From positions 2,400,001 to 2,464,000 of the forward strand of contig CBDCXR010000004.1 in assembly GCA_965223845.1 (NCBI GenBank): a stretch of DNA of 64,000 nt, given 5' to 3'. Under the pieces are notes generated by a model. The model was not told the DNA's origin. It did no database searches and saw nothing but the letters and a program-made list of their open reading frames with translations. Source of the stretch: Planctomycetota bacterium (lineage in GTDB: Bacteria > Planctomycetota > UBA8108 > SXIK01). The position numbers and the translations under genes are program-made. Positions within the stretch are counted from its first letter, which is position 1, and every line of letters starts with the position of its first letter. Shown here piece after piece: positions 1 through 64,000 of this stretch.

Positions 1-1
1 T

Positions 2-3000
2 GGAGCGCAGTCGCTGCCCGAGCTCTTTCGGCGGAGCGGCTACCGTACGGTCGCGATCGGGAAGATCTCGCACACCGCCGATGGCAAGGTCTACGCGTAC
101 AACGGCGGAGGCGACGGACGCCCCGAGATGCCGAACGCGTGGGACGCGCTACCGACGCCGTACGGCGCGTGGAAGCGTGGATGGGGCGTGTTCTTCGCGT
201 ACGAGGGAGGCCGGCACCGCGAAGACGGGGGCGGCAACAAAGATCTCCTCGAGTTTACCGCAAAGGCGGACGACGAGCTCCCGGACGGGCAGATCGCCGA
301 ACGGGCCGTCGAGCAACTCCGCGACCTCTCGTCGCGGGCGGAACCGTTTTTTCTCGCGGTCGGATTCTTCAAGCCGCACCTCCCGTTCGTCGCGACTGCC
401 GGCGACTGGGAAGCGATGGCCGGCGTCGACGTGCCGCCGCCGGAGTCGCCCGAGCGCACGCTCTCGGAGTACTGGCACGGAAGCGGCGAGTTCTACAAGT
501 ACGACACGGCGATGAAGAAGACGAAGCCGCTCGCTACCGAAGACCAGATCACCGCGCGGCGGGCGTACCTCGCGTGCGTGCGCTACGTCGATCGCCAAGT
601 GGGGAAGGTCCTCAGCTCACTCGAGGAGCTCGGTCTCGCGGAGTCGACGATCGTCGTTGTCTGGGGCGATCACGGTTGGCACCTCGGCGATTCGGCGATC
701 TGGGGAAAACACTCTCCGCTCGAGCGAGCGCTCCGAAGCACGCTCATCATCCGCGCGCCGGGGGTATCCCGCGCGGGTCTCGTCGCCGATGGCGTCGTCG
801 AGACGATCGATCTCTACCCGACGCTCGTCGATCTCTGCGCGCCTCGATTCACCCGAACGCGATTTCCGCTCGACGGGCGAACTCTCCGGCCGATGCTCAC
901 CGGAGAACGCGAAGCCGTCCGAACCGCGGCCGTCAGTTACTGGGGCGCGGCGGTCAGCGTTCGAACGGCGACTCACCGACTCGTCGCGACGCGGAAGGGC
1001 GACGATCTGTCAAAGGTCGAGCTCTACGCGGTGAGCGACGGACCGGATCCCGAGGCGTCGAAGAATCTCGCGGCGAGTCGTCTGGACCTCGTCGGACGAC
1101 TTCTCAAGGAAGTTCCCGAGCGTGCCGCGACTCCACACCGTTCGGCCGGTTTCGCGCAGGAAAGCGCATTCCTACCTCGGGGGCTCGAGGAGAAGGACGT
1201 TCTCACGATCGCCGCAACGCCTCGCGGCGTTTATGCGGGGACGAAGGGCGGCGCGTTCCGGCTCGACGGCGACCGATGGCAGCCGACGGACGAGCTTCCG
1301 CCCGCTCGCGTGCCGGCGATCACCGCAACACCCGATGGACTACTCGCCGTCGTCGGGGACGCCCTCTGCGAACTCTCGGCGGCGGGAGAACGACGCCGCA
1401 TCGCGCCGGCTCCCCCGGGGAGTGTGAGCGATCTCGAGACTCGAAGCGGCGTGACGATGATCGCAACGGATCGCGGACTCTTTCGCATTCGCGGAGGAGC
1501 CGCGGAGCCGGATGCCGCCCTCGCGCGGATCGCGGGGAATCCTTTCGACATTCGCTCCGTAGCGATCGGTCCGAGCGGCGCACCCGCGATCGCCGCCGCC
1601 TCCGGCCTCTACGAGAAGCGAGACGATTCCTGGCGCCGCGTTCTCCCGCGAGCGGGGAGCCGCTCCTGGGCGCCCCACGATGTGCGCGCGGTCGCCTACG
1701 ACGTGGTCGACCGCCTTTGGTTCGCGAGTCCACAAGGCGTGGGAGTTCGAGCCGAATCCGGTTGGACGCTCTACGACGGCCGCGATGGCCTACCCTACGC
1801 CGACTTCACCTCGATCGCGACCGGGCTCGACGGTGCGGTGTGGTTCGGCACGCGGCGTGGAGCGATTCGATGGAGCGGCGGCGATTGGGCGTATCGCCAG
1901 AGTCGACGCTGGCTTCCGGGCGACGACGTACGGGATGTCGCGATCGATTCGAACGGAACGATCTGGTTCGCGACGGCAAAGGGCGCGGGTCGCATCTCCT
2001 ACTCGCCGACAACGCTCGCAGAGAAGGCTGACGCCTACGAGGAAGCGATCGAACGCTACCATCGGCGCACTCCCTACGGGTACGTCGACTCCGCGACGCT
2101 TTCGCGTCCAGGCGATCGAAGCGAGTGGCAAAACCACGACAGCGACAACGACGGCCTGTGGACGAGCATGTACGGCGCGAGCCAGTGCTTCGCCTACGCT
2201 GCGACACGCGACCCTGCAGCAAAGGAACGCGCGCGACGCGCTTTCGAGGCGCTCCGCTTCCTCCGCGAGGTCACGCGAGGCGGCGAGCACTCGCCGCCCG
2301 AGGGTTTTGTCGCGCGAACGATCCGCCCGGCGACGGGCCCCGACCCGAATGCCGGTCGCGCGGAGTCCGACAAGAAATTCCGGGCCGAACGCGATCGGAA
2401 GTGGAAGCTCATCGAGCCGCGCTGGCCGAAGAGCGCCGACGGAAAGTGGTACTGGAAATCGGACACGAGCTCCGACGAGCTCGACGGACACTATTTCTTT
2501 TATCCGCTCTACTACGACCGCGTCTGCGAGACGGAAGCCGAGCGCGCTCCCGTTCGCGAAGTCGTCCGGGCGATCACCGATCACCTCATCGCGCACGACT
2601 TTCGGCTCGTCGACCACGACGGGCTCCCCACTCGCTGGGCGCAGTTCGGTCCACGGGAGCTGAACGACGATCCGACATGGTGGGAAGAGCGCGGCCTCAA
2701 CTCGCTCAGCGTCCTCTCTTACCTCGCGGTCGCGCAACACATGACGGGCGATTCCAAGTACGGTGAAGCTGCGCGCGAACTGCGCGAGAAGCACAGTTAC
2801 ACCCTGAACGTTCTCTACCCGAAAAATCAAAACGGCCCCGCCTCCGGCAATCAGTCGGACGACGAGATGGCCTTCATGGGTTACTACAACCTCATCCGCT
2901 ACGAACCTGATCCGGAACTCCGCTCGGTCTGGACGTACTCGTTCCACGAATACTGGACGCGTGAACGCCCCGAGCGAAATCCTCTGTTCAACTTTCTCTA

Positions 3001-3370
3001 CGCGTCGGTCGCCCGCGGCACGAAGTGGGAGGACGCGTTCAACACGATCGATCTCACCGCGAGGGGCGATTGGCTCGCCGACTCACGCGATTCACTCGAA
3101 CGCTTCCCGCTCGATCTCGCCGACTGGCCGATGGCGAACAGCCATCGACTCGACATCGCGTTGCTTCCACAGTTCCTTCGCCCGGGAGTGAAGGCGAAAC
3201 GCGGACACCGACCCGACGGCAAGGTGCTTCCGGTCGACGAACGCTTCTTCACTCACTGGAACCACGACCCGTGGGTCCTGGACACGGGTGGCTCGGGGCG
3301 ACGACTGGCGGACGGGGCGACGTTCTTGCTTCCGTACTACCTCGGGCGGTACTACGGGTTCGTGGAGTAG
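2..3370 (+). CDS. Sulfatase (iduronate-sulfatase-like) fused to a beta-propeller region and a C-terminal helical glycosidase-like domain; 5' end lies outside the window
   Basis: The frame is open from base 2 (SLPELFRRSGYRTVAIGKISH). Sulfatase motifs PFFLAVGFFKPHLPF, WGDHGWHLG and VETIDLYPTL are followed by propeller repeats (DVRAVAYD..LWFAS, GAVWFGT, GTIWFAT) and a DSDNDGLWT / SDTSSDE helical domain. Confidence 0.8.
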   Translation, partial: GAQSLPELFRRSGYRTVAIGKISHTADGKVYAYNGGGDGRPEMPNAWDALPTPYGAWKRGWGVFFAYEGGRHREDGGGNKDLLEFTAKADDELPDGQIAERAVEQLRDLSSRAEPFFLAVGFFKPHLPFVATAGDWEAMAGVDVPPPESPERTLSEYWHGSGEFYKYDTAMKKTKPLATEDQITARRAYLACVRYVDRQVGKVLSSLEELGLAESTIVVVWGDHGWHLGDSAIWGKHSPLERALRSTLIIRAPGVSRAGLVADGVVETIDLYPTLVDLCAPRFTRTRFPLDGRTLRPMLTGEREAVRTAAVSYWGAAVSVRTATHRLVATRKGDDLSKVELYAVSDGPDPEASKNLAASRLDLVGRLLKEVPERAATPHRSAGFAQESAFLPRGLEEKDVLTIAATPRGVYAGTKGGAFRLDGDRWQPTDELPPARVPAITATPDGLLAVVGDALCELSAAGERRRIAPAPPGSVSDLETRSGVTMIATDRGLFRIRGGAAEPDAALARIAGNPFDIRSVAIGPSGAPAIAAASGLYEKRDDSWRRVLPRAGSRSWAPHDVRAVAYDVVDRLWFASPQGVGVRAESGWTLYDGRDGLPYADFTSIATGLDGAVWFGTRRGAIRWSGGDWAYRQSRRWLPGDDVRDVAIDSNGTIWFATAKGAGRISYSPTTLAEKADAYEEAIERYHRRTPYGYVDSATLSRPGDRSEWQNHDSDNDGLWTSMYGASQCFAYAATRDPAAKERARRAFEALRFLREVTRGGEHSPPEGFVARTIRPATGPDPNAGRAESDKKFRAERDRKWKLIEPRWPKSADGKWYWKSDTSSDELDGHYFFYPLYYDRVCETEAERAPVREVVRAITDHLIAHDFRLVDHDGLPTRWAQFGPRELNDDPTWWEERGLNSLSVLSYLAVAQHMTGDSKYGEAARELREKHSYTLNVLYPKNQNGPASGNQSDDEMAFMGYYNLIRYEPDPELRSVWTYSFHEYWTRERPERNPLFNFLYASVARGTKWEDAFNTIDLTARGDWLADSRDSLERFPLDLADWPMANSHRLDIALLPQFLRPGVKAKRGHRPDGKVLPVDERFFTHWNHDPWVLDTGGSGRRLADGATFLLPYYLGRYYGFVE

Positions 3371-3644
3371 CGGCTGAGAATCGGTGTCATCCCACGGCGC
3401 GGCGCGGGGAAGAAGGAAAAGATCGCACGACGATAGTTTGGGACGGGCACGCACGACGGAAGAACGCAGCGCGAACTCCCGCTCAGCGACCCTCGCTCCG
3501 CATTTTTTTTCTCTTCTCTCTTCCCTTCGTGCCCCCCCTAACCCTTCGTGGTGCAATCTCCTCCCACGCTCGCAAACCGCCGCACGGATCGGCCGAGCGC
3601 GCAGGGGTTCGAACACGCAAGGATTCGAGCGCGCAAGGGTCGAG

Positions 3645-4220
3645 CTACAGATTGAGCTGCAGCCGCGCCGCCTCCGACATCCGCTCGGGCCCCCACGGCG
3701 GATCCCACACGAGCTCGACTTTCGCTTCTCGCACGCCGAGCGCCCCGCTCACCTTCTGCTCGACCTCGGGCGGGAGCGTCCCCGCGACAGGACACATCGG
3801 CGACGTCAGAGTCATCTTGATGAACGCCTTCCCTTCGACGTCGACCTTGATCTCGTAGATGAGACCGATCTCGTAGATGTTGATCGGAATCTCCGGGTCG
3901 AAGATCGTGCGGAGGACGCCGACGATGCTCTCCTTGATCGCTTCCTCGTCGGGATGCGGCTCAAACGGTTCCGGCGAGGCGGGAGCGGGCGCAGACGGAC
4001 TCGCCGACGCCGGGACGTTCGGATCGGGCGAACTCCCCGCCGCCGAACTGGAATCCGCGGCCGGATCGGTATCCGCGCTCGGTGCGGCGGGCGCCGAGTC
4101 CTCAGGACGTTTGCTCTCCGTCGCGTTCGGGATGTCTTCTTGCATCGATCTTTCTCCCGCGGATTTCTGTTCCCGCTGGGACTCCTCGGGTCCGCCGCCG
4201 AACCACCGCTTCCAGTTCAC
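3645..4220 (-). CDS. sufT: SUF Fe-S assembly factor, DUF59/SufT family, with a low-complexity N-terminal extension
   Basis: LRTIFDPEIPINIYEIGLIY, MTLTSPMCPVA and VWDPPW motifs; last gene of the suf operon. Start codon uncertain. Confidence 0.85.
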   Translation of the reverse strand: MNWKRWFGGGPEESQREQKSAGERSMQEDIPNATESKRPEDSAPAAPSADTDPAADSSSAAGSSPDPNVPASASPSAPAPASPEPFEPHPDEEAIKESIVGVLRTIFDPEIPINIYEIGLIYEIKVDVEGKAFIKMTLTSPMCPVAGTLPPEVEQKVSGALGVREAKVELVWDPPWGPERMSEAARLQLNL

Positions 4221-4224
4221 GGCC

Positions 4225-4676
4225 CTACTCCGTCGAGACAGACTTCTTCTCGCCGCGCAAGGCGGCGTGCAGTGTGTGCCAGCAGAGACTCGCGCACTTC
4301 ACACGCGTGGGAAACTCGCACACGCCCTGAAATACTGCGAGCTTGCCGAGCGCCGCCGGATCGATCGCATCCTTCGGATCTCCGACGAGCATCGTATGAA
4401 ATCGTTCGAAGATCTCCTCGGCTTCGGCCTTGGTCTTGCCGACGAGCGTCTCAGTGAGGAGCGACGCCGAAGCCGTCGAGATCGCGCAGCCCGAGCCCTC
4501 GAAGCTGATATCTCTCACGCGGTCCCCGTCGAGCTCGAGGTAGAGCGTGAGACGATCGCCGCAGAGCGGATTGTAGCCCTCGAGGGTGCAGGTCGGCTGC
4601 TCGATGGCGCGAAAGTTCCGCGGATTTCGTCCGTGGTCGAGGATGACTTCCTGGTAGAGCTCTCTCAGGTCGGACA

Positions 4677-4677
<1 letters not shown>
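4225..4677 (-). CDS. sufU: SufU/NifU-like sulfur-transfer scaffold
   Basis: LYQEVILDH, NPLCGD, GSGCAIS and RVKCA conserved Cys motifs. Confidence 0.93.
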
Positions 4678-5945
<1,268 letters not shown>

Positions 5946-5952
5946 GGATTCC

Positions 5953-7296
5953 TCATCCCTCGGCGACGGCGACCGGAGACTCCCCCGGAAGCTGGGCGAA
6001 CAACGAGCTCTGCAGCGCCGTCCGAACCGGCGCGATGCGGATCCCGTTCAGGACCTCGCACGCGAACGCGTAGGTGAGCAGGCTCTGCGCCGTCGCCGTG
6101 TCGATCCCGCGAGTGCGTAGATAAAAGAGGGGCTCTCTTTCGAGCTCACCGATGGTCGCGCCGTGCGTGCAGCGGACGTCGTCGGCGTAAATCTCGAGCT
6201 CGGGCTTCGAGTTCATTACCGCATCGGGAGATAGGAGCAGCGTTTGATTCGTCTGCTTCGCATCGGTCTTCTGCGCGTCCTCGGCGACGAAGATCTTGCC
6301 GTTGAACGCTGCCGAGCACTCGTCGCGGAGGATGTGCTTGTACATCTCCCAGCTATTGCAGTGCGGTTTCGCGTGCACGATGCGCGTCTGATTGTCGACG
6401 TGCTGGCGGCCGCCGATGGCGACGAGCCCGTTGAGTGTACATTCGGCGCCCTCGTCGTCGAGCGTTGCGTCGACGTTGTTCCGAACGAGTGCCCCACCGG
6501 TGCACACGACGTTCGAGACGAAACGGCTGTCTCGCGCCAGGTCGATCGCCGTGCTCGAGACGTGGATCGTGTCCGCGCCCTCGCGAACGACGCGGACGTG
6601 ATCGAGATCCGCGTTGGCAGCGAGCGCGATTTCGGTCACCGCGTTCGTGAAATGGCGTTCCGAGGGGAGTCCCTCGGCGTAGTCCTCGACGAGCGACAAC
6701 CGCGCGCCGCGACCGAGGCGGACGAGGACGCGCGTGTACGCGCCAACCGCCGGCTCCTCGCCGTTCGCCGCACTGAGAAAGAGGAGGTGAACGGGCTCGT
6801 CGACGACGACGCCGGGAGCGACATCGAGGATCGCACCGCCCTGAACGAACGCCGTGTTGAGTGCGACGAGGCTCCGCTCCGGAACGACGCTCGAAAACAG
6901 CGGCTCCACGGCGGGGACGGCATCGAACGCACCGGTCAGTCCGCGGATCGTCGCGCCGTCGGGTAGATCGCCGAGCTGAGAGAGTTCGGCGGCGAAATGA
7001 CCGTTCACGAAAACGAGTCGAGAGCCGGTCAGCCCGCTGAACTCGTGCTCCTCCACCCGCTCGCGGGAGACCGACGCGACGCTCGAGCGATCCGCCGGGC
7101 GAAACTCGTGCTTCGCGAGCGCGCGCAGATTCGTGTACTTCCAGTCCTCGTCGCGCACGGAAGGAAGGCCCGCCGCGCGGTAAGCGGCGATGGCTTCGCG
7201 GCGGCGCGCGGCGAGCCAGCCGCCGGCATCGCCATTCTGCTCGCGCGCGTCGAAGGCGGTGACAAAGGTGTCGTTGGCATCCATGAGCTGAATCAT
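5953..7296 (-). CDS. sufD: Fe-S cluster assembly protein SufD
   Basis: EDWKYT, AQKTDAKQ, KPELEIYADDVRCTHGATIG and LFYLRTRGI. Confidence 0.95.
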   Translation of the reverse strand: MIQLMDANDTFVTAFDAREQNGDAGGWLAARRREAIAAYRAAGLPSVRDEDWKYTNLRALAKHEFRPADRSSVASVSRERVEEHEFSGLTGSRLVFVNGHFAAELSQLGDLPDGATIRGLTGAFDAVPAVEPLFSSVVPERSLVALNTAFVQGGAILDVAPGVVVDEPVHLLFLSAANGEEPAVGAYTRVLVRLGRGARLSLVEDYAEGLPSERHFTNAVTEIALAANADLDHVRVVREGADTIHVSSTAIDLARDSRFVSNVVCTGGALVRNNVDATLDDEGAECTLNGLVAIGGRQHVDNQTRIVHAKPHCNSWEMYKHILRDECSAAFNGKIFVAEDAQKTDAKQTNQTLLLSPDAVMNSKPELEIYADDVRCTHGATIGELEREPLFYLRTRGIDTATAQSLLTYAFACEVLNGIRIAPVRTALQSSLFAQLPGESPVAVAEG

Positions 7297-7366
7297 GTCT
7301 CTCCGGTTCCCTGGAGGTCCGGCGCTAGCGATCGAGCCGCGCCGATTCCGTCGCGATCGCAGGGAC

Positions 7367-8113
7367 TCACGCCGCCTCTTCGATCCAGGCGTATCCCTTC
7401 TCCTCGAGCTCGAGTGCGAGCTCCTTTCCTCCCGTCTTGACGATGCGACCGCCGGCGAGGACGTGCACGAAGTCCGGGACGATGTAGTCGAGGAGACGCT
7501 GGTAGTGAGTGATCACGAGCGTGGACCGCTCGGGCGTACGCAGCGCGTTCACTCCCGCAGCGACGGTTTGGAGCGCATCGATGTCGAGGCCGGAATCCGT
7601 CTCGTCGAGGATGGCGAGCTTCGGCTCGAGAACCGCCATCTGAAAGATCTCGTTTCGTTTCTTCTCACCGCCCGAAAAACCCTCGTTCACCGATCGATTG
7701 AGAAGCGCCTCGTCCATGTCCACGAGCTTCATCTTCTCCTTCACCAGGGTGAGGAAATCGAGTGCGTCGATCTCGCTCTCACCGCGGTGCTTTCGAATGG
7801 CGTTGAGCGCAGTCTTCAGGAAGTAGGTATTGCTGACTCCCGGAATCTCGACGGGGTACTGAAACGCCATGAAGATGCCCTCGCAGGCTCTCTCCTCGGC
7901 TTCGAGCTCGAGGAGATCCTTCCCCTCGAACGCGACCTCGCCTTCGACGACCTCGTAGTCTTCGTGCCCCGCGAGCACCTTCCCGAGCGTGCTCTTTCCC
8001 GAGCCGTTCGGCCCCATGATCGCGTGCACCTCACCGGGGCGGATTTCGAGATCGATCCCGCGGAGGATAGGCGTGTCGTCCACATTCGCTTGGAGATTCT
8101 TGATCTTGAGCAT
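7367..8113 (-). CDS. sufC: Fe-S cluster assembly ATPase SufC
   Basis: [30 protein letters not shown] and [11 protein letters not shown]. Confidence 0.97.
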
Positions 8114-8219
8114 CGGGGTTCACCGATTGGGCCGCGCCGGTGCGGCGGCCGAACGTTCCTTCACGTAGTACGAACCGATTCCTGAAACCATCTCGAACGC
8201 TTCGCGCTCGAGGAGGCGA

Positions 8220-9665
8220 TCAGCCCACGCTTCCTTCGAGGCTGACGCTGAGCAGCTTCTGCGCCTCGACGGCGAATTCCATCGGGAGTTCTCGAAAGAC
8301 TTCCTTACAGAAGCCGTTCACGATCATGCCGACTGCGTCTTCCGTCGAGAGGCCGCGCTGGCGACAGTAGAAGATCTGGTCCTCGCCGATCTTCGACGTC
8401 GACGCTTCGTGCTCGACCTGCGCCGTCGGATTTCGCACCTCGATATAGGGAAAGGTGTGCGCGCCGCAGCGATCGCCCAGAAGCATCGAGTCGCACTGCG
8501 AAAAGTTGCGCGCGCCCTCGGCGCCCTTGTTCACTTTGACGAGACCTCGGTACGAGTTCTGACCGCGGCCGGCGGAGATTCCCTTCGAGACGATTGTGCT
8601 CTTCGTGTTTTTCCCGATGTGCACCATCTTCGTCCCGGTGTCGGCCTGCTGACGGTTGTTCGTGAGCGCGACAGAGTAAAACTCCCCGACCGAGTTGTCT
8701 CCCTGCAGGATGCAGCTCGGGTACTTCCAGGTGATCGCCGACCCCGTCTCGACCTGAGTCCACGAGATCTTCGAGTTCACTCCGCGGCACGCGCCGCGCT
8801 TCGTGACGAAGTTGTAGATGCCGCCCTTCCCGTCCTTGTCGCCGGGATACCAGTTCTGCACGGTCGAGTACTTGATCTGAGCGTCGTCGAGCGCGACGAG
8901 CTCGACCACCGCCGCGTGGAGCTGATTCTCGTCGCGCATCGGGGCCGTGCAGCCTTCGAGGTAGCTCACGTACGACCCCTTGTCGGCGACGATGAGCGTC
9001 CGCTCGAACTGCCCGGTATTCGCGGCGTTGATGCGAAAGTACGTCGACAGCTCCATCGGGCAGCGGACGCCCGGCGGCACGTAGCAGAACGATCCATCGC
9101 TGAAGACCGCGGAATTGAGCGCCGAAAAGAAGTTGTCCGCGACGGGGACGACGGAGCCGAGGTACTTTTCGACGAGTTCGGGATGCTGCTCCACGGCCTC
9201 GGAGAACGAGCAAAAGACGATGCCGAGCTCGGCGAGCTTGTCTTTGAACGTCGTCGCGACCGAGACGCTGTCGAACACCGCATCGACGGCGACCCCGGTG
9301 AGGCGCTTCTGCTCCTCGAGAGAGATTCCGAGCTTCTCGAACGTCTCGCGGAGCTCCGGGTCGACCTCATCGAGGCTGCTCAGCTTCTTCTTCGGCTTCG
9401 GCGCGGAGTAGTAGATGATCTTCTGGTAGTCGATCTCGGGAAACTCGACCTTCGCCCAGCGTGGACACGTCATTTTCTGCCACTGCTCAAGCGCCGCGAG
9501 TCGCCAGTTGAGGAGAAACTCCGGCTCGTTCTTCCGCTTCGAGATGTGGCGGACGACGTCCGGTCCGAGGCCGGGAGGGAGAGAATCGGCCTCGATGTCC
9601 GTGACGAAACCGTACTTGTATTCGCGATCCGCTAACTCGTGGATCGACTCAGTCGATGTCGACAT
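8220..9665 (-). CDS. sufB: Fe-S cluster assembly protein SufB
   Basis: [26 protein letters not shown] and TWKYPSC. Start placed at ATG 9665 (MSTSTES), which has an RBS. Confidence 0.96.
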
Positions 9666-10338
9666 GATTCCTCGCTTCGCGCGATGCCGTGCTGGTCGTG
9701 AAACTCGGCTGCCCCTCGGTCCCGCCCGGTCGGGCGCCGTCACCCTCGCGGTCCCCGAACGCGCTCGGCTGCGTCGCGTTCGATTCCGCGTCGAAACGTG
9801 TTAGCCCGATCGGCTGAACTCTCGGCGCCGCAGCTGCGCTCGAGCCCGATCGCAACGTCTCGACGTACTCCTCGACGGCGCTCAGGTTCCGCTCCATCCA
9901 CTGCGTCATCGTCCGCTCACCCGAAATGAGATCCGCGAGAGACGTGCGCGAGAGGACGCTGTCGAGCATGAGCTGAAGGCCGGACCAGAGCGATCGGATC
10001 GAGCAATCGGGACTGTGGACGCAGAACTCTCGATCCGCGCGGTAGCGCTCGCAGGTCTTCGGCTCGTAGAGCTTGCCCCCGAGCGCGGTGAGCACCTCGG
10101 CGACTGTCGTCTCGGCCGCGGGTCGCGTGAGCGCGTAGCCGCCCTTGCACCCGCGCACGCCCTCGACGATCCCGGCCTTCGCCAGGATGCGGAAGAGCCG
10201 CCCGGCATACTGGCTCGAGAGCCCTTCGTGCTCGGCGATCGAGCCGACGGTGCGGTACTCACCGCCGGCGGCGTCGCCCGCGCGCGCGAGGTGTAGCACA
10301 CACCGAAGACCGTACTCTTCCTGGGCGGTAAACTTCAT
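9649..10338 (-). CDS. Rrf2 family Fe-S-sensing transcriptional regulator
   Basis: EYGLRC..LA N-terminus, wHTH with [10 protein letters not shown], and three Cys in C-x9-C-x5-C; heads the suf operon. Confidence 0.9.
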
Positions 10339-10537
10339 AATGAAAACACTTTAGAGCGCCTGTGGGGACCACCCGACACGGAAAGACTCCGAGAGTGTAG
10401 TGATTCTGACCCGATTTTCCACATCTTTGTAGTGAAATCGGTCGAACGGCGGGTTTGGGCGCCCGGAGCGTGGCGCACCGACGATCCCCGGCGGGCTTCA
10501 CGGCGATCGCTCGACCGCGGGCTCGAGAAGCCGTCGA

Positions 10538-11005
10538 TCAGAAGACGTCGATGTCTTCGGGTAGCGAATCCGGGACGTCCGGACGCTTGGCGCAGGGGGT
10601 CGGCTCGGAGTGCATCGCCGCCGGCCCCGCGCCGTGAGGCCTCGGTTCGGCCGCGAGTGATTCTCCTCCGGCCCTACGGACGAGCTCGTTCTGGAGCTTC
10701 CAGCTGAGGTCGTCGTCGAAGCACTTCGGGGCGAGCTTCGCGTATCCGACCTCGGTCAGGTAGCGCTCACCGCCCCACTCGAGCACGTCGAGGCCATCGA
10801 AGTAGACGCAGAAGTCGTCGTACCATGCCCACGCCCGCCCGATGGCGCTCTGGTGCCACGTGTCGACCACCTCGAACGCGACTACCGGTCGCCCGTCGAA
10901 GACCTTCACCTTGAAGGACGACTCCCGCCCGGCGGACCGGAGGTGCTCGGCGACGACGTCAAAAACGCTCGACCCGGGATCCTGCGACTCTGGACGTTCC
11001 GGCAC
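10538..11005 (-). CDS. Hypothetical protein
   Basis: GTG start with a GAGGAG RBS, natural amino-acid composition, codons mostly ending in G/C. Confidence 0.6.
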   Translation of the reverse strand: MPERPESQDPGSSVFDVVAEHLRSAGRESSFKVKVFDGRPVVAFEVVDTWHQSAIGRAWAWYDDFCVYFDGLDVLEWGGERYLTEVGYAKLAPKCFDDDLSWKLQNELVRRAGGESLAAEPRPHGAGPAAMHSEPTPCAKRPDVPDSLPEDIDVF

Positions 11006-11616
11006 GGACGACTCCTCGCGATGGTGGGAACGGCGCTCGATAGACCGGAGCAGTCTATCACACCAGGCGAGCGAGCCCAAGTTCGGGCTTCGTTCGAGTG
11101 CCGGCGGATCGCCGGAGAGTCCGGCGAAGAAAAAGGAGCCGAAGAAAGGCGACCTCGGACCGCCTCGCTCGGCTCCATATTCATTCCTTGCGGATTCGGT
11201 AGACGGCAGCGTTCGCTCGCTCGTCCACTCTGTGGGTGAAGCAAATCGTTCTCCTCGCGAAACAGAATTCCTTCGTCGCGTACGTCGAACGATTTCCCGA
11301 CCGAGATTTCGGGGAGAATTCCGCTATCCTCCCGCGAGCGCCGAGGATAACGGTCTCCGACTCGCGCGAAGAAGAAGTCGACCGCTCCGCTCTACCGGAT
11401 CCGGCACCGCACCTGAGTGAACGCTCTCTTCGCACTCGCTCCCGCGTACGTAAGAGACGCTTTACGGCAGCGGTCCCCATCAACGACCGAACGCGCTCCG
11501 CCGCGGTGATCGATTGCGCGGACGACGAGGACCGCGTTTCCCGCCGCGATGTAGAAACGGACGCCGAAGCCGGGTTACCTTTGAAGGGTTCTAAACGACT
11601 CCGGAGGGAGAGACTC

Positions 11617-12555
11617 ATGAACCATCGGCGTGCCGGCTGGATCGCCGCCTTCGTTGGGATCACTACGCTTTGCTGCCCCGCGTTAGCTGGGGAGTCGAGC
11701 GCATCCGTCGCCTACCGCCTGGGCTCCGTCGAATCGACGTCGAGCGCGTTCGTCCGCGTCCCGTTCGACGTCACGGCAAAGCTCGACGTCTCCGTACTCA
11801 CGTGGAGCGTCGAGTTCGATCCGAGCGCACTCGCGTTCGAGTCGGTCGAGCTGTCCGATCAGCTCCGCGAGCGCCTGTCGAATCCCGAGAGCGAGGATGG
11901 CTCTCTCCACGAGGATTCGGAGCTCGAGGTGTTCGTCGACTCCGTCGAAGGCTGGGTTCAGATTTCGCTCGTCTCCGACTATCGCAGTCGCGGGCGCTTC
12001 GCAATCCCGCCGGGACTCCTTCGCTCGGGCATCCATCTTGTTTTTCGCGTCGCGGACAACGCGGCGGAGGGCACGTATCCTCTCCGCTTCTCTCGCGTCG
12101 GTGAAGCCGAGTACGCCGGCAACTTCCTTCTCGACGGCTCGGAGCCGGTTTACAACCGAACCCGCGCGTTCGCGCTCGACGAAGAGTTCAGCCCGGAGTC
12201 AAAGCTGGACGGATCGACGGAGGCAGAGCTCGCCGATGGCGAGATCGTCGTCGCGCACATCATCGGAGACGTCGGAGTGTTTCTGCGCGGCGACGCGAAC
12301 ATCGACGGCTTCGTGGATGTCTCCGACCCGATTCGCGTGCTGGGTTTCCTCTTTGTCTCCGCCGAGCAGTTTGTCTGCCCGCGCACTGCCGACGTCAACT
12401 CCGACCGAGCGCTCGACATCAGCGATCCGATCGCGATCCTGACTCAGCTCTTTGTCGTCGACACGTTCGCGCCGGAGTGGATTCCGGTCGGGTACACGGG
12501 CGCTCACTGCGCAATCGACACGATTCTCGACGAGCCCAGCGACCCAGCCGATTGA
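11617..12555 (+). CDS. Secreted cohesin-like plus dockerin-like domain protein
   Basis: Signal peptide (MNHRRAGWIAAFVGITTLCCPALA), a beta-sandwich (VRVPFDV..WSVEFDPSAL..GTYPLRF) and duplicated Ca-loops FLRGDANIDGFVDVSD / ADVNSDRALDISD. Confidence 0.75.
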   Translation: MNHRRAGWIAAFVGITTLCCPALAGESSASVAYRLGSVESTSSAFVRVPFDVTAKLDVSVLTWSVEFDPSALAFESVELSDQLRERLSNPESEDGSLHEDSELEVFVDSVEGWVQISLVSDYRSRGRFAIPPGLLRSGIHLVFRVADNAAEGTYPLRFSRVGEAEYAGNFLLDGSEPVYNRTRAFALDEEFSPESKLDGSTEAELADGEIVVAHIIGDVGVFLRGDANIDGFVDVSDPIRVLGFLFVSAEQFVCPRTADVNSDRALDISDPIAILTQLFVVDTFAPEWIPVGYTGAHCAIDTILDEPSDPAD

Positions 12556-12614
12556 CTCGGTTGCGCCGACTCGAGGCTGCTTAGCGGGGCGCGGTTTCTT
12601 CTTCGATCGGTACC

Positions 12615-15600
12615 ATGACGCGCTCTCGACGCCGCCCTCAGCATCCGCGCTACGAGATCTCGGAGCGTCTCGCTGCCGGCGGTACGAGCGACGTCTTCCT
12701 CGCACGCGATCGAATCGACGGCTCTAGCGTCGCGCTCAAGATTTGCCGCGACGCGGCGGCCCCCACCCGCTTCACGCGCGAGTTCCGCGTCCTTCGCGAT
12801 CTGCGCCACCCGGCGATCGTCCAAGCGCTCGACTTCGGCGTCATGCCCGATAGCGGCTCGGCGTACGTCGCGCTCGAGCACGTCGAGGGGAGGAGCCTCG
12901 ACGAAGAGATCAAATCCTACTCGCGCCCACTTTCCGCGGACGATCGAGCGCACCTCGTTCGCGTCCTCGCCGAGCTCGCAGACGCTCTCGTCTACATCCA
13001 TCGGCGCCGGATCCTCCACCTCGACCTCAAGCCGTCGAACATGATCCTCGCGACGGCCGGGGTCCGTCTGATCGATTTCGGCTTCGTCGAGGACCGCGAG
13101 CGTCAACCTCGTCGAATCGTTCACGGCACTCCGCGCTACGCGGCGCCCGAGATCCTCGCGGGCCGTCCCGCCGACGAGAGGAGCGACCTCTTCTCGGTGG
13201 GCGTCACGATGTACCGAGCGCTGACAGGAAGATATCCCTACACGCGAACGCAGCTCGAAAGTTCAGCCAGCGGGGATGTCCCGGCTGCGCCGCGTCGTCT
13301 TCGCGCCGAGACGGACGCATTGGACGCGATCGTGCTCCGACTCGTCGCGTGGGCTCCTGAGGATCGCTTCCCGCGCGCTGAAGCCCTCGCGGATGCGCTC
13401 GCGGAAGCGTTCCCCGATGCGCTCGCGGCGACCCGTGCGGCCGGCAGCGCGGAGTTCATCGGCCGGCGCGCCGAGCTCGATCGCTTTCTCGAGTGGCTCG
13501 ATTCGTTCACCACGGGCGACGCTCCGGCTCCTCTAGTCATCCGCGGCGAAACCGGGATCGGGAAGACACGGTTCATCGATCGGTGCACCACGGAGCTCCT
13601 CAGCACCGGAGTGAACGTTTTCAGCGTGCCGGCGAAGTCGCGCCGAGAGTTTGACACACTGCGCCGCCTGGTCCAGCAGGTGTTGGCGCTCTCTCCGGCG
13701 ACACCGGACGCGCTCGATGCGCGATTCGGTTTTCTCCTGTCCGTTCTCGGTCTCGCGGAAGACCCGACCCGCCTCGACGAGCTGCGTGACTTCGACGTAG
13801 AGCAGATTCGATCGCGAATCTTTCGTGAGTTCTTCGACCTCCTCGACGAGTCTACCGCAGAGCGCCTCACGATCGTCAGCGATAACGCCGATCTCGCGGA
13901 TCCTCACTGGCGCGCGCTCGTCGAGCGAGTTCTCCACGGCGGAGTTCCCGCACCGCTCGCGGGACGAGTCGGGTGGATCGTTTCGACGCGAGACGCGGGC
14001 GAGATCGCCGGCGGCGATGCTCTCGATCTCTCGCCCCTCGATCCCGAGGAAACACTCGCTCTTTCCACCGCACTCCTCCCTCGGGCCGACGACGACGTCC
14101 GGCGACGCCACGCGGAGACGGCGCGCGGAAACCCCGGCTTTCTCGCTCAGCTCGTCCGGCGCTCAACTCCTCTACCGAGTGGCAGCCTCGCCGGCGGCGC
14201 CGACCTCGCTCGTGTGCTTCGGCTCGAGTTTCTCAACGTCGAGCGAGACGAGCAGGATGTCGTGATTTGTCTCAGTCTCCTCGGCCGACCGTCGACGACG
14301 GGCGAGCTCGCCCGCATTACAGGGTCTGCCGAAGACGACGTCGATCATCGCATCGACGCTCTCGTCGCGGTCGGCCTCGTCGAGAGACGCGGCACGAGCT
14401 GTGATCTCGGTCACGACGTCCTCGACGCCGAGACGATCTCCACCTTTGCTCCGGATCGGGTTCCCGATCTGCACGCGCGCATCGGCGAAGCCCTCGTCGA
14501 ATCACGCGCCGATTCCCGCGAGGCCGCGCGCCACCTGCTTCGCTCTCCGGAGGTCGAACGCGGTCTCGCCGTCGGACGCGAGGCACTCGACGCCCTCAAG
14601 CAATCGGGAAGAGTCCACAGCGCGCTCGACCTCTGCGCCGAGATGCTCGAGCACGGGTCGACGATGCCCGGAGACCAGCGACTCACTCTCCTCGAAGAGG
14701 AAGGCGACCTCGCGCAGAAGGCCGGACGGCTCGACTCGGCGCTCGAATCGTACGACAAGCTTCTCGACGAGACGGATCTCCAAGGACTCGCGCGCGTCCG
14801 GGCCCAACGAAAGAAGGGCGGCGCCCTCCAGCGCTCCGGACAGAGTGACGCCGCACACTCGGCGCTCCTCGCGGCTCTTCACAGTCTCGATCCCGCCGAC
14901 GCGCCGGCGAGTCCGGCCACTCTCGATGAGGAGCTTCATCTCGCGAACGAACTCGCGGCGTTTCACCTCTATCGCGGCGAATTCGCCCAGAGCACGACGT
15001 TTGCCAACCGTGGCCTCGAGGTCCTCGCGAGCGATGCGGCTCGCGCGATCGACGAGCCGAAGCGCGCTCTGCACGCGCTCAACCTCCATTCGATCGCGGG
15101 CCACATCTACCTCCGCCAATTCGAGTACGAGCGTTCGACCGAACAGTTCGAAAAAGCCCTCGAACACTCGGGGGATCGCGCGGCGCTCCCGAGCTCGGCG
15201 CTCATCCTCAACAACCTCGGCGTCGCTTATCAGCAGTGGAATCGGATCCGTCGAGCCCTCGATGTCTACGAGCGGGCACGAAAGGTGGCGCAGCTCCTCG
15301 GCGACGATACCGCCGTGTTCAGCATCCAGTGCAACGTCGCCGGAGTCCGCGCGCGCCTCGGCCAGCTCAGTCTCGCCGACGAGCTGCTGGAAGTCGCGCG
15401 CGCCATGCCGATATGCACGAGCTCACGCCGAGCCCGGCTGTTCTTCCTGTATACGCGAGCGCTCACGGCGAGACTGGCGGGAATCGACGCGGGCGAGCAG
15501 TGGCGAGAAGTGGTCGCGCTCGCCGACGAACTTCCCGATCCGCTCTTCGCGGGATACGCACGCGTTCACTCGCTCGAGAACGAGATCTTTGCCGGGCGAT

Positions 15601-17762
15601 TCGCGGACGCGCGACGCATCGCGGAGTCGGTGAGCGGAGCGGGCGACGCGCGGCGGCAGCGTGCCGTCGACCTCCGACTCGCGTATCTCGATGCCGTTTG
15701 TGGACATCGACGGAGCGCGGAGACGATCCTCGCGCGCTGGTCGAAGAGCATGTCGCTTCGTGACGATGCCGGTTCGGACTCGGCGTTCCTCTGGGACACC
15801 GTGATCTTCGCCGGGGCGCTGATCGAGCTCGGGGAGCTCGACGGCGCCAAGGAGAAGCTCGAATTCGCCGCGGGACTCTTCGATGAGCTCGGAGAAATCC
15901 CGGGCCGGCTCGAGTGCGCGCTGCAGCTCGCGGATCTCTATCTGCGTTCGAGAGACGGAGACGCGGCGGAGCGCTCGCTCGGCGATGCACGACAGGCGCT
16001 CGCCCTTCACGACACGAGTTTCGGGTCGCGGGACGCGAGACGACGACTCCTCTTCCTCGAGATACGAAGCGCCGTACTCGCAGGCGCGCGGTCGCGGTCG
16101 CGACTTCCCGCGCCACTCCGGCGCGCAGTTCTCGAAGATTCTCTCACGGGGGTCGGCGAGCTCGAGTGGCTCGTCCTCCTCACGGCGACAGAAGGGGGCG
16201 TGAGTGGCCTCGATCCCCGTCTGAAGGCCGCGCGCGACGCATTCGTCGCCGGACTTGGTCCGCACGACCGTGCGAGCTACCTCCAGCGGGACCAGCGACG
16301 ACGACTGGGGCTCGCTCCGGCTGGCGACGCGTTGACGACGCGAGAGACCGAACGCTCGGCGCAGCAGCTCGGAAGCCTCTATCGACTGCGCTCGGCCAAG
16401 GAATTCAACGCGGCCTTCGATCTCGCGCTCGAGGCCATCGGAGCCGAGAGCGTCGCAATCGTCGTCGAAACGAGCGGAGGAGGGCGGAAACTCCTCCACG
16501 CGCGGTCAGCCGGTCGCTCGTCCCTGACCGGCGAGCTCGATCTCAACTCGCTCACGGCCGACGGAAGTCGGTGCGGTGACTGGCTCTCGGTCGAGCTGCC
16601 TCGGCCGGACGAGCGCCGCCCGAGTTTCCTCTGCGCGGAGGTTCCCCGCGACGGGAATGTCGACGACGACGAGACGATCGAGTTTCTTCACCTCGTCGCG
16701 CACTTTTTGGTGCGGCTCCTACCGCGCGTTTCTCCGACCGATCGCGGCGAAAACGGGGACTCGACGCGGCTGTTGCGGCCCGGCACTCCGCCCGATCCGA
16801 ACGCGGAGATCGTCGCCGAGTCTCCAGTGATGCGCGAGATCGTCACCCTCATCGAGCGAACGCGGGACTCGAACCTTCCCGTTCTCATCAGCGGCGAGTC
16901 CGGAGTCGGCAAAGACTTCATCGCGCGGCGCGTGCACGCGCGGAGTCAGCGGGCGAACGAAGCGTTCGTCGCCCAAGACTGCTCGGCCATCCCCGAGGGA
17001 CTCTTCGAAGCCGAGCTGTTCGGCGCAGTCGCGGGCGCGTTCACCGGCGCGACGGAAGCGCGGGAAGGCTGCCTCGTCGCGGCGGATGGCGGGACGTTTT
17101 ATCTCGACGGCATCGATTCACTTCCGCTCGAGGCGCAGGCGAAACTCCTCCGCGTTCTCGAGACGGGCGAAATCCGGCCGCTCGGCAGCGCCGAGTCGCT
17201 CTCGATCGACATCCGTGTCGTCAGCTCGGCTCGCCGCAATCTCAAGGATCTGAGCGCCCGGGGAGAGTTCCGGCGCGACCTCTACTTTCGCGTCGCCGGA
17301 ATCTGTCTCGAGCTTCCCCCGCTGCGCGAGCGGACCGGAGACATCCCCGGTCTCGTCCAGGCGTTCCAACGAGAGATCGCCGAGTCGAAAACCGCGTTCA
17401 CGGCGCCGAGCATCGAAGCCCTCAAGGCATACTCTTGGCCGGGAAACGTCCGTGAGCTCGAGTCCTTGGTTCGCCGGTTGGCGCTCACGGTCGACGGATC
17501 CGTCGAGCCGGAACACGTCCGAGACGCGCTCGGCATCGCGCGCGATGTCCCGCAGTTTCCGACGTGGATCTTCGAGGACCGCGACTACCGCGAAGTCATG
17601 GATGCGGTGAAGCGAGAGTATTTGCTCCATCTCTTCGATCGCTACGACGGGGATCTCGCCCGTGTCGCGGAAGCGATGGGGACGACCAAGCGAAACGTCT
17701 ACCTCCGGTTTCAGCAGGTCGGCCTGAAGCCGACGGAGCTCCGCAACCGGCGCTCGAGCTGA
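12615..17762 (+). CDS. Ser/Thr kinase - AAA ATPase - TPR - sigma54-interacting activator fusion
   Basis: Kinase VALK, HLDLKPSN, DFG, GTPRYAAPE; ATPase GETGIGKT; TPR-like helices; bEBP GESGVGKD, GAFTGA, FRRDLYFR, WPGNVREL; C-terminal HTH. Confidence 0.9.
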   Translation: MTRSRRRPQHPRYEISERLAAGGTSDVFLARDRIDGSSVALKICRDAAAPTRFTREFRVLRDLRHPAIVQALDFGVMPDSGSAYVALEHVEGRSLDEEIKSYSRPLSADDRAHLVRVLAELADALVYIHRRRILHLDLKPSNMILATAGVRLIDFGFVEDRERQPRRIVHGTPRYAAPEILAGRPADERSDLFSVGVTMYRALTGRYPYTRTQLESSASGDVPAAPRRLRAETDALDAIVLRLVAWAPEDRFPRAEALADALAEAFPDALAATRAAGSAEFIGRRAELDRFLEWLDSFTTGDAPAPLVIRGETGIGKTRFIDRCTTELLSTGVNVFSVPAKSRREFDTLRRLVQQVLALSPATPDALDARFGFLLSVLGLAEDPTRLDELRDFDVEQIRSRIFREFFDLLDESTAERLTIVSDNADLADPHWRALVERVLHGGVPAPLAGRVGWIVSTRDAGEIAGGDALDLSPLDPEETLALSTALLPRADDDVRRRHAETARGNPGFLAQLVRRSTPLPSGSLAGGADLARVLRLEFLNVERDEQDVVICLSLLGRPSTTGELARITGSAEDDVDHRIDALVAVGLVERRGTSCDLGHDVLDAETISTFAPDRVPDLHARIGEALVESRADSREAARHLLRSPEVERGLAVGREALDALKQSGRVHSALDLCAEMLEHGSTMPGDQRLTLLEEEGDLAQKAGRLDSALESYDKLLDETDLQGLARVRAQRKKGGALQRSGQSDAAHSALLAALHSLDPADAPASPATLDEELHLANELAAFHLYRGEFAQSTTFANRGLEVLASDAARAIDEPKRALHALNLHSIAGHIYLRQFEYERSTEQFEKALEHSGDRAALPSSALILNNLGVAYQQWNRIRRALDVYERARKVAQLLGDDTAVFSIQCNVAGVRARLGQLSLADELLEVARAMPICTSSRRARLFFLYTRALTARLAGIDAGEQWREVVALADELPDPLFAGYARVHSLENEIFAGRFADARRIAESVSGAGDARRQRAVDLRLAYLDAVCGHRRSAETILARWSKSMSLRDDAGSDSAFLWDTVIFAGALIELGELDGAKEKLEFAAGLFDELGEIPGRLECALQLADLYLRSRDGDAAERSLGDARQALALHDTSFGSRDARRRLLFLEIRSAVLAGARSRSRLPAPLRRAVLEDSLTGVGELEWLVLLTATEGGVSGLDPRLKAARDAFVAGLGPHDRASYLQRDQRRRLGLAPAGDALTTRETERSAQQLGSLYRLRSAKEFNAAFDLALEAIGAESVAIVVETSGGGRKLLHARSAGRSSLTGELDLNSLTADGSRCGDWLSVELPRPDERRPSFLCAEVPRDGNVDDDETIEFLHLVAHFLVRLLPRVSPTDRGENGDSTRLLRPGTPPDPNAEIVAESPVMREIVTLIERTRDSNLPVLISGESGVGKDFIARRVHARSQRANEAFVAQDCSAIPEGLFEAELFGAVAGAFTGATEAREGCLVAADGGTFYLDGIDSLPLEAQAKLLRVLETGEIRPLGSAESLSIDIRVVSSARRNLKDLSARGEFRRDLYFRVAGICLELPPLRERTGDIPGLVQAFQREIAESKTAFTAPSIEALKAYSWPGNVRELESLVRRLALTVDGSVEPEHVRDALGIARDVPQFPTWIFEDRDYREVMDAVKREYLLHLFDRYDGDLARVAEAMGTTKRNVYLRFQQVGLKPTELRNRRSS

Positions 17763-17878
17763 TCGGGCGACACGTTGACGTCCTCGAATTTAGTGTCCAT
17801 TCTGAGAGGCGGACTCTTCCGCGAGTGCGCGAACGCGCTACTCACCCGTTCGACGACCACGCTTTCGGAGCGACTCTC

Positions 17879-18694
17879 ATGCGCTTTCCCCTCGCTATTC
17901 TCGCTTTCGTTCTCGTCCCCCTCGCGCTCCCGAATCGCGCCGTCTCCGACGACGCCAAACAGTCGACGAAGAAATCCGATCGGGAAAAGGCGAACGCGGA
18001 GTGTCCATTCTCCGGGCGCGCCGTCGACCCGGAGGAGTGGATCTTCAGCGAAGGGAAGCGAGTCCTCTTCTGCTGCGCGAACTGCACCGGAAAGTTCACG
18101 CTCGAAAAGGAAAATCGGCTGTCGGCAGAGGAGCGGAAGGCCGGGTGGAGGCTCGTGTTCAACGGACGGGACCTCGACGGATTCGCGCCACCCACTCGGA
18201 CGGGGAAGTGGTCTGTCGAGGACGGAATCCTGTCCGCCACGGGTGGCCCCGGAGTCCTCGGCACGAAAGAGAGCTATCGCGACTTCGAGCTCCGCTTCGA
18301 CGCGGAGGTCTACGACACCGGCGAGAGGCGCGGGAACAGCGGAGTCTTCATCCGCGGCCCCGATCTCCTCGGATTTCGCGGCCGGTGGCCGAACGGGCTC
18401 GAGGTGCAGATCGACCACGGCGATCCGAACTTTTGGACCGGAGCGATTTGGAAGATCGCGAAGGCAAAGAAGGTGAAGACACGTGACAAAGAGTGGTTCC
18501 AGCTTCGGATCCGCGCCGAGGGGAAGCTCGTCCGCGTGTGGGTGAACGGCGAGCTCGTGACGGAACACGAGCAGAAGGACGACCCCGCGGCCGGTCCGAT
18601 CGCCTTTCAGGTGCATCACGCGACCGACGTCGTTCGCTTGAAGAACGTGAAGGTGCGCGCCCTCGAATCGAAGAAGGCGAGGTCGAAGAAGTAG
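17879..18694 (+). CDS. Secreted DUF1080 (3-keto-disaccharide hydrolase family) protein with a small YHS-like Cys domain
   Basis: Signal peptide; CPFSG..FCCANC; GWRLVFNGRDLDG, NSGVFIR, EVQID and GPIAFQVH. Confidence 0.85.
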   Translation: MRFPLAILAFVLVPLALPNRAVSDDAKQSTKKSDREKANAECPFSGRAVDPEEWIFSEGKRVLFCCANCTGKFTLEKENRLSAEERKAGWRLVFNGRDLDGFAPPTRTGKWSVEDGILSATGGPGVLGTKESYRDFELRFDAEVYDTGERRGNSGVFIRGPDLLGFRGRWPNGLEVQIDHGDPNFWTGAIWKIAKAKKVKTRDKEWFQLRIRAEGKLVRVWVNGELVTEHEQKDDPAAGPIAFQVHHATDVVRLKNVKVRALESKKARSKK

Positions 18695-18748
18695 CTTCCC
18701 GGGATTCATCGGCGCCGCGGTTCGCTCGCCCCTTCCGGCCGAAGGTTC

Positions 18749-20107
18749 GTGCGAGGCCGCCAGGCCAAACGACGGAGAGACGATCGGTACGTGACCTGGG
18801 GAACTCCGGCCAGCGAGTGGAATCAGCCGATCAGCTTATCGTGGTCGTTCGTGCTCCGGTTCCTCAGGCACCCCATCGGGGGAACGCGCGCGGCGATTCG
18901 CTGGCGGACGGAGCGACGGTCTCTCGGACTCGATTGGTCTCCGACTCTCGTCGGTGCCGCGCTGATCAGCGCGGTGATCGGTCTCGCGGTCACCTTCGGC
19001 CCGCAGTTCATAAGAGCGTCCGGATTAGAGTTGATCTGGGTACTTCTCGCCGCCACCAGCGCCCTCGCGTGGGCATCGTCGAGCGTAGTTCGAGGCGTTC
19101 TCGGAGCTCGATCGGCGTCACCGCGATCCCGGTCGCTCGTCGGCCAGGCGCGCTCTGTGAACGGCACGCGGGCAGCCCGCACCCTGCTCGAAGAGGGGCT
19201 TCGAGCAGAACCGCGAGACCCTCTCCTGCGATGGGCGAGTGGGAATCTCTTCCTCGAGGACGGGGACTACGACTCAGCACAGGCGGAGTTCGAAACGGCC
19301 GCCGACCTCTCGGGCCTGGGACTCGGCTTGGGCGAGCTCGCCGAGACGGCGTATCGAGCCGGCAACCTCGATGCGGCGGCGTCGATCGCGAAGCTCGCGA
19401 CTTGGCGGCTTCCCGACGACCCGATTCACTGGCGAATTCGCGGCGCGATCGCGCTCCATCGGCGCTCGTACGACCGCGCCGCTGAGTGCTTCGCGTATTC
19501 CGCCGAGCACCTCGACGATCCCGCCAGCGAATCGTGGCGCCGTGCCGCCGAGGAAGCTCGCGACGCCCCGTCGACCGATCGCCTTCGCCGAGCGATGGAA
19601 ACGCATCGCGTCGCGATCGTCGGCGAGATCTTCGCGCAGAATCGGGAGCCGACCCGAACCAGCGTCGATCTACGTGCGATGAAGCTCACGTCCAACCGCT
19701 ATCGAATGCGAGTGTTCGATTCTCTCTTCTTCGGTTTCGTCGCCCTCGAGCTGCTGATCGTCGGAGTCGCGCTTCGGATGAACATCGCGGCCAGCCCAGA
19801 CGGATACCTCGCGGGACTGCTCGTGAGCGAGGAATGGATCGAAAGAAATCCCGGTCTGGCGCAGCTCTTCCTTCTCATCGAAGTCGGAGTGTTCGTCGAG
19901 ATTCTCCTCGGACTAGGGGTCGTCGCCATCCTTGTCAGTTCGTACTCGCTTCCCTTCCTAGCCATCGGGTACGGCGTGTTTCGCTGTGTTCGCGTCGCTC
20001 TACGGCGTCGGAGGCGACTTGCGCTCGTTTGGCTCCTACCGATCACCGCGATCGCCGCGGCTTGTTCGGCCTACATCTCCGACGCGGTTCGAATCGTTCT
20101 CGACTGA
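18749..20107 (+). CDS. Membrane protein with a TPR-like central region
   Basis: N- and C-terminal hydrophobic helices flank TPR-like repeats (GNLFLEDGDYDSA, GAIALHRRSYDRA). Start uncertain. Confidence 0.6.
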   Translation: MRGRQAKRRRDDRYVTWGTPASEWNQPISLSWSFVLRFLRHPIGGTRAAIRWRTERRSLGLDWSPTLVGAALISAVIGLAVTFGPQFIRASGLELIWVLLAATSALAWASSSVVRGVLGARSASPRSRSLVGQARSVNGTRAARTLLEEGLRAEPRDPLLRWASGNLFLEDGDYDSAQAEFETAADLSGLGLGLGELAETAYRAGNLDAAASIAKLATWRLPDDPIHWRIRGAIALHRRSYDRAAECFAYSAEHLDDPASESWRRAAEEARDAPSTDRLRRAMETHRVAIVGEIFAQNREPTRTSVDLRAMKLTSNRYRMRVFDSLFFGFVALELLIVGVALRMNIAASPDGYLAGLLVSEEWIERNPGLAQLFLLIEVGVFVEILLGLGVVAILVSSYSLPFLAIGYGVFRCVRVALRRRRRLALVWLLPITAIAAACSAYISDAVRIVLD

Positions 20108-20338
20108 CGACTCGAGCACGCCGGTTCCGCCGTCGCCAAGCGCGGTGACGATCGACGCCGATTTCGCCCGAGGCATGGACATTCGCCTCTATCGCGAACG
20201 GGTCGGAAACCTTCCACAACGAGCGGCGAAGCTGGATCTCCGCCGCCTGACTTCACTTCCGACGTCTGCCGCGAGAACGATTCGCGACCGGTACGCTTGT
20301 TGCGGAGAGACTCGCAAACCCACCGAGTCAAATCCGCC

Positions 20339-20785
20339 ATGGAAACGTTCACCTACTCGCCCCGTCCAAAATCGAAACCGCACCGCCCGACGCGTCGGCG
20401 CTGGATCCCGTGGTCGCGCGTCGCGTGGACCGCGCTCCCCATCGGACTCGCGGTCTACTACCTGACGCTCGTCGCCCCGTCGCTCGTTCCACTCGCGCCG
20501 AACATCGACGTTCCGTACCCGCAGCTCACGCGCACCCTCGAGCCGTTCTGCGCTTGGTGTGGTGCACACCCGGAGATCGTCGCCGCGGTCGGACTCGCGC
20601 TCCTCATTCCCGTCGCGCTGAGCGAAATCTGGCCGCAGCGCATCCACGTCTGGACGATCATTCTGGTGACGTTCGGGCTGAGCGCGACCTACCTCTCGAT
20701 CTCGGCGCCGGTCGATCGGCTGATCACGAGCTTCGACGCGGCCATCTCCTCGTACGAGCGCGTTCCGCCGCCGGAAGCACGTTAG
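20339..20785 (+). CDS. Hypothetical membrane protein (3 predicted TM helices)
   Basis: ATG at 20339 and three hydrophobic segments. Confidence 0.65.
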   Translation: METFTYSPRPKSKPHRPTRRRWIPWSRVAWTALPIGLAVYYLTLVAPSLVPLAPNIDVPYPQLTRTLEPFCAWCGAHPEIVAAVGLALLIPVALSEIWPQRIHVWTIILVTFGLSATYLSISAPVDRLITSFDAAISSYERVPPPEAR

Positions 20786-20802
20786 CGCGCGCCCGAGGGT
20801 CG

Positions 20803-22110
20803 TCAGCTCGTCGTCGGTGTCGCCGACTCGAGAATCGCCGTCTCCCAATCGAGGATCGGCCTCACGGGCCCGGGGAGCGGGCTGTGCCAGCCCGCGGTGC
20901 GGCTCCCGTCGTTCTCGACATCGAACGCGAGGATTTCGTCTTCGCGGTGAACGAGGCGGCGGCGATCCTCGACGAGACGCAGCGTGACCGAGTAGGTCCC
21001 GTCGTTCAAGAGGTCGCCGGGAACATGGCAGGTGAAGCGGACGAGGCCGGTTGGGTACGGCTCTCCCTCCCAGCCCGGCGCATGGGGTGAGCGCGTGTTG
21101 AACGCCACGCTCCCGTCGGGTCCCCGCACGGTGAGGCTGGCGTCGAGGCGAGCGCCCTCGCGTCGATTCCACACTTCGAAGACGAGATCGACCGGACTCG
21201 ATGTCGTGATCCGCGACGCTCCGTCGGTCGGCGCCGCGGCAACGCGCCGAATCCTGATCGCGTCGTTTCCCGGCGCCGCGGTGGGATCCTCCCAGATCCG
21301 CTCGGTCGCTTGATCGCGCGCGCGTGTCAGGTACTCGGAGACGATCGACGAAACGTCTCCCTCGCGCACGAGCCGCCCGCGCTCGAGCCAGAGCGCCCGC
21401 GTGCAGAGGTTCTGCACCGCTCCGGTGTTGTGGCTCACGAAGAGTACGGTTCTCCCCGACTTCGCAAACGTCTCCATCTTGCCGAGACACTTGCGCTGAA
21501 ACTGAGCGTCGCCCACGGCGAGGACTTCGTCGATGACGAGGATCTCCGGCTCGAGGTGTGCGGCGACGGCGAACGCCAGACGCATGTACATCCCCGACGA
21601 GTAGCGCTTGACGGGCATGTCGAGAAAACGCTCCACCTCGGAGAATGCGACGATCTCATCGAAGCGCGAGCGGATCTCGGCGCGCGTCATGCCGAGGATC
21701 GCGCCGTTGAGGAAGATGTTCTCGCGCCCGGTGAGCTCGGGGTGAAACCCAGTCCCGACTTCGAGGAGTGAACCGACTCGCCCCCAGAGGCGTACGCGTC
21801 CCTCCGTCGGCTCCGTGATCCGCGAAAGCACCTTGAGGAGCGTACTCTTCCCCGCGCCGTTACTCCCGACGATGCCGAGGACCTCGCCCTCGCGAACGCG
21901 AAAGTCGACGTCGCGGAGAGCCCAATGAAACTGCGCGGACGTGCGGCCGACCTCGTCGCGTTCTCCGGATCGACGGACGCGACGACGAAGATTCCGAAAC
22001 GGAGCTCTCGCGAGCGAACTGAGCAGCTCCGAAAAGCGGTGGTAGTCGGCGCGCCCGCAGACGCGAAACTGCTTTCCGAGTCCTTCGACCTCGAGCGCGT
22101 AATCGCCCAT
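20803..22110 (-). CDS. wzt: Polysaccharide ABC exporter ATP-binding subunit with a Wzt C-terminal domain
   Basis: GSNGAGKST, GTGFHPELTGREN, YSSGM and DEVLAVGD; C-terminal beta domain; start overlaps the wzm stop. Confidence 0.92.
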   Translation of the reverse strand: MGDYALEVEGLGKQFRVCGRADYHRFSELLSSLARAPFRNLRRRVRRSGERDEVGRTSAQFHWALRDVDFRVREGEVLGIVGSNGAGKSTLLKVLSRITEPTEGRVRLWGRVGSLLEVGTGFHPELTGRENIFLNGAILGMTRAEIRSRFDEIVAFSEVERFLDMPVKRYSSGMYMRLAFAVAAHLEPEILVIDEVLAVGDAQFQRKCLGKMETFAKSGRTVLFVSHNTGAVQNLCTRALWLERGRLVREGDVSSIVSEYLTRARDQATERIWEDPTAAPGNDAIRIRRVAAAPTDGASRITTSSPVDLVFEVWNRREGARLDASLTVRGPDGSVAFNTRSPHAPGWEGEPYPTGLVRFTCHVPGDLLNDGTYSVTLRLVEDRRRLVHREDEILAFDVENDGSRTAGWHSPLPGPVRPILDWETAILESATPTTS

Positions 22111-22961
22111 CAAATCGTATCGGCGAAGTGCCGCTCCATTCGGCGAAAGTAGACGAGGCCGCCGGCGAGAAGCACGAGAGTCGCGGCTAGCGACAAACCG
22201 AGCATGCCCCCGTCCGGAAACGGGGCGCCGAGAAGCGCCCAGCGAAAACCTTCGATCACCCCCACCATCGGATTGAGTCCGTAAAGGAAGCGCCACTCGG
22301 CGGGGATGAGGGCCGCCGTCTCGAAGAGCACGGGACTCACGAAGAATCCGATTTGAATGCAGAACGGAACGACGTAGCGAAAGTCGCGGTAGAGGGCGCT
22401 AAAGGCGCTGAGCCAGACTCCGATGGCGAGCGCAGCGAGACAAGCGAGTCCGACGAACGCGGGAACGCAGAGCGCGGCCCATCCGGGAACGATTCCGTAC
22501 CAGAGGAAGAGTCCCCCGAGGACGAGAAGCGAGCAGCCGAAGTCCGCGAGGCAAACGACGATGCACGAGGCGGGCGCGAGGAGGCGCGGGAAGTACACCT
22601 TCGTGATCAGATTTTGGTTTGCGATGAGACTCTCGCTCGATTGCGTGAGCGCCCCGGCGAAGAGCTGCCACGGAAGCAAGGCGCAAAAGAGACTGACCGC
22701 GTAGGGCGCTCCCGATGCGACCGGCTGTCGTCCGAGGAGGTGAAAGAACACCGAGAAGACGAGGACCGTCGAGAGCGGCTGGAGAATCGCCCACGCAACG
22801 CCGACGACCGTCTGCTTGTAGCGGACACGGAGATCACGCTCAGCGAGGACCCAGAGGAGGTCGCGGTAGCGCCAGAGCTCGGCGAGATCGACGATGCGCC
22901 AGCTCGCCCGGGGCTCGATGACGACCGGGTTCCGTTGGGCGACCGCGCTCGAACGCTCCAT
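22110..22961 (-). CDS. wzm: Polysaccharide ABC exporter permease
   Basis: ELWRYRDLL, RYKQT..G.AWA, KVYFPR and LNPM.GVIEGFR. Confidence 0.92.
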   Translation of the reverse strand: MERSSAVAQRNPVVIEPRASWRIVDLAELWRYRDLLWVLAERDLRVRYKQTVVGVAWAILQPLSTVLVFSVFFHLLGRQPVASGAPYAVSLFCALLPWQLFAGALTQSSESLIANQNLITKVYFPRLLAPASCIVVCLADFGCSLLVLGGLFLWYGIVPGWAALCVPAFVGLACLAALAIGVWLSAFSALYRDFRYVVPFCIQIGFFVSPVLFETAALIPAEWRFLYGLNPMVGVIEGFRWALLGAPFPDGGMLGLSLAATLVLLAGGLVYFRRMERHFADTI

Positions 22962-23102
22962 GTCACCGTACTCCTCGTACACTCTCGACGAAGCGACGTT
23001 CCGATATCTCTTGCACCCGGACGCGTCGCGCGACTTCTACGGTGATCGGCTGATCGAGCCGCGTTCCTATCTTCGGAATCGCAACGAGCACCGCATCCGG
23101 AC

Positions 23103-23945
23103 TCAAGGAGTCGGTGCTGGGGCGCGTTCGGCCTCGCGTCGTCCGGTCCGCGCGGGCTCGACGATCGAGGCGGCGGCGCGGATCGTTTCCGGGCTCGGAC
23201 GCGCCGGCAGGACGAACGACGCGAGTCGCTCGACCGCCGCGGCGGCATCGGTTTGACATTCCTCGTACGAGATCTCGATCGCCGCGCTACCCAATTGCTC
23301 GACCTGCTCGCGGCCTCGTCGCACGTACCACGCGGCGATCGCCTCCGCGCCCTCGCGGGTGGCGGCGCGGACGGTGTCGGTGAGCGTCACCGGCCGTCCG
23401 ACGATGCCGGATTTCCACCGCGCACGGGCGTAGAGCGCGCGGGCCTCCCTGCGCGCCGTCTCGTGCCGGGCGAGGAGACTCGCTACGACGTCGTCCTGCG
23501 GGCGCGTGACGAGCACGACGAGGGCGTCGGGGAAGACTTCGAGCCAGAGCGGAAGCGTGAGCGTAGTCCGCGGATCCTTCCAGCCCCAAGCCTCCGTCCC
23601 GCCGGCAAGGAGACGCCGCCCGAAAGCGAATCGACGCCAGCCGAGGAACATCGCCGAGCGCCACGACCCCATGGCGTAACGCAGATGCGCGACAGCGTCC
23701 GCGCGAACATCGTCGGCGGCGAGAAGCGCGTCGAAGGCCTCCGGCGAGTCCCACCGCGCGCCGGCGAGAGCGAGCAGCCACTCGTTGAGCTCGAGGAAGA
23801 AGCGCGCCTCGCGGTTGCGCTCTTGATGGAGCCCCATGAAGACACCGAGCCGCTCGAGAACACGGGTGATCATCGACGTTCCCGAGCGGTGCATGCCGAT
23901 GACGATCACCGGTCGACTGAGAGACTCGATCGCCGAGCTCGTCAC
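23103..23945 (-). CDS. Sulfotransferase family protein
   Basis: PAPS-binding loop VIGMHRSGTS and WGWKDPR. GTG start overlaps the upstream stop (GTGA). Confidence 0.85.
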   Translation of the reverse strand: MTSSAIESLSRPVIVIGMHRSGTSMITRVLERLGVFMGLHQERNREARFFLELNEWLLALAGARWDSPEAFDALLAADDVRADAVAHLRYAMGSWRSAMFLGWRRFAFGRRLLAGGTEAWGWKDPRTTLTLPLWLEVFPDALVVLVTRPQDDVVASLLARHETARREARALYARARWKSGIVGRPVTLTDTVRAATREGAEAIAAWYVRRGREQVEQLGSAAIEISYEECQTDAAAAVERLASFVLPARPSPETIRAAASIVEPARTGRREAERAPAPTP

Positions 23946-24784
23946 GTTGCCCCCAGTTCTCGCTCGACGGAAAGTGCGAGGGCATGTCGCGTACGCGCGT
24001 TCGCTCGCGAGATCGCCGTCGGAGTCGCCGGGTCCCAGCGGCTGAGCTCGTCTGAAGAAGCGAGCTCGACGGCATCCTCGCACAGAGACGCGCGCCAACC
24101 GTGCCAGCCATCGCGCACCTCGTCCTCCGCGAAGCGACGGCGCGCGTACTTCTCGATCGCGTGGTCTCGGCTGAGATAGGGATAGTGGCGCATGAGGAAA
24201 GCCTCGGGAGCGATCCGCCGACCGAGGAACCGGGCCTGATGCCCACCGGTCTTCACGAGGTCGACGCGCCGCCACCACGAAGGCTTCCACGCGCGGACGG
24301 CGTAGTGTTCGAGAGGGGGTCGAAACCAGTAGTACGACCGCATCGTCTCGAGGTAGCGTTCGTGATCGTGATCGGGGTCCTCGCGCGTCGGGACGAAAGT
24401 GAACTCGGCAAAATTCACTGCGTTGTAGCCGTCGCGACTCACTCGCGAGAGCGCATCGACCAGCCGCTCGCCGTCCCGGGGTGACACGTGGATCTCGTCG
24501 GCGTCGGCGTGAAGAATCCATTCGGCTCGCGAGCGCCGCGCGATCTTCTCCTTGAGACGCATCTGCTCGCGGAGTGCAAATTCCCCGCACCGCGGGAGAG
24601 TTTCGATGCCGAGCACCCCACGTCCCACAAACGACCGTGCGATCTCGAGTGTCCGGTCGGTCGACTCGTTGTCGACGAGGACGACCGACGCTCCTTCTGC
24701 GATCAGATGCTCGAGACAACACCGGATCGTCCGCTCCTCGTTGTACGCAGCGACGATCGCAACGAGCGGGACGCGCGTGCTCAC
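23942..24784 (-). CDS. Glycosyltransferase family 2 protein
   Basis: AAYNEE, VDNESTDRT and HADADE (DxD); GTGA translational coupling. Confidence 0.85.
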   Translation of the reverse strand: MSTRVPLVAIVAAYNEERTIRCCLEHLIAEGASVVLVDNESTDRTLEIARSFVGRGVLGIETLPRCGEFALREQMRLKEKIARRSRAEWILHADADEIHVSPRDGERLVDALSRVSRDGYNAVNFAEFTFVPTREDPDHDHERYLETMRSYYWFRPPLEHYAVRAWKPSWWRRVDLVKTGGHQARFLGRRIAPEAFLMRHYPYLSRDHAIEKYARRRFAEDEVRDGWHGWRASLCEDAVELASSDELSRWDPATPTAISRANARTRHALALSVERELGAT

Positions 24785-26202
24785 GACGGTCCGCCCGTCT
24801 TGGAGTTTCCCGTCCGAGCGCCTCGCGCCGGACGGAAACACGAAGCGATGCTCGCGAGTGATCGTGCCCAGCGTCGCTTCCAGCCGAGCAGGCGCACGGG
24901 GAACGGAGTCAGCGAGCGTCGATTGCGGTACTGGCAAACCGCTAGGCCGCGCGGGCTCGGGAGAAACACCCCGTCGACGAGGCCGCTCCGGCGCAGCACC
25001 TCGACATCGGCGCGCACGACGACGTGCTCGATGCCGGCGTCATGAAAGAGCACCGTCGCGCCCGGGGCGAGCCGCGGCCGGTAGTGCTCGAATTCGTCGA
25101 TGCGAAGAGCGATCTCCGAATCGAAGATCGCGAGGTCGATCGGCGCGTCGACGACGACGTCGAGACTGCTCTGGGTGCGAAGATCGACGACGCGGCCGAG
25201 GCCGGCGGCTTCGATGCGTTCGCGGGCGACGCGCGCGCACTCGGGATCGAGCTCGGCCGTGACGAGACGGCCGCGTCCGTTCGCGACGAGCGCTCGACCG
25301 ATGACTTCGGCCATCCGCCCGTGCCAGGTCCCCGTTTCGACCACGAGCCGCGGCTTGAGGAGTCGCGTGAGGGAGTAGACGAACTCGAGCGTCTCGACCT
25401 CGGCGGTATTGCCGTCGAGCATGGACCAGAGGTGAGGCTCGGAACACTCGGGGCTCGGACGAGATTTTTCGGCCGAGAGGGTGAGGTCGCCGTAGAGAAA
25501 CGATCGGCGAACCGGAGTGCTCCGATCCGTCGTCTCGGGTGAACTCGAGCGGTCGGTTCTCGGATCGACGAGATCCGCCTCCGCCCACGCGACGAGGTGG
25601 CCGCTCTCGCGGATGGTGGCGGACAGTTCTCCCGCGAGTCGCTCGAGCGCCGAGAACTCCCCGGGCGCCGTCGAGTCGGAGTGGTCGGAGACCGCAGATT
25701 CGGACGCTCGCGTGCGCGCCCAGACATCGCGGCGAACCACGCTCGTTTTCCGAATCGGTCCGTCTGCCTCGTAGAGGATGGCGTCGCCCTCGTAGCGGAG
25801 GCGCGATGGCCGGAGCTCGACCGATTCTCCATCGGCGGGGACCGGCCCGTGGAGCGACAGCTGTCCGAGATTCGAGAACGCGTCGAAGAGTCCCATTGCG
25901 CGCTCGATCCATCCTTCGCGAAACGTGACTCCCGTGTCGCTGAGAAGAAGATAGTCTGCGCGACTCGCATCGAAGCTGACATCGAAACGATCGGGTCGCA
26001 CCGCGAGCTCGATCTCGCCGAGCTCGGGAAACCGCGCTGCGAGACCGTCGAGTTCGTCTCGCGTCGAGTCGTCCCCGCTCAAGTCGACGACGGTCAGCTC
26101 GTGCGGCACCGAAACCGTATTCTGATAACTCTCGATCGTCCGTCTCAGCTCCTCGCGTGAGCCGTGATGGAAGAGGGTCGTCGTCAGAACGGGATCCGAC
26201 AT
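24781..26202 (-). CDS. GT2-like N-terminal domain fused to a class I SAM methyltransferase
   Basis: N-terminal degenerate GT-A (TVVDLSGDDST, DYLLLSD); C-terminal KPRLVVETGTWHG, DLAIFDS and LAPGATVLFHD. Confidence 0.75.
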   Translation of the reverse strand: MSDPVLTTTLFHHGSREELRRTIESYQNTVSVPHELTVVDLSGDDSTRDELDGLAARFPELGEIELAVRPDRFDVSFDASRADYLLLSDTGVTFREGWIERAMGLFDAFSNLGQLSLHGPVPADGESVELRPSRLRYEGDAILYEADGPIRKTSVVRRDVWARTRASESAVSDHSDSTAPGEFSALERLAGELSATIRESGHLVAWAEADLVDPRTDRSSSPETTDRSTPVRRSFLYGDLTLSAEKSRPSPECSEPHLWSMLDGNTAEVETLEFVYSLTRLLKPRLVVETGTWHGRMAEVIGRALVANGRGRLVTAELDPECARVARERIEAAGLGRVVDLRTQSSLDVVVDAPIDLAIFDSEIALRIDEFEHYRPRLAPGATVLFHDAGIEHVVVRADVEVLRRSGLVDGVFLPSPRGLAVCQYRNRRSLTPFPVRLLGWKRRWARSLASIASCFRPARGARTGNSKTGGPS

Positions 26203-26338
26203 TTCGGGCGATACCTCGGCGGAGCGATCGCTAGCGGCCGTCGAGACGGATCGCGGCCGAACGGAGTCTCTCCATCATCGGCACGACGAGACGCGGGATT
26301 GACCGTTCGCCCGAGCGGGCGGCCGAAAGTCGCTCGTC

Positions 26339-27034
26339 TCAGGCGGCGCGGGCCCGGCGCCGGAAGCGAACATCGAGCACGCCGCGCGCGGTCGGCTCGC
26401 CGCCGGTCGTCGGTGGAAGCACCTCGACCTCGAGTCCGCGCTTTTCGGCGCTCTCTCGGATCTCGTCGAGAGTCCACTGTCCCTCGCGCGGAAGCGCCAC
26501 CTTGAGGACGACCGAGCCGATGAGCCGCAGCGAGCGCCGGCAAAGCTCCCGGATCGCACCGCGAGCGTAGGCTCGACTGGGGACGTTCTTGAAGAGGACG
26601 ACGCTCTCGTCGGAGCAGAGGGGAAGGATGCGATCGAGAAGGGCACCGCACGAGGCCGACTCGAAATACGTGAGCGGTTGATAGCAGACGACCTTGGTGA
26701 AAGGATCGTCGTCGCCCGGTCGAGTCGGCGACGAGCCGAAGCGAGACTGCTGCAGTTCGACGTTCACTGCCGAACAGTTCTTCTGCGCGGCGCGAAGCTG
26801 CGTCGGAGAGACGTCCATACCGACGATCCCTTGGCAGCGCCGCGCGAGCTCTCGCGTCACCATGGCGTTGCCGCAGCTGAAGTCGAGAACACGATCGCTC
26901 GACCGCAGGTCCAGTCGCGCGGTGATGTCGCCAACGAGGGTCGCGAGCCCGACTCCGACGTCGACGCCCTCGAGAGTCGATGTCGATGGAGCGGTGTTCG
27001 GCGACAGCGATCGATTCGCGACAGTCATTCTCAT
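26339..27034 (-). CDS. Class I SAM-dependent methyltransferase
   Basis: RVLDFSCGNA motif I and GMDVSP. Confidence 0.7.
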   Translation of the reverse strand: MRMTVANRSLSPNTAPSTSTLEGVDVGVGLATLVGDITARLDLRSSDRVLDFSCGNAMVTRELARRCQGIVGMDVSPTQLRAAQKNCSAVNVELQQSRFGSSPTRPGDDDPFTKVVCYQPLTYFESASCGALLDRILPLCSDESVVLFKNVPSRAYARGAIRELCRRSLRLIGSVVLKVALPREGQWTLDEIRESAEKRGLEVEVLPPTTGGEPTARGVLDVRFRRRARAA

Positions 27035-27375
27035 TCATACTCTCCGGGTTGCGATTCGCTGAGATCCTCTCGGAGCAACGAAGAGCAACCCGCGTGCCGG
27101 TCGCGCGTGGGTGAGAGTCCCGGCGGAACACGCGTCCACACCGCAAAATCACTGAAGAACGCGGGAGGCAGCGCGGTCGGCGGGATTCGTTCTCACCGTC
27201 CTCCTGCGTCGCCCCGACGGACAGTACGGCCGATGTGTCCACGCTCTGGACTCGTTTCGCCTGGGTCGCGTGACTGTCGCCGAATCGGTAGTATGTGCGG
27301 AGAGGCTCGCGGGGGGTGCCCGCAGCGCGCCTCCGCGCGAACGAAGAGCCCGCCACAGCCAAGAAAGCAGTACCC

Positions 27376-27717
27376 ATGCCGGTCATCCCCATCGAAGACG
27401 TCGGAACGTTCGAGTCCGCCCGGACCGAGACGGGCGACGGATTCGTCTTCAAGCACAGCACGCGCTGCCCGATCTCATCTGAGGCGGAATCGCAGGTCGA
27501 CGCGTTTCTCCGCGAGCACCCCGACGTCCCGGTCTGGCGAGTGCTCGTGGTCGAGCATCGCCCGGCGTCGCTCGCGATCGCGGATCTTCTCGAAGTTCCG
27601 CACGCCTCGCCGCAGGTCATCCTCCTCGCCGGAGGCGAGGTGCGCTGGCACACGAGCCACTGGGACGTCACCGAGGCGGCGCTTCGAGCGGAGTGGGAGG
27701 CAGCGGCGTCGCGCTGA
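27376..27717 (+). CDS. YtxJ/DUF2847 monothiol thioredoxin-like protein
   Basis: FKHSTRCPIS, VPHASPQVI and SHWDV motifs. Confidence 0.88.
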   Translation: MPVIPIEDVGTFESARTETGDGFVFKHSTRCPISSEAESQVDAFLREHPDVPVWRVLVVEHRPASLAIADLLEVPHASPQVILLAGGEVRWHTSHWDVTEAALRAEWEAAASR

Positions 27718-28160
27718 TGCGCTCGATGAGTGGAGCGGTTTCGGTCGAGTCTCACCGAGTGACGATCCCGACGCGCGGGAACGCGCAGGTAGTCGACGTC
27801 ACGCCCTCCGTGGAAGCGGCGCTTCGGGACGGACGTATCTCCGACGGCACGGTCACCCTGTTCGTCGTCGGCTCCACCGCCGCGCTCTCGACGACGGAGT
27901 ACGAGCCGGGCCTTGCTGAAACGGATCTCGCGGCGTTCTACGAGCGCGTCGCTCCCGAGGACGGCCACTACGAGCACGAAGTCACGTGGAACGACGACAA
28001 CGGGCACAGCCACGTGCGGGCCACCTTCACCGGCCCATCGATCACGGTGCCACTCGTCGACGGAGCCCTCACCCTCGGCACGTGGCAGCAGATCGTGCTC
28101 CTCGACTTCGACACCCGGCCGCGCGAGCGGAAGATCGTGGTTCAAGTGATCGGCGTGTGA
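27717..28160 (+). CDS. YjbQ/UPF0047 family protein
   Basis: GSTAALSTTEYEPG, NGHSHVRA and LGTWQQI. Confidence 0.9.
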   Translation: MRSMSGAVSVESHRVTIPTRGNAQVVDVTPSVEAALRDGRISDGTVTLFVVGSTAALSTTEYEPGLAETDLAAFYERVAPEDGHYEHEVTWNDDNGHSHVRATFTGPSITVPLVDGALTLGTWQQIVLLDFDTRPRERKIVVQVIGV

Positions 28161-28331
28161 GCGGCGAGCTCGGGCCCGGGATCTACCGCTTCGCCAGAGC
28201 TACGCGACTTCGTCCCGTTTCGGCTCTCGTTCCCGTTCTCGAGTGGACCGGTCCCGAGTCGACGGGGACCGTCGACCTCGGTTCGCAGCCGGGACGGAGG
28301 TCTCTTGCGCCGGCCGAATCGGTCCGAGTCT

Positions 28332-31300
28332 CTACCGCCCGCCGATGACGATATCGAGCTCGAGGTCCGTCTTTCCGACCTTCACCGTCTTTCGGAAATA
28401 GGGCGTCCGATCCATCTTCGCCATCGCCTTCATGTCGAGCGGATTTTCCGGCATGCGCGGGACTTCGAGGATGTACTCGCCCGGATCGACGTCCGGTATC
28501 ACGTAGGTGTCGTCCGGCGCGACGAACCCCGTCCCCGCCTGGAACCGCGCCGCGGCCATCGTCGCCTTCATGTCGGTCGGATCGACATCCTCGGGGCCGG
28601 GGCCGCCGGGACGGCGAAGGGTGACGAGTCGCATCGGAATCGTCTTCGGGAGTCCCCTCACAGATCCGCGAACCGAGCTTCCGACGCCAAAAACGATCTC
28701 GATCTCGCTCTCTCCCTCACCGGTGAGTTCGATCGGTCGGGTCTTGACCGACATCTTTCCTCTCAACGGAGAGCCACCGACCGCGTTCACGAGATATTCA
28801 CCGGCGGCGAGACCAACGAACTTCGCCTTGCCGTCGGCGTCGCTGATCCCCTGCTTGAAACCGTGTCCGAGGAGCTGAACCATGAGCCCGACCTTCGGCT
28901 GCTCTCCTTCGGTCAGCCTCACCGTGAGCTTCCCTCCCTCGGAGAGGACGATGTCGTCGGCGGTGCGTTCGTCCTCGTCGGCGAGTCGGATCGGACGAGG
29001 CTCCGATGCGGCGTAGAGCGGGTGCGAAGCGGCGATGCGGTACGCTCCACTCGCGATGTGCTCGATGCGAAACTCGCCGTCGGCGCCCGAAATCGCGCGG
29101 TTTCTCGGGCTGAGGAACATCTCGGGAAGCATGTTCCCGACGAAGTCGTTCGCATCGTCCGCGTCGACGAGGCGAACCGTCGCGCCCGCGATCGGTGCTC
29201 CGCCGACATCGACGACCTTTCCGCTCACACTCGCGCCGCGCTCGACGACGATCTCGATATCCTCGATGACGTCTCCCGGTGCGAGGTCGAGGACCTTCGA
29301 CAGCCCTCGTGCGTACCCGGGGACGTCAGCTCCGACGCGGAGACGTCCCGGGAAGACCTCTAGGTCGAAGGTACCGTCCGGACTGATCCGTTCGCCGTCT
29401 CGATCGCGTCCGCCGCGCATGAGTGCCGCCATGCTCTCGAGCGGAGCCGACGCCGAGTCGACGGGCGCAGTGCTTACGTTCCCGACCGTGACCGGCTGCT
29501 CGGCCGCATCCACGACGCGTCCGCGCACGCGCGCCGCCCGTTCGAGAACGAGCTCGACGTCGTCTCGACCGGAGGAAACTCCGCTCACCGAGCCGTCGGC
29601 GTACCCGTCGCACTCTGCCTCGAGGCGAAAGGTGGCGCCAGTGATTCCCCGCGCGCTGAATTGGCCTTCGGAATCCGTGATCGCCGTCACGGCGGATTGG
29701 CCGACGAAATCATGCGCGGGGACGATGCGGACGCGTGCGCCCTCGACGGGACCGCCGAGGTCGTCGACGACCGTACCGCCGAGCATGCCATCGGTCGACT
29801 CCGACGCGCCGAGAACGATTTCCACGCCCTCGACATCGCGATCGGAGATCTCGACGTCCTGCTTCACCAGCTCAGCCGACGGAGCGAGAAAGAGCGCCGT
29901 CATCCGGCGCGACGCCTTGAGAGTGTGCGCACCGGACGGGAGACCCTCGAGGTGAAACTCGCCGTTCTGGTCCGTTCGATCCGAACGGGACGTCGCCGCG
30001 AGATCCACGTTCAAGAAGTCTTCGCGAGTCGGGCCGGTCGAGACATGAACCCCCTCGGCGAGCGCGCCGTTCGCATCGATGACGCGCCCGGAGATCGCGA
30101 ATCCGGGCTCGACGACGATGCGAACATCCGCATCCGGCTCCTCCTCGGTGAGCGTCACGATCTCGCTCGCCGCGCGCGGATGGCCGCGCACATCAGCGGT
30201 CGCGCGGAACGCTTCTCCGAACGGAACTCCGCGGATCTCGAACTTCCCCGCGGCGTCACTCCGGACTTCTTTCTCCTCGGCCAGCATCGCGAGGTCGACA
30301 TTCCCGCTCACCGATTCCTCGACGATATCCTCGATGGCGACGCGGCACTCGGCCCGGCCGATCGGCGCGCCGTCGGAGTCGAGGACGACACCGCGGATCC
30401 GCCCTCCCGCTTCGAGTCTAAAGTCGACTCCCGTGGCGTCGACCCCCGCCTCGATCACCACCGTGCGCGCGCGGCTCACCGGCGTCGATACGAGTGTGGT
30501 GTCGCCCGTACGCGCGACCACCGAGTACTTGCCCGGCTTGAGGCCGGTCACCACGTACGTCCCGTCTTCGAACACCGGGACGGCGGGATCTCGCCGGCTC
30601 ACCGGGTTCGTAAAGACCGGCCCATCGTCCTGCGCGGCATCGAACTGGACGATCGCTCCGGCCGCTGGCCGGCCCTCAGCGTCGGTGACCGATCCGAAGA
30701 TGCGCCCCGCCGCGTCGAGGACGAAGTCGAGCTCGAGAACTTGCGGCTGCGCTTCCGCCTCGACGTCGGCGGAGATGAGCACGGTCTCGAGTTCGCGGAT
30801 CTCGGGCGCGTACCCGTCGGCGGCGACGATCACGACGCCCGCGAGCTGGACCGGCTCGGCCGCGTCTCCGCTTCCGTCCGAACCGGGTTCGACGGAGGCT
30901 CCAGCCGGGAGAGGGAGCGAATAACTCCCGTCGTCGCTCGATCGGACGACAACACTGGCCGCAAAAGCGTCGCGCAAGGGAGATGGAACGTCGACCGTCT
31001 CTTCGGCCGTAAACAGGCGATCACGGTGGGCGTGCGCGCGAGCGCGCCGCTCGGAGACGTCGAGCCAGCGCACGAGCGCTCCGCCGATCGGCGCACCGCC
31101 CCGGCCGGTGATCTTTCCCTGGGCGATCAACGTCGAACTCTGGGAGTCCGTCTCGAGCGGAGTCGGGCTCGGCGGCGGAGCGTCCGCGGCTTCCGGTGCG
31201 CCGGCGCCCGACGCGACCGCGGGGTCGCCGCCCTCCGTCCCGTCCGCCGCGGACTCGACCGCCGCGGTCTCGTCGGGCTCGGGGTCGACACCCGGAGGTG

Positions 31301-31421
31301 GATTTGGCGACAACACGAAGAAGAGCCCGAGCCCCACGCAGAGGAGAATCGCAATGGCAAGCGGGACGGCGACGCGCGCGTGTCCTTCGACTCGGATCCG
31401 GTCGGCAATTCGTTCTGACAT
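28332..31421 (-). CDS. Membrane-anchored protein with tandem carboxypeptidase-regulatory-like (beta-sandwich) domains
   Basis: N-terminal TM anchor and repeated I.G.V.D..G.PI.GA.V units. Confidence 0.82.
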   Translation of the reverse strand: MSERIADRIRVEGHARVAVPLAIAILLCVGLGLFFVLSPNPPPGVDPEPDETAAVESAADGTEGGDPAVASGAGAPEAADAPPPSPTPLETDSQSSTLIAQGKITGRGGAPIGGALVRWLDVSERRARAHAHRDRLFTAEETVDVPSPLRDAFAASVVVRSSDDGSYSLPLPAGASVEPGSDGSGDAAEPVQLAGVVIVAADGYAPEIRELETVLISADVEAEAQPQVLELDFVLDAAGRIFGSVTDAEGRPAAGAIVQFDAAQDDGPVFTNPVSRRDPAVPVFEDGTYVVTGLKPGKYSVVARTGDTTLVSTPVSRARTVVIEAGVDATGVDFRLEAGGRIRGVVLDSDGAPIGRAECRVAIEDIVEESVSGNVDLAMLAEEKEVRSDAAGKFEIRGVPFGEAFRATADVRGHPRAASEIVTLTEEEPDADVRIVVEPGFAISGRVIDANGALAEGVHVSTGPTREDFLNVDLAATSRSDRTDQNGEFHLEGLPSGAHTLKASRRMTALFLAPSAELVKQDVEISDRDVEGVEIVLGASESTDGMLGGTVVDDLGGPVEGARVRIVPAHDFVGQSAVTAITDSEGQFSARGITGATFRLEAECDGYADGSVSGVSSGRDDVELVLERAARVRGRVVDAAEQPVTVGNVSTAPVDSASAPLESMAALMRGGRDRDGERISPDGTFDLEVFPGRLRVGADVPGYARGLSKVLDLAPGDVIEDIEIVVERGASVSGKVVDVGGAPIAGATVRLVDADDANDFVGNMLPEMFLSPRNRAISGADGEFRIEHIASGAYRIAASHPLYAASEPRPIRLADEDERTADDIVLSEGGKLTVRLTEGEQPKVGLMVQLLGHGFKQGISDADGKAKFVGLAAGEYLVNAVGGSPLRGKMSVKTRPIELTGEGESEIEIVFGVGSSVRGSVRGLPKTIPMRLVTLRRPGGPGPEDVDPTDMKATMAAARFQAGTGFVAPDDTYVIPDVDPGEYILEVPRMPENPLDMKAMAKMDRTPYFRKTVKVGKTDLELDIVIGGR

Positions 31422-31652
31422 TCCTCGCTCCCTCGCGTCTCGCCGGACAGCCCGTCGCACGCAGAGTTTAGTGTTCTCGATCGAGCCCGCGGCGTCCCTC
31501 ACTCCGCTGGACGCCGCCGGACGGCTCGCCCTACGTTCATCAACGCCCCTCACTCGGAGATGTTGCAACGACTTCGCCCGCAGACGAGTTTTTTCGCCGC
31601 CGCCGAAGTCCCCCCGCTCGCGAGCCTCCCCCCGGAGCCCTCGCGGAGTTCC

Positions 31653-34600
31653 TCAGGAACAGCCGCCGAACTGGCACTCGAGGCTGTCGTTCGTCGGATC
31701 GAGACCGCACCGAAGGACCGGCTCGGCCGGTCGCAATCCACCGGCGAAGAGAAAATTGAGGATCCAGATCGCGTCGTTCACGCGGATCCCGCCGTCGTCG
31801 TCCGCATCGGCGGCTTTCGCGCAGGCGGGGTCGACTCCACCGGTGAAGAGGTGCTCGAGGATGGCGACGGCATCCGCGAGGTTCGCCGTCCCGCTCGCGT
31901 CGACGTCGCCTCTTCGAAAGCGCTCGAGAGGCGGCTCGAGCGCTTCCGCGCGCCCGAACTCAGCGACTCCTCCGGTAGCGACCGGTTCGAAATCCTCACC
32001 GAGATAGGCGAAAGCGGCGGCGGTGCCGGCGAGCTCGTCCGGCGCGGAGAGCTCCACCGCGTGGACGGGCGCCGGGACCCCCGGAAGGTCGAGCGGCGAC
32101 GCGAAGACGACCCAATAGCGGATGGAGGTGTTGTGCCGGAACGCCGAGTAGACGAGCCGCCAGTAGTCCGTCACGAACCGTCGCTGGCCCGCGACGCTGA
32201 ACTCGCCCCACTCGACGCTCGCGGGTCCCGTCTTGGCGGTGTTTTCGGGCGGCAGAAACCGTTCCTCGAGTGCGAGGCGCGCGCCGCCCTCGAGTAGAGC
32301 GCTCACCGTCCAGCGCGGCAGAGACGAGACGTCGCACGCCGCGAACGACGCGACGGCGATGTCGTCGATCCAGCCGACGACGAGCTCCTCTCCGGCCGGG
32401 GGAAGAAGAGTCGGGCCGTCGAGAATCACGGTGGGATCGATCGGCTCGGCGCCCCGACCGCGCAGCTCTCTCGGGAGCCTCAGCTCAACGCGGAGGATGT
32501 CCCCGCTCGCCGTCTCGAACTCCTCCTCGTAGCCGAACACGAAGCTCGCGTCGCTCCCGTCCCCCGGGATCCGCGTCACGCGAATCCTTCCCGGACCGAG
32601 AGAAGCAGCGAGTGCGCGCTCGGGGCCGAACCGAACTTCCTCGATGAGCCGCGCATCGAAGGTGTCCGCGGACGTCGGGAGATCGAACGTGCCGGCCGCC
32701 AGTCGAATCTGCCCCTTCCGCTCGTACTCTTCGCGCGGACCGCGCACGTCGCTCGCGAGTCGAAACGCGCCGCAGACGACCGTTTCCCTCGGAATTTCGA
32801 GGGCGAACGTCGGCGCGGGCGGAGCCGGAAGGACGTGGAGAAACGGGCGCACCTGCTTGAGCGCGATCGTTCCGTCCGCGACGATCTTGAACTCGAAGTC
32901 GAGCAGGACCCGCTCGCGCGGGTGCGCGCCGAGCTCGACGGGGAACGCCGCGTCGACGTGAGCCATCAGCGCACCGAGATCGCGGAGCTCGTCGTCGGAA
33001 AGCACCCAAGTCCCTGCGGGAACCAGCGACGACCCCCGCGCCGGCCTCACGATACGGGCGACGGTTCCGTCGCGCATCTCGAGGAGATCACGTTCGGCCA
33101 CGATTCCCGGGCGCGGGCTGACGACGCTCTCTTCGCCCACCTGAACCGTGACGACGTAGCGTCGATCGCGCGGATTCGCGGTGTTTCCGGTGAAGGCGAC
33201 TCCATTCGCTCGCTCGCCGTCGAACGCGATCGACACGAGAACGCCCATCGCGGCCTTCGCTTGATCGATGCCGAAAAACTCGCGCTCTTCGTACGCGCGG
33301 AACGTCCAGAGGCTCGTCCAGACGATCTTGAGTGCGTCGGCGATGTTTCGCTCGTCTCTCTCGGCGGCGTCACAAGCGGACGGCCCGTCCTCGTCCGGGT
33401 CGAGATCGTCGGCCGCGCACGCGCCCGTCGACTCGTAGAGTCCCGCACCGCTAAACTCGAGAAGGTCTTCGACGTTCGACGACGAACGGCAGCGCACTCC
33501 GAGCCGCGTCGAGCCGAATTCGTCCGCGACCTTGAGTGCGATTCGCGTCACGAGCCCACTCGACACCACGCCCCGTTCGCGCGCGTAGTCGCGGAAATAA
33601 GCCAGCCGGTCGAAGCGCTCGGACGGGTCCGTCGCGAAAGAATCGAGCGCCATCAGCTCGGAGAGATACTCTGCGTACGAGACGATACGCTCAGCATCGA
33701 GCGCCGATGGGATCTCGTTCGTGCGCATGAACTCGGAGTACTCGCGAACGGGCACCGCGAATCCGCGTGGCGCGAGATCTGCGTGAGGGCCTCCGGCGAG
33801 AGCCGAACGCAGCCGAGCGAGATTCGAGGCCTTACCGCCGTAGCGGCTCTCGGGGGAGACCTCGCCCGCCGCATCCAGGGCGGCGATCTCATCGAGCGTC
33901 GCGAGCGAGCTCGTCGTCTCGTCCGGAGCCGCGAAGTCAGGGACCTCCGGGCGCGTTTCACGCCAGAACTCTTCGGCCTCCTCGACCGTCGCGAGCCGAA
34001 CCTCGTAACCGTCGCCGTGAACTTCAAGTCGCACCAGCTCGCCGGAAAACGCCTCGAACGCTTCGTGGGCTTCGGCCACGAACGCGTTCGGGGTACCGCG
34101 GCGCGCCGTCCTCACCGCGACGTGGCTGAGCTGACCTTGCGGCTCGCCGGTAATCACGCCTCCGACGACTCCTTCGATGTCCTGGGGAGCGTGATCGAGA
34201 ACGATCAGATTCTGAAAGCTGATGATCCCGCGGTCGTTCGCCGTGGCGAACGCCTCCGCGTCGAGGATGCGAACGCGACCGTAGCCGACGGCTAAGGTGT
34301 AGGCCTCGTAGTCGGCGCCATCGGCCGACTGGGACGCGAAGATCGGAAAGGGCGGGTCATTCCAGCTTCGAGCTGCGGCGTCTTCAGCGGCGGTGAGGGG
34401 CAGGTATCCGAGCGGTCCTAGCCCGAAACGCTCCAAAAGAAGCGAATACACCCACTCGGCCTCGATCGCATTCGCCGGCTCGCTTCCCGCGAGGCTGAAC
34501 CCGTAGCCGACTTCGGTGCCGCCGTCGCCCGTCGGAACGCGGAGCCGGCTGATGCTGCCGGCGAAGTACGCTCGCGTGCCGCGTTCGAGAGCGAGCCGTG

Positions 34601-37091
34601 AGTACTCGAGTGCGGTGAGACCCGGAAAACGGTCGGGGAAGACGGCGGCGAGAAACTGCTGGTGGAGGGGAAACCGAACCGAGTTTTGAAAGACGGGCGG
34701 GAGCAGATCGGGGTCCTCCGTCGCGGGGACGACGAACTTGAGGACGCGCTCGATCTCGCCCGCGCGAGAAACGGCCGAGAGACGCGCGAAGTCACGTCCG
34801 GTACAGATGCGCTCGAGGTGCGTCGCGGGAAACGCCCGGCTCACCGACTGATTGAGCAAGTACGTCACCGTGAGCGAGCTGCGGTCGGCCGTCGCGACGT
34901 CGACATCGCCATCGGCGTCGAGGTCGACGACCTCGGCACCGAGGGGCTGCTGTCCCACGAAGTGTTCGTGTGGTGGAGAAAATGTCCCGTCGCCATTCCC
35001 GATGAACGTCCCGACGGAGCTGGATTCGCGGTTGTCGCTCAAAAAGTCGACTCGACCGTCCAGATTGAAGTCGCCGATCTCGATGGTGTACGTCGAAAAC
35101 TCGACGTCGATCACTTCCGGCGCAGAGAATCGACCTCCACCGGCGTTGAGCGACACGGTAACGCGCCGGTCGTTCGCCGTCGCGAGGTCCAGACGACCGT
35201 CGCCGTCGAAGTCACCGAATCCAACTCCGAGCACCGGGCCCGGGAGGGTGTGGGTCCTCACTTGAGGGAACTCCGCCGAGCCGTCGTTCTCGAGCAAATT
35301 CACCACAGCGAGCGCGAGATTCGCGACGGCGAGATCGAGATCGCCGTCGCCGTCGAAATCTCCCGCGTCGATCGTCACGGGCTCCCCGCCGAGAGGAACG
35401 AGACGTCGCGTATCGAGGATTCCGCTCCCGTCGTTGAGGAGAAGCGCGACTCCGCCGCCGCCCCGAAGCGTCGCGGCGACATCGATGTCGGAGTCTCCGT
35501 CCAAGTCGCCTATGGTCATCGTCCAGGGACGGACGCCAAGGGCGTACGGTCGAGAGAGAGTGAGCTGGCCGGACCCGTCGTTTTCGTACGCGAAGAGTCG
35601 ACCGCCGTCCTGGTCGAGGACGATCAGGTCGAGGTCACGGTCGCCATCGAGGTCCGGCGCCTCGACATCGTTGAAGTGACCGACATTCGCTTGGTTGTGC
35701 TCGTCTCGATCGGCGAACTCGCCGCCGCCGAGATTTCGAAACACGGTGAACGAGTCGAAATGACCGTTCGCGGTGATCACCTCCGGGAGCCCGTCGCCGG
35801 TGAGATCTCCGGCTCCGATGCCGTGGGGGCGGTCATCGACGAACAAGGACCGCGTCCGGAACGCAACCCGGGACAGCGACGGCTCTGCGTTCCACAGAAT
35901 CTCCGCGTGCTCGAGTCCGAGCGCGATCGCTGCGAGATCGACGTCACCGTCGCCGTCGAAGTCTCCCGGCGCGAGGACCGAGCGACGAAATCCGGAAACG
36001 AGCGGATCTCTTGGCGCGAATACGCCCGCGCCGAGGTTTCCGAGAACGACGACATCGTTCGCCTCGAAGTCGCCGTAGACGATGTCGAGCGCGCCGTCCT
36101 CGTCGATGTCGAACACGGCGAGAGACTCGGGGCGACACGGGTAAACGTCCGGCTCGCGGAACGAGCCATCGCCCGCGCTCAACCAGACGACGATCGCGTC
36201 GGCGCTTCCGAGCACGACATCCGCCGCCCCGTCCCCGCTCACGTCGACGAGCTCGATGGCAAACGGATTCGTCGTCTCCACGGCGAGCGAGTCGCGCGCG
36301 ACGAGCCGCGCCGCGCCGGCGCTCTCGGGCCCGGCGTTCTCGAAGATGGAAACATCGCCCGATCGTCGATTCGCGGTCGCGAGATCGAGATCGCCATCGC
36401 GATCGAAATCTCCGGCGGCAACCGCCTGGGGCGAGTCGCCTGCACTCCAGCTGAGCGGCGCGCCGAACTCACCGGCTTCGGTTTGCTCGGCGACCAGAAC
36501 TGCGTCGCTCGAGGTCGAGGTCGCGAGAAGATCGACGCGGCCGTCTCCGCTGACATCCGCCGCGGCCACGAAACGGGTGCCGTTCGGGACGACGACTTCG
36601 ACCGGCCGAGAGAATCGGCGGCCGCCCTCGTTGTACGAGATCTGGAGTCGGTCGGAGACCGCGGTGGCGAGATCAACGTCCCCGTCGCCATCGAGATCGA
36701 CGGCGACGGCGGCCCGCGGCGATCCGGGGACGGCGACGATCGTGCCCGGTTCGAACGCCTGACCTGCGCTGAAGAAGACCGCGATTCGACCGGCACGCTC
36801 GACCGTCGCGAAATCGTCGAGACCGTCTCCGTCAAAATCCGCGGCGACGATGTCTCGCGGTGATTCGGCGAGCGCGATCGAATCCGTCCCGAGCGCGATC
36901 TCGAGCGGTGCCCGCTCACATTCGTCGGGGACGCCGTCTGCGTTACAGTCGACGGAGGCTCCCGCAGCGATGTCGTCGAGGTCCTCGCGGCCGTTACGAT
37001 TGCAGTCGAGGGCTCGCGCGCTGCTCGCGGAGACGAGCGCGAGCAGGATGAGGCCGGTGAATCGCCGCGTCGAAACTCGTCGCCAGCGCAA
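31653..37091 (-). CDS. Secreted FG-GAP/VCBS repeat protein with phosphohistidine and PEP/pyruvate-binding (ATP-grasp dikinase) domains and a C-terminal dockerin-like domain
   Basis: Signal peptide, DCN..G..D repeats and many D(F/L)DGDGDxD repeats; LSHVAV; YGGKASNL, RSSSNVED..SGAGLYES, DFEFK and LKQVRP; FRRGDVDASG..ADADDDG. Confidence 0.85.
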   Translation of the reverse strand: MRWRRVSTRRFTGLILLALVSASSARALDCNRNGREDLDDIAAGASVDCNADGVPDECERAPLEIALGTDSIALAESPRDIVAADFDGDGLDDFATVERAGRIAVFFSAGQAFEPGTIVAVPGSPRAAVAVDLDGDGDVDLATAVSDRLQISYNEGGRRFSRPVEVVVPNGTRFVAAADVSGDGRVDLLATSTSSDAVLVAEQTEAGEFGAPLSWSAGDSPQAVAAGDFDRDGDLDLATANRRSGDVSIFENAGPESAGAARLVARDSLAVETTNPFAIELVDVSGDGAADVVLGSADAIVVWLSAGDGSFREPDVYPCRPESLAVFDIDEDGALDIVYGDFEANDVVVLGNLGAGVFAPRDPLVSGFRRSVLAPGDFDGDGDVDLAAIALGLEHAEILWNAEPSLSRVAFRTRSLFVDDRPHGIGAGDLTGDGLPEVITANGHFDSFTVFRNLGGGEFADRDEHNQANVGHFNDVEAPDLDGDRDLDLIVLDQDGGRLFAYENDGSGQLTLSRPYALGVRPWTMTIGDLDGDSDIDVAATLRGGGGVALLLNDGSGILDTRRLVPLGGEPVTIDAGDFDGDGDLDLAVANLALAVVNLLENDGSAEFPQVRTHTLPGPVLGVGFGDFDGDGRLDLATANDRRVTVSLNAGGGRFSAPEVIDVEFSTYTIEIGDFNLDGRVDFLSDNRESSSVGTFIGNGDGTFSPPHEHFVGQQPLGAEVVDLDADGDVDVATADRSSLTVTYLLNQSVSRAFPATHLERICTGRDFARLSAVSRAGEIERVLKFVVPATEDPDLLPPVFQNSVRFPLHQQFLAAVFPDRFPGLTALEYSRLALERGTRAYFAGSISRLRVPTGDGGTEVGYGFSLAGSEPANAIEAEWVYSLLLERFGLGPLGYLPLTAAEDAAARSWNDPPFPIFASQSADGADYEAYTLAVGYGRVRILDAEAFATANDRGIISFQNLIVLDHAPQDIEGVVGGVITGEPQGQLSHVAVRTARRGTPNAFVAEAHEAFEAFSGELVRLEVHGDGYEVRLATVEEAEEFWRETRPEVPDFAAPDETTSSLATLDEIAALDAAGEVSPESRYGGKASNLARLRSALAGGPHADLAPRGFAVPVREYSEFMRTNEIPSALDAERIVSYAEYLSELMALDSFATDPSERFDRLAYFRDYARERGVVSSGLVTRIALKVADEFGSTRLGVRCRSSSNVEDLLEFSGAGLYESTGACAADDLDPDEDGPSACDAAERDERNIADALKIVWTSLWTFRAYEEREFFGIDQAKAAMGVLVSIAFDGERANGVAFTGNTANPRDRRYVVTVQVGEESVVSPRPGIVAERDLLEMRDGTVARIVRPARGSSLVPAGTWVLSDDELRDLGALMAHVDAAFPVELGAHPRERVLLDFEFKIVADGTIALKQVRPFLHVLPAPPAPTFALEIPRETVVCGAFRLASDVRGPREEYERKGQIRLAAGTFDLPTSADTFDARLIEEVRFGPERALAASLGPGRIRVTRIPGDGSDASFVFGYEEEFETASGDILRVELRLPRELRGRGAEPIDPTVILDGPTLLPPAGEELVVGWIDDIAVASFAACDVSSLPRWTVSALLEGGARLALEERFLPPENTAKTGPASVEWGEFSVAGQRRFVTDYWRLVYSAFRHNTSIRYWVVFASPLDLPGVPAPVHAVELSAPDELAGTAAAFAYLGEDFEPVATGGVAEFGRAEALEPPLERFRRGDVDASGTANLADAVAILEHLFTGGVDPACAKAADADDDGGIRVNDAIWILNFLFAGGLRPAEPVLRCGLDPTNDSLECQFGGCS

Positions 37092-37157
37092 GAGCCTTAC
37101 CCCCTCTCTGCAGAGATTCTCGCGTGCCGAAGGCGCTCGAGCGTCGCGAGGTTCATC

Positions 37158-38627
37158 CTACCGCTGCGCGGCGCCAGCTCGGGCGCCCCCGAGACCAGCA
37201 CGCTTCTTCGAAGATCCACGCTTCACCTTCTCGCGGGGCGAGTTCTCCGCGTCCCGTGCGGGCAGCCAGCGCCCCAAGCGCGCCTTCACCAGGGCGAGAT
37301 CCTCCCTCTCGGCGACGTTCCGCCACTCACCCGGGTCGCCGTCGTGATCGTAGAGTTCTTCCGAGCCGTCGGCGTAACGAATGTACCGCCACCGCTCCGA
37401 TCGAACCGCATGGTTCCCGCGACCGTGAGTCGTCACGACGGGCCGATCCCACTTCGCTTCGACGTTTCGAAGAAGCGGAACCAGGCTCCGCCCTTCGAGC
37501 TCGACGAGCGGGGCGATGCCCGCGAGGTCGAGGAGCGTCGGATAGAGATCGAGCAAGCTCACCGTTCGAGCGCAGCGCGTTCCGGCCGTCGTCACGCCGG
37601 GTGCAGCCACGATGAGCGGAACCCGAGTCGCCTCTTCCCACAGCGCGAATTTGCGCCAGTGCTCTTTTTCGCCGAGGTGCCAGCCGTGATCGCCCCAAAG
37701 AACGATGATCGTGTTCTTTCCGTACTCACTCGCGTCGAGCGCAGCGAGGAGTCGCCCCACCATGGCGTCGGCGAATGCGACGCTCGCCAGGTATCCCGAG
37801 ACCGCGCGGCGCCAGTTGTTCGTCTGCGTGACGCGCCGATGGTCTCCTCGGGGTCTCGCCATCTTCCGCCCGGCGGCAGGGACGTCCTCGAGGTCGTCTT
37901 CGGGGACGCGCGGCAGGGTGACCGTCTCCGGCGGGTGGGCGGCGAAGTACTTCTCGGGAACGTACCACGGAAGGTGCGGGCGGTAGAGTCCAACCGCGAG
38001 AAAGAACGGTGCGTCGTGCTTCTTCCGGAGGAACGTCTCCGCCCAGTCCACGACCTTCGCATCCCCCATCGCGCCGTCGGAAACCGCGACCGGCCCCCAG
38101 TCGAAGTGCGCGGCGTTCTTGATGCCGTTGAGCGGTCGACCTGACGGGACGGGATCTCTCGGGCGGGGAAAGCGCGCGGACCACGATTCTGCGTGGGGGT
38201 AGGCGCCGTGGTAGATCTTCCCGCCGCTTTCGGCGACGTATCCCGCCTTTGCGAAGTGCTGAGGGAGCGTGAGGGCAGAGCGAAGTCGCGGCGATTGACG
38301 CCATGGCTGATTGTTGTGGTAGACACCCGAGGTGGAGGGACGGACTCCCGTCATGAGGCTCGCGCGCGAGGGATTGCACGCGGGCGCGCTGCAGTACGCC
38401 CGTGTGAAAAGGACGCCGCGGGCAGCGAGACGGTCGATGTTCGGCGTCCGGCACTGAGGATGGCCGCCGAGACTGCTCACCCAGTCGTTCAGGTCGTCGA
38501 CCGCGATGAAGAGGACGTTCTTCGGCCGTTCGGAATCGTCTCCGGCGTCCGCGCGCGCCTCGGTGACAATTCCGGTCGAAGAGACGATCACCGCGGCGAC
38601 GATCGCAAGGAACTCGAAATTCGGCAC
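37158..38627 (-). CDS. Secreted sulfatase (iduronate-2-sulfatase-like)
   Basis: NVLFIAVDDL, formylglycine motif CNPSRASLMTG and WGDHGWHLGEK. Start uncertain (GTG 38627 with RBS, or ATG 38678). Confidence 0.92.
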   Translation of the reverse strand: MPNFEFLAIVAAVIVSSTGIVTEARADAGDDSERPKNVLFIAVDDLNDWVSSLGGHPQCRTPNIDRLAARGVLFTRAYCSAPACNPSRASLMTGVRPSTSGVYHNNQPWRQSPRLRSALTLPQHFAKAGYVAESGGKIYHGAYPHAESWSARFPRPRDPVPSGRPLNGIKNAAHFDWGPVAVSDGAMGDAKVVDWAETFLRKKHDAPFFLAVGLYRPHLPWYVPEKYFAAHPPETVTLPRVPEDDLEDVPAAGRKMARPRGDHRRVTQTNNWRRAVSGYLASVAFADAMVGRLLAALDASEYGKNTIIVLWGDHGWHLGEKEHWRKFALWEEATRVPLIVAAPGVTTAGTRCARTVSLLDLYPTLLDLAGIAPLVELEGRSLVPLLRNVEAKWDRPVVTTHGRGNHAVRSERWRYIRYADGSEELYDHDGDPGEWRNVAEREDLALVKARLGRWLPARDAENSPREKVKRGSSKKRAGLGGARAGAAQR

Positions 38628-38796
38628 GAAGACGCTCCGTTCGGGATCCAAAGGGGTTTCACCAACGTCGGCGGCCATCCTGCGCCGAAGCGGCGGGACG
38701 AACTCGGCCTTCGCTCCGGTCGAACCGTCCGAGTACACTGCCGGCAACGAGGTCTTCCGCTTGCTCTAGCCCCCATTCTCTCGAGGAGTCCACTTC

Positions 38797-40059
38797 GTGT
38801 CGATTGCGAACTCACTTTTGCGACCACCTCTCGTCGCCGCTCTCGTTCTTTTCGTCGTGCCCGCCCTCAGCGCCGGCGACTGGCCCCAGTTCCGCGGCCC
38901 CGGCGGCCTCGGCGCATCGAACGTCAAAGGCATCCCCACGAAATGGAGCCCGACCGAGAACGTCGCCTGGAAAACTCCGCTGCCCGGCCAAGGTGCATCG
39001 AGCCCGATCGCGCTCGGTGAGAGGCTCTACCTTACGTGCTACAGCGGCTACGGCAGCTATCCGGCGAACTTCGGAGAGATGGAGGCCCTCACGCTCCACG
39101 TCGTCTGCGTCGACGCGAAGAACGGCAGGATCGTCTGGGAGAAAAAGCTGAAGCCGGCGCTCCCCGAATCGAAGCGCGTTCGCGATCACGGCTACGCCGC
39201 TCCGACGCCGGCCACGGACGGCGAACACCTCTACGTGTTCTTCGGAAAGAGCGGAGTCTACAAGTTCGACCTCAACGGTAACGAGAAGTGGCGGGCAGGC
39301 GTCGGCTCGAAGACCCACGGCTGGGGCTGCGGCACGTCGCCCGTCCTCTTCGATGATCTCGTCATCGTCAACGCGAGCGTCGAGAGCGGGTCTCTCGTCG
39401 CGATCCACAAGAAGACGGGAAAGGAGGCCTGGAGCCGCGGCGGCATGAGATCGTCGTGGAACACGCCCCACCTCGTGCGGCTCGCGAACGGGAAGACCGA
39501 GCTCGTCGTGAGCGTGAAAGACAAGATTCTCGCGTTCGATCCCAAGTCGGGCGACCCGCTCTGGGAGTGCGATGGAATCGAGGACTACGTCTGTCCGAGC
39601 ATCATCTCGCACGAGGGTGTCGTCTACGCCGTCGGCGGCCGTTCGTCGCGCGCGATCGCCGTGCGGGCAGGCGGTCGCGGCGACGTGACGGACAGCCACC
39701 TACTCTGGAACGCGGGGGCCGGCGCGAACGTGTCGTCGCCGGTGATCCACGAAGGTCACCTCTACGGTGTGAGCGATCGCAATCGGACGGCGTACTGCAT
39801 CGATCTCAAGACGGGCGATGTGGTCTTCAAGGAACGCTTCCCGGGGCAACCGTACGCCTCGGCGCTCCTCGTCGACGGAAAGGTCTACGTGGTGACGCGC
39901 CACAGCGGAACCTTCGTTCTACCGGCGAAGCCGAAGCACGAGATCCTCAGCCAGAACGATCTCGATGACGGGAGCACCTTCAACGCGTCGCCGATCGTCG
40001 CCCACGGGCGACTGTACCTTCGGAGCGACAAGTTCCTCTACGCGATCGGAGGGAAGTAG
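38797..40059 (+). CDS. PQQ-binding-like beta-propeller repeat protein
   Basis: Signal peptide, DWPQFRGP, GASSPI and repeated SPV/SPI blades. Confidence 0.9.
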   Translation: MSIANSLLRPPLVAALVLFVVPALSAGDWPQFRGPGGLGASNVKGIPTKWSPTENVAWKTPLPGQGASSPIALGERLYLTCYSGYGSYPANFGEMEALTLHVVCVDAKNGRIVWEKKLKPALPESKRVRDHGYAAPTPATDGEHLYVFFGKSGVYKFDLNGNEKWRAGVGSKTHGWGCGTSPVLFDDLVIVNASVESGSLVAIHKKTGKEAWSRGGMRSSWNTPHLVRLANGKTELVVSVKDKILAFDPKSGDPLWECDGIEDYVCPSIISHEGVVYAVGGRSSRAIAVRAGGRGDVTDSHLLWNAGAGANVSSPVIHEGHLYGVSDRNRTAYCIDLKTGDVVFKERFPGQPYASALLVDGKVYVVTRHSGTFVLPAKPKHEILSQNDLDDGSTFNASPIVAHGRLYLRSDKFLYAIGGK

Positions 40060-40200
40060 GGCGCCTTCCGCCACCTCGCGACGGTAGTCCGCGGTCTACG
40101 GACAGGGTCTAAACCCTCATTCCGCAGCGCCTTAAAGCCGAGGAGCGAGCGCCCTCCGCGCGGGCCAAGTTGGAGGCGATGGCGATCTCGAACAAAATAC

Positions 40201-40229
40201 TTGACCGTACGGTCAAATAACCGTATCCT
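40201..40229 (+). promoter_or_regulatory. sigma70 promoter of the TetR gene with a palindromic operator over the -35
   Basis: Perfect palindrome TTGACCGTACGGTCAA (40201-40216); TTGACC-N17-TATCCT. Confidence 0.75.
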
Positions 40230-40293
40230 TCCATAGTCAGCCGCTGCCCGGGCCTCCGGACCCAGCGGCGAAGCCGACCCAAGGAGCCTCACC

Positions 40294-40881
40294 GTGCCGC
40301 GCCACCGCGAATTCGACCTCGACGCCGCCCTCGACACCGCCATGGAGGAATTCTGGCGCTGTGGATACGAGGCGACGTCTCTCAGCGATCTGCTCGCGGC
40401 CATCGGCATCCACAAGGGAAGCCTGTATCAGGCTTTCGGCGACAAGCACTCGCTGTACGTCGCGGCGCTCGAGCGTTACCTAGCGCGGGCTCGAGCGGAG
40501 CTGAGCGATCGGCTGGAGCACGCCGAGACGGCGCGCGAAGGCTTGATCCTCTGGCTCCGGTCGGCCGCCGAGCGGTGCGCCTGCACCAACGCGAGGATGG
40601 GTTGTTTCGGCGTGAACGCGATCGTCGAGCTCGCCCCGCACGACGAGACCGTGCGGGAGATCGTCGCTCGGCATATCGCCTCGATCGAACGGATCGTCCA
40701 AGGGGCGATCTCGCGCGGGCGACGCAGCGGCGAAATCCGCTCGAACGCGCCGTCCCCCCGGCTCGCGAAGGTTCTCGTGAGCAGTGTCTTCGGCCTCTAC
40801 GTGCGCGCAAAGGCAGCGCCGTACAAAGCGCGCGAGGTCGAAGAGATCGTCGCCACAGTGTCAAAGGTTCTCGATGGCTGA
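40294..40881 (+). CDS. TetR/AcrR family regulator (NemR/ComR-like)
   Basis: GYEATSLSDLL..IGIHKGSLYQAFGDK HTH and C-terminal GCF..N. Confidence 0.92.
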   Translation: MPRHREFDLDAALDTAMEEFWRCGYEATSLSDLLAAIGIHKGSLYQAFGDKHSLYVAALERYLARARAELSDRLEHAETAREGLILWLRSAAERCACTNARMGCFGVNAIVELAPHDETVREIVARHIASIERIVQGAISRGRRSGEIRSNAPSPRLAKVLVSSVFGLYVRAKAAPYKAREVEEIVATVSKVLDG

Positions 40882-40916
40882 GGCAAGAACGGACGGATTT
40901 TTTATTTGGCACAAAA

Positions 40917-40932
40917 ATGACCGATCGGTCAT
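40917..40932. promoter_or_regulatory. Second TetR-type operator, upstream of thioredoxin
   Basis: Perfect palindrome ATGACCGATCGGTCAT sharing TGACCG-NN-CGGTCA with 40201-40216. Confidence 0.75.
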
Positions 40933-41054
40933 CTATTTTACCCCACGAACCTCTCGGTTCGGCACTCCCGAAAGGACCTGACATGAAGCTCGCGAATTGT
41001 TGCTGAGACAGCTCTCCGGAAGAACAACTCCCCCGAATCGAAAGGAATCATTCG

Positions 41055-41405
41055 ATGAACTCGAACACCCGAAAGTTCACCCAGCGGAATTTCCAGTCCG
41101 AAGTCCTCGACCGAGGCGGCGTCGTTCTCGTCGACGCCTACGCCGACTGGTGCGGTCCCTGCCGCGCGCTCGCGCCGGTCATCGATGAGCTCGCAGACGA
41201 GTTCGCGGGCCGTGCCGAGGTCGGAAAGCTCGACGTAGACGAAGCACCGGAAACGGCGGCGACCTACGGGATCGCGTCGATCCCGACGGTGCTCGTATTC
41301 TCCGGCGGCGAGCTCGTGACACAGCTCACCGGACTCCGGCCGAAGTCGGAGTACGCCGCGGCGGTCGAAAGCGCCGAGGCGGCGCTCGCCCGGCGTGCTT
41401 CGTGA
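41055..41405 (+). CDS. trxA: Thioredoxin
   Basis: WCGPC active site, SIPT cis-Pro motif and an AAAGGA RBS. Confidence 0.92.
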   Translation: MNSNTRKFTQRNFQSEVLDRGGVVLVDAYADWCGPCRALAPVIDELADEFAGRAEVGKLDVDEAPETAATYGIASIPTVLVFSGGELVTQLTGLRPKSEYAAAVESAEAALARRAS

Positions 41406-41422
41406 TGACGAACTCCGTTCAC

Positions 41423-41612
41423 TGACCCGAGTTTCTCACCAGATTCGGTGAGCGCAGCGGCGAGCCACCGTAGGTCGCGAACTGAGCATCGAATGTGTCG
41501 CCACCCTGACCCTCACTGTGCCAAAAGCACACGTCCGATCAGTGCGGCGCCACCTCCTTGTCAGTTCAAGACCTACGGTGGCGCAGTAGAATCTGGTGAG
41601 AAATCCGGGCTA
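41423..41612. mobile_element. MITE-like palindromic element, copy 1
   Basis: Imperfect terminal inverted repeats (TGACCCGAGTTTCTCACCAGAT / ATCTGGTGAGAAATCCGGGCTA), an inner inverted repeat and homology to 46862-47043. Confidence 0.75.
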
Positions 41613-41616
41613 ATCC

Positions 41617-41674
41617 AAAAAAGGAAGCGGCGGCTCGCCGGTGGCCTCTTCGGCCGGACCGGCGAGCCGCCGCT
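41617..41674 (-). terminator. Probable intrinsic terminator of the 41706-43406 gene
   Basis: Stem AGCGGCGGCTCGCCGGT / ACCGGCGAGCCGCCGCT followed by a T-run on the minus strand. Confidence 0.65.
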
Positions 41675-41705
41675 CATCGAGCGAACGGGGTTCCGCAGTC
41701 GGCCC

Positions 41706-43406
41706 TCACCCCGAGAGCGACGCGCAGGAGATCCCGTCCGGAGTCGGGTCCGGCCCCTCCTCCGGGAACGGCGCCGGCAGCGCGGCCGGGCCGTCCTCGG
41801 CGAAGAGGTGGACGAGAGTGAAGAGTGGATCGCTGATGTTGAGCCGTCCGTCGTCGTTGGCGTCCGCCGCGTCGAAGCACGGGGGCCGAACGCCGTCCGC
41901 CGCAAAGAGGTAGTTGAGTGTCCACTGAGCGTCGGCGAGATTGACCGCGTCGTCGCGATTGGAATCGCCGCGGACGAATGTCGTGATGTCGACGATCGCC
42001 TGAACGAGCAGCGTGCAGTCGACGAGGACGAAGTTCTCGTGGAGGTCCGGCGAGACGGCTACCCCCTGCGTGGTGGCGATGTTCTCGACGGGTTGACCGC
42101 TCACCTGGCCGCCGTTCATGAAGCGGATCTCGGTGGGGCCATCGATGGCCTCTTCGTCGATGTCGAAGTGGAAGTGGAGAACTTCGACGTCCTCGTCTGC
42201 CGGGAGGGACACATCTCGCGTGAAGGAGAACACGCACGCGGCGATGATGAACCCTTCGTCCACGCCCGCATTGCCCTCCGTCTCGTTGTCGTTGTTCCAT
42301 TCGTACTTGGCGAACGACATATCGTAGTCGCCCGGTATCCGCCAAGCCTCGGTTACGTCGACAGCTTGGAGCACCTCCTCGTCGAAGTCCGCCGACATCG
42401 CGTAGCCGTTGATGCTGCCGTTGCTGTGGACGACGAACGGAACGACGACCGGGGATCCCGGAGCCGCGGCGGCGTCAGCGAGGGTGAACTGAATCGAGGT
42501 GGCGCGATTCTCGGGTCCGATCGGCGGACCGCCGGGGACGTGGTTCGGCGGCGGCGACGGCGGATCCGGATCCGGGTCGGGATCGACGGCAGGGAACGGG
42601 CACTCCGCCCCCGCGTTCACGTCGTCACCGACGGAGAGATCGCCGCTCCCCGAAGTGCGAATCGCGCGTCCGGACTGGTGATCGACGAGCTCCGCGTCGA
42701 CCGTCAGGGGATAGGAGCCGGCCGCAGTCCCCTCGGGAAGGCAGACATAGATCTCGAACAGCGCCGCGGCGGTATCCGTAGCGGGCACGGAGTGCTTACC
42801 GACGAGCGAGAAGAGGAGACTCGCTTGGACGCTGTCCCCGGATACCGTCACCGAACGGAATCCGTCTTGGAACGATCCGGTGACTTGAACGCCGAGCGGA
42901 CGCGAGTTCTGAAGCGCGAACGGAAACTTCACGTGGGCATCGAATCCCGCGATCGCAGTTGCGTGCGCGAAGCCGAGAACGATCTTCGCGGAGGCGTCGT
43001 CGCCGCCGACGGAGCTCGCCGAGAGGATCTCGACCGCGGCAACGGGGTCGTCGATCGGACTTCCGTCGCCGGCGCTCGCGCAGTCGAGCTCGTCCTCCGT
43101 CGGATCCTCTCCGGCTTCCGGATACGGCGCCGGGAGCGGAGGGCCTCCCCGCGAGACGCGATTGAGGATGTAGACTCCGTCGGCGATGTTCATGAGGCCG
43201 TCGTCGTTCGCGTCGAACGCGTCCTCACACTCGGGCGGCGAAATGCCGTTGAACAGGTAATTCATGATCGCGTGGGCGTCCGCGACGCTCAACGTGCCGT
43301 CGTCGTTCCCGTCGCCGCGAACGAATTCCGCCGCCGGTGCCGAGCTCGTGGCGGCGCAGAGGAGCAACCCCACCACCGACCCCAATCCAATCGAGCGAAT
43401 CGTCAT
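41706..43406 (-). CDS. Secreted dockerin-cohesin-cohesin-dockerin-like protein
   Basis: Signal peptide from ATG 43406; FVRGDGNDDG..DANDDG; two beta-sandwiches separated by a Pro/Asp linker; FVRGDSNRDD..DANDDG. Confidence 0.78.
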   Translation of the reverse strand: MTIRSIGLGSVVGLLLCAATSSAPAAEFVRGDGNDDGTLSVADAHAIMNYLFNGISPPECEDAFDANDDGLMNIADGVYILNRVSRGGPPLPAPYPEAGEDPTEDELDCASAGDGSPIDDPVAAVEILSASSVGGDDASAKIVLGFAHATAIAGFDAHVKFPFALQNSRPLGVQVTGSFQDGFRSVTVSGDSVQASLLFSLVGKHSVPATDTAAALFEIYVCLPEGTAAGSYPLTVDAELVDHQSGRAIRTSGSGDLSVGDDVNAGAECPFPAVDPDPDPDPPSPPPNHVPGGPPIGPENRATSIQFTLADAAAAPGSPVVVPFVVHSNGSINGYAMSADFDEEVLQAVDVTEAWRIPGDYDMSFAKYEWNNDNETEGNAGVDEGFIIAACVFSFTRDVSLPADEDVEVLHFHFDIDEEAIDGPTEIRFMNGGQVSGQPVENIATTQGVAVSPDLHENFVLVDCTLLVQAIVDITTFVRGDSNRDDAVNLADAQWTLNYLFAADGVRPPCFDAADANDDGRLNISDPLFTLVHLFAEDGPAALPAPFPEEGPDPTPDGISCASLSG

Positions 43407-43748
43407 CGATTCCCCTCCGAGTGAGACCTGACCAAACGATGCGGGCGGCCGTTCGCCGCCCGATCGCGCGTTCCCGTCCGCCGGCGCCAACGCGGGCGGA
43501 CCCCCCAGCAGCGCCGTCCAGGGCGCGGTTCTGTAGAGACTGACCCGGCGATTACGCAAGGCGCGGGCCATCGCCGCTGAGGCGCGACGCTGGTTCTTCG
43601 GCAAGTCGTTTCAACCAATCAGGTTAAGCCAGATTCACACCAAGCGCTACGCGCGGCACTGTAAAGCACCGTTTGCAGTCGAACGGAGGGAGTACCGCTC
43701 GCCACGGCAATCCGATCGCCGGCTCGCGTTCCCGCGCCCGATCGCGCT

Positions 43749-44426
43749 ATGGTGTTGCCGATGCGCCCGAACGAATTCCGACCCGCGTTCACGCGTTCCG
43801 ACGGAACTCTCCTCGTCGCCACCGGGGCACTGACGGTCTGGTCGGCGATCGTCCCCAAAGACTACGCGACCTGGTTCTTCGAGCTCCTCCTCGGCGCGAT
43901 CGGCGTCGCAGTCCTCGTCGTCGCCTCGCGCCGGGTTCGATTTTCGGGGCTCGTCTATGCCGTCGTCGCGCTTCACTACGCGATCCTCGCGGTCGGGGCC
44001 AAGTACACGTACGCCGAAGAGCCGGTGTTCAGCTGGATCCGAGACGTCCTCGAGCTCGAGCGGAACCACTTCGATCGCGTCGGGCACTTCGCGCAAGGCG
44101 TCACGCCTGCGCTCCTCACGCGCGAGGCGCTCCTGCGGTGGACTTCGATCGGACGGAGTCGCTGGGTTCCGATTCTGTCCGTCTCGGTCGCGCTCGCCTT
44201 CAGCGCGCTCTACGAGATCCTCGAGTGGGCCTGGGTCGTGCTCTTCTACCCCGACAAAGGCCCCGAGTGGCTGGGACACCAAGGCGATCCGTTCGACGCC
44301 CAGGCCGACATGTTGATGGCGCTCGCCGGAGGGATGGTCGTCGTCTCGATTCTTCGCCGACTCCACGACGCCTCGATCGTGCGACGCGAAGCCAGCGAAC
44401 GAATCGAACCCCCCGCGGAACATTGA
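43749..44426 (+). CDS. DUF2238 (YjdF-like) membrane protein
   Basis: VGAKYTYA, RNHFDRVGHF, YEILEW and QGDPFDAQADM. Confidence 0.88.
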   Translation: MVLPMRPNEFRPAFTRSDGTLLVATGALTVWSAIVPKDYATWFFELLLGAIGVAVLVVASRRVRFSGLVYAVVALHYAILAVGAKYTYAEEPVFSWIRDVLELERNHFDRVGHFAQGVTPALLTREALLRWTSIGRSRWVPILSVSVALAFSALYEILEWAWVVLFYPDKGPEWLGHQGDPFDAQADMLMALAGGMVVVSILRRLHDASIVRREASERIEPPAEH

Positions 44427-44541
44427 TCCGATCCTCGGGAGAGCCGACGACGAAGAACGCATTCGCGCGCCAAGGAGCGCGCCCACGGGGATCGAGTCGC
44501 TCCGATGCTGCGTGCTGCCGCGGTTCTGCGCAGCGCTCGGG

Positions 44542-45630
44542 CTAACGCTGAACGCGTGCGGACCCGCCCGTCGCGAACGCCTCGACTTCGGGCAGCTTCG
44601 CAAGCGAGACGTCGCCCGGGAACGTCGTGAGCAGCGCTCCGTGGGCCCAGCCGAGTCGGAGAGCCTCTTCGGGCGACCTTCCGCTGAGGAGCCCGTAGAT
44701 GAGCCCCGAGGCGAACCCATCGCCACCGCCGATCCGGTCGATCACATCGAGCTGGCACGTCGGGCTCACGTAGCGTTCGCCGTCGAGCCAGAGCACCGCC
44801 GCCCAGTCGTGGCGATTGGTCGAATGAACTTCGCGGAGCGTCGTCGCGACGAGCTTCACGTTCGGAAACTTCTCTCGCGCCCGCTCGATCATGTCGAAGA
44901 ACGTGCCCGGATCGAGCTTCGCCGAGGCTTTCGCTTCGACCTCGGGGCCAGCGATGCCAAGGCCCTTCTGCAGGTCCTCTTCATTTCCGATGAGCGCGTC
45001 GACGTTCTCGACGATGCGCGCGATCATCTTCTGGCCGTGCTCGAGCCCGCCGATGGTGTTCCACAGCTTCGCGCGGTAGTTGAGATCGAACGAGTTGATC
45101 GCTCCGGCCGCTTTCGCCGCCTTCATTCCCTCGATGATCACCTCCGACGTCGTCTTCGAGAGTGCGGCGAAGATTCCGCCGGAGTGAAACCAGCGGATGC
45201 CGCCGCCAAAGATCGTCTTCCAGTCGAAGTCGCCCGGCTTGAGGAGCGCGCCGGCTTCGTTCGAGCGATTGTAAAAGACGACCGGCGCCCGGACGCCCTG
45301 CCCGCGATCGCTGTAGACCGTTGCGATGTTCGGTCCGCGAACGCCGTCGTGCTCGAAGTGCTTGTAGAACGGCCGAACTCCCATTTCGCGAACGCGGGCC
45401 TCGACGAGCTCGCCGATGCCGTTGTCGACCATCGCCGTGGCGATCCCGGTGTTCAGTCCGAAACAGGATGCGAGGTTCGCCGCGACGTTGTACTCGCCGC
45501 CCGAGACGTGGATGTCGAACGAGCGCGCTCGACGAAACGGGATGATCCCGGGATCGAGGCGGTGAACGAGGGCCCCCACCGAAGCGAAGTCGAGGTCACA
45601 GGGGTCTTGGCGAATTTTGAGCTCCGACAT
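44542..45630 (-). CDS. PfkB sugar kinase, 2-keto-3-deoxygluconate kinase-like
   Basis: GGEYNVA, SFDLNYRAKLW and DRIGGGDGF. Confidence 0.88.
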   Translation of the reverse strand: MSELKIRQDPCDLDFASVGALVHRLDPGIIPFRRARSFDIHVSGGEYNVAANLASCFGLNTGIATAMVDNGIGELVEARVREMGVRPFYKHFEHDGVRGPNIATVYSDRGQGVRAPVVFYNRSNEAGALLKPGDFDWKTIFGGGIRWFHSGGIFAALSKTTSEVIIEGMKAAKAAGAINSFDLNYRAKLWNTIGGLEHGQKMIARIVENVDALIGNEEDLQKGLGIAGPEVEAKASAKLDPGTFFDMIERAREKFPNVKLVATTLREVHSTNRHDWAAVLWLDGERYVSPTCQLDVIDRIGGGDGFASGLIYGLLSGRSPEEALRLGWAHGALLTTFPGDVSLAKLPEVEAFATGGSARVQR

Positions 45631-45736
45631 CAAACGAACTCCAGCAATGAGTCTCAGCGAGGGACGAGTGGAATCTGTAATCGCTCATCGCAAAGTGCGA
45701 TTGCGCGCGAGGCGGTGAGCTTCGGAAGGGCCGCGA

Positions 45737-46549
45737 TCAGATCGTGACGGAGGAGAATCCGCCGTCGACGACGATGTTCTGTCCCGTCACGAACGACGAC
45801 GCGCTCGGAGACGCCAGCCAGACGATCGCGCCGGCGAGCTCGTCCGACTTTCCGAACCGCGCCATCGGCGTGTGACCGATGATCTGCGCGCCGCGTTCGG
45901 TATAACTGCCGTCCTCGTTGTAGAGCAAGGCCCGGTTCTGATCGGCCGGAAAGAAGCCCGGGCTGATCGCGTTCACCCGGACGCCTCGCTCCGCCCACTC
46001 CCGAGCGAGGAACTTTGTGAGATTGAGCACGGCGGCCTTCGCGGCCGAGTAGCCGACGACGCGGGAGAGCGGGATCATGCCCGACATCGACGCGATGTTG
46101 ATCACGCTCCCGCGCTTCGCAGCGAGCATGTCCTCGCCGAAGACCTGCGCGGGAAGGAGTGCGCCGCCGACGAGATTGAGGTCGACGACGTCGCGCCAGT
46201 CGTCGAGCGAGAGCGCGCAGAAGTCACTGCCGGGCGGCAGGGTCGCGCCGGGGCGGTTTCCCCCCGCGGCGTTCACGAGAACGCTGACCGGACCGAAGGC
46301 TTCGCGGATTGCTCCTCGCGCGGCTTCGAGCGAAGCGCGGTCGAGTGCGTCGGCCGGATGGAACATCGCTCGACCACCGGCGGCCTCTATCGCGCGCACT
46401 CGCGCGGAGCCGCGCTCCTCGCTTCGGCCGAGGACGCACACCTTCGCTCCGAAAGCGCCGAGGGCGTCGGCCATCGCGCCGCCGAGAACTCCGGTTCCAC
46501 CCACCACCACCGCGGTCTCGCCTTCGAGACTGAACAGTGTCTCTCTCAT
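45737..46549 (-). CDS. SDR oxidoreductase (D-mannonate oxidoreductase-like)
   Basis: GGTGVLG, NAAGGN, YSAAK and HTPMARFG. Start at ATG 46549. Confidence 0.88.
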   Translation of the reverse strand: MRETLFSLEGETAVVVGGTGVLGGAMADALGAFGAKVCVLGRSEERGSARVRAIEAAGGRAMFHPADALDRASLEAARGAIREAFGPVSVLVNAAGGNRPGATLPPGSDFCALSLDDWRDVVDLNLVGGALLPAQVFGEDMLAAKRGSVINIASMSGMIPLSRVVGYSAAKAAVLNLTKFLAREWAERGVRVNAISPGFFPADQNRALLYNEDGSYTERGAQIIGHTPMARFGKSDELAGAIVWLASPSASSFVTGQNIVVDGGFSSVTI

Positions 46550-46861
46550 GCCTCGCCCGGGTGAGCCTCGCGTTCCAGCAAGATACGGAACTCTGGCCGA
46601 GGTCTCGTTCCCACTCCCGATGCCCCGTTCCCACTCCCGATGTTTCGTCTCCGTGCGCGAAACAGGCGGACCGGGGACCGGGGCCGTCGACCACGGCCAA
46701 ACCAAGCGAGCCATTCTCCGCTTTTGGCCGGGAGATGAAACCCCGTCGCGACAAAAGCCCGGCGGCGACACACTGGATCGCTCGGCGGCTTCTGACGCGA
46801 CGGGGGAGTGAGCGAGTTCCAACTCGATTCCGCGAGCCGGCGGGCCGAATCGAAAGTCGAT

Positions 46862-47043
46862 CTAGCCCGCATTTCTCACCAGATTCGGTGAGCGAAGCGG
46901 CGAGACGGCGTAAGACGGGAAGGTGGGGACGCACCGACCGGAGGTGTGCTCCTAGCACAGTGAGGATCGAGGTGTTGACACATCCGATGCGCAGTTCTCG
47001 TCTTACGGCGCGGCAGTAGAACCTGGTGAGAAATGCGGGCTAG
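46862..47043. mobile_element. MITE-like palindromic element, copy 2
   Basis: Perfect 21-bp terminal inverted repeats CTAGCCCGCATTTCTCACCAG / CTGGTGAGAAATGCGGGCTAG; no ORF. Confidence 0.82.
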
Positions 47044-50000
47044 CGCCCGTCCCAGACGACGTCCGACGTCTGACCGGCGGACACCTCGACGTCCTCTTCG
47101 AGGATGGTCTCGGGCTCCCCCACCTCCTCGAGCGACATGAGCCCCGCGTTGGGCCCGAGCGCCATCCGTTTCCCCGGCCGCATCACCTGACGATTCACTC
47201 GAACGCGGTAGGTCCCCGGCTCGAGACTCTCGAACTCGAACCGATCGCTATTGACGAACGAGATCATTCGCGTGTTCGGATCCGGCTGACCATCGCGGAG
47301 CCGCACGGCCTCAACCCGGAAGTTCAGCGTGTCTTTCTTCTCGAGCTTCACGCTCGCGCGCGAGAGATTCGTGTTGACGCGTCCCTCGATGCGGCCCACC
47401 TCGCGCATGCGAAGCTCGATGTGAGCGGAGCGGTCGACGACGATCGGCGCGGGCTTTTCAACCAGCGCCCAGAGCGCGTCCCTCGCCCTCACTTTGTGCT
47501 CACCCGGCGTGAGTCCTTCGAGCCGAAACTCGCCGGTTTCGCTGCTCGTCGCGGTCGCGGAGTGGTAGAACTCGAACGACCCCGGCTCGGGCGCGTCTGT
47601 GGTGAGTGCCGCCCGAACGTGGACACCGGGGATCGGTTTCCCCGCTTCGGTGACAACTCTTCCGGTGATCGTCGCGCCCGGATCGAGCGCGAGGTCCAGC
47701 TCCTTGGCCTCGCCGGCGTCGAGCGTGAGCTCCCGTCGGTAAGGACGGAATCCGTCCGCGAGGACCTGGATTTCGTAGCGCCGCGCCGTGAGACCGTCGT
47801 AGCTGTACCGTCCGGCGGAATCGGCGAACCGGAGTGAGCCGACCGAGCCCGCACGGTAGTTGGTCATGCCCGACTCGCGTTGGATGCGCTTTCGCCTTTC
47901 GACGTCGACGAGCGTGATGCCGAACTCTCGGACGGGCTCGCCCGTACGCAGGTTCGTCGCGCGTCCCCAGAGAACGGCGAAACGCTCGAGCACGATGTCG
48001 TCCAAGGGCTCGCCCGCGGTCACGGCGTCGATGCTCCTAGCTTCGTAGCCGCGCCGCCGAGCGACGATGAGATACTCACCGTCTCCGAGGTCGCGGAGCT
48101 CGAACCGACCGTCCTCCCCCGTATGCGTCCACGACTCCCCCTTCGCCGTGAGCAGAGACATGCGGTGCCCGAACTCGTCGTCCGAATACCGACGTCCAGA
48201 CGCCGAATCGACGGAGGAAGCCCGGGCCGCTACCTGCACTCCCGCGAGCGCGCGCCCTTCTTGGTCGACGACTCGCCCTTCGAGCGTTTTCCCGGCCTCG
48301 AGCACGAAGTCTCGGTTGGGCTCGACGGCGACCTCGATGGTTTCGGAGATGCGAGCGAAGCCCGGCGCGGATACCGTGATCGGCACGACCGCCCGCGGGA
48401 GCCGACGGAACCGGTAGCGCCCCGCCGCGCCCGAAAACGTCGCGCGAACGCTCGCGCGCTCGAGACCCGCGCGCTCCGCCTCGCCGTATTCGCCGTCGAG
48501 CGCAATCCGCGCTCCGGCGATGGGCTCACCTTCGGCGTCGAGCACTTTCCCGGAGAGCTCGAGTCCACGATCGAGCTCGACGACGAGAGGCGAGCCTTCA
48601 CTCTGGTGGTCGGTCCAGCGAATCGGACCGGTTCGAACGGGCGCGAACGACTCGTGCGTCACGACCACGTGGACTTCGCCGAATGAACGCCCCTCTCGTG
48701 AAGCAACCGAGTGTCGGCTGAGCCCCTCCTCGTCCGTCGACAAGCGCCGCGAGAGGATCACTTCGTCGTACCAGTCGCCGATGCCCTCGACTTCGAGCCT
48801 CACGCGAGCGCGCGGCACGGGCTCGCCATCGGTCGTCCTCGCGAGCACGAAGAGGGTCGACGGACGAGGAAAGCGAAACTCGACCTCGGAGCGCTTCCCG
48901 CCGTCCGGAGCCAGCGTCACGAGCTCCGAGTTGTGTCCGATCTCCGGATGCTCGGCGTAGATTCGCAGTCGACCACCGAGGACGCGTTCGATGGGAATGC
49001 CGGCGAGCTCGAACAAGCCGTTCTCATCCGTCGTCGTCTCTCGCGGGACGTCCTGTCGAACCTTGATCACCGCACCCGCGATGGGCTCTCCGTCGGGTTC
49101 GAACACCACGCGACCAGCAACCGAGACTCCTTCGCGGAGACGCACGTCGACCGCCGATGAACCGGCGGCGACCCCTGGGAGCGTCGCATCCACGTAACGT
49201 TCGTGACGGATCTCGAGTGTCCACTCACCCTCGCTCACCGGCTCGAGAATGAACGTACCGTCGTCTCCAGTGCGCGTCTCGACCAGCGGATCCGCAGTGT
49301 CCCTCGATCTGAATCCACCGTTCACCTCGAGTCGGTTCCAGTCGATCGCCACCTCGGCGTCCGCGATCGGCGCGCCGTCGGCATCCACGACTCGGCCTGA
49401 GATCTCCAGAGGAACGGCGAGGACGATGTCGCCGAGTTCGGTGATCTCGCCGACTTCGACCTCGCGCGTGAAGAAAGGGAACGCGTCGGCACGGACAACG
49501 AGGTCGAACGCGCCCGTGCCCGCTCCGGTGAGCTCGAACGCGCCGGTCGCGTCGGTGCGCGTCTCGCCGCCCGCTTGATCGTTCGCGTCCGCGACGACGA
49601 TCTCGCTCGCGAAAAGGCGATGGACCTCACCGCGCGCGAGTCGAGCGAGTCGCACTGCCGCGTTCTCCACGGCTTCGCCCCGGGCGTCGACGACGCGGCC
49701 GCGGACGACTCCCGCGGGTTCCATTTCGATCCGTACGTCGTCGGTCCCGCTCTTCACGTCGCGGGTAAACGCCGAACGATAGCCGCGGAGCTCCGCTTCG
49801 AGGTCGTAGACGACGGGTTCGAGGGAATCGAAGTGAAACTTTCCGTTCTCGTCCGACTGGAGTTCGCGCGGCTCGAAGAGGATCCTCCCTCGGCGCCACT
49901 GGGAAACGAGCTCCCGAACGCGCTCGACGGAGTCCGTGTGCCACCCCCGAGCCGCGTAGGCGGTCAAACGTACGCCGGGAATGGGAGTACCGGTTCGATC

Positions 50001-51326
50001 CACCACACGACCGGCGATCTCCGCGGCCGGGGCGAGCTCGACGGTTGCCTCGGCGACGGCCGGCGGACGGATATCGACGAAGACGTCCGACCGGGGCAGG
50101 AAGCCCCCCTTCGATACGACGAGGCGATAGTCTCCGGCGGCCACGTCGGCGAACGCGAAGCTTCCGTCGACGTCCGATTCGACGCGGGGTGCGTCCGACA
50201 CGATCTGGACGAACTCTTCGCGCAGCTCGCGCGACCACGCGCCGAGTTCGCGCATCGTCTCGTTCGCCAACTCGGAATCGGGTCGCGCGAGATCGCTCTC
50301 AGCGATGAGACGAACGACGGCCTCCGGAATCCCGCGGCCGAGTCCGTCCGTCACTCTGCCCGTGAGATTCGGCGGCGGAACCAGGGTCGCGACCTCCGCG
50401 GCCGAGTCCGCCGCGGGCTCAACGGGCGTCGTCCTCGCGGCGCCACGCCCGAGATTCGAGACCTCGCCGGTCTCCTCGTCGTCGATTCGCTCGAGCGAAG
50501 TCGTCTCCGGTCCAGCTTCGTCGTCGATCCCGATAGCCCACCAACCGCCGAGGAGTATGGCGATCGAAGCCACCGCCGCGGCGACAACCTTCTTGCTACT
50601 CACGATGGATCCTCCGGTGATGATCGGTGTCCAAGCACTCGAGGTCACTCCCGCTCCCGCACCGGCACCTGCGGCCGTGAGGCCTTCGAGTGCGGTGCCG
50701 AGTGCGGTGATGCGGTCGAGTCCACTGACGACGGCCTCGGGAAGCGGCGGAATGACTCCGCCGTGGAGCCCACCCGCCGCTCCGAGGAGCGTCGCCGAGC
50801 CGATTCCGAGGCGCCGTTCGAGGAACGCGCGCGCCTTCCCGAGCCGGAAGCGGACCGCACGCTCGGTGATTCCGAGCGCGCTGGCCACTTCGCCGGGGGA
50901 GAGATCTGCGAGGTAGCGAAGCTCGATGGCCGCCCTTTGATCGCGCGGCAACTCGTCGAGCGCTCGGTCGAGGGCTTCGACGTCGTCCGCCGACTCGCCC
51001 GAACCTCGCAGTCTCTCGTGTAAACGCCGAACGTGCTCCTCCTCGCGGCGCCGACGACGTTCGCGCGAACGCCGCAAGCGCCCGACTCGGCCGAACACGC
51101 ACCACACCAAGTACCCACGAACCGACTCGACGTTCTCACCCCGCGGCGGTGAGACGAGGAGCTTCACGAAGACGTCCTGGCAGACGTCGGCGGCGTCCTC
51201 CGAGCTCGACGTCATCCGGTAGGCGACGCGCCAAACGAACTCGCGGTACTCGGCGACGACGCGCGCGAGGTTACGGCGGTTCGGCCGGCGGAGATACCGG
51301 GTGAAGGAGTCGGGCTTCGGGGACAT
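47040..51326 (-). CDS. ECF sigma-70 factor fused through a TM helix to tandem carboxypeptidase-regulatory-like domains
   Basis: Region 2 DAADVCQDVF, region 4 LPRDQRAAIELRY..EVASALG, a TM segment and repeated G.V.D..G.PI.GA units. Confidence 0.88.
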   Translation of the reverse strand: MSPKPDSFTRYLRRPNRRNLARVVAEYREFVWRVAYRMTSSSEDAADVCQDVFVKLLVSPPRGENVESVRGYLVWCVFGRVGRLRRSRERRRRREEEHVRRLHERLRGSGESADDVEALDRALDELPRDQRAAIELRYLADLSPGEVASALGITERAVRFRLGKARAFLERRLGIGSATLLGAAGGLHGGVIPPLPEAVVSGLDRITALGTALEGLTAAGAGAGAGVTSSAWTPIITGGSIVSSKKVVAAAVASIAILLGGWWAIGIDDEAGPETTSLERIDDEETGEVSNLGRGAARTTPVEPAADSAAEVATLVPPPNLTGRVTDGLGRGIPEAVVRLIAESDLARPDSELANETMRELGAWSRELREEFVQIVSDAPRVESDVDGSFAFADVAAGDYRLVVSKGGFLPRSDVFVDIRPPAVAEATVELAPAAEIAGRVVDRTGTPIPGVRLTAYAARGWHTDSVERVRELVSQWRRGRILFEPRELQSDENGKFHFDSLEPVVYDLEAELRGYRSAFTRDVKSGTDDVRIEMEPAGVVRGRVVDARGEAVENAAVRLARLARGEVHRLFASEIVVADANDQAGGETRTDATGAFELTGAGTGAFDLVVRADAFPFFTREVEVGEITELGDIVLAVPLEISGRVVDADGAPIADAEVAIDWNRLEVNGGFRSRDTADPLVETRTGDDGTFILEPVSEGEWTLEIRHERYVDATLPGVAAGSSAVDVRLREGVSVAGRVVFEPDGEPIAGAVIKVRQDVPRETTTDENGLFELAGIPIERVLGGRLRIYAEHPEIGHNSELVTLAPDGGKRSEVEFRFPRPSTLFVLARTTDGEPVPRARVRLEVEGIGDWYDEVILSRRLSTDEEGLSRHSVASREGRSFGEVHVVVTHESFAPVRTGPIRWTDHQSEGSPLVVELDRGLELSGKVLDAEGEPIAGARIALDGEYGEAERAGLERASVRATFSGAAGRYRFRRLPRAVVPITVSAPGFARISETIEVAVEPNRDFVLEAGKTLEGRVVDQEGRALAGVQVAARASSVDSASGRRYSDDEFGHRMSLLTAKGESWTHTGEDGRFELRDLGDGEYLIVARRRGYEARSIDAVTAGEPLDDIVLERFAVLWGRATNLRTGEPVREFGITLVDVERRKRIQRESGMTNYRAGSVGSLRFADSAGRYSYDGLTARRYEIQVLADGFRPYRRELTLDAGEAKELDLALDPGATITGRVVTEAGKPIPGVHVRAALTTDAPEPGSFEFYHSATATSSETGEFRLEGLTPGEHKVRARDALWALVEKPAPIVVDRSAHIELRMREVGRIEGRVNTNLSRASVKLEKKDTLNFRVEAVRLRDGQPDPNTRMISFVNSDRFEFESLEPGTYRVRVNRQVMRPGKRMALGPNAGLMSLEEVGEPETILEEDVEVSAGQTSDVVWDGR

Positions 51327-51556
51327 GCTCGGCGGGTGCGTTCGAGGATCCCAACGCGGTCGCCGACGCGATCGCGCGTGGAGCTACATGGTAGCGCGTC
51401 GACGCTCGGTCCGGTCCATCCTGGACGTCGACGCCCGGTGGGAGTACGGACCGAGATCGGTGCACGTTCATCGCTTGAGGATCCGCCGAGCAATCGGAGC
51501 GGAAACGAAAAATCGACCGGGTCGCACGACGGCAGCACCTCGAAGTCGCTCGTTCG

Positions 51557-54500
51557 CTAGTCCGACGAATTCTCGTTCGCGGTGTTTGCCACCGGGATCG
51601 CTCCGGGCGGGAGGAGATGTTTCTGCAGCTCGCACAGCCAATCGACCACGCCGCGCGAGGCCGATGCGTCCGCGTTGAACGTTCCCGCAACGCCCTCGTC
51701 GAACAGCAGGTCACCGATATGCTCACCGAGCGCGCGGTAAGCTTCGAACTGGTCTTCATCGAAGAGCTGGTCCGCAGTGCTCTGGTGCGGAAACTCCGGA
51801 TGGCGCTCGTGGTAGTCGAGAATCTGGACGTCCTCGTCGCCCGTGAGCGAGGCCTTCACGTAGAGGATGTAGCCGCGCGGGAGCTTCTTCCCATCGAGGT
51901 CCGTACCGTAGTCGACGACACCGAGAGCGAAATGAGCCCCGCTGTACTCGTCTCGCGAGCGGCGAATCGACGATAGATCGATCTCGGTCGAAACTCCGAG
52001 ATCGATCTTCGCGTGGCGAAGCGCTTTGACGATAGCCCGGCACGAGCGGTCCGCGTCGGCCTCGCCGTCGACGACGATCATGAGCTTGCAGCGGCGGCGA
52101 AGGAGCTCGTAGAGACCGAGATTCTCGATGTGCCCCCCGTCCGAGACGTAGACGAACGGCAGGTTCTCGTGCACCTGACCGCGCGCCTCGCAGAGCAGGT
52201 ACCGGGCGTCGGGTGAACTCGGACCGGTCACCTTCTCGTGCCCTGGATTCCGCAGCCAGTAACCGAGGCGAAGGTTCGCGAGGGTCGTGAGCGGAGTCAA
52301 AGCGGCGATCGTGAATCGCCCCATGAGCGATGACACCGCCGCACCCGAGGTCGCCATCGCCGTCGCGAGATCGAGCGCCGGATTGACGTTCGTCCACTGC
52401 GCGGTCGGCCTATACCCGACGATCGGGCTCCCCGAGTGATGCCGGCTGTAGACGAAAAAGTCCGCGCGCCGTCCGCGCAGATCGGGGTTCTTGCTCGCCG
52501 GAAGATTTACCGCCGAGTTGATCAAGTGGTACGGCGCCGCTCCTGACGCGAGGTCGGCGAGCTCGCGTCGACGAGCCTGTCCGTTCGCATCGACAATAAA
52601 CGTCGCGGCGAGACGCGCTCGGTAAAGGAAATGAAGTGCGGTCTCGTTGACGTCTACGGAGAAGAAGAGCGCGAGCGTCGAGAGGCCCGCAACGAGCGCG
52701 AGACCCGTCGGCGTCAACGGGACGACGGAACCGAGGTGGATGGCGATCGCTAGCGCCGCCGCCGGCGCCGCGACCACGAGCACGAACGCTCCCCAGACCT
52801 CGAGAGATTTCGACGCGCGCGGGACGGCCGAGATCGCTACGAGAATCGCCGCGAGAAGGGCCAGCCCTCCAGCGACCAACGCGGGGTGGAATCGAAGTGC
52901 CGCGTCGTCCGCACTCAGGAACTTCTCGAATAGAGCAAGCGCGAGATAGAAGAAGCCCGCGACGCCGATCGTGAGTCCTGCGCCTCGAACGAAGACCGAC
53001 ACCGTGCGCGTCCAGCGAGAAGGGTGTCGCCAGTTCATAACGAGAACCGCCGCGACCGCCGCCGCGATCGCAACGAGGCCCAAGAGAATCCACTGCCACG
53101 TGAAGTCTCCGGTCGGTCCGCCCGTTGCGGCGTCCGGTGCGCCCACGCCCTCCGCCGACGACGAAGAGTCCGTCGCGAGAAGATTCGCGAGAACGAGGAA
53201 CGACAATGCGACAGCGACCGGCAAGACCGTCCCCAGGAGAGCGATCACGACTCCCAGCGCTCCGCGACGACGGCGGAAGAGGAAGAGGACGCCCGCGACG
53301 ACGAGACTGGCGCCGTAGATTCCCCCGACGACGAGAAGGAGTCGCCCGTCGGTTTGCCAGTGGCTGAATGCAGCGCAGGCTAGCTCCGCAGCGCCGAGGA
53401 CGAGCGATGCGACCAGCGTCAGCGCCGCCGCTTTCCCGACCGACGACGTAAATCCCGCGCGCGGCGACGCACACCGAAGAAAGAGGTACAGAAACGGAAG
53501 CGAGACGACAGTCACTCCGATCCAGCCCCAGACCTGCCCCGGAAGAATCGACGAGTTCGCCTCGAGGATCGCTCCCACGTGTTCGGGAGCGATCGCTGCG
53601 ACGAGCGAGGCGATCGCGATCAAGCCCGCGAACAGAACGGCGGTGTTGATGACGATCCCGTAGGCGATCGCCGCCGCCGCGACGGCCTTGCCGACGAGAT
53701 CGTCGACGCGAAGAAATCGCGCACCGTTTCGAACCGCGCGTCCGGCAACGGATTCGTCGCGGAGCTGCGTATCGACCGGTAGCGAAGGCGGCGGCGACGC
53801 CGTCGAGGCCGATTCGGAATCTCCCGCGCCCGACTCGTCACTCGGCGCCGTCTCCGGCGGGGATTCGCCTTCGGAAGACGACGCGGCGAGACACGAGCTG
53901 ATGAAGGCGCCCGTGTACCCTCCACCCGACACGGTCGAGAGGTAGTCGATGTCGCGAAACACCTTGTGCTTAACGAGCGACTGAACGAAGCCGAGCGAAA
54001 ACGTCGCCGAGCGGATGCCTCCGCCGGAGAGACTGAGCCCCGAGCGACCTTTCCGTTCGCCGCACTTCGAACCGACGAGTTTCCTTCGGCGCTCGATGTT
54101 CGCCGATTCGTCGGTGTAGATCTTCTCCCAGCCTTCGATGAGCGTCCGGCAGCTCGCAGCCGAGAGACTCCAGTCGTCGTCGACCGGATCCTTCCTCGGC
54201 TCGAAGCCCGTCTCCGTGCCGCGGATGTGGTTGTCTTCGGCGAGCTCCGCGAGGACGGTCATAAACTCGCGCACGCTCTCTTGAACGCCGACGAGCTCCG
54301 AACGGAACTTCCGGCAATCATCGTCCGATTTGAACGCGCCGGCGACGAGCTTACCGTGCCAGTTCGCGGTAAACGGACGCAGTCGACGATTGAGAAGAAT
54401 GGTGCTCAGCGTCGCGAAGTGCCACGCCTTGCGGCCCTTGTCCCTCGTCAGCTTCCGAACGAGATCGAAAAGCGAGAAAACGCTCTTCAGTGCTGTCGCT

Positions 54501-54724
54501 TCATCGCCGGAACGCGGGTGGAGCGGCTGAGTGGTGATCCGCGTGCGGAGCTCCGTGTAGAGATCCCACGCTGCCTCGCCGTCCTCCTTGCTCGGCTGCC
54601 ACGGCGCCTCCGCGAGATGGGCCAGCGGCGAGTCGCCCGTCGTCGCGTCTTCGCCGAGCACGCGCTCGAGCCTCGATTTCCACGTGCCCGCTGACGTCGT
54701 CTCTTCGTTCCCCGCTTCGACCAT
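51557..54724 (-). CDS. Patatin/cPLA2-like phospholipase with a multi-TM insertion and an uncharacterised N-terminal helical domain
   Basis: LSLSGGGIRSA (oxyanion loop), YLSTVSGG (nucleophile Ser), SDGGHIENLG (catalytic Asp) and FPHQST.DQ.F; about 10 hydrophobic segments; GGAGG RBS before ATG 54724. Confidence 0.88.
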   Translation of the reverse strand: MVEAGNEETTSAGTWKSRLERVLGEDATTGDSPLAHLAEAPWQPSKEDGEAAWDLYTELRTRITTQPLHPRSGDEATALKSVFSLFDLVRKLTRDKGRKAWHFATLSTILLNRRLRPFTANWHGKLVAGAFKSDDDCRKFRSELVGVQESVREFMTVLAELAEDNHIRGTETGFEPRKDPVDDDWSLSAASCRTLIEGWEKIYTDESANIERRRKLVGSKCGERKGRSGLSLSGGGIRSATFSLGFVQSLVKHKVFRDIDYLSTVSGGGYTGAFISSCLAASSSEGESPPETAPSDESGAGDSESASTASPPPSLPVDTQLRDESVAGRAVRNGARFLRVDDLVGKAVAAAAIAYGIVINTAVLFAGLIAIASLVAAIAPEHVGAILEANSSILPGQVWGWIGVTVVSLPFLYLFLRCASPRAGFTSSVGKAAALTLVASLVLGAAELACAAFSHWQTDGRLLLVVGGIYGASLVVAGVLFLFRRRRGALGVVIALLGTVLPVAVALSFLVLANLLATDSSSSAEGVGAPDAATGGPTGDFTWQWILLGLVAIAAAVAAVLVMNWRHPSRWTRTVSVFVRGAGLTIGVAGFFYLALALFEKFLSADDAALRFHPALVAGGLALLAAILVAISAVPRASKSLEVWGAFVLVVAAPAAALAIAIHLGSVVPLTPTGLALVAGLSTLALFFSVDVNETALHFLYRARLAATFIVDANGQARRRELADLASGAAPYHLINSAVNLPASKNPDLRGRRADFFVYSRHHSGSPIVGYRPTAQWTNVNPALDLATAMATSGAAVSSLMGRFTIAALTPLTTLANLRLGYWLRNPGHEKVTGPSSPDARYLLCEARGQVHENLPFVYVSDGGHIENLGLYELLRRRCKLMIVVDGEADADRSCRAIVKALRHAKIDLGVSTEIDLSSIRRSRDEYSGAHFALGVVDYGTDLDGKKLPRGYILYVKASLTGDEDVQILDYHERHPEFPHQSTADQLFDEDQFEAYRALGEHIGDLLFDEGVAGTFNADASASRGVVDWLCELQKHLLPPGAIPVANTANENSSD

Positions 54725-54768
54725 CGGCCCCTCCGTCGGCTCGCTCGCTCCCGCTTTGACGTGACGGC

Positions 54769-54873
54769 ATCTTCTTCTGTCCACGAAACACTGTCAATCG
54801 AGGCGAGACGTTCGTACTCGTGCGGGCTCCGTGATCGACCGGCGTTGACATCGAATCACGAGAGGACGACACT
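54769..54873. promoter_or_regulatory. Putative back-to-back sigma70 promoters
   Basis: TTGACA on the minus strand (54792-54797) with GAAGAT 17 nt downstream; TTGACA on the plus strand (54845-54850) with GACACT 17 nt downstream. Confidence 0.45.
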
Positions 54874-54979
54874 GAGACCCAACGGTAACGATCGTGGAAC
54901 GGGCGGCTGTGGTCTCGCGCGACGCCCGCCGTCCAGTCGTGCGCCTTACGATCGAGCGTCTCGTCTGGGAGTCGACGTA

Positions 54980-55507
54980 ATGCCTCTCAAGCTCAGCTCC
55001 TTCAGCATCAATCTTCCGTTCGGAATCGGAGGGATGGACGTCATCGTCTCCGAAGCCCAAGCGAACGCGGCATGGGCGCTCTACGTCGAGCTCGCGACGC
55101 GCATCGCAACCGAAAAGCTCGAGCCTGGGCAGGGTCTCGTCCGTGAAGCCTTGACCTCGATCTACAAGCTCTTCGACATCATCCGAGGCGTGCTCAAAGA
55201 CCAGGGCCCGGGTGTCGCGGCCGGACCGAACTCGGTCGGGCCGATCGCGATCGAAGTGCTCAATCGCGGGCTCCGTCCGTTTCTGGTCCGCTGGCACACG
55301 AGCTTCAGCGAATTCGAGCGAGCGGAGACGAAGCGGCAGCGCGTCGAATTCGGCGCGGACGCTCCGGTGGTAATCGAGGACCGCGATTGGCCGGAGCGCG
55401 ACGCGTTTTACGAGGCGCTCGAGGAGAATCGTCTGGCTCTCAAGCAGTACGTCGACGCGCTCGGAGCGATCGCCGGCGTCGCGCAATCGGAGAGTGACGG
55501 TCGCTGA
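54980..55507 (+). CDS. Small helical protein homologous to the N-terminal domain of the neighbouring patatin
   Basis: ATG with a GGGAG RBS; AAW.LY.EL.TRI and LNR.LRPF...WH motifs shared with the patatin N-terminus. Confidence 0.85.
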   Translation: MPLKLSSFSINLPFGIGGMDVIVSEAQANAAWALYVELATRIATEKLEPGQGLVREALTSIYKLFDIIRGVLKDQGPGVAAGPNSVGPIAIEVLNRGLRPFLVRWHTSFSEFERAETKRQRVEFGADAPVVIEDRDWPERDAFYEALEENRLALKQYVDALGAIAGVAQSESDGR

Positions 55508-55537
55508 CGTCGGCCGCCTAGGGCGTGAAGGGACGCG

Positions 55538-57622
55538 GTGAGCGGAACCTCGATGACTCGTCTTCCGTTTCGGATCCAGGTCCTCCACCACCCGCAGTCC
55601 GATGCGGGCGCGCGATTCGCGCGAGCGCTATTCGATCGGTTCTCCCTCTCGCGCGGACCGCGGATTCCGCTCGTCTACGGGAGCGAGCAACCGAACGGCG
55701 GGCCGCCCGATCGACTCGAGCTCGACGCGGCGGAGAAATCGGTCGTCGTCGTCCTCGCCGACAAACGCATGGCGCGCCGTGTCGCGGGTGGCAGCGGCCC
55801 AGCGTGGGCGAAGTTTCTGATCGAGTCGCTCGCGCTCGTCCCGCCGGGCTCTCCCGATCACTGTGTTCTTCCCGTGGCGCTCGACGTCGGAGCGTTCGAC
55901 CTCGGATCCGAGCTCGAAGAGACGAGCTTCGTCCGCTTGGACGCGATCAAGGACGAAGAGAAGGAAGCGGAGCTCGAGTATCGAGTCGCGGTCAACAGCC
56001 TCGAAATCTTGGGGTTTCGAGTCCCAGACAAGTCGACGGTGACGAGCGATCGACCGCGTCCGCCGGTCAACTTCTTCCTCAGCCACGCGAAGCAGGACCT
56101 TCCCGCCCCGGGGGAAGACGGTCCCGTCGGCGCAATCCTCAAGCACTTCGCCGACGGTCGTGTCGATAGTTGGTACGACGCGAAAGACATTCGCGCGGGG
56201 GAAAACTTCGCCGCCCGCATCGAGAGTGGAGTCGATCGCGCCTCGGCGCTGATCGCGGTGATCACCGATTCCTTCGCCTCGCGCGAGTGGTGCCGGAAGG
56301 AGATCCTCTTCGCGAAGACCCGCTGCGGACCGGTGGTCGTCGTCGACGCCGTTGAGGCGGGCGAATCGCGCGCGTTTCCCTACATCGGAAACGCACCGAC
56401 CATCCGTTGGCGACCGGGCCCCTACGCAGCGCGAGACGTCGTCCTCGCCGCCGTGCGGGAGGCGCTCAAGTTCGAACATCACCTGGCGACGCTGCGCGCG
56501 AGAGAGAACGAGTCGACGAAGGTGCTTCCGAGCGCACCGGAGCTCATTTCCATCGCGGGGCTCGACGCAGCGGTTCGTCGCATCGTCTATCCCGACCCTC
56601 CCCTCGGCCGCGAGGAGCTCGAGCTCCTCGGGAATGCACGCGGCGACCTCGAGTTCACGACCCCGCTCTCGGAGCTCGCGTCGCACCGTCCGCACTCCGG
56701 GACGCGTCCGCATCGTCTCGGACTCTCGATCTCGGGGAGTCAAGACATCCGGGCGTACGGCGTCGGCCCCGAGCACATGGCCGCGTTCGCCGACGACCTC
56801 GCCCTCTTCTTTCTCCTCGCCGGCTCGCAGCTCGTCTACGGCGGCAATCTGTCCCACGGTGGCGGCGACGGGGACGAGGAGAATTTCGTGACGAGGCTCT
56901 TCGGCGCGGTGCGCAGTTACTCCCCGCTCGCGAAGGATCTCGGTCTCGAAGATCGGGCGGGCGTGTATCCACTCGTCAACTACGCGCCGTGGCCGCTTCA
57001 CCACGCCTTCTCCGACGAGCAGTACGATCAGTTCGGGAAGCTCGCGGGTCTCGAAGAGCTCGAGCGACCCCACTCGCTCGGCGTCGACGAGGGGGAGCTC
57101 GGCGTGAAGGACGGGGAGTTCTTCATCGCCGACACTCCGGCCCGGCGATTCGCCTGGGCGCGGTCGCTCACGGAGCTCCGCACGAGGCTCGTCGCAGAGA
57201 CCGACTCCCGCGTCGTCCTCGGCGGGAAGACGAAGGGGTTCTTCGGCGTGTACCCCGGAGTTCTCGAGGAGGCGGTTCTCACCCTCGAGTCGCAGGATCC
57301 GAAGCCACTCTTCGTCGTCGGAGCCTTCGGCGGCGCGGGACGGATCGTCGTCGACATGCTTCGCGGCGTCGACCGCGAGGAACTCACGACCGAGTGGGCG
57401 GAGCAGAATATCGACGACTACGACGCGGTCGTCGACCTCTACGCCCGCGCCGGAATCCCGTTTCGAACGCCGGAGTCCATCGCGGATTCGCTCCGGGCGA
57501 AGCGCGCTCTCGGTTTCGCCGGTGCGCTGCGGAACGGACTGAGCGACGAGGAGAACGAAGAGCTCTTCGACGGGACGGATCCACGGCGACTCGTGGAGCT
57601 CGTGCTCAGGGCTCGCGAATAA
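55538..57622 (+). CDS. TIR domain protein with a C-terminal SLOG-like domain
   Basis: TIR FFLSHAKQD..SWYD..SREWCRKE (catalytic-position Glu); YPDPPLG; SLOG-like LGLSIS..LVYGG..RVVLGGK..PGVLEEA..GAFGGAG. Start at 55538 or 55553. Confidence 0.85.
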   Translation: MSGTSMTRLPFRIQVLHHPQSDAGARFARALFDRFSLSRGPRIPLVYGSEQPNGGPPDRLELDAAEKSVVVVLADKRMARRVAGGSGPAWAKFLIESLALVPPGSPDHCVLPVALDVGAFDLGSELEETSFVRLDAIKDEEKEAELEYRVAVNSLEILGFRVPDKSTVTSDRPRPPVNFFLSHAKQDLPAPGEDGPVGAILKHFADGRVDSWYDAKDIRAGENFAARIESGVDRASALIAVITDSFASREWCRKEILFAKTRCGPVVVVDAVEAGESRAFPYIGNAPTIRWRPGPYAARDVVLAAVREALKFEHHLATLRARENESTKVLPSAPELISIAGLDAAVRRIVYPDPPLGREELELLGNARGDLEFTTPLSELASHRPHSGTRPHRLGLSISGSQDIRAYGVGPEHMAAFADDLALFFLLAGSQLVYGGNLSHGGGDGDEENFVTRLFGAVRSYSPLAKDLGLEDRAGVYPLVNYAPWPLHHAFSDEQYDQFGKLAGLEELERPHSLGVDEGELGVKDGEFFIADTPARRFAWARSLTELRTRLVAETDSRVVLGGKTKGFFGVYPGVLEEAVLTLESQDPKPLFVVGAFGGAGRIVVDMLRGVDREELTTEWAEQNIDDYDAVVDLYARAGIPFRTPESIADSLRAKRALGFAGALRNGLSDEENEELFDGTDPRRLVELVLRARE

Positions 57623-57921
57623 TCCGCGCCGCTTGCCCCGTTTCAACTACACGATCTCGGCGATCGAAGAGCCTCCCTGCGCGCCACCGAGTCGACAAGT
57701 CGTTTCGGAGGCAGCACTTATCGCCTTGACAGCCCGGTCTTAATACGAGCACACTGGGCGCGTCGTCAGAACGCAGCGAAGGTCCGAATCGGTCGGACCC
57801 CGGGACAAGTGGACGCCTGTCGAATCGAACACTCGGTTTTCTTGTGTTCCTCCGAACAGACGACAACTGCGCGCGCAGGTTCGGGTGGGCAGTCGACGGG
57901 ACGGAGCAGTGAGGAACTCAC

Positions 57922-58314
57922 GTGTACATCGTCAACGCGAGTCAGGCGCAGATTGAGTACGATCTGTCGTTTTCGGGACAGTATTCCGGGACGCTCGACC
58001 CGGGCGAGGCGACGCAGTATCCCTCGGGGTTCATACCCTCGGGGGAGTCGGGGACGATCACGGTAAGCGGGTACAACAACGTCACCGTGACGGACGACGA
58101 AACGGTCGAGTACAAAGACAACCAAACCGTGACGGAGTCGACGGCTAGTCCGACGCTGTCGAACTGGTGTGAGTTCGAGTGGCAAAACGGGGCTTGGGAG
58201 CCGACGGGCATGAATCAGTGCGGCACGAATAAGGTCTGTCCGACGGTGGAGGAAGTAAACGCCAGCAAAGGTCCTGGGACGGACGGCCAGCAAATCTACG
58301 AGCAGTGCGAGTGA
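57922..58314 (+). CDS. Small acidic hypothetical protein with a C-terminal 4-Cys region
   Basis: GTG start with a GAGGA RBS and a composition unlike shadow ORFs. Confidence 0.65.
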   Translation: MYIVNASQAQIEYDLSFSGQYSGTLDPGEATQYPSGFIPSGESGTITVSGYNNVTVTDDETVEYKDNQTVTESTASPTLSNWCEFEWQNGAWEPTGMNQCGTNKVCPTVEEVNASKGPGTDGQQIYEQCE

Positions 58315-58593
58315 TCGCGGCGGGCGAAGAGGTCTCGTCCGCGGGTTCTGGCAGGACACCTGAGCCCGTACGACGATCTTAAAGGCTTCGTGAGGGTCGT
58401 GGACTCACCGAGCGACCCTCACCGAGCCACCCAGCGGGTTTCTGATCGGAAGAGTCGAGTTTCGAAAAGTCTAGCGCGAGCAGAGGTGGGACGAGCCTCG
58501 CTCGGGCGACCGGCGGTTCGTGTTCGACTGTAGTCGTCGACAGTCCATCCTGTCGAGGCACTGGCGCTCTTACTCTCCTTAGGTCATCTCCCA

Positions 58594-61500
58594 GTGAGTC
58601 CCGATCCCCTCGAGCGCCTCCGCGGTCAAATCAACGAGGAACTGGCTCGGCTCTGCGACGAACACCCGGAACGGAGCGGGGAGTTCACGACATTCGGGCA
58701 CGGCGTCGTCGCAATCCTCGACCGGCTCGCAGATTCTCTCGCCGGTGATGTAGACCGCACGGTATCGCTCGCGCCGGCAGACGCGGCCGCCCTTGATACG
58801 ATTTCAACTCCGGCGGGCGCCGGCTCTTACGAGGAACGGAGCGAGCTCGGACGTGGGGGGATGGGCGTGGTCCTCGAAGTCTGGGATCAGCGCATCCAGC
58901 GACCGCTCGCCATGAAGGTTCTCCTCAACGAGGGCGGCGCGGTGTCCGGATCGAACACGACGAGCGGCGTCGTCGCGCGGTTTCTCCGAGAGGCGCGGAT
59001 CACGGGCCAGCTCAGTCACCCGGGGATCGTGCCCGTTCACGAGATCGGCAAGGATCCCGCCGGTCGAGTGTACTTCACCATGCAGGTGGTTGCAGGTAAG
59101 AGCCTCAAGGAGGAACTGACCGACGCGCGTAGCGAATCCGAGACGTCCGCTCCGACCCGATTTCTCGGCGTCCTCGTTAGAGTGTGCGAGACCTTGTCGT
59201 TCGCCCACTCCCGCGGGGTCATCCATCGCGATCTCAAGCCGGCGAATATCATGGTGGGTCGCTTTGGCGAGGTGTACCTCATGGATTGGGGGCTCGCGAA
59301 GGTCATCCGCGAAACGGATGAGCTCTTCGGCGTCACCGAACTAGACCCAGGTTCTGGCGCGGCGTCCGAATCATCGGCGGTGGAAATGACCATCGACGGC
59401 GCGGTCATCGGAACTCCGATGTACATGCCCCCCGAGCAAGCGATGGGTCACATCGACGTCTTGGACGAGCGTTCGGACGTCTATTCTCTCGGCGCCATTC
59501 TCTACGAGTTGATCGCCGAGCGCGCGCCGTATCGCGACCAGGAGGGTTTGAGCAGCCCGATGGAAATCGTGGATGCGGTGCGAACTGGCCCGCCGACCGC
59601 CCTCCATCGTGTTCGGGCGAACACACCTCCTGAACTCCTGGCCATTTGCGAGAAGGCGATGGCCCGAGGCCCGGATGACCGCTATCAGTCCGCAGAGGAG
59701 ATGCGTGAGGATCTCCGTGCGTTTCTCGACAACCGAGTCGTTGAGGCGTACCGGACGGGAGCGCTCGTCGAGCTTCGGAAGTGGATCGCTCGCAATCGCA
59801 GCGAAGCCGCCGCGATCGGAGCCGCAGCGGCCATCGCAATCGCGGCGTTTGTGTCCGTAGCGTGGGTGCAGTCTCGCCGGGCCACGGATCTCGAGGAGTA
59901 TTCTCGTGGCGTCGAGGAAGCCCGCGGCCGCACGGAGCAGGCCCTCCGCGAGGAGGAAGCCGCCCATCGGCGTTCTCAGGGATTGTATCTCGCCGCTCAG
60001 TCGACTCGCGTCGAATCGGAGAATCCCGGTCTCGCGCTTCGACTCGCGCTGGAGTCGCACCGGGAACTCCCCAGCGTGTTCGCGAACAGCTCCATTCTCC
60101 GGTCACTGCGGGTATCGCATGAGATTTCGGACTCAGCATTTGGTCTAGATCCTAAGGGCTCGCCGCCTCAACTGAGTCCCCGAGGCGATCGATTCGCGTA
60201 CGCGCGAACGGATGGGGCGGTCGTCGTCGCGGATTTCGAGTCCGGCGCTACAGTGTCTCTGCTGGTCGACCAAGGACGACGACTGGATCAGCTCACGTTT
60301 CACCCTGACGGACAACGGATCGCGACGTCGTCCTCCGATGGGACTGCGTGCGTTTGGGACGCAGAATCTGGACGTCTCCTCACGCGCTTCACGGGTCACT
60401 TAGACGATGGCGACGAACCCTTTGTCGCGTCCATTGCGTTTAGCCCGGATGGCTCGCAGGCAGTTTCCGCGGGTCGCGGCGTCGCACGAATTTGGCGACC
60501 GGATACCGGCGAGGAAATACGAAAACTCCGCGGTCATGACGCGGCCGAATTGATACACGGCGCGGTCTACAGTCCAGATGGGTCGTTGATCGTGACGCAC
60601 TCGCACGATCGAACGGCCCGAATCTACAATACCGCGGTGGTCGATCTGGGCGCGGTCATCGCGAGGCACGAGGGGTGGATCAGCACTGCTCTGTTCGATC
60701 CGACCGGACGCTTCGTCTTAACGCTAGACGACGAACGGAATCGAAAGCCGACGCCCTCAATGCGCCGAATTCTTCGTGTCTGGAACGTATTGGAAGGGCG
60801 TGAGGAAGAACCCCGCCGACACGAGGAAAAGATCGTCGGCGCGTGCTTCACTCCCGACGGACGCAAGATCATCAGCGCGACGTCGGATGGAATCTTTATC
60901 TGGGACACCGATTCCGGCGAGTGCACGACTGTCAATCCGCTCGGAGGAGGAATTCCGTCCTGTATCGCGATTCGAGGCGACGGCGCGCAGCTCCTCGAGG
61001 GTCGATCCGATGGCACGGTTCGGATCTGGGACTTAGAGTCGATTGCCGTCGCCCGCGTGCTGCGCGCGCACGATTCGCGCATAACGTCGGCGTTGTTCAC
61101 TCGTGACGGACGCGGAGTCTTGACGAGCTCGTTCGATGGAACCGTGCGCGCTTGGCGCACAAACCGTCATCACGAGCTTAGCGCCACGCGCGTCGGAGGC
61201 GAGCCGAGGTTTGCCGAGGTCAGCGCGGACGGGAGGTTGATGGTCGCGGCCGTGCTCAACGCCCGATCTGCTACCGTCTCGTCGGTTGGCGACCCCCGCC
61301 CCTCGATAGTGCTTGATCACGCCGCGAACATCGCGGGGGTCGAGCTGCGTGCTGAACAGAACACTGTCGTTACCTGGGACAAGGAGAAGACAGCACGGGT
61401 ATGGGATATAGAGAGCGGGCGTCTTCGTTCGACGATCGGCCCGGTATCAACTCGGAGCGTGAGTCGAGACGCTCGTTTTTTGATGGGAATCGGTTCCGAT

Positions 61501-62772
61501 GGACGTGCCCAGCGCTGGGGCCTCGAGGACGGGACCCTCAGTAGCGAACTGCGCGGTGAAGGCAGGTTTGAAGACGCTACTTGGTTCTTCTCACCGGATG
61601 GCCAGCACGCATTTCTCGTCTCTAAATCCAGTGACCGGCTCGATGTCGACGTCGATGTGTACTCGTTCTCTAAGCCTGAGTTAGTTAAGAGTCTCAAATC
61701 GGTGGGGTTCGGTGCGCACGTGTCGAGTTCACCGACTGGTGACCGATTCTTGATTCTGCGGTTTGGTTACCATTCGCTCAGCGTACACGAGACAGCGACC
61801 GGTGAAAGGATCCGAGAACTGACCGGTCATACAGATACCGTGTGGAGCGCAGTCTTCTCTGGCGACGGGCGTTGGATCGTCACCGCGTCTAAAGACGGAA
61901 CTGCTCGCTTGTATTCGACGACGGATGCGTCCGAAGATCGCGTGTTTCGGGGGCACGAGGCGCCGATCACGACTGCACACGTCGACTACAGCGGAACTCG
62001 CATCGTCACCCGTTCGCCGGGAGATCATTCTAGTCGCTTGTGGGACGCTCGGACGACCGAAGAGATCGATCATCTCGAGTACGAGGCATGGTTTCGCGCC
62101 GAGTTCGGTCGGACCGGACAATACTTGTTCGTCCACTACCAATCGGGCATCGTTCAAGTCGTCAACGCCCGCACCGGCGATCCCGTCCTCTCGCTCGGGG
62201 ACAAAGATGACCCGATACGAATCATGGACTTCACCGATGACGAGCAATGGTTGCTCACCGCAACGCAGAGCGGCGTCGTCCAGCTCTCCCCCACCGACCC
62301 CGCCGCCTACGCCCGGCAATTCAACCCCCGCGAGCTCTCCTACGTCGAACGCGTTCGCCACCAAGTCGGCACGCCCGAAGAGCGCGAGGAGTACCGCCGA
62401 ACGTCTTCCTTTCGGCTGCACATTCAGGAGCTCAGACTCATCGCGAAATCGATCGCGGAGCCGAACGACTCCCCGGGGCGCGTTCTCCCGGTGTTGCGCC
62501 GGCGGCTGAAAGATATCACCGATCTCCTCGCCGAGGACTTCCCCGTCGATAAGGAGATCCCGCGCGTCGCGGCCTTTGAAGCAAAGGTCGTCCTCGAGCG
62601 CGATGGAACACCGGATCCCGAAGCGCTCCAGCTTCTCGCCACGATCCAGGAAGCGGCCGGTGATCTCGACGGTGCAGTGGATTCGCTCGAAACCGCGGCG
62701 AAGGATTCCGACGCGCCCGCGGAGATCAAGACGAAGCTCGAGGAGCTTCGCGCCGCACGAGTTCGTGACTAG
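58594..62772 (+). CDS. Ser/Thr protein kinase with a WD40 propeller and a C-terminal TPR-like tail
   Basis: LGRGGMG.V, HRDLKPAN, MDWGLAK and GTPMYMPPEQ; GH..WD repeats. Confidence 0.92.
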   Translation: MSPDPLERLRGQINEELARLCDEHPERSGEFTTFGHGVVAILDRLADSLAGDVDRTVSLAPADAAALDTISTPAGAGSYEERSELGRGGMGVVLEVWDQRIQRPLAMKVLLNEGGAVSGSNTTSGVVARFLREARITGQLSHPGIVPVHEIGKDPAGRVYFTMQVVAGKSLKEELTDARSESETSAPTRFLGVLVRVCETLSFAHSRGVIHRDLKPANIMVGRFGEVYLMDWGLAKVIRETDELFGVTELDPGSGAASESSAVEMTIDGAVIGTPMYMPPEQAMGHIDVLDERSDVYSLGAILYELIAERAPYRDQEGLSSPMEIVDAVRTGPPTALHRVRANTPPELLAICEKAMARGPDDRYQSAEEMREDLRAFLDNRVVEAYRTGALVELRKWIARNRSEAAAIGAAAAIAIAAFVSVAWVQSRRATDLEEYSRGVEEARGRTEQALREEEAAHRRSQGLYLAAQSTRVESENPGLALRLALESHRELPSVFANSSILRSLRVSHEISDSAFGLDPKGSPPQLSPRGDRFAYARTDGAVVVADFESGATVSLLVDQGRRLDQLTFHPDGQRIATSSSDGTACVWDAESGRLLTRFTGHLDDGDEPFVASIAFSPDGSQAVSAGRGVARIWRPDTGEEIRKLRGHDAAELIHGAVYSPDGSLIVTHSHDRTARIYNTAVVDLGAVIARHEGWISTALFDPTGRFVLTLDDERNRKPTPSMRRILRVWNVLEGREEEPRRHEEKIVGACFTPDGRKIISATSDGIFIWDTDSGECTTVNPLGGGIPSCIAIRGDGAQLLEGRSDGTVRIWDLESIAVARVLRAHDSRITSALFTRDGRGVLTSSFDGTVRAWRTNRHHELSATRVGGEPRFAEVSADGRLMVAAVLNARSATVSSVGDPRPSIVLDHAANIAGVELRAEQNTVVTWDKEKTARVWDIESGRLRSTIGPVSTRSVSRDARFLMGIGSDGRAQRWGLEDGTLSSELRGEGRFEDATWFFSPDGQHAFLVSKSSDRLDVDVDVYSFSKPELVKSLKSVGFGAHVSSSPTGDRFLILRFGYHSLSVHETATGERIRELTGHTDTVWSAVFSGDGRWIVTASKDGTARLYSTTDASEDRVFRGHEAPITTAHVDYSGTRIVTRSPGDHSSRLWDARTTEEIDHLEYEAWFRAEFGRTGQYLFVHYQSGIVQVVNARTGDPVLSLGDKDDPIRIMDFTDDEQWLLTATQSGVVQLSPTDPAAYARQFNPRELSYVERVRHQVGTPEEREEYRRTSSFRLHIQELRLIAKSIAEPNDSPGRVLPVLRRRLKDITDLLAEDFPVDKEIPRVAAFEAKVVLERDGTPDPEALQLLATIQEAAGDLDGAVDSLETAAKDSDAPAEIKTKLEELRAARVRD

Positions 62773-62805
62773 CGAACGGCGCGTCCCAGTCGCGCGCAAC
62801 GTTCG

Positions 62806-64000
62806 TCAGAGCACCGAGCGAAACACCGCGCGCCAAGTCTCCGCGATTCCCCGCCAGCGATAGTCTTCGCTCGTGACGCGATCGAACGCCTTCCGTTCGA
62901 AATCGTCGCGGTGAGCGGAGTCACGGTAGAGCCGCTCGAGCGCGGCCGCGACATCGTCCGGTGAGACGATGTGGAGATCGAGCCCCGAGGGATCGGTCAG
63001 CGTCAACAGAGTCGGAATCGTCTCGCCGGCGCCGTCCCAGATCTCGCCGAGGTTCCCATGCGCGGGAACGATCTGTGCCGCGCGCGTCGCCGCATGCTCG
63101 CATGAGACGAGTCCCCATCCCTCGGCGGCGGCGGTGTTGAGCCCGACGTCGCAAGCGTTGTAAATCAGATTCAGCTCGCCGTCGGTGCAGCTCGGCGGTC
63201 CGTCCGACTCGCCCGTCATGATGAGGCGCTCGTCGAGTCGGTGGCGACGGACGAGCTCGAGCACCTCCCAGCCGTGATCTTTCCGCCCCATGTGGAGGTA
63301 GAGCTTCACGGACGGATCCTTGTCGCGCGCGAATCGCGCGAAGCTCTCGACGGTGAGATCGATCCGTTTCCGCGGCTGGTTCCGGTTCGCGTTGAGAACG
63401 ACGAACGACATCTCGCCGGCTGCTTCTGCGCCGAGGAGCTTCACTCGCGCCCTGCGCCTAACCGCCGCGCGATCGGGCTCGTTCGGCTCGAGCGGATGGA
63501 ACGTGTCCCCATCGATCCCGTGCGGGACGACGTCGAGCTCGGGAAAATCGTCCCACTCGTTCGCCCCTCTGATCTCCGCGCGAGCCCGCTCGACCGCGCG
63601 GCGCCCGAACTCCGTATACAATACGAGCCGCGTCGCGCCGCGAATCTGATGCGCGAGGCGGGTATCGACCGGCGCCGATTCGACCGGGCAATACGCGACG
63701 AACGGAACATCGCGACGAGCGTTCGCCACCTCGCGGACGTACTTCACCACGTTCGAGAGATCTCCGACCGCGAAGACGAGATCCGGCTCGACTCGCCCGC
63801 AAACCTCTTTCACGCGGTTCACCCCGAACGGATCGCCGCGGCCGTTCGCCGGGTAGAGATTCCACGGCCAGTCGTGAGGATCGCCGAAATAGTTCACCGC
63901 GAGCTGGTGTACGGCGAACGCGTCGAGAAGCGGCTCGAGTACGTTTCGCACCACTCGGGCGTATCCCGTCAGTACACCGCCATCGCCGATCGCTAGAATC
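62806..64000 (-). CDS. Glycosyltransferase family 4 (GT-B); start lies beyond the window end
   Basis: The frame is open to the window edge (ILAIGDGGVLTGYARV); VVPHGID, NRNQPRKR and EGWGL motifs. Confidence 0.88.
   Translation of the reverse strand, partial: ILAIGDGGVLTGYARVVRNVLEPLLDAFAVHQLAVNYFGDPHDWPWNLYPANGRGDPFGVNRVKEVCGRVEPDLVFAVGDLSNVVKYVREVANARRDVPFVAYCPVESAPVDTRLAHQIRGATRLVLYTEFGRRAVERARAEIRGANEWDDFPELDVVPHGIDGDTFHPLEPNEPDRAAVRRRARVKLLGAEAAGEMSFVVLNANRNQPRKRIDLTVESFARFARDKDPSVKLYLHMGRKDHGWEVLELVRRHRLDERLIMTGESDGPPSCTDGELNLIYNACDVGLNTAAAEGWGLVSCEHAATRAAQIVPAHGNLGEIWDGAGETIPTLLTLTDPSGLDLHIVSPDDVAAALERLYRDSAHRDDFERKAFDRVTSEDYRWRGIAETWRAVFRSVL

Follow-up and report, generated by a model that had tools for sequence, protein, structure and literature searches.

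The locus raises the question of whether three adjacent genes, encoding a membrane patatin (A), a small helical protein (B) and a protein joining a TIR to a SLOG domain (C), form a Thoeris-like system with a phospholipase as its effector. The genes were analysed within a window of 64,000 nucleotides of a Planctomycetota contig, the whole stretch of DNA under study. All three were found to be real genes arranged around a divergent region as first described, with A transcribed divergently from B–C and a spacing of 30–45 bp between B and C (Table 1). A consensus scan of the region between A and B–C found no sigma-70 promoter. The reading that we favour, with a probability of roughly one half, is that these genes would constitute a TIR-centred signalling module with a phospholipase executioner, in which the domain shared by A and B (the N-domain) would act as receiver or regulator.

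Table 1. Features of the three-gene locus (51557-57622) and of a neighbouring gene, in window coordinates
Feature	Position	Strand	Remarks
Gene A	51557..54724	-	N-domain and patatin-like phospholipase split by multi-TM insert; 1055 aa from ATG 54724
Gene A, ORF extent	51557..54784	-	ORF runs up to GTG 54784; database version (P0124) starts at ATG 54724
A, patatin C-half	51560..52648	-	S-D-G-G-H, Asp codon 52139-52141 (verified, GAC); conserved C-terminal region
A, hydrophobic insert	52649..53698	-	About 10 predicted membrane segments between catalytic Ser and Asp
A, patatin N-half	53909..54040	-	Oxyanion SGGGIRS and nucleophile S-T-V-S-G-G, Ser codon 53927-53929 (verified, TCG)
A, N-domain	54080..54694	-	Helical, ~200 aa, paralogous to gene B; local HMM E 5.8e-66
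Intergenic region	54725..54979	.	Divergent, A versus B–C; 255 bp between both ATGs
Gene B	54980..55507	+	Free-standing N-domain protein, 175 aa
Gene C	55553..57622	+	Three-domain TIR-SLOG protein, 689 aa from ATG 55553; alternative start GTG 55538
C, N-terminal alpha/beta domain	55562..56017	+	Conserved across C family; no family match
C, TIR domain	56066..56527	+	Catalytic Glu255, codon 56300-56302 (GAG)
C, SLOG cluster 2 domain (PF18163)	56711..57565	+	Invariant PG-LEE and G-FGGA motifs
Ser/Thr kinase and WD40 protein	58594..62772	+	Possible fourth component

Among the 36 ORFs of the window, Pfam detected no cyclase, SIR2, Macro or caspase gene, in agreement with the preliminary description, and no second TIR gene. 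The window is a housekeeping region of flat composition rather than a recognisable defence island, and PADLOC includes no model for A or B; like the lack of a second TIR gene, these points count against the favoured reading. No known defence genes lie near the trio.

The proposed fusion of a TIR to a SLOG-like domain in gene C was confirmed by Pfam matches to TIR_2 (4.7e-10, residues 179–261, above the cut-off) and SLOG cluster 2 (4e-58, residues 392–676; 197.5 bits against a cut-off of 25.3), and the same two domains were present in all 120 relatives listed. The glutamate of the WCRKE motif lies at the codon named earlier and is invariant in 32 of 32 relatives. By the sequence criteria of a profile match and a catalytic glutamate, the TIR domain is predicted to be enzymatically competent. 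By fold, the SLOG domain comes nearest to ThsA of type I Thoeris (Foldseek E 2.8e-5, probability 0.97), the best matches being ThsA, including its 3'cADPR-bound form, and the N-terminus of TRPM8. The SLOG domain of ThsA receives the signal and does not generate it, so the direction of signalling is uncertain for C. This counts against the favoured reading and leaves the earlier wording, that the TIR-SLOG protein senses and signals, unsupported as written.

Patatin-like phospholipases (PF01734) are recognized by an oxyanion motif G-G-G-x-R/K, an elbow G-x-S-x-G and a catalytic D-G-G/A. Gene A carries all three, with a variant elbow in which T replaces the first G, and its SGGGIRS, S-T-V-S-G-G and S-D-G-G-H motifs do not vary in any of the 28 relatives aligned. 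Between Ser and Asp, 11 hydrophobic segments, two of them abutting, were counted on the Kyte-Doolittle scale, a crude measure compared with a TM predictor, so that the original estimate of about 10 TM helices is reasonable. An effector whose catalytic halves are parted in this way would be unusual. The window protein itself had no match in Pfam (E<=0.1), PADLOC or NCBIfam at thresholds of E<=0.1 to 1, no solved patatin structure was matched by a profile of 28 relatives, and no solved CapV structure by either the single sequence or the 28-sequence profile. Among the 120 gene A homologues listed, 110 carried a precomputed PF01734 annotation and all 120 carried the N-domain. With 4592 matches against 318, each search scoring 8000 candidates only, the A family greatly outnumbers the C family, so most relatives of A cannot adjoin a TIR-SLOG gene, a further point against the favoured reading.

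As a paralogue, gene B corresponds to the N-terminal domain of A standing on its own (BLASTP E 2e-15, with 40% identity across 83 aa). It has 221 free-standing relatives at E<=1e-3 among 415 candidates, which marks it as a real gene, and the 119 relatives listed besides itself are 43–63% identical. The AlphaFold2 model comprises a beta-hairpin and four helices (pLDDT 90.8), in keeping with the helical protein first described. The accompanying idea of a generic small adaptor did not hold, since B duplicates the N-terminal domain of the patatin itself and in other places is paired with TIR proteins of many kinds.

No Pfam family matches the N-domain, and Foldseek retrieved no relative for it from the solved structures of the PDB (best E 0.45), so a ligand-binding role would have to be argued from conservation, which also counts against the favoured reading. 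In a profile search the family comprised 1807 representatives among 1.84e9, occurring alone, in tandem, or fused to TM-patatin, Tle1-like lipase, metallophosphatase, TIR (in both orders), HTH, or SLOG cluster 2 together with metallophosphatase. This is the fusion pattern of a putative regulatory input domain. The polar residues W, R, E, S, R, N, R, W and H are invariant or nearly so in both the solo and the patatin-fused families, and this shared cluster would be compatible with a ligand pocket.

Two known classes were considered for the N-domain and rejected. The HEPN class is defined by an Rx4-6H motif in a four-helix HEPN fold; the spacing R99-x6-H106 is present, but there was no HEPN match in Pfam and no HEPN among the listed Foldseek matches, none of which reached E<=1e-3. 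In effector-associated domains (EADs), reportedly described by Kaur et al. in 2020, one small domain is said to occur on the core protein and the effector of a system alike. The N-domain was found in two copies only in the window and in one copy each in the 19 other loci detected by HMM, and no EAD match was obtained in Pfam.

To determine how often these genes occur together, 80 loci around TIR-SLOG homologues from at least 14 phyla were surveyed. The trio as such was confined to the window (0/80 other loci), contrary to what the preliminary description would lead one to expect, and this counts against the favoured reading as well as against a fixed trio; 7 loci had the A type without B and 12 had the B type without A. 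An N-domain gene was present within 10 kb in 20 of the 80 loci (19 by HMM, plus L052, truncated at a contig end), abutting C with a gap of at most 163 bp, measured on stop-to-stop ORFs, in L002, L006, L013, L054, L056, L058, L067, L074 and L076. As the N-domain family is so rare, chance co-location would be negligible. On the C tree the linkage occupied 20 of 78 rows with 18 changes and was thus scattered, having been made or broken many times. The N-domain is an unannotated family tied to TIR genes in many phyla.

A lipase adjoined C in 13 of the 80 loci, so the suggested association between TIR-SLOG proteins and phospholipases proved recurrent. Seven of these lipases were of the window type (in Alpha-, Beta- and Gammaproteobacteria and Acidobacteriota, with two further cases on plasmids), five were short, CapV-like patatins and one, in L004, was a Tle1-like lipase fused to an N-domain. 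All four short patatins scanned matched PADLOC 'Effector - Phospholipase' models (1e-61 to 1e-101), and one matched the solved cGAMP-activated CapV (5e-45). CapV-like patatins are switched on by nucleotide messengers; the two ORFs checked upstream of such patatins matched no solved cyclase. On plasmids, TM-patatins with an N-domain lay among TIR genes in 3/3 cases, two of them with C-like genes, versus 0/3 with a nearby TIR gene for those examined without an N-domain. Four of the five plasmid B-like genes examined adjoined a TIR protein, which was the next gene downstream in three. The linkage of TIR-SLOG genes to N-domain genes and lipases is repeated and independent, and the lipases beside C together with the plasmid data provide the effector recurrently adjacent to the TIR gene that is expected of Thoeris. 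Against this, 57 of the 80 loci had neither an N-domain gene nor a lipase. Other C loci contained defence-type genes, namely type I RM, TIR-STAND and caspase-CHAT. WD40 proteins were encoded in 9 of 19 N-domain loci versus 3 of 61 others (Fisher p 5.8e-5, uncorrected for kinship), resembling the kinase-WD40 protein of the window in their WD40 repeats only.

Taken as a signalling module, the locus would operate as follows. The protein encoded by C, with its intact TIR glutamate and fused nucleotide-binding SLOG domain, would generate or relay an NAD-derived nucleotide signal. The N-domain, a previously undescribed receiver or regulatory module tied to TIR proteins, would bind this small molecule. 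Gene A would be the effector, a membrane-built patatin lipase restrained by its own N-terminal helical N-domain and killing the cell on release, presumably as a defence against phage. Gene B, a free copy of the N-domain co-transcribed with C, would probably set the threshold or relay the signal. If B is purely a receiver, there is no easy explanation for operons that pair B-like with TIR genes and contain no further effector, and these count against this scheme.

A bolder version, which we advance only tentatively, treats the N-domain as a new class of receptor for a messenger made by TIR/SLOG proteins, gating outputs as varied as the membrane-embedded patatin, Tle1-like lipase, metallophosphatase, TIR NADases and HTH regulators. 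Gene B on its own would then serve, in the manner of ThsG in type VI Thoeris, as an effector or threshold buffer, and the TIR-SLOG protein may be a self-contained generator and sensor that amplifies its own signal. This would amount to a new and widespread branch of Thoeris whose receiver has neither a Pfam match nor a relative of solved structure. The immunity of bacteria, plants and animals is connected by TIR signalling, in which to our knowledge every new receiver domain has so far brought to light a new messenger or mode of cell killing.

The resemblance to ThsA also allows C to be read as an effector, its SLOG domain receiving the signal of other TIR proteins and its fused TIR depleting NAD+, with A and B as parallel or auxiliary receivers. 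Neighbours of C include ThsB-type TIR or HMUDK cluster genes in 32 of the 80 loci and TIR-NACHT-FGE or TIR-WD40 genes in some others, and a second TIR-SLOG paralogue accompanies C in L028, L042, L055 and L072. We consider this reading unlikely: in the window, the lack of another TIR gene would leave two executioners and no generator, and thus a non-working cell; C operons with CapV-like patatins and no detectable cyclase also speak against it.

Slightly less probable still is that the N-domain acts on TIR proteins by direct contact, inhibiting them or serving as an adaptor, instead of receiving a small molecule. B-like genes stand directly upstream of TIR proteins of several architectures, not of TIR-SLOG alone, such pairs lack any other effector, and N-domain and TIR are fused in either order. 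The same invariant polar cluster is nevertheless kept whatever the partner (patatin, HTH, metallophosphatase or TIR), the HTH fusions suggest a ligand-controlled switch, and the two copies needed for homotypic pairing occur in only 1 of 20 N-domain loci, the window included.

It is improbable that C is a LOG-like N-glycosidase in nucleotide or DNA-base modification, to which A and B would be secondary neighbours. Its PG-LEE motif resembles the LOG catalytic motif, and C heads a nucleotide-modification operon, with Nmad2 or MazG_C adjoining, in 26 of the 80 loci, which counts against the favoured reading; in the scanned example, L025, the order is C, ThsB_TIR, Nmad2, MazG_C, ThsB_TIR and 5-hmdU kinase, followed by type I RM genes. 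The clade with these operons is, however, separate from that of the window on the C tree (starred clades of 25 and 21 rows), and no nucleotide-modification genes occur in the window. That the genes are chance neighbours, A a housekeeping membrane lipase and B–C an unrelated pair, would fit the housekeeping surroundings, the divergent orientation of A and the uniqueness of the trio, but is very improbable given the recurrence of A-type genes abutting C and the rare domain common to A and B.

Type I Thoeris pairs a ThsB TIR protein with ThsA, a SIR2-SLOG protein. The locus shares with Thoeris a TIR with the catalytic glutamate, a ThsA-like SLOG fold, an effector encoded beside the TIR gene and modular exchange of partners. 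It differs in that a single protein chain contains both TIR and SLOG plus an additional N-terminal domain, in having no SIR2 in C or elsewhere in the window, and in its candidate effector, which as read from the genes is a membrane patatin with a putative receiver domain. The preliminary description recognized no matching system. This calls for a qualification, as Yirmiya et al. 2025 (bioRxiv 10.64898/2025.12.03.692087) predict 29 Thoeris types, which may include the present architecture, with phospholipases among their effectors. The locus most likely represents a variant Thoeris-type alarm against viruses, with a class of effector already predicted for such systems.

Type VI Thoeris, in the same preprint, comprises a TIR protein and ThsG/DUF6650 (PF20355), ThsG being small and sometimes bearing N-terminal TM helices. 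On that description the locus is similar in having a small protein of no known function beside a TIR gene, and B-like genes adjoin TIR genes in the same phyla. Two relatives matched TM-type families weakly, with scores under the Pfam cut-offs. DUF6650 was also the best named look-alike of B in a language-model search (score 0.83, a lead only), which gave no usable look-alike for the N-domain of A. PF20355 was nonetheless absent from B and from 46 of 46 B relatives by Pfam profile, a result compatible with distant homology, and it does not figure among the 25 families given for a further 148 N-domain proteins.

CBASS with CapV likewise employs a patatin phospholipase as membrane-damaging executioner, the role proposed for A, and the gene beside TIR-SLOG is itself CapV-like in 5 of the 80 loci. 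In contrast to CBASS, no CD-NTase cyclase was found at the locus by Pfam or PADLOC, and the patatin of the window is three times longer than CapV and split by its membrane segments. That TIR-SLOG, where CBASS would have a cyclase, is paired with CapV-like patatins suggests cross-talk between the effector repertoires of Thoeris and CBASS.

Type III Thoeris combines several TIR proteins with a SLOG effector (van den Berg et al. 2024, as cited by Yirmiya et al. 2025); on that description, the combination of multiple TIR genes with a SLOG protein is shared by the 26–32 loci with ThsB-type TIR genes. The window differs in its single TIR, and assignment to this type was rejected, the NCBIfam Thoeris_type3 models, with a cut-off of 220 bits, scoring at best 14.1 for C and 51 for the TIR of a neighbour. 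A further relationship is to the SLOG cluster 2 / TIR fusion family, reportedly defined by Burroughs et al. in 2015, of which C is a full-length member and from which it does not itself differ. What the locus adds to this family is its repertoire of partners, across which the TIR-SLOG proteins would occupy the role of a hub.

The three genes singled out in the preliminary description, a membrane patatin-like phospholipase (gene A), a small helical protein (gene B) and a protein with TIR and SLOG cluster 2 domains (gene C, TIR-SLOG), do lie together, spanning 51557-57622 of the window. Genes B and C are separated by 30-45 bp, the start of A lies 255 bp away from the B-C side, and G+C content is flat across the region (0.65-0.67). 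A promoter and terminator scan of the divergent region between A and B-C found nothing. The remainder of the window beyond the flanking genes is housekeeping (SUF, sulfatases, ABC transporter), with no other TIR and no cyclase, SIR2, Macro or caspase, in line with the absence of such genes nearby in the preliminary description.

Coordinates of the A-B-C locus and of related features (window positions, or positions within L-numbered genomic loci or plasmid regions around homologues)
Feature	Location	Strand	Remark
Gene A	51557..54784	minus	ORF; database form from ATG 54724, 1055 aa
Gene B	54980..55507	plus	175 aa
Gene C	55538/55553..57622	plus	694/689 aa
ECF-sigma/CarboxypepD_reg giant protein	47040..51326		Flank of locus (Pfam); N-terminal ECF sigma-factor domain, many CarboxypepD_reg repeats
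Second giant protein	28332-31568		Many CarboxypepD_reg repeats
Ser/Thr-kinase-WD40 protein	58594..62772		Flank of locus (Pfam)
Interval between C and kinase-WD40 gene	57623-58593		~970 bp; sole content a 197-aa antisense ORF (57766-58359), no family match
1715-aa ORF	12615-17762		Ser/Thr kinase, AAA_16, TPR repeats, sigma-54 activator domain
Short CapV-like patatins abutting TIR-SLOG	L003:12082-13113, L009:2886-3857, L010:8912-9970, L035:1661-2113, L048:8843-9829		
Tle1-like phospholipase	L004:13167-14747		PF09994 domain, N-domain at its C-terminal end; ~1 kb downstream of TIR-SLOG gene
Split A-type patatin	L044:7210-9717		Three ORFs
Split TIR-SLOG genes	L091:10710-12793, L055:5450-7755		Two ORFs each
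Conserved TIR-SLOG operon	L025:9965-21996		Similar in 25 other loci, e.g. L033, L034, L023
Caspase-TIR-SLOG-CHAT giant protein	L073:3015-8393		1793-aa ORF, caspase (Peptidase_C14) - TIR - SLOG cluster 2 - CHAT; adjoins standard TIR-SLOG gene
TIR-SLOG of Promethearchaeota MAG (Asgard archaeon)	L077:10001-12001		Full-length homologue, 28 % identity; ThsB-cluster ORF upstream; long branch on C tree
NUDIX hydrolase regions (Streptomyces plasmids)	L084:5158-9344, L087:1318-7140		NUDIX gene directly adjoins B-like gene and TIR-WD40 gene

Pfam assigned TIR_2 (residues 179-261, 4.7e-10) and SLOG cluster 2 (PF18163, residues 392-676, 4e-58) to the protein of gene C. Among 8000 candidates scored, 318 relatives were found at E<=1e-3, and both domains were present in all 120 relatives among the matches listed. 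Identity to 119 listed relatives, the window's own protein left out, was 36-48 %, mostly across 97-99 % of length. Across 32 aligned relatives, W251, C252, R253 and E255 of the TIR domain and P573, G574, E577, E578, G595, G598, G599 and A600 of the SLOG domain were invariant; E255 is encoded by GAG at 56300-56302, the codon to which the TIR glutamate had been assigned. The AlphaFold2 model (pLDDT 87, pTM 0.88) has three alpha/beta domains (9-160, ~177-330 and 393-694), and the SLOG-like N-terminus of TRPM8 is among its best structural matches.

For the protein of gene A, no family was named by Pfam, PADLOC or NCBIfam, and solved structures in the PDB gave nothing meaningful with either the single sequence or a 28-sequence profile. 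A total of 4592 relatives were found at E<=1e-3 (8000 candidates scored), with PF01734 on 110 of 120 among the matches listed. The patatin motifs, reported earlier as intact, proved invariant in 28 relatives (SGGGIRS, S-T-V-S-G-G and S-D-G-G-H), and the catalytic codons were located at 53927-53929 (Ser) and 52139-52141 (Asp). A crude hydropathy scan counted 11 hydrophobic stretches from Ser to Asp, including one abutting pair, and 4-7 in four relatives.

Gene B was found to be a free-standing paralogue of the helical N-terminal domain of A (hereafter the N-domain), matching residues 65-143 of A with 40 % identity over 83 residues (E 2e-15). This domain was present in all 120 listed relatives of A, and B matched every one (E 1e-6 to 2e-17). 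Of 415 candidates, 221 were free-standing relatives of B (96-307 aa) at E<=1e-3; leaving out B itself, the 119 listed were 43-63 % identical and contained no Pfam domain. P13, G17, A31, W32, L34, T40, R41, E56, L58, S60, F65, R69, G76, G87, N95, R99 and W105 were invariant in all 46 aligned relatives, with H106 nearly so, and the A family keeps invariant counterparts of the W, R, E, S, F, R, N, R, W and H. The predicted structure of B (AlphaFold2, pLDDT 90.8) is a beta-hairpin with four long helices, for which Foldseek found no relative among solved structures (best E 0.45); a PDB search with the 46-sequence profile likewise gave nothing meaningful. A HEPN reading of the N-domain had neither profile nor fold support. 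A lead from a language-model atlas linking B to DUF6650 (score 0.83) was confirmed neither by Pfam scans of N-domain proteins nor by a second atlas query with the N-domain of A.

Against 1.84 billion representatives, the N-domain profile matched 1807 proteins at E<=1e-3, 1067 of them reaching E<=1e-10. B had no match among 50,697 phage records. The top 150 matches included solo forms, two or four tandem copies, and fusions. The fusions were with TIR in both orders, with HTH (6/148), with BTAD-TPR, with a metallophosphatase, and with a metallophosphatase-like region followed by a hydrophobic region and SLOG cluster 2. Two homologues of the last type, P0503 (1039 aa) and P0509 (1091 aa), were considered as B-C fusions and set aside, no TIR being detected in them; P0435 (765 aa) also has a metallophosphatase-like region fused to the N-domain. 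Tandem proteins otherwise without a Pfam domain carry four copies (P0364, P0366 and P0378, ~620-660 aa) or two (P0368, P0371, P0372 and others, ~400 aa).

To determine the gene neighbourhoods of TIR-SLOG, genomes were scanned with C as the query. From the 124 relatives found, 80 loci were kept; they represent at least 14 phyla, and one comes from a Promethearchaeota MAG. Counts of A- and B-type neighbours refer to these 80 loci, and thousands of A-family genes lie outside them. An N-domain HMM matched in 19 loci: on an A-type transmembrane (TM) patatin in seven (L002, L005, L006, L013, L044 as three broken ORFs, L056 and L079), as a free-standing gene in 11, and on a Tle1-like lipase in L004. 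A further locus (L052) had a B-like gene just upstream of C, truncated by the contig end. The split genes of L044, L091 and L055 may reflect frameshifts, decay or errors of assembly. An N-domain gene from the HMM set or a lipase occurred in 23/80 loci, and where the 10-kb flanks were complete (42 loci) a lipase was found in 11 and an N-domain gene in 14.

Five more loci (L003, L009, L010, L035 and L048) had a short patatin abutting C. The four of these scanned all matched the PADLOC 'Effector - Phospholipase' models (1e-61 to 1e-101), which we take to be CBASS models, and the L048 patatin matched the solved cGAMP-activated CapV at 5e-45. The ORF upstream of the L048 patatin ends in a TIR domain, its counterpart in L009 had no solved relative, and no cyclase was detected in these two ORFs. 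TIR-SLOG may stand in for the CD-NTase in such loci.

The preliminary description had proposed a new Thoeris-like defence system of TIR-SLOG, membrane patatin and small adaptor. The linkage of TIR-SLOG to a lipase, present beside C in 13/80 loci, supports that functional interpretation in part, whereas the expected co-occurrence failed for the trio, as none of the 80 loci has A, B and C together. On a FastTree phylogeny of 78 C proteins, a weaker method than IQ-TREE, N-domain linkage fell on 20 of 78 rows (window included) and required 18 changes. The link has thus been made or lost many times rather than inherited as a block.

The same tie was seen on plasmids approached from A and B. In PLSDB, 37 records matched A but only three covered both halves of the protein, all three with the N-domain. 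In Mesorhizobium the neighbours were Nmad2, a MazG-like gene, ThsB-type TIR genes (at least three) and a gene homologous to the first two domains of C. Five TIR genes were present in Sinorhizobium, and in Rhizobium beringeri a homologue of C, spread over two ORFs, follows immediately downstream. Three more distant TM-patatins without the N-domain had no annotated TIR gene within 6 kb. For B, seven records matched and five were examined. A TIR protein was the next downstream gene in the Streptomyces cynarae, Photobacterium toruni and Calothrix plasmids, and lay one IS element away in S. longwoodensis; the Ruegeria B-like gene had no TIR protein beside it. In both Streptomyces plasmids a NUDIX gene flanks the B-like gene, which hints at chemistry of ADP-ribose derivatives.

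Other partners of C were diverse. Nmad2 or MazG_C genes were beside C in 26 of 80 loci, TIR-NACHT-FGE-sulfatase-type genes in 11, WD40 proteins in 12 (with TIR or nSTAND1 heads where seen), TIR-nSTAND1 genes in two, a second TIR-SLOG in four and a caspase-TIR-SLOG-CHAT giant protein in one. Eighteen loci had no tallied partner class, the tally leaving out the last two classes, and nine of the 80 span <8 kb. WD40 proteins were commoner in N-domain loci (9/19 vs 3/61, Fisher p 5.8e-5, uncorrected for kinship). The kinase-WD40 protein of the window resembles those of N-domain loci in the repeats only, and was rejected as a fourth component.

The scanned example of the Nmad2/MazG_C operon, L025, reads C - ThsB_TIR - Nmad2 - MazG_C - ThsB_TIR - 5-hmdU DNA kinase (HMUDK_hel) and continues with genes for a type I restriction S subunit, Schlafen/AlbA_2 and HsdR; HsdM is upstream. 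Some loci of this type have a thymidylate-synthase-like gene. The DefensePredictor study (PMC13092281) bears on this operon: the domains of 5-hmdU kinase and of thymidylate synthase are listed there among those newly validated in defence, and systems with MazG, MazG-C and NMAD domains as predicted, not yet validated.

From this anatomy and linkage we infer all of the biochemistry in what is the best-supported reading, a three-step one. The TIR of C, under the control of the SLOG and N-terminal domains, would make or relay an NAD-derived nucleotide; the lipases would be the executioners; and the N-domain would be an input module coupling TIR activity to whichever output domain carries it, with B in the window as a putative free receiver or buffer. 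The main uncertainty is the direction of signalling, because SLOG is the receiver in ThsA of type I Thoeris. A second is that the N-domain might bind the TIR protein itself instead of a small molecule; a predicted complex of C with B scored 0.00 against a mark of 0.32, which speaks neither for nor against binding.

Literature searches on TIR-SLOG, and on SLOG with TIR and patatin, returned no description of the A-B-C locus, and those on DUF6650 and PF18163/SLOG cluster2 found nothing beyond PMC9503650, Yirmiya et al. 2025 and PMC13092281. In PMC9503650, TIR, DrHyd and SLOG form one clade whose members act as enzymes or sensors. According to the text, as distinct from the figures and tables, of Yirmiya et al. 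2025 (bioRxiv 10.64898/2025.12.03.692087), Thoeris types V-XI are validated and 29 types predicted, predicted effectors include phospholipases and TM proteins, and type VI, which uses 2'cADPR, combines a TIR with ThsG, a small DUF6650 protein. What is new here is an N-domain family tied to TIR genes, a TIR-SLOG paired with lipases of the CapV-like and TM-patatin kinds, and the paralogous relation of B to A. Among known systems, type I Thoeris supplies ThsA, whose structures 8wc0 (E 2.8e-5, prob 0.97) and 8bto, the latter with 3'cADPR bound, are among the best matches of the predicted fold of C.

What the first reader, a model, noticed from the sequence alone, without database searches (positions are those of the whole stretch)
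54240..55480. Same uncharacterised helical domain present twice: on the patatin N-terminus and as a stand-alone gene
Seen: patatin AAWDLYTELRTRITTQPLHPRSGDEATALKSVFSLFDLVR...LLNRRLRPFTANWH aligns with small-protein AAWALYVELATRIATEKLEPGQGLVREALTSIYKLFDIIR...VLNRGLRPFLVRWH, and each has a matching terminal helix. The copies are diverged, so the paralogy is old. Known: bacterial conflict systems often couple components through homotypic effector-associated or death-like domains. Inference: a new adaptor or nucleotide-sensor domain, where the free copy recruits, nucleates or inhibits the phospholipase.
Basis: partly seen in the sequence, partly recalled or inferred. Interest (0 to 1): 0.82.

Follow-up and report, generated by a model that had tools for sequence, protein, structure and literature searches.

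The report
Unnamed TIR-partner domain, free and patatin-fused
A small helical domain with no family name occurs once on its own and once at the front of a membrane phospholipase, on either side of a TIR-SLOG gene; across bacteria this domain nearly always sits beside TIR immune-signalling genes, so it is probably the receiver module of an undescribed Thoeris-like defence system.

Summary
The patatin N-terminus and the neighbouring 175-aa protein share one domain ("DOM"): BLASTP 40% identity over 83 aa, E 3e-15; profile-profile 99.7%, E 1e-25, 136 columns including the last helix. DOM folds as a beta-hairpin plus four long helices (pLDDT 90.6). It matches nothing in Pfam, NCBIfam, PADLOC or PDB.

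It is a large family: 1800 clusters at E<=1e-3. The homotypic reading is weak. None of 80 free-copy loci has this patatin, and 1 of 14 DOM-patatin loci has a second DOM.

The conserved partner is a TIR protein. A TIR ORF lies within 400 nt in 56 of 80 free-copy loci. TIR is present in 10 of 14 DOM-patatin loci against 3 of 66 patatins of the same family without a DOM hit.

DOM is also fused to TM helices, TIR, metallophosphoesterase, HTH and a STAND NTPase.

My reading: a Thoeris-like system in which TIR-SLOG makes a signal and DOM receives it, switching on the phospholipase. Mechanism confidence is about 0.5. It is a new variant of a known kind.

The parts
51557..54724 (-). Patatin-like membrane phospholipase with N-terminal DOM (1055 aa from the ATG at 54724; the longest ORF reaches 54784)
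   Evidence: ORF; database gene call of 1055 aa (P0127); 29 of 35 homologues carry PF01734; residues 225-380 scanned alone hit PF01734 at E 2.7e-7, 31.4 bits, above the 27.7 cut-off.
54227..54640 (-). DOM copy 1: the shared beta-hairpin/four-helix domain on the patatin N-terminus (residues ~49-186 of the 1075-aa ORF)
   Evidence: hhalign 99.7%, 136 columns; BLASTP E 3e-15; found in the own-genome search at 69.9 bits.
53918..54028 (-). Patatin N-lobe motifs SGGGIRS (54008-54028) and TVSGGG (53918-53935)
   Evidence: Positions; these columns are invariant in 35 homologues. Their reading as oxyanion hole and nucleophile serine is recalled family knowledge.
52640..53696 (-). Hydrophobic insert between the two patatin lobes, about 11 TM-like windows (residues 363-698)
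   Evidence: Crude Kyte-Doolittle scan.
52121..52141 (-). DGGHIEN motif in the patatin C-lobe
   Evidence: Position; nearly invariant in 35 homologues. Its reading as the catalytic aspartate is recalled.
54725..54979 (.). Divergent intergenic region between the patatin gene and the free-DOM/TIR-SLOG operon
   Evidence: Sequence read; no consensus promoter found there.
54980..55507 (+). DOM copy 2: the stand-alone 175-aa protein
   Evidence: 221 near-length homologues, all unnamed; AF2 model pLDDT 90.6, pTM 0.83.
55538..57622 (+). TIR-SLOG protein (694 aa), 30 nt downstream of the free DOM: unknown N-domain (1-170), TIR, SLOG cluster 2
   Evidence: PF13676 E 4.7e-10 (residues 179-261) and PF18163 E 4e-58 (residues 392-676).
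56072..56608 (+). TIR domain region; the conserved WCRKEIL glutamate (E255) lies at 56288-56308
   Evidence: E255 is invariant in 8 orthologues; positions. Its role as the catalytic Glu is recalled.
56711..57565 (+). SLOG cluster 2 domain
   Evidence: PF18163, residues 392-676.

Best explanation
The shared sequence is an unnamed domain of about 150 aa (here 'DOM': a beta-hairpin followed by four long helices) that marks the partner proteins of bacterial TIR-domain proteins. I read the window locus as a Thoeris-like TIR signalling system. The TIR-SLOG protein is the generator: the TIR cleaves NAD+ into a signal, and the SLOG binds or processes it. Two proteins carry the receiver domain, the free DOM in the same operon and, divergently transcribed, DOM fused to a polytopic patatin-like phospholipase. 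Binding of the TIR output to DOM, most likely an NAD-derived nucleotide, would switch on the phospholipase, which attacks the membrane in an abortive-infection type of outcome. The free DOM would act in parallel on the same signal, either as a second output or as a buffer that sets the threshold. Shown here: the homology, the fold class, the absence of any family assignment, the statistical coupling of DOM to TIR, and the fusion repertoire. Inferred: defence function, signal binding, activation of the lipase, and the role of the free copy.
For: 1. Coupling of free DOM to TIR.
- In 80 free-DOM loci from 80 species genomes, a TIR ORF lies within 400 nt in 56 and somewhere in the locus in 71 (in-session TIR HMM).
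- 44 of these are co-directional with a gap of <=150 nt.
- Pfam confirms independently: TIR_2 in 34 of the 39 downstream neighbours and in 15 of the 27 upstream or divergent neighbours that I submitted.
- No other neighbour family recurs, apart from antisense shadow ORFs.
- In an evenly drawn sample of 401 Pseudomonadota genomes, 6 new genomes have DOM and 4 of those 6 have TIR or TIR-SLOG within 1.5 kb.
- RefSeq annotation of two plasmids names the next gene a TIR protein.

2. DOM is what links the patatin to TIR.
- Within one patatin family, 10 of 14 loci whose patatin has DOM hold a TIR gene, against 3 of 66 without a DOM hit (Fisher p 1.5e-7).
- All 10 TIR calls were confirmed by Pfam, and 4 of the 10 pass PF08937 (ThsB_TIR) strongly, with a fifth (L115) at the cut-off. 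These are small TIR ORFs of 126-193 aa, which is the Thoeris layout of a TIR gene plus a sensor-toxin effector.
- L088 repeats the window's divergent TIR-SLOG / DOM-patatin pair without a free DOM. L131 has SLOG, DOM and patatin in one open frame next to a TIR gene.

3. The fusion repertoire is typical of a receiver module.
- Of the 150 best representatives, 87 are stand-alone, about 37 have N-terminal TM-like segments (single, x2 or x4 DOM), and 3 are fused to TIR.
- Other fusions: Metallophos, Metallophos+SLOG, and a BTAD-STAND NTPase; Xre-type HTH in 6 of 147.

4. Conserved polar residues. Arg, His, Asn, Ser and Trp columns (TR, S, R, N..RP, WH) are invariant or nearly so in the free, patatin-borne, tandem and mixed alignments.

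5. The enzymes look intact. The TIR glutamate E255 is invariant and the patatin Ser and Asp motifs are invariant.

6. Published logic. Thoeris effectors pair a signal-binding domain with a toxic domain. Small proteins next to TIR, with or without TM helices (ThsG/DUF6650), respond to 2'cADPR, and several effector types can share one TIR operon (Yirmiya et al. 2025 preprint; I read sections 5, 7 and 8 and passages).
Against: - No binding, signal or phenotype was measured.
- Most free-DOM partners are large TIR-X proteins (WD40, TPR, GUN4, FGE-sulfatase, SLOG). In such proteins the TIR may be an NAD-depleting effector rather than a signal maker, and the cited survey set comparable TIRs aside.
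- A free domain with no obvious toxic part is an odd effector.
- L131 and P0305 combine DOM with SLOG, an established cADPR-isomer binder in ThsA, so SLOG rather than DOM could be the sensor and DOM a transducer.
- The window's surroundings are not an evident defence island: ECF sigma fusion, SDR, kinase-WD40, glycosyltransferase.
- No sequence link to the one characterised analogue, DUF6650.
- The TIR HMM was built in session. Its hits were checked by Pfam on 10 of 10 patatin-locus cases and through the tallies above, but not one by one.
- Flanks of the DOM-patatin loci are longer on average (11.2 kb against 6.6 kb), which inflates the contrast somewhat.
Confidence: 0.5

Rival explanations
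1. DOM is a protein-protein module that binds the TIR domain itself. Free DOM would be a co-operonic regulator (inhibitor, antitoxin-like partner or assembly cofactor) of a TIR NADase. On the patatin, the same module would tether or gate the lipase on TIR assemblies.
For: Gene order and spacing resemble small-regulator/toxin pairs: DOM lies directly upstream and co-directional in 34 of 80 loci, often with overlapping stop and start. DOM and TIR occur in one polypeptide in both orders (P0182, P0238). HTH-DOM fusions (6 of 147) fit an autoregulating antitoxin design. Many partner TIRs belong to large repeat or STAND proteins in which the TIR is usually an effector.
Against: Strongly invariant Arg/His/Asn/Trp columns across all contexts are more typical of a ligand site than of an adaptor surface that must follow very diverse TIRs. 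TM-DOM and DOM-enzyme architectures look like effectors, not regulators. Small ThsB-type TIRs next to DOM-patatin match signal-producing TIRs.
Confidence: 0.25
2. One reading: a homotypic adaptor, like Death-fold or effector-associated domains. The free copy pairs with the patatin's copy to recruit, nucleate or inhibit the phospholipase.
For: Both copies lie within 340 nt of each other and are the only two in the genome. Natural tandem DOMx2 and DOMx4 proteins suggest the domain works in multiples.
Against: The pairing is not conserved: 0 of 80 free-DOM loci hold this patatin (one, L007, has a second DOM in another long ORF) and 1 of 14 DOM-patatin loci has a second DOM. The two copies belong to separate old clades and are 40% identical. 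The tandem-protein model does not place its two DOMs confidently (pTM 0.51). No Pfam family of any kind matched either protein at E<=1.
Confidence: 0.12
3. The similarity reflects a housekeeping or structural helical domain with no role in conflict, and the TIR neighbourhood is incidental.
For: The window's wider neighbourhood is not a recognisable defence island. The fold is a generic helical bundle.
Against: TIR adjacency recurs across cyanobacteria, Chloroflexota, Planctomycetota, Actinomycetota and Pseudomonadota. Its contrast with DOM-less patatins has p 1.5e-7.
Confidence: 0.03

Closest known systems
Type VI Thoeris: TIR (ThsB) + ThsG/DUF6650 (PF20355), Yirmiya et al. 2025 preprint (10.64898/2025.12.03.692087; sections 5, 7, 8 and passages read)
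   Same: A small protein of about 150-180 aa and no known function sits beside a TIR gene. Some members carry N-terminal TM helices and others none. How the TM-less form acts is equally unclear there.
   Different: PF20355 finds nothing in the window's genome or in 5 other DOM-bearing genomes at E<=10. hhalign of the DOM profile against two genuine DUF6650 proteins gives probability below 1%. The only hint is a language-model score of 0.83, below that tool's 0.9 line. DOM is also fused to enzymes (patatin, metallophosphoesterase), which that text does not describe for ThsG.
Type I Thoeris effector ThsA (SIR2-SLOG)
   Same: Two-part logic of a signal-binding domain plus a toxic domain, encoded next to a TIR gene; a SLOG domain is also present in this locus.
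   Different: Here SLOG is fused to the TIR, not to the toxic domain, and is of Pfam 'cluster 2' type. The toxic domain is a membrane patatin, and the domain in the sensor position is DOM.
CBASS patatin effector CapV
   Same: A patatin-like phospholipase as the membrane-damaging output of a nucleotide signalling system (abstract of PMC12480259 seen in the listing).
   Different: I did not look for a CD-NTase here. The partner is a TIR, and this patatin has an N-terminal DOM and a polytopic hydrophobic insert of about 340 aa between its lobes.
Effector-associated domains / Death-like adaptors of NTP-dependent conflict systems (Kaur et al., eLife 2020, PMC7159879; passages read)
   Same: Small helical domains found at the N-termini of effectors and again on a second protein in conflict loci of multicellular bacteria; GUN4, FGS, WD40 and TPR partners recur there as well.
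   Different: Their hallmark, the same domain on both partners of a locus, is met in only 1 of 14 and 0 of 80 loci here. No Pfam family of any kind matched. DOM's constant partner is TIR, not an NTPase.

Membership tests
Thoeris-type TIR signalling defence | A TIR-domain protein with the catalytic glutamate | tested here: met
   PF13676 E 4.7e-10; E255 in the W-C-x-x-E helix is invariant in 8 orthologues. That this Glu is the catalytic one is recalled.
Thoeris-type TIR signalling defence | An adjacent effector gene conserved with the TIR gene | tested here: met
   56 of 80 free-DOM loci and 7 of 14 DOM-patatin loci have TIR within 400 nt and 1.5 kb respectively; Pfam confirmation.
Thoeris-type TIR signalling defence | The TIR makes an ADPR-derived signal that activates the effector | not testable with these tools
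   Needs LC-MS and binding assays.
Thoeris-type TIR signalling defence | Protection against phage | not testable with these tools
   Needs plaque assays. The neighbourhood is not a clear defence island.
DUF6650 / ThsG (PF20355) | Match to the Pfam model at or above its cut-off | tested here: not met
   0 hits at E<=1 for the protein; 0 of 1 and 0 of 5 DOM-bearing genomes at E<=10; 0 of 147 representatives.
DUF6650 / ThsG (PF20355) | Remote homology by profile comparison | tested here: inconclusive
   hhalign of A1 against two single DUF6650 sequences gives probability 0.5-0.65%, but only single sequences were available. Language-model similarity was 0.83.
Homotypic effector-associated / Death-like adaptors | The same domain is present on two different proteins of the same locus as a rule | tested here: not met
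   1 of 14 DOM-patatin loci and 1 of 80 free-DOM loci (L007) hold a second DOM-bearing ORF; none of the 80 holds this patatin.
Homotypic effector-associated / Death-like adaptors | Death-like or other known adaptor fold | tested here: inconclusive
   Best structural matches are generic four-helix bundles, Z up to 8.6, below the level that tool calls meaningful for helical bundles.
Patatin-like phospholipase (PF01734) | Pfam match plus Gly-rich, serine and aspartate motifs | tested here: met
   The full-length protein gave no hit, but residues 225-380 hit PF01734 at 31.4 bits, above the 27.7 cut-off. 29 of 35 homologues carry PF01734. SGGGxRS, TVSGGG and DGGHxEN are invariant or nearly so.
SLOG cluster 2 (PF18163) | Pfam match | tested here: met
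   E 4e-58, 197.5 bits, nearly full model length.

The most novel reading that the evidence does not exclude
DOM is the receptor domain of a large, so far undescribed branch of TIR signalling immunity (at least 1800 sequence clusters, and commoner than ThsG in the one sample compared). It would recognise a TIR-made nucleotide, possibly a new one shaped by the fused SLOG. The same receptor has been plugged onto a membrane phospholipase, TM pore-formers, a phosphoesterase, a transcription factor and TIR itself. In this genome, two receivers, one free and one lipase-bound, read a single TIR-SLOG generator.
Probability: 0.35. Interest if true: 0.8.

Novelty: new variant of a known kind. Interest (0 to 1): 0.64.

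Why it matters
TIR signalling is shared by bacterial, plant and animal immunity, and each new receiver domain has so far revealed a new signal or a new way of killing the cell. This is an unnamed, well-folded, widespread domain whose only constant companion is TIR and which is wired to several different outputs. That makes it a direct handle on signals not yet identified: purify DOM and see what it binds. It would also explain what the many 'hypothetical protein + TIR' gene pairs of cyanobacteria, Chloroflexota, actinomycetes and planctomycetes are. It gives a testable role to a family of polytopic patatin phospholipases, and a family model for DOM would improve defence-system annotation.

Tried and rejected
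- Complex prediction of the window's TIR region (residues 165-360, 8-row alignment) with the free DOM (53-row alignment): score 0.00 against a mark of 0.32, verdict 'no answer'. It counts neither for nor against binding.
- The single complex job went on DOM-TIR, so free DOM with the patatin N-domain, and DOM homo-oligomers, were not folded.
- Fold searches of the DOM model: Foldseek against PDB gave nothing at E<=1e-3. VIA-align against 48,161 chains gave a best Z of 8.6, all generic helical bundles such as FAT/p130Cas and designed proteins. No family is named or excluded by this.
- PDB by sequence: DOM profile best E 0.17 (EsxB, not credible); patatin-family profile one hit at E 0.0087.
- Tandem DOMx2 protein (P0124, 17-row alignment): pLDDT 80 but pTM 0.51, so how two DOMs pack is not learned.
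- DUF6650 lead: rejected at the sequence level. A scan of 401 cyanobacterial genomes for PF20355 gave only one sub-threshold hit; 401 Pseudomonadota gave two true members.
- The word-indexed 'longer' search for fusions found only 3 proteins and missed the window's own patatin, so it says little.
- Viral contigs: 5 pattern matches, none confirmed. I did not search the GenBank phage collection.
- Promoter/terminator scan of 51300-58000: nothing useful.
- Literature:
  - Full-text searches were 'SLOG, TIR, patatin, SLATT', 'SLOG, TPALS, LSDAT, SMODS' and 'Thoeris, patatin'.
  - I read passages of PMC7159879 and PMC13069673, and sections and passages of the Yirmiya preprint. None describes this domain in the text I could see.
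  - Burroughs et al. 2015 (NAR), which defined the SLOG clusters, is not held, so a description there cannot be excluded.
  - Figure 1C and Tables S1-S3 of the Yirmiya preprint (29 putative effector types, including 'phospholipases' and 'domains of unknown function') could not be seen and may already contain DOM or DOM-patatin.


Full report
**What is there.**
Three genes make up the locus.
- A patatin-like protein lies on the minus strand at 51557-54724/54784.
- Divergent from it is a 175-aa protein at 54980-55507.
- A 694-aa protein follows 30 nt downstream, at 55538-57622.

Pfam reads the last protein as TIR (PF13676, E 4.7e-10, residues 179-261) plus SLOG cluster 2 (PF18163, E 4e-58, residues 392-676), behind an unassigned N-terminal 170 residues.

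The full-length patatin and the small protein match nothing in Pfam, NCBIfam or PADLOC at E<=1. The patatin identity rests on three other results:
- 29 of 35 homologues carry PF01734.
- Residues 225-380 scanned alone hit PF01734 above threshold (31.4 bits).
- The SGGGxRS, TVSGGG and DGGHxEN motifs are invariant.

Between its two lobes the patatin has about 11 TM-like hydrophobic windows (residues 363-698, crude scan).

**The observation.**
The two proteins share 33 of 83 residues (40%), E 3e-15. Aligning 53 homologues of the small protein (A1) against 35 homologues of the patatin (A5) gives 99.7% probability, E 1.1e-25, over 136 columns. That span covers the whole small protein from its hairpin to its last helix.

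The start at 54980 is supported by an identical 175-aa gene call and by homologues of 165-177 aa that align from residue 1. The genome (7.93 Mb, 4 contigs) has only these two copies.

The paralogy is old. In a quick ML tree of 74 domain segments, all 35 patatin-borne copies fall on one side of a branch (SH-aLRT 97), and the window's free copy lies among free copies (the careful search did not finish, and one long branch, P0159, is unsure).

**What the domain looks like.**
AlphaFold2 with the 53-row alignment gives pLDDT 90.6 and pTM 0.83. The model has a beta-hairpin (residues 7-22) and four helices (25-39, 54-75, 86-124, 140-165). I call it DOM.

No solved structure resembles it beyond the generic four-helix bundle: Foldseek gives nothing at E<=1e-3 and VIA-align gives a best Z of 8.6.

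The columns conserved in every context are polar or aromatic: W32, E37, T40-R41, S60, R69, N95, R99-P100 and W105-H106 in small-protein numbering. In the patatin branch the R55-E56 pair is not kept.

**How large the family is.**
A profile search of 1.84 billion cluster representatives finds 1800 clusters at E<=1e-3, 1060 at 1e-10 and 188 at 1e-30. By my crude classification, the 150 best break down as follows:
- 87 are stand-alone.
- About 37 have TM-like segments before one, two or four DOMs.
- 3 are fused to TIR.
- 19 have other extensions.
- 4 were counted as tandem without TM; two of those look like split hits.

Pfam on selected long members shows DOM-TIR, TIR-DOM, DOM-Metallophos, DOM-Metallophos-SLOG and BTAD-STAND-NTPase...DOM. 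Six of 147 carry an Xre-type HTH.

In an evenly drawn sample of 401 Pseudomonadota genomes, 7 have DOM (6 besides the seed genome). Two of the same 401 have DUF6650.

**The conserved partner is TIR, not patatin.**
I fetched 80 loci around free-DOM genes; these were the best 80 of 294 confirmed in 185,579 species genomes.
- None contains a relative of the window's patatin (phmmer with its two lobes).
- One (L007) has a second DOM in a long ORF.
- Pfam finds TIR_2 in 34 of the 39 co-directional downstream neighbours that I submitted, fused to SLOG cluster 2 (4), GUN4 (10), FGE-sulfatase (4), TPR (4) or WD40 (3).
- Pfam finds TIR_2 in 15 of the 27 upstream or divergent neighbours that I submitted.

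With a TIR HMM iterated in session, 56 of 80 loci have a TIR ORF within 400 nt and 71 of 80 have one somewhere in the locus; several of the rest are short contigs. The breakdown is:
- 34 downstream co-directional within 150 nt;
- 10 upstream co-directional within 150 nt;
- 7 adjacent on the other strand;
- 5 at 151-400 nt;
- 15 farther away;
- 9 with none.

Clustering all neighbours within 4 kb shows no other recurrent family except antisense shadows of DOM itself.

Three further checks agree:
- Four of 6 new genomes from the even Pseudomonadota sample have TIR or TIR-SLOG within their 1.5-kb flanks.
- On two RefSeq plasmids, the gene after the DOM homologue is annotated as a TIR protein.
- A third plasmid (Ruegeria) shows only hypothetical proteins.

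**The patatin side gives a built-in control.**
A metagenome scan with the patatin family returned 80 loci. In 14, the patatin ORF has DOM at its N-terminus. Ten of these 14 hold a TIR gene, 7 of them within 1.5 kb.

Of the 66 without a DOM hit in the patatin ORF, 3 hold a TIR (Fisher p 1.5e-7). Restricted to the 51 whose N-terminus is not cut by the contig end, the figure is 2 of 51 (p 3e-7).

Caveats:
- Mean flank is 11.2 kb against 6.6 kb.
- L140, whose DOM fragment lies in a separate short ORF (probably a frameshift), was counted in the DOM-less group.
- L090, one of the three TIR-positive DOM-less loci, has a truncated N-terminus.

All 10 TIR calls were confirmed by Pfam. Four of the 10 pass PF08937 (ThsB_TIR) strongly and a fifth (L115) sits at the cut-off; these TIR ORFs are 126-193 aa. 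One further call is TIR-nSTAND1.

Two loci are especially telling:
- L088 repeats the window's divergent TIR-SLOG / DOM-patatin pair with no free DOM.
- L131 has SLOG, DOM and patatin in one open frame directly after a TIR ORF.

Only L093 has a second DOM. The window therefore combines two arrangements that usually occur separately.

**Mechanism.**
The layout is that of Thoeris. A TIR protein makes an ADPR-derived signal, and an effector pairs a signal-binding domain with a toxic one. Several effectors can share one TIR operon. One recently validated effector (ThsG/DUF6650, 2'cADPR) is itself a small protein of unknown fold that may or may not carry TM helices (Yirmiya et al. 2025 preprint; sections 5, 7 and 8 and passages read).

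DOM occupies the sensor slot on the patatin and on the TM, phosphoesterase and HTH fusions. It keeps a set of invariant Arg/His/Asn/Trp residues in all of them.

I therefore favour DOM as the receiver of the TIR output, activating the membrane phospholipase here, at about 0.5. The free copy would respond to the same signal, as a parallel output or as a buffer; that part is inference.

The rivals are:
- direct binding and regulation of TIR by DOM (0.25), which fits the upstream, often overlapping gene order, the HTH fusions and the large TIR-X partners;
- an incidental helical domain (0.03).

The one complex prediction I could run (TIR region with free DOM) returned 'no answer' and is not evidence either way.

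**Comparison with the known.**
Functionally the locus is closest to the Thoeris types with small or membrane effectors. Membership in DUF6650 was tested and not met at the Pfam level. Remote homology is unsupported but only weakly tested.

The hallmark of effector-associated or Death-like adaptors, the same domain on both partners of a locus, is not met as a rule.

I found no description of DOM in the text I could search or read. Three sources could not be seen: the 2015 paper that defined the SLOG clusters, and the figure and the supplementary tables listing the 29 putative Thoeris effector types. The family may be listed in any of them under another label.

**Verdict.**
This is a new variant of a known kind (TIR signalling with an undescribed receiver module), with interest of about 0.64.

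Noticed in passing
L131:7773-12532 (metagenome locus): A TIR ORF is followed by a single open frame holding SLOG, DOM and the patatin (1208 codons stop to stop). This is either a SLOG-DOM-patatin fusion or, with a frameshift, TIR-SLOG-DOM-patatin in one protein.
   Followed up: partly
P0124, P0125, P0162, P0164, P0174 (proteins): These proteins have one or two N-terminal TM-like helices followed by two or four tandem DOMs. In a tree the first and second repeats of different proteins group with each other, so the duplication is old. Their gene neighbourhoods were not examined.
   Followed up: partly
6 of the 147 representatives in alignment A4: An Xre-type helix-turn-helix is fused to DOM, giving a possible signal-responsive or antitoxin-like regulator. 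I did not identify which six, or their contexts.
   Followed up: no
P0233, P0305: DOM is fused to a calcineurin-like phosphoesterase, in P0305 also to SLOG cluster 2, with three TM-like segments near residues 540-640.
   Followed up: no
window 55538-56050 (+): The first ~170 residues of the TIR-SLOG protein are an unassigned domain conserved in orthologues from other phyla (phmmer hits in L001, L004, L005, L013, L024, L088 and L131).
   Followed up: no
L168:4158-8344 (Streptomyces cynarae plasmid NZ_CP106794.1): A NUDIX hydrolase gene lies directly upstream of the DOM + TIR pair. NUDIX enzymes act on ADP-ribose derivatives, so it may be a third component or a signal-clearing enzyme.
   Followed up: no
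window 47040-51326 (-): A 1428-aa protein begins with an ECF-type sigma factor (regions 2 and 4) and continues with at least nine carboxypeptidase-regulatory-like repeats, an unusual sigma fusion.
   Followed up: no
window 58594-62772 (+): A 1392-aa Ser/Thr protein kinase is fused to long WD40 beta-propeller arrays, 1 kb downstream of the TIR-SLOG gene. A 130-aa ORF with no family lies between them at 57922-58314.
   Followed up: no
window 52500-53500: AT skew reaches +0.34 over the hydrophobic insert of the patatin gene. This is probably a codon-composition effect of the Ala/Val/Leu-rich segment on the minus strand.
   Followed up: no
L061, L078, L056 (cyanobacterial loci): Two or three DOM genes occur in one 20-kb stretch, with up to 7 TIR ORFs in L061 (a Calothrix plasmid). 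These are local arrays of DOM + TIR modules.
   Followed up: no
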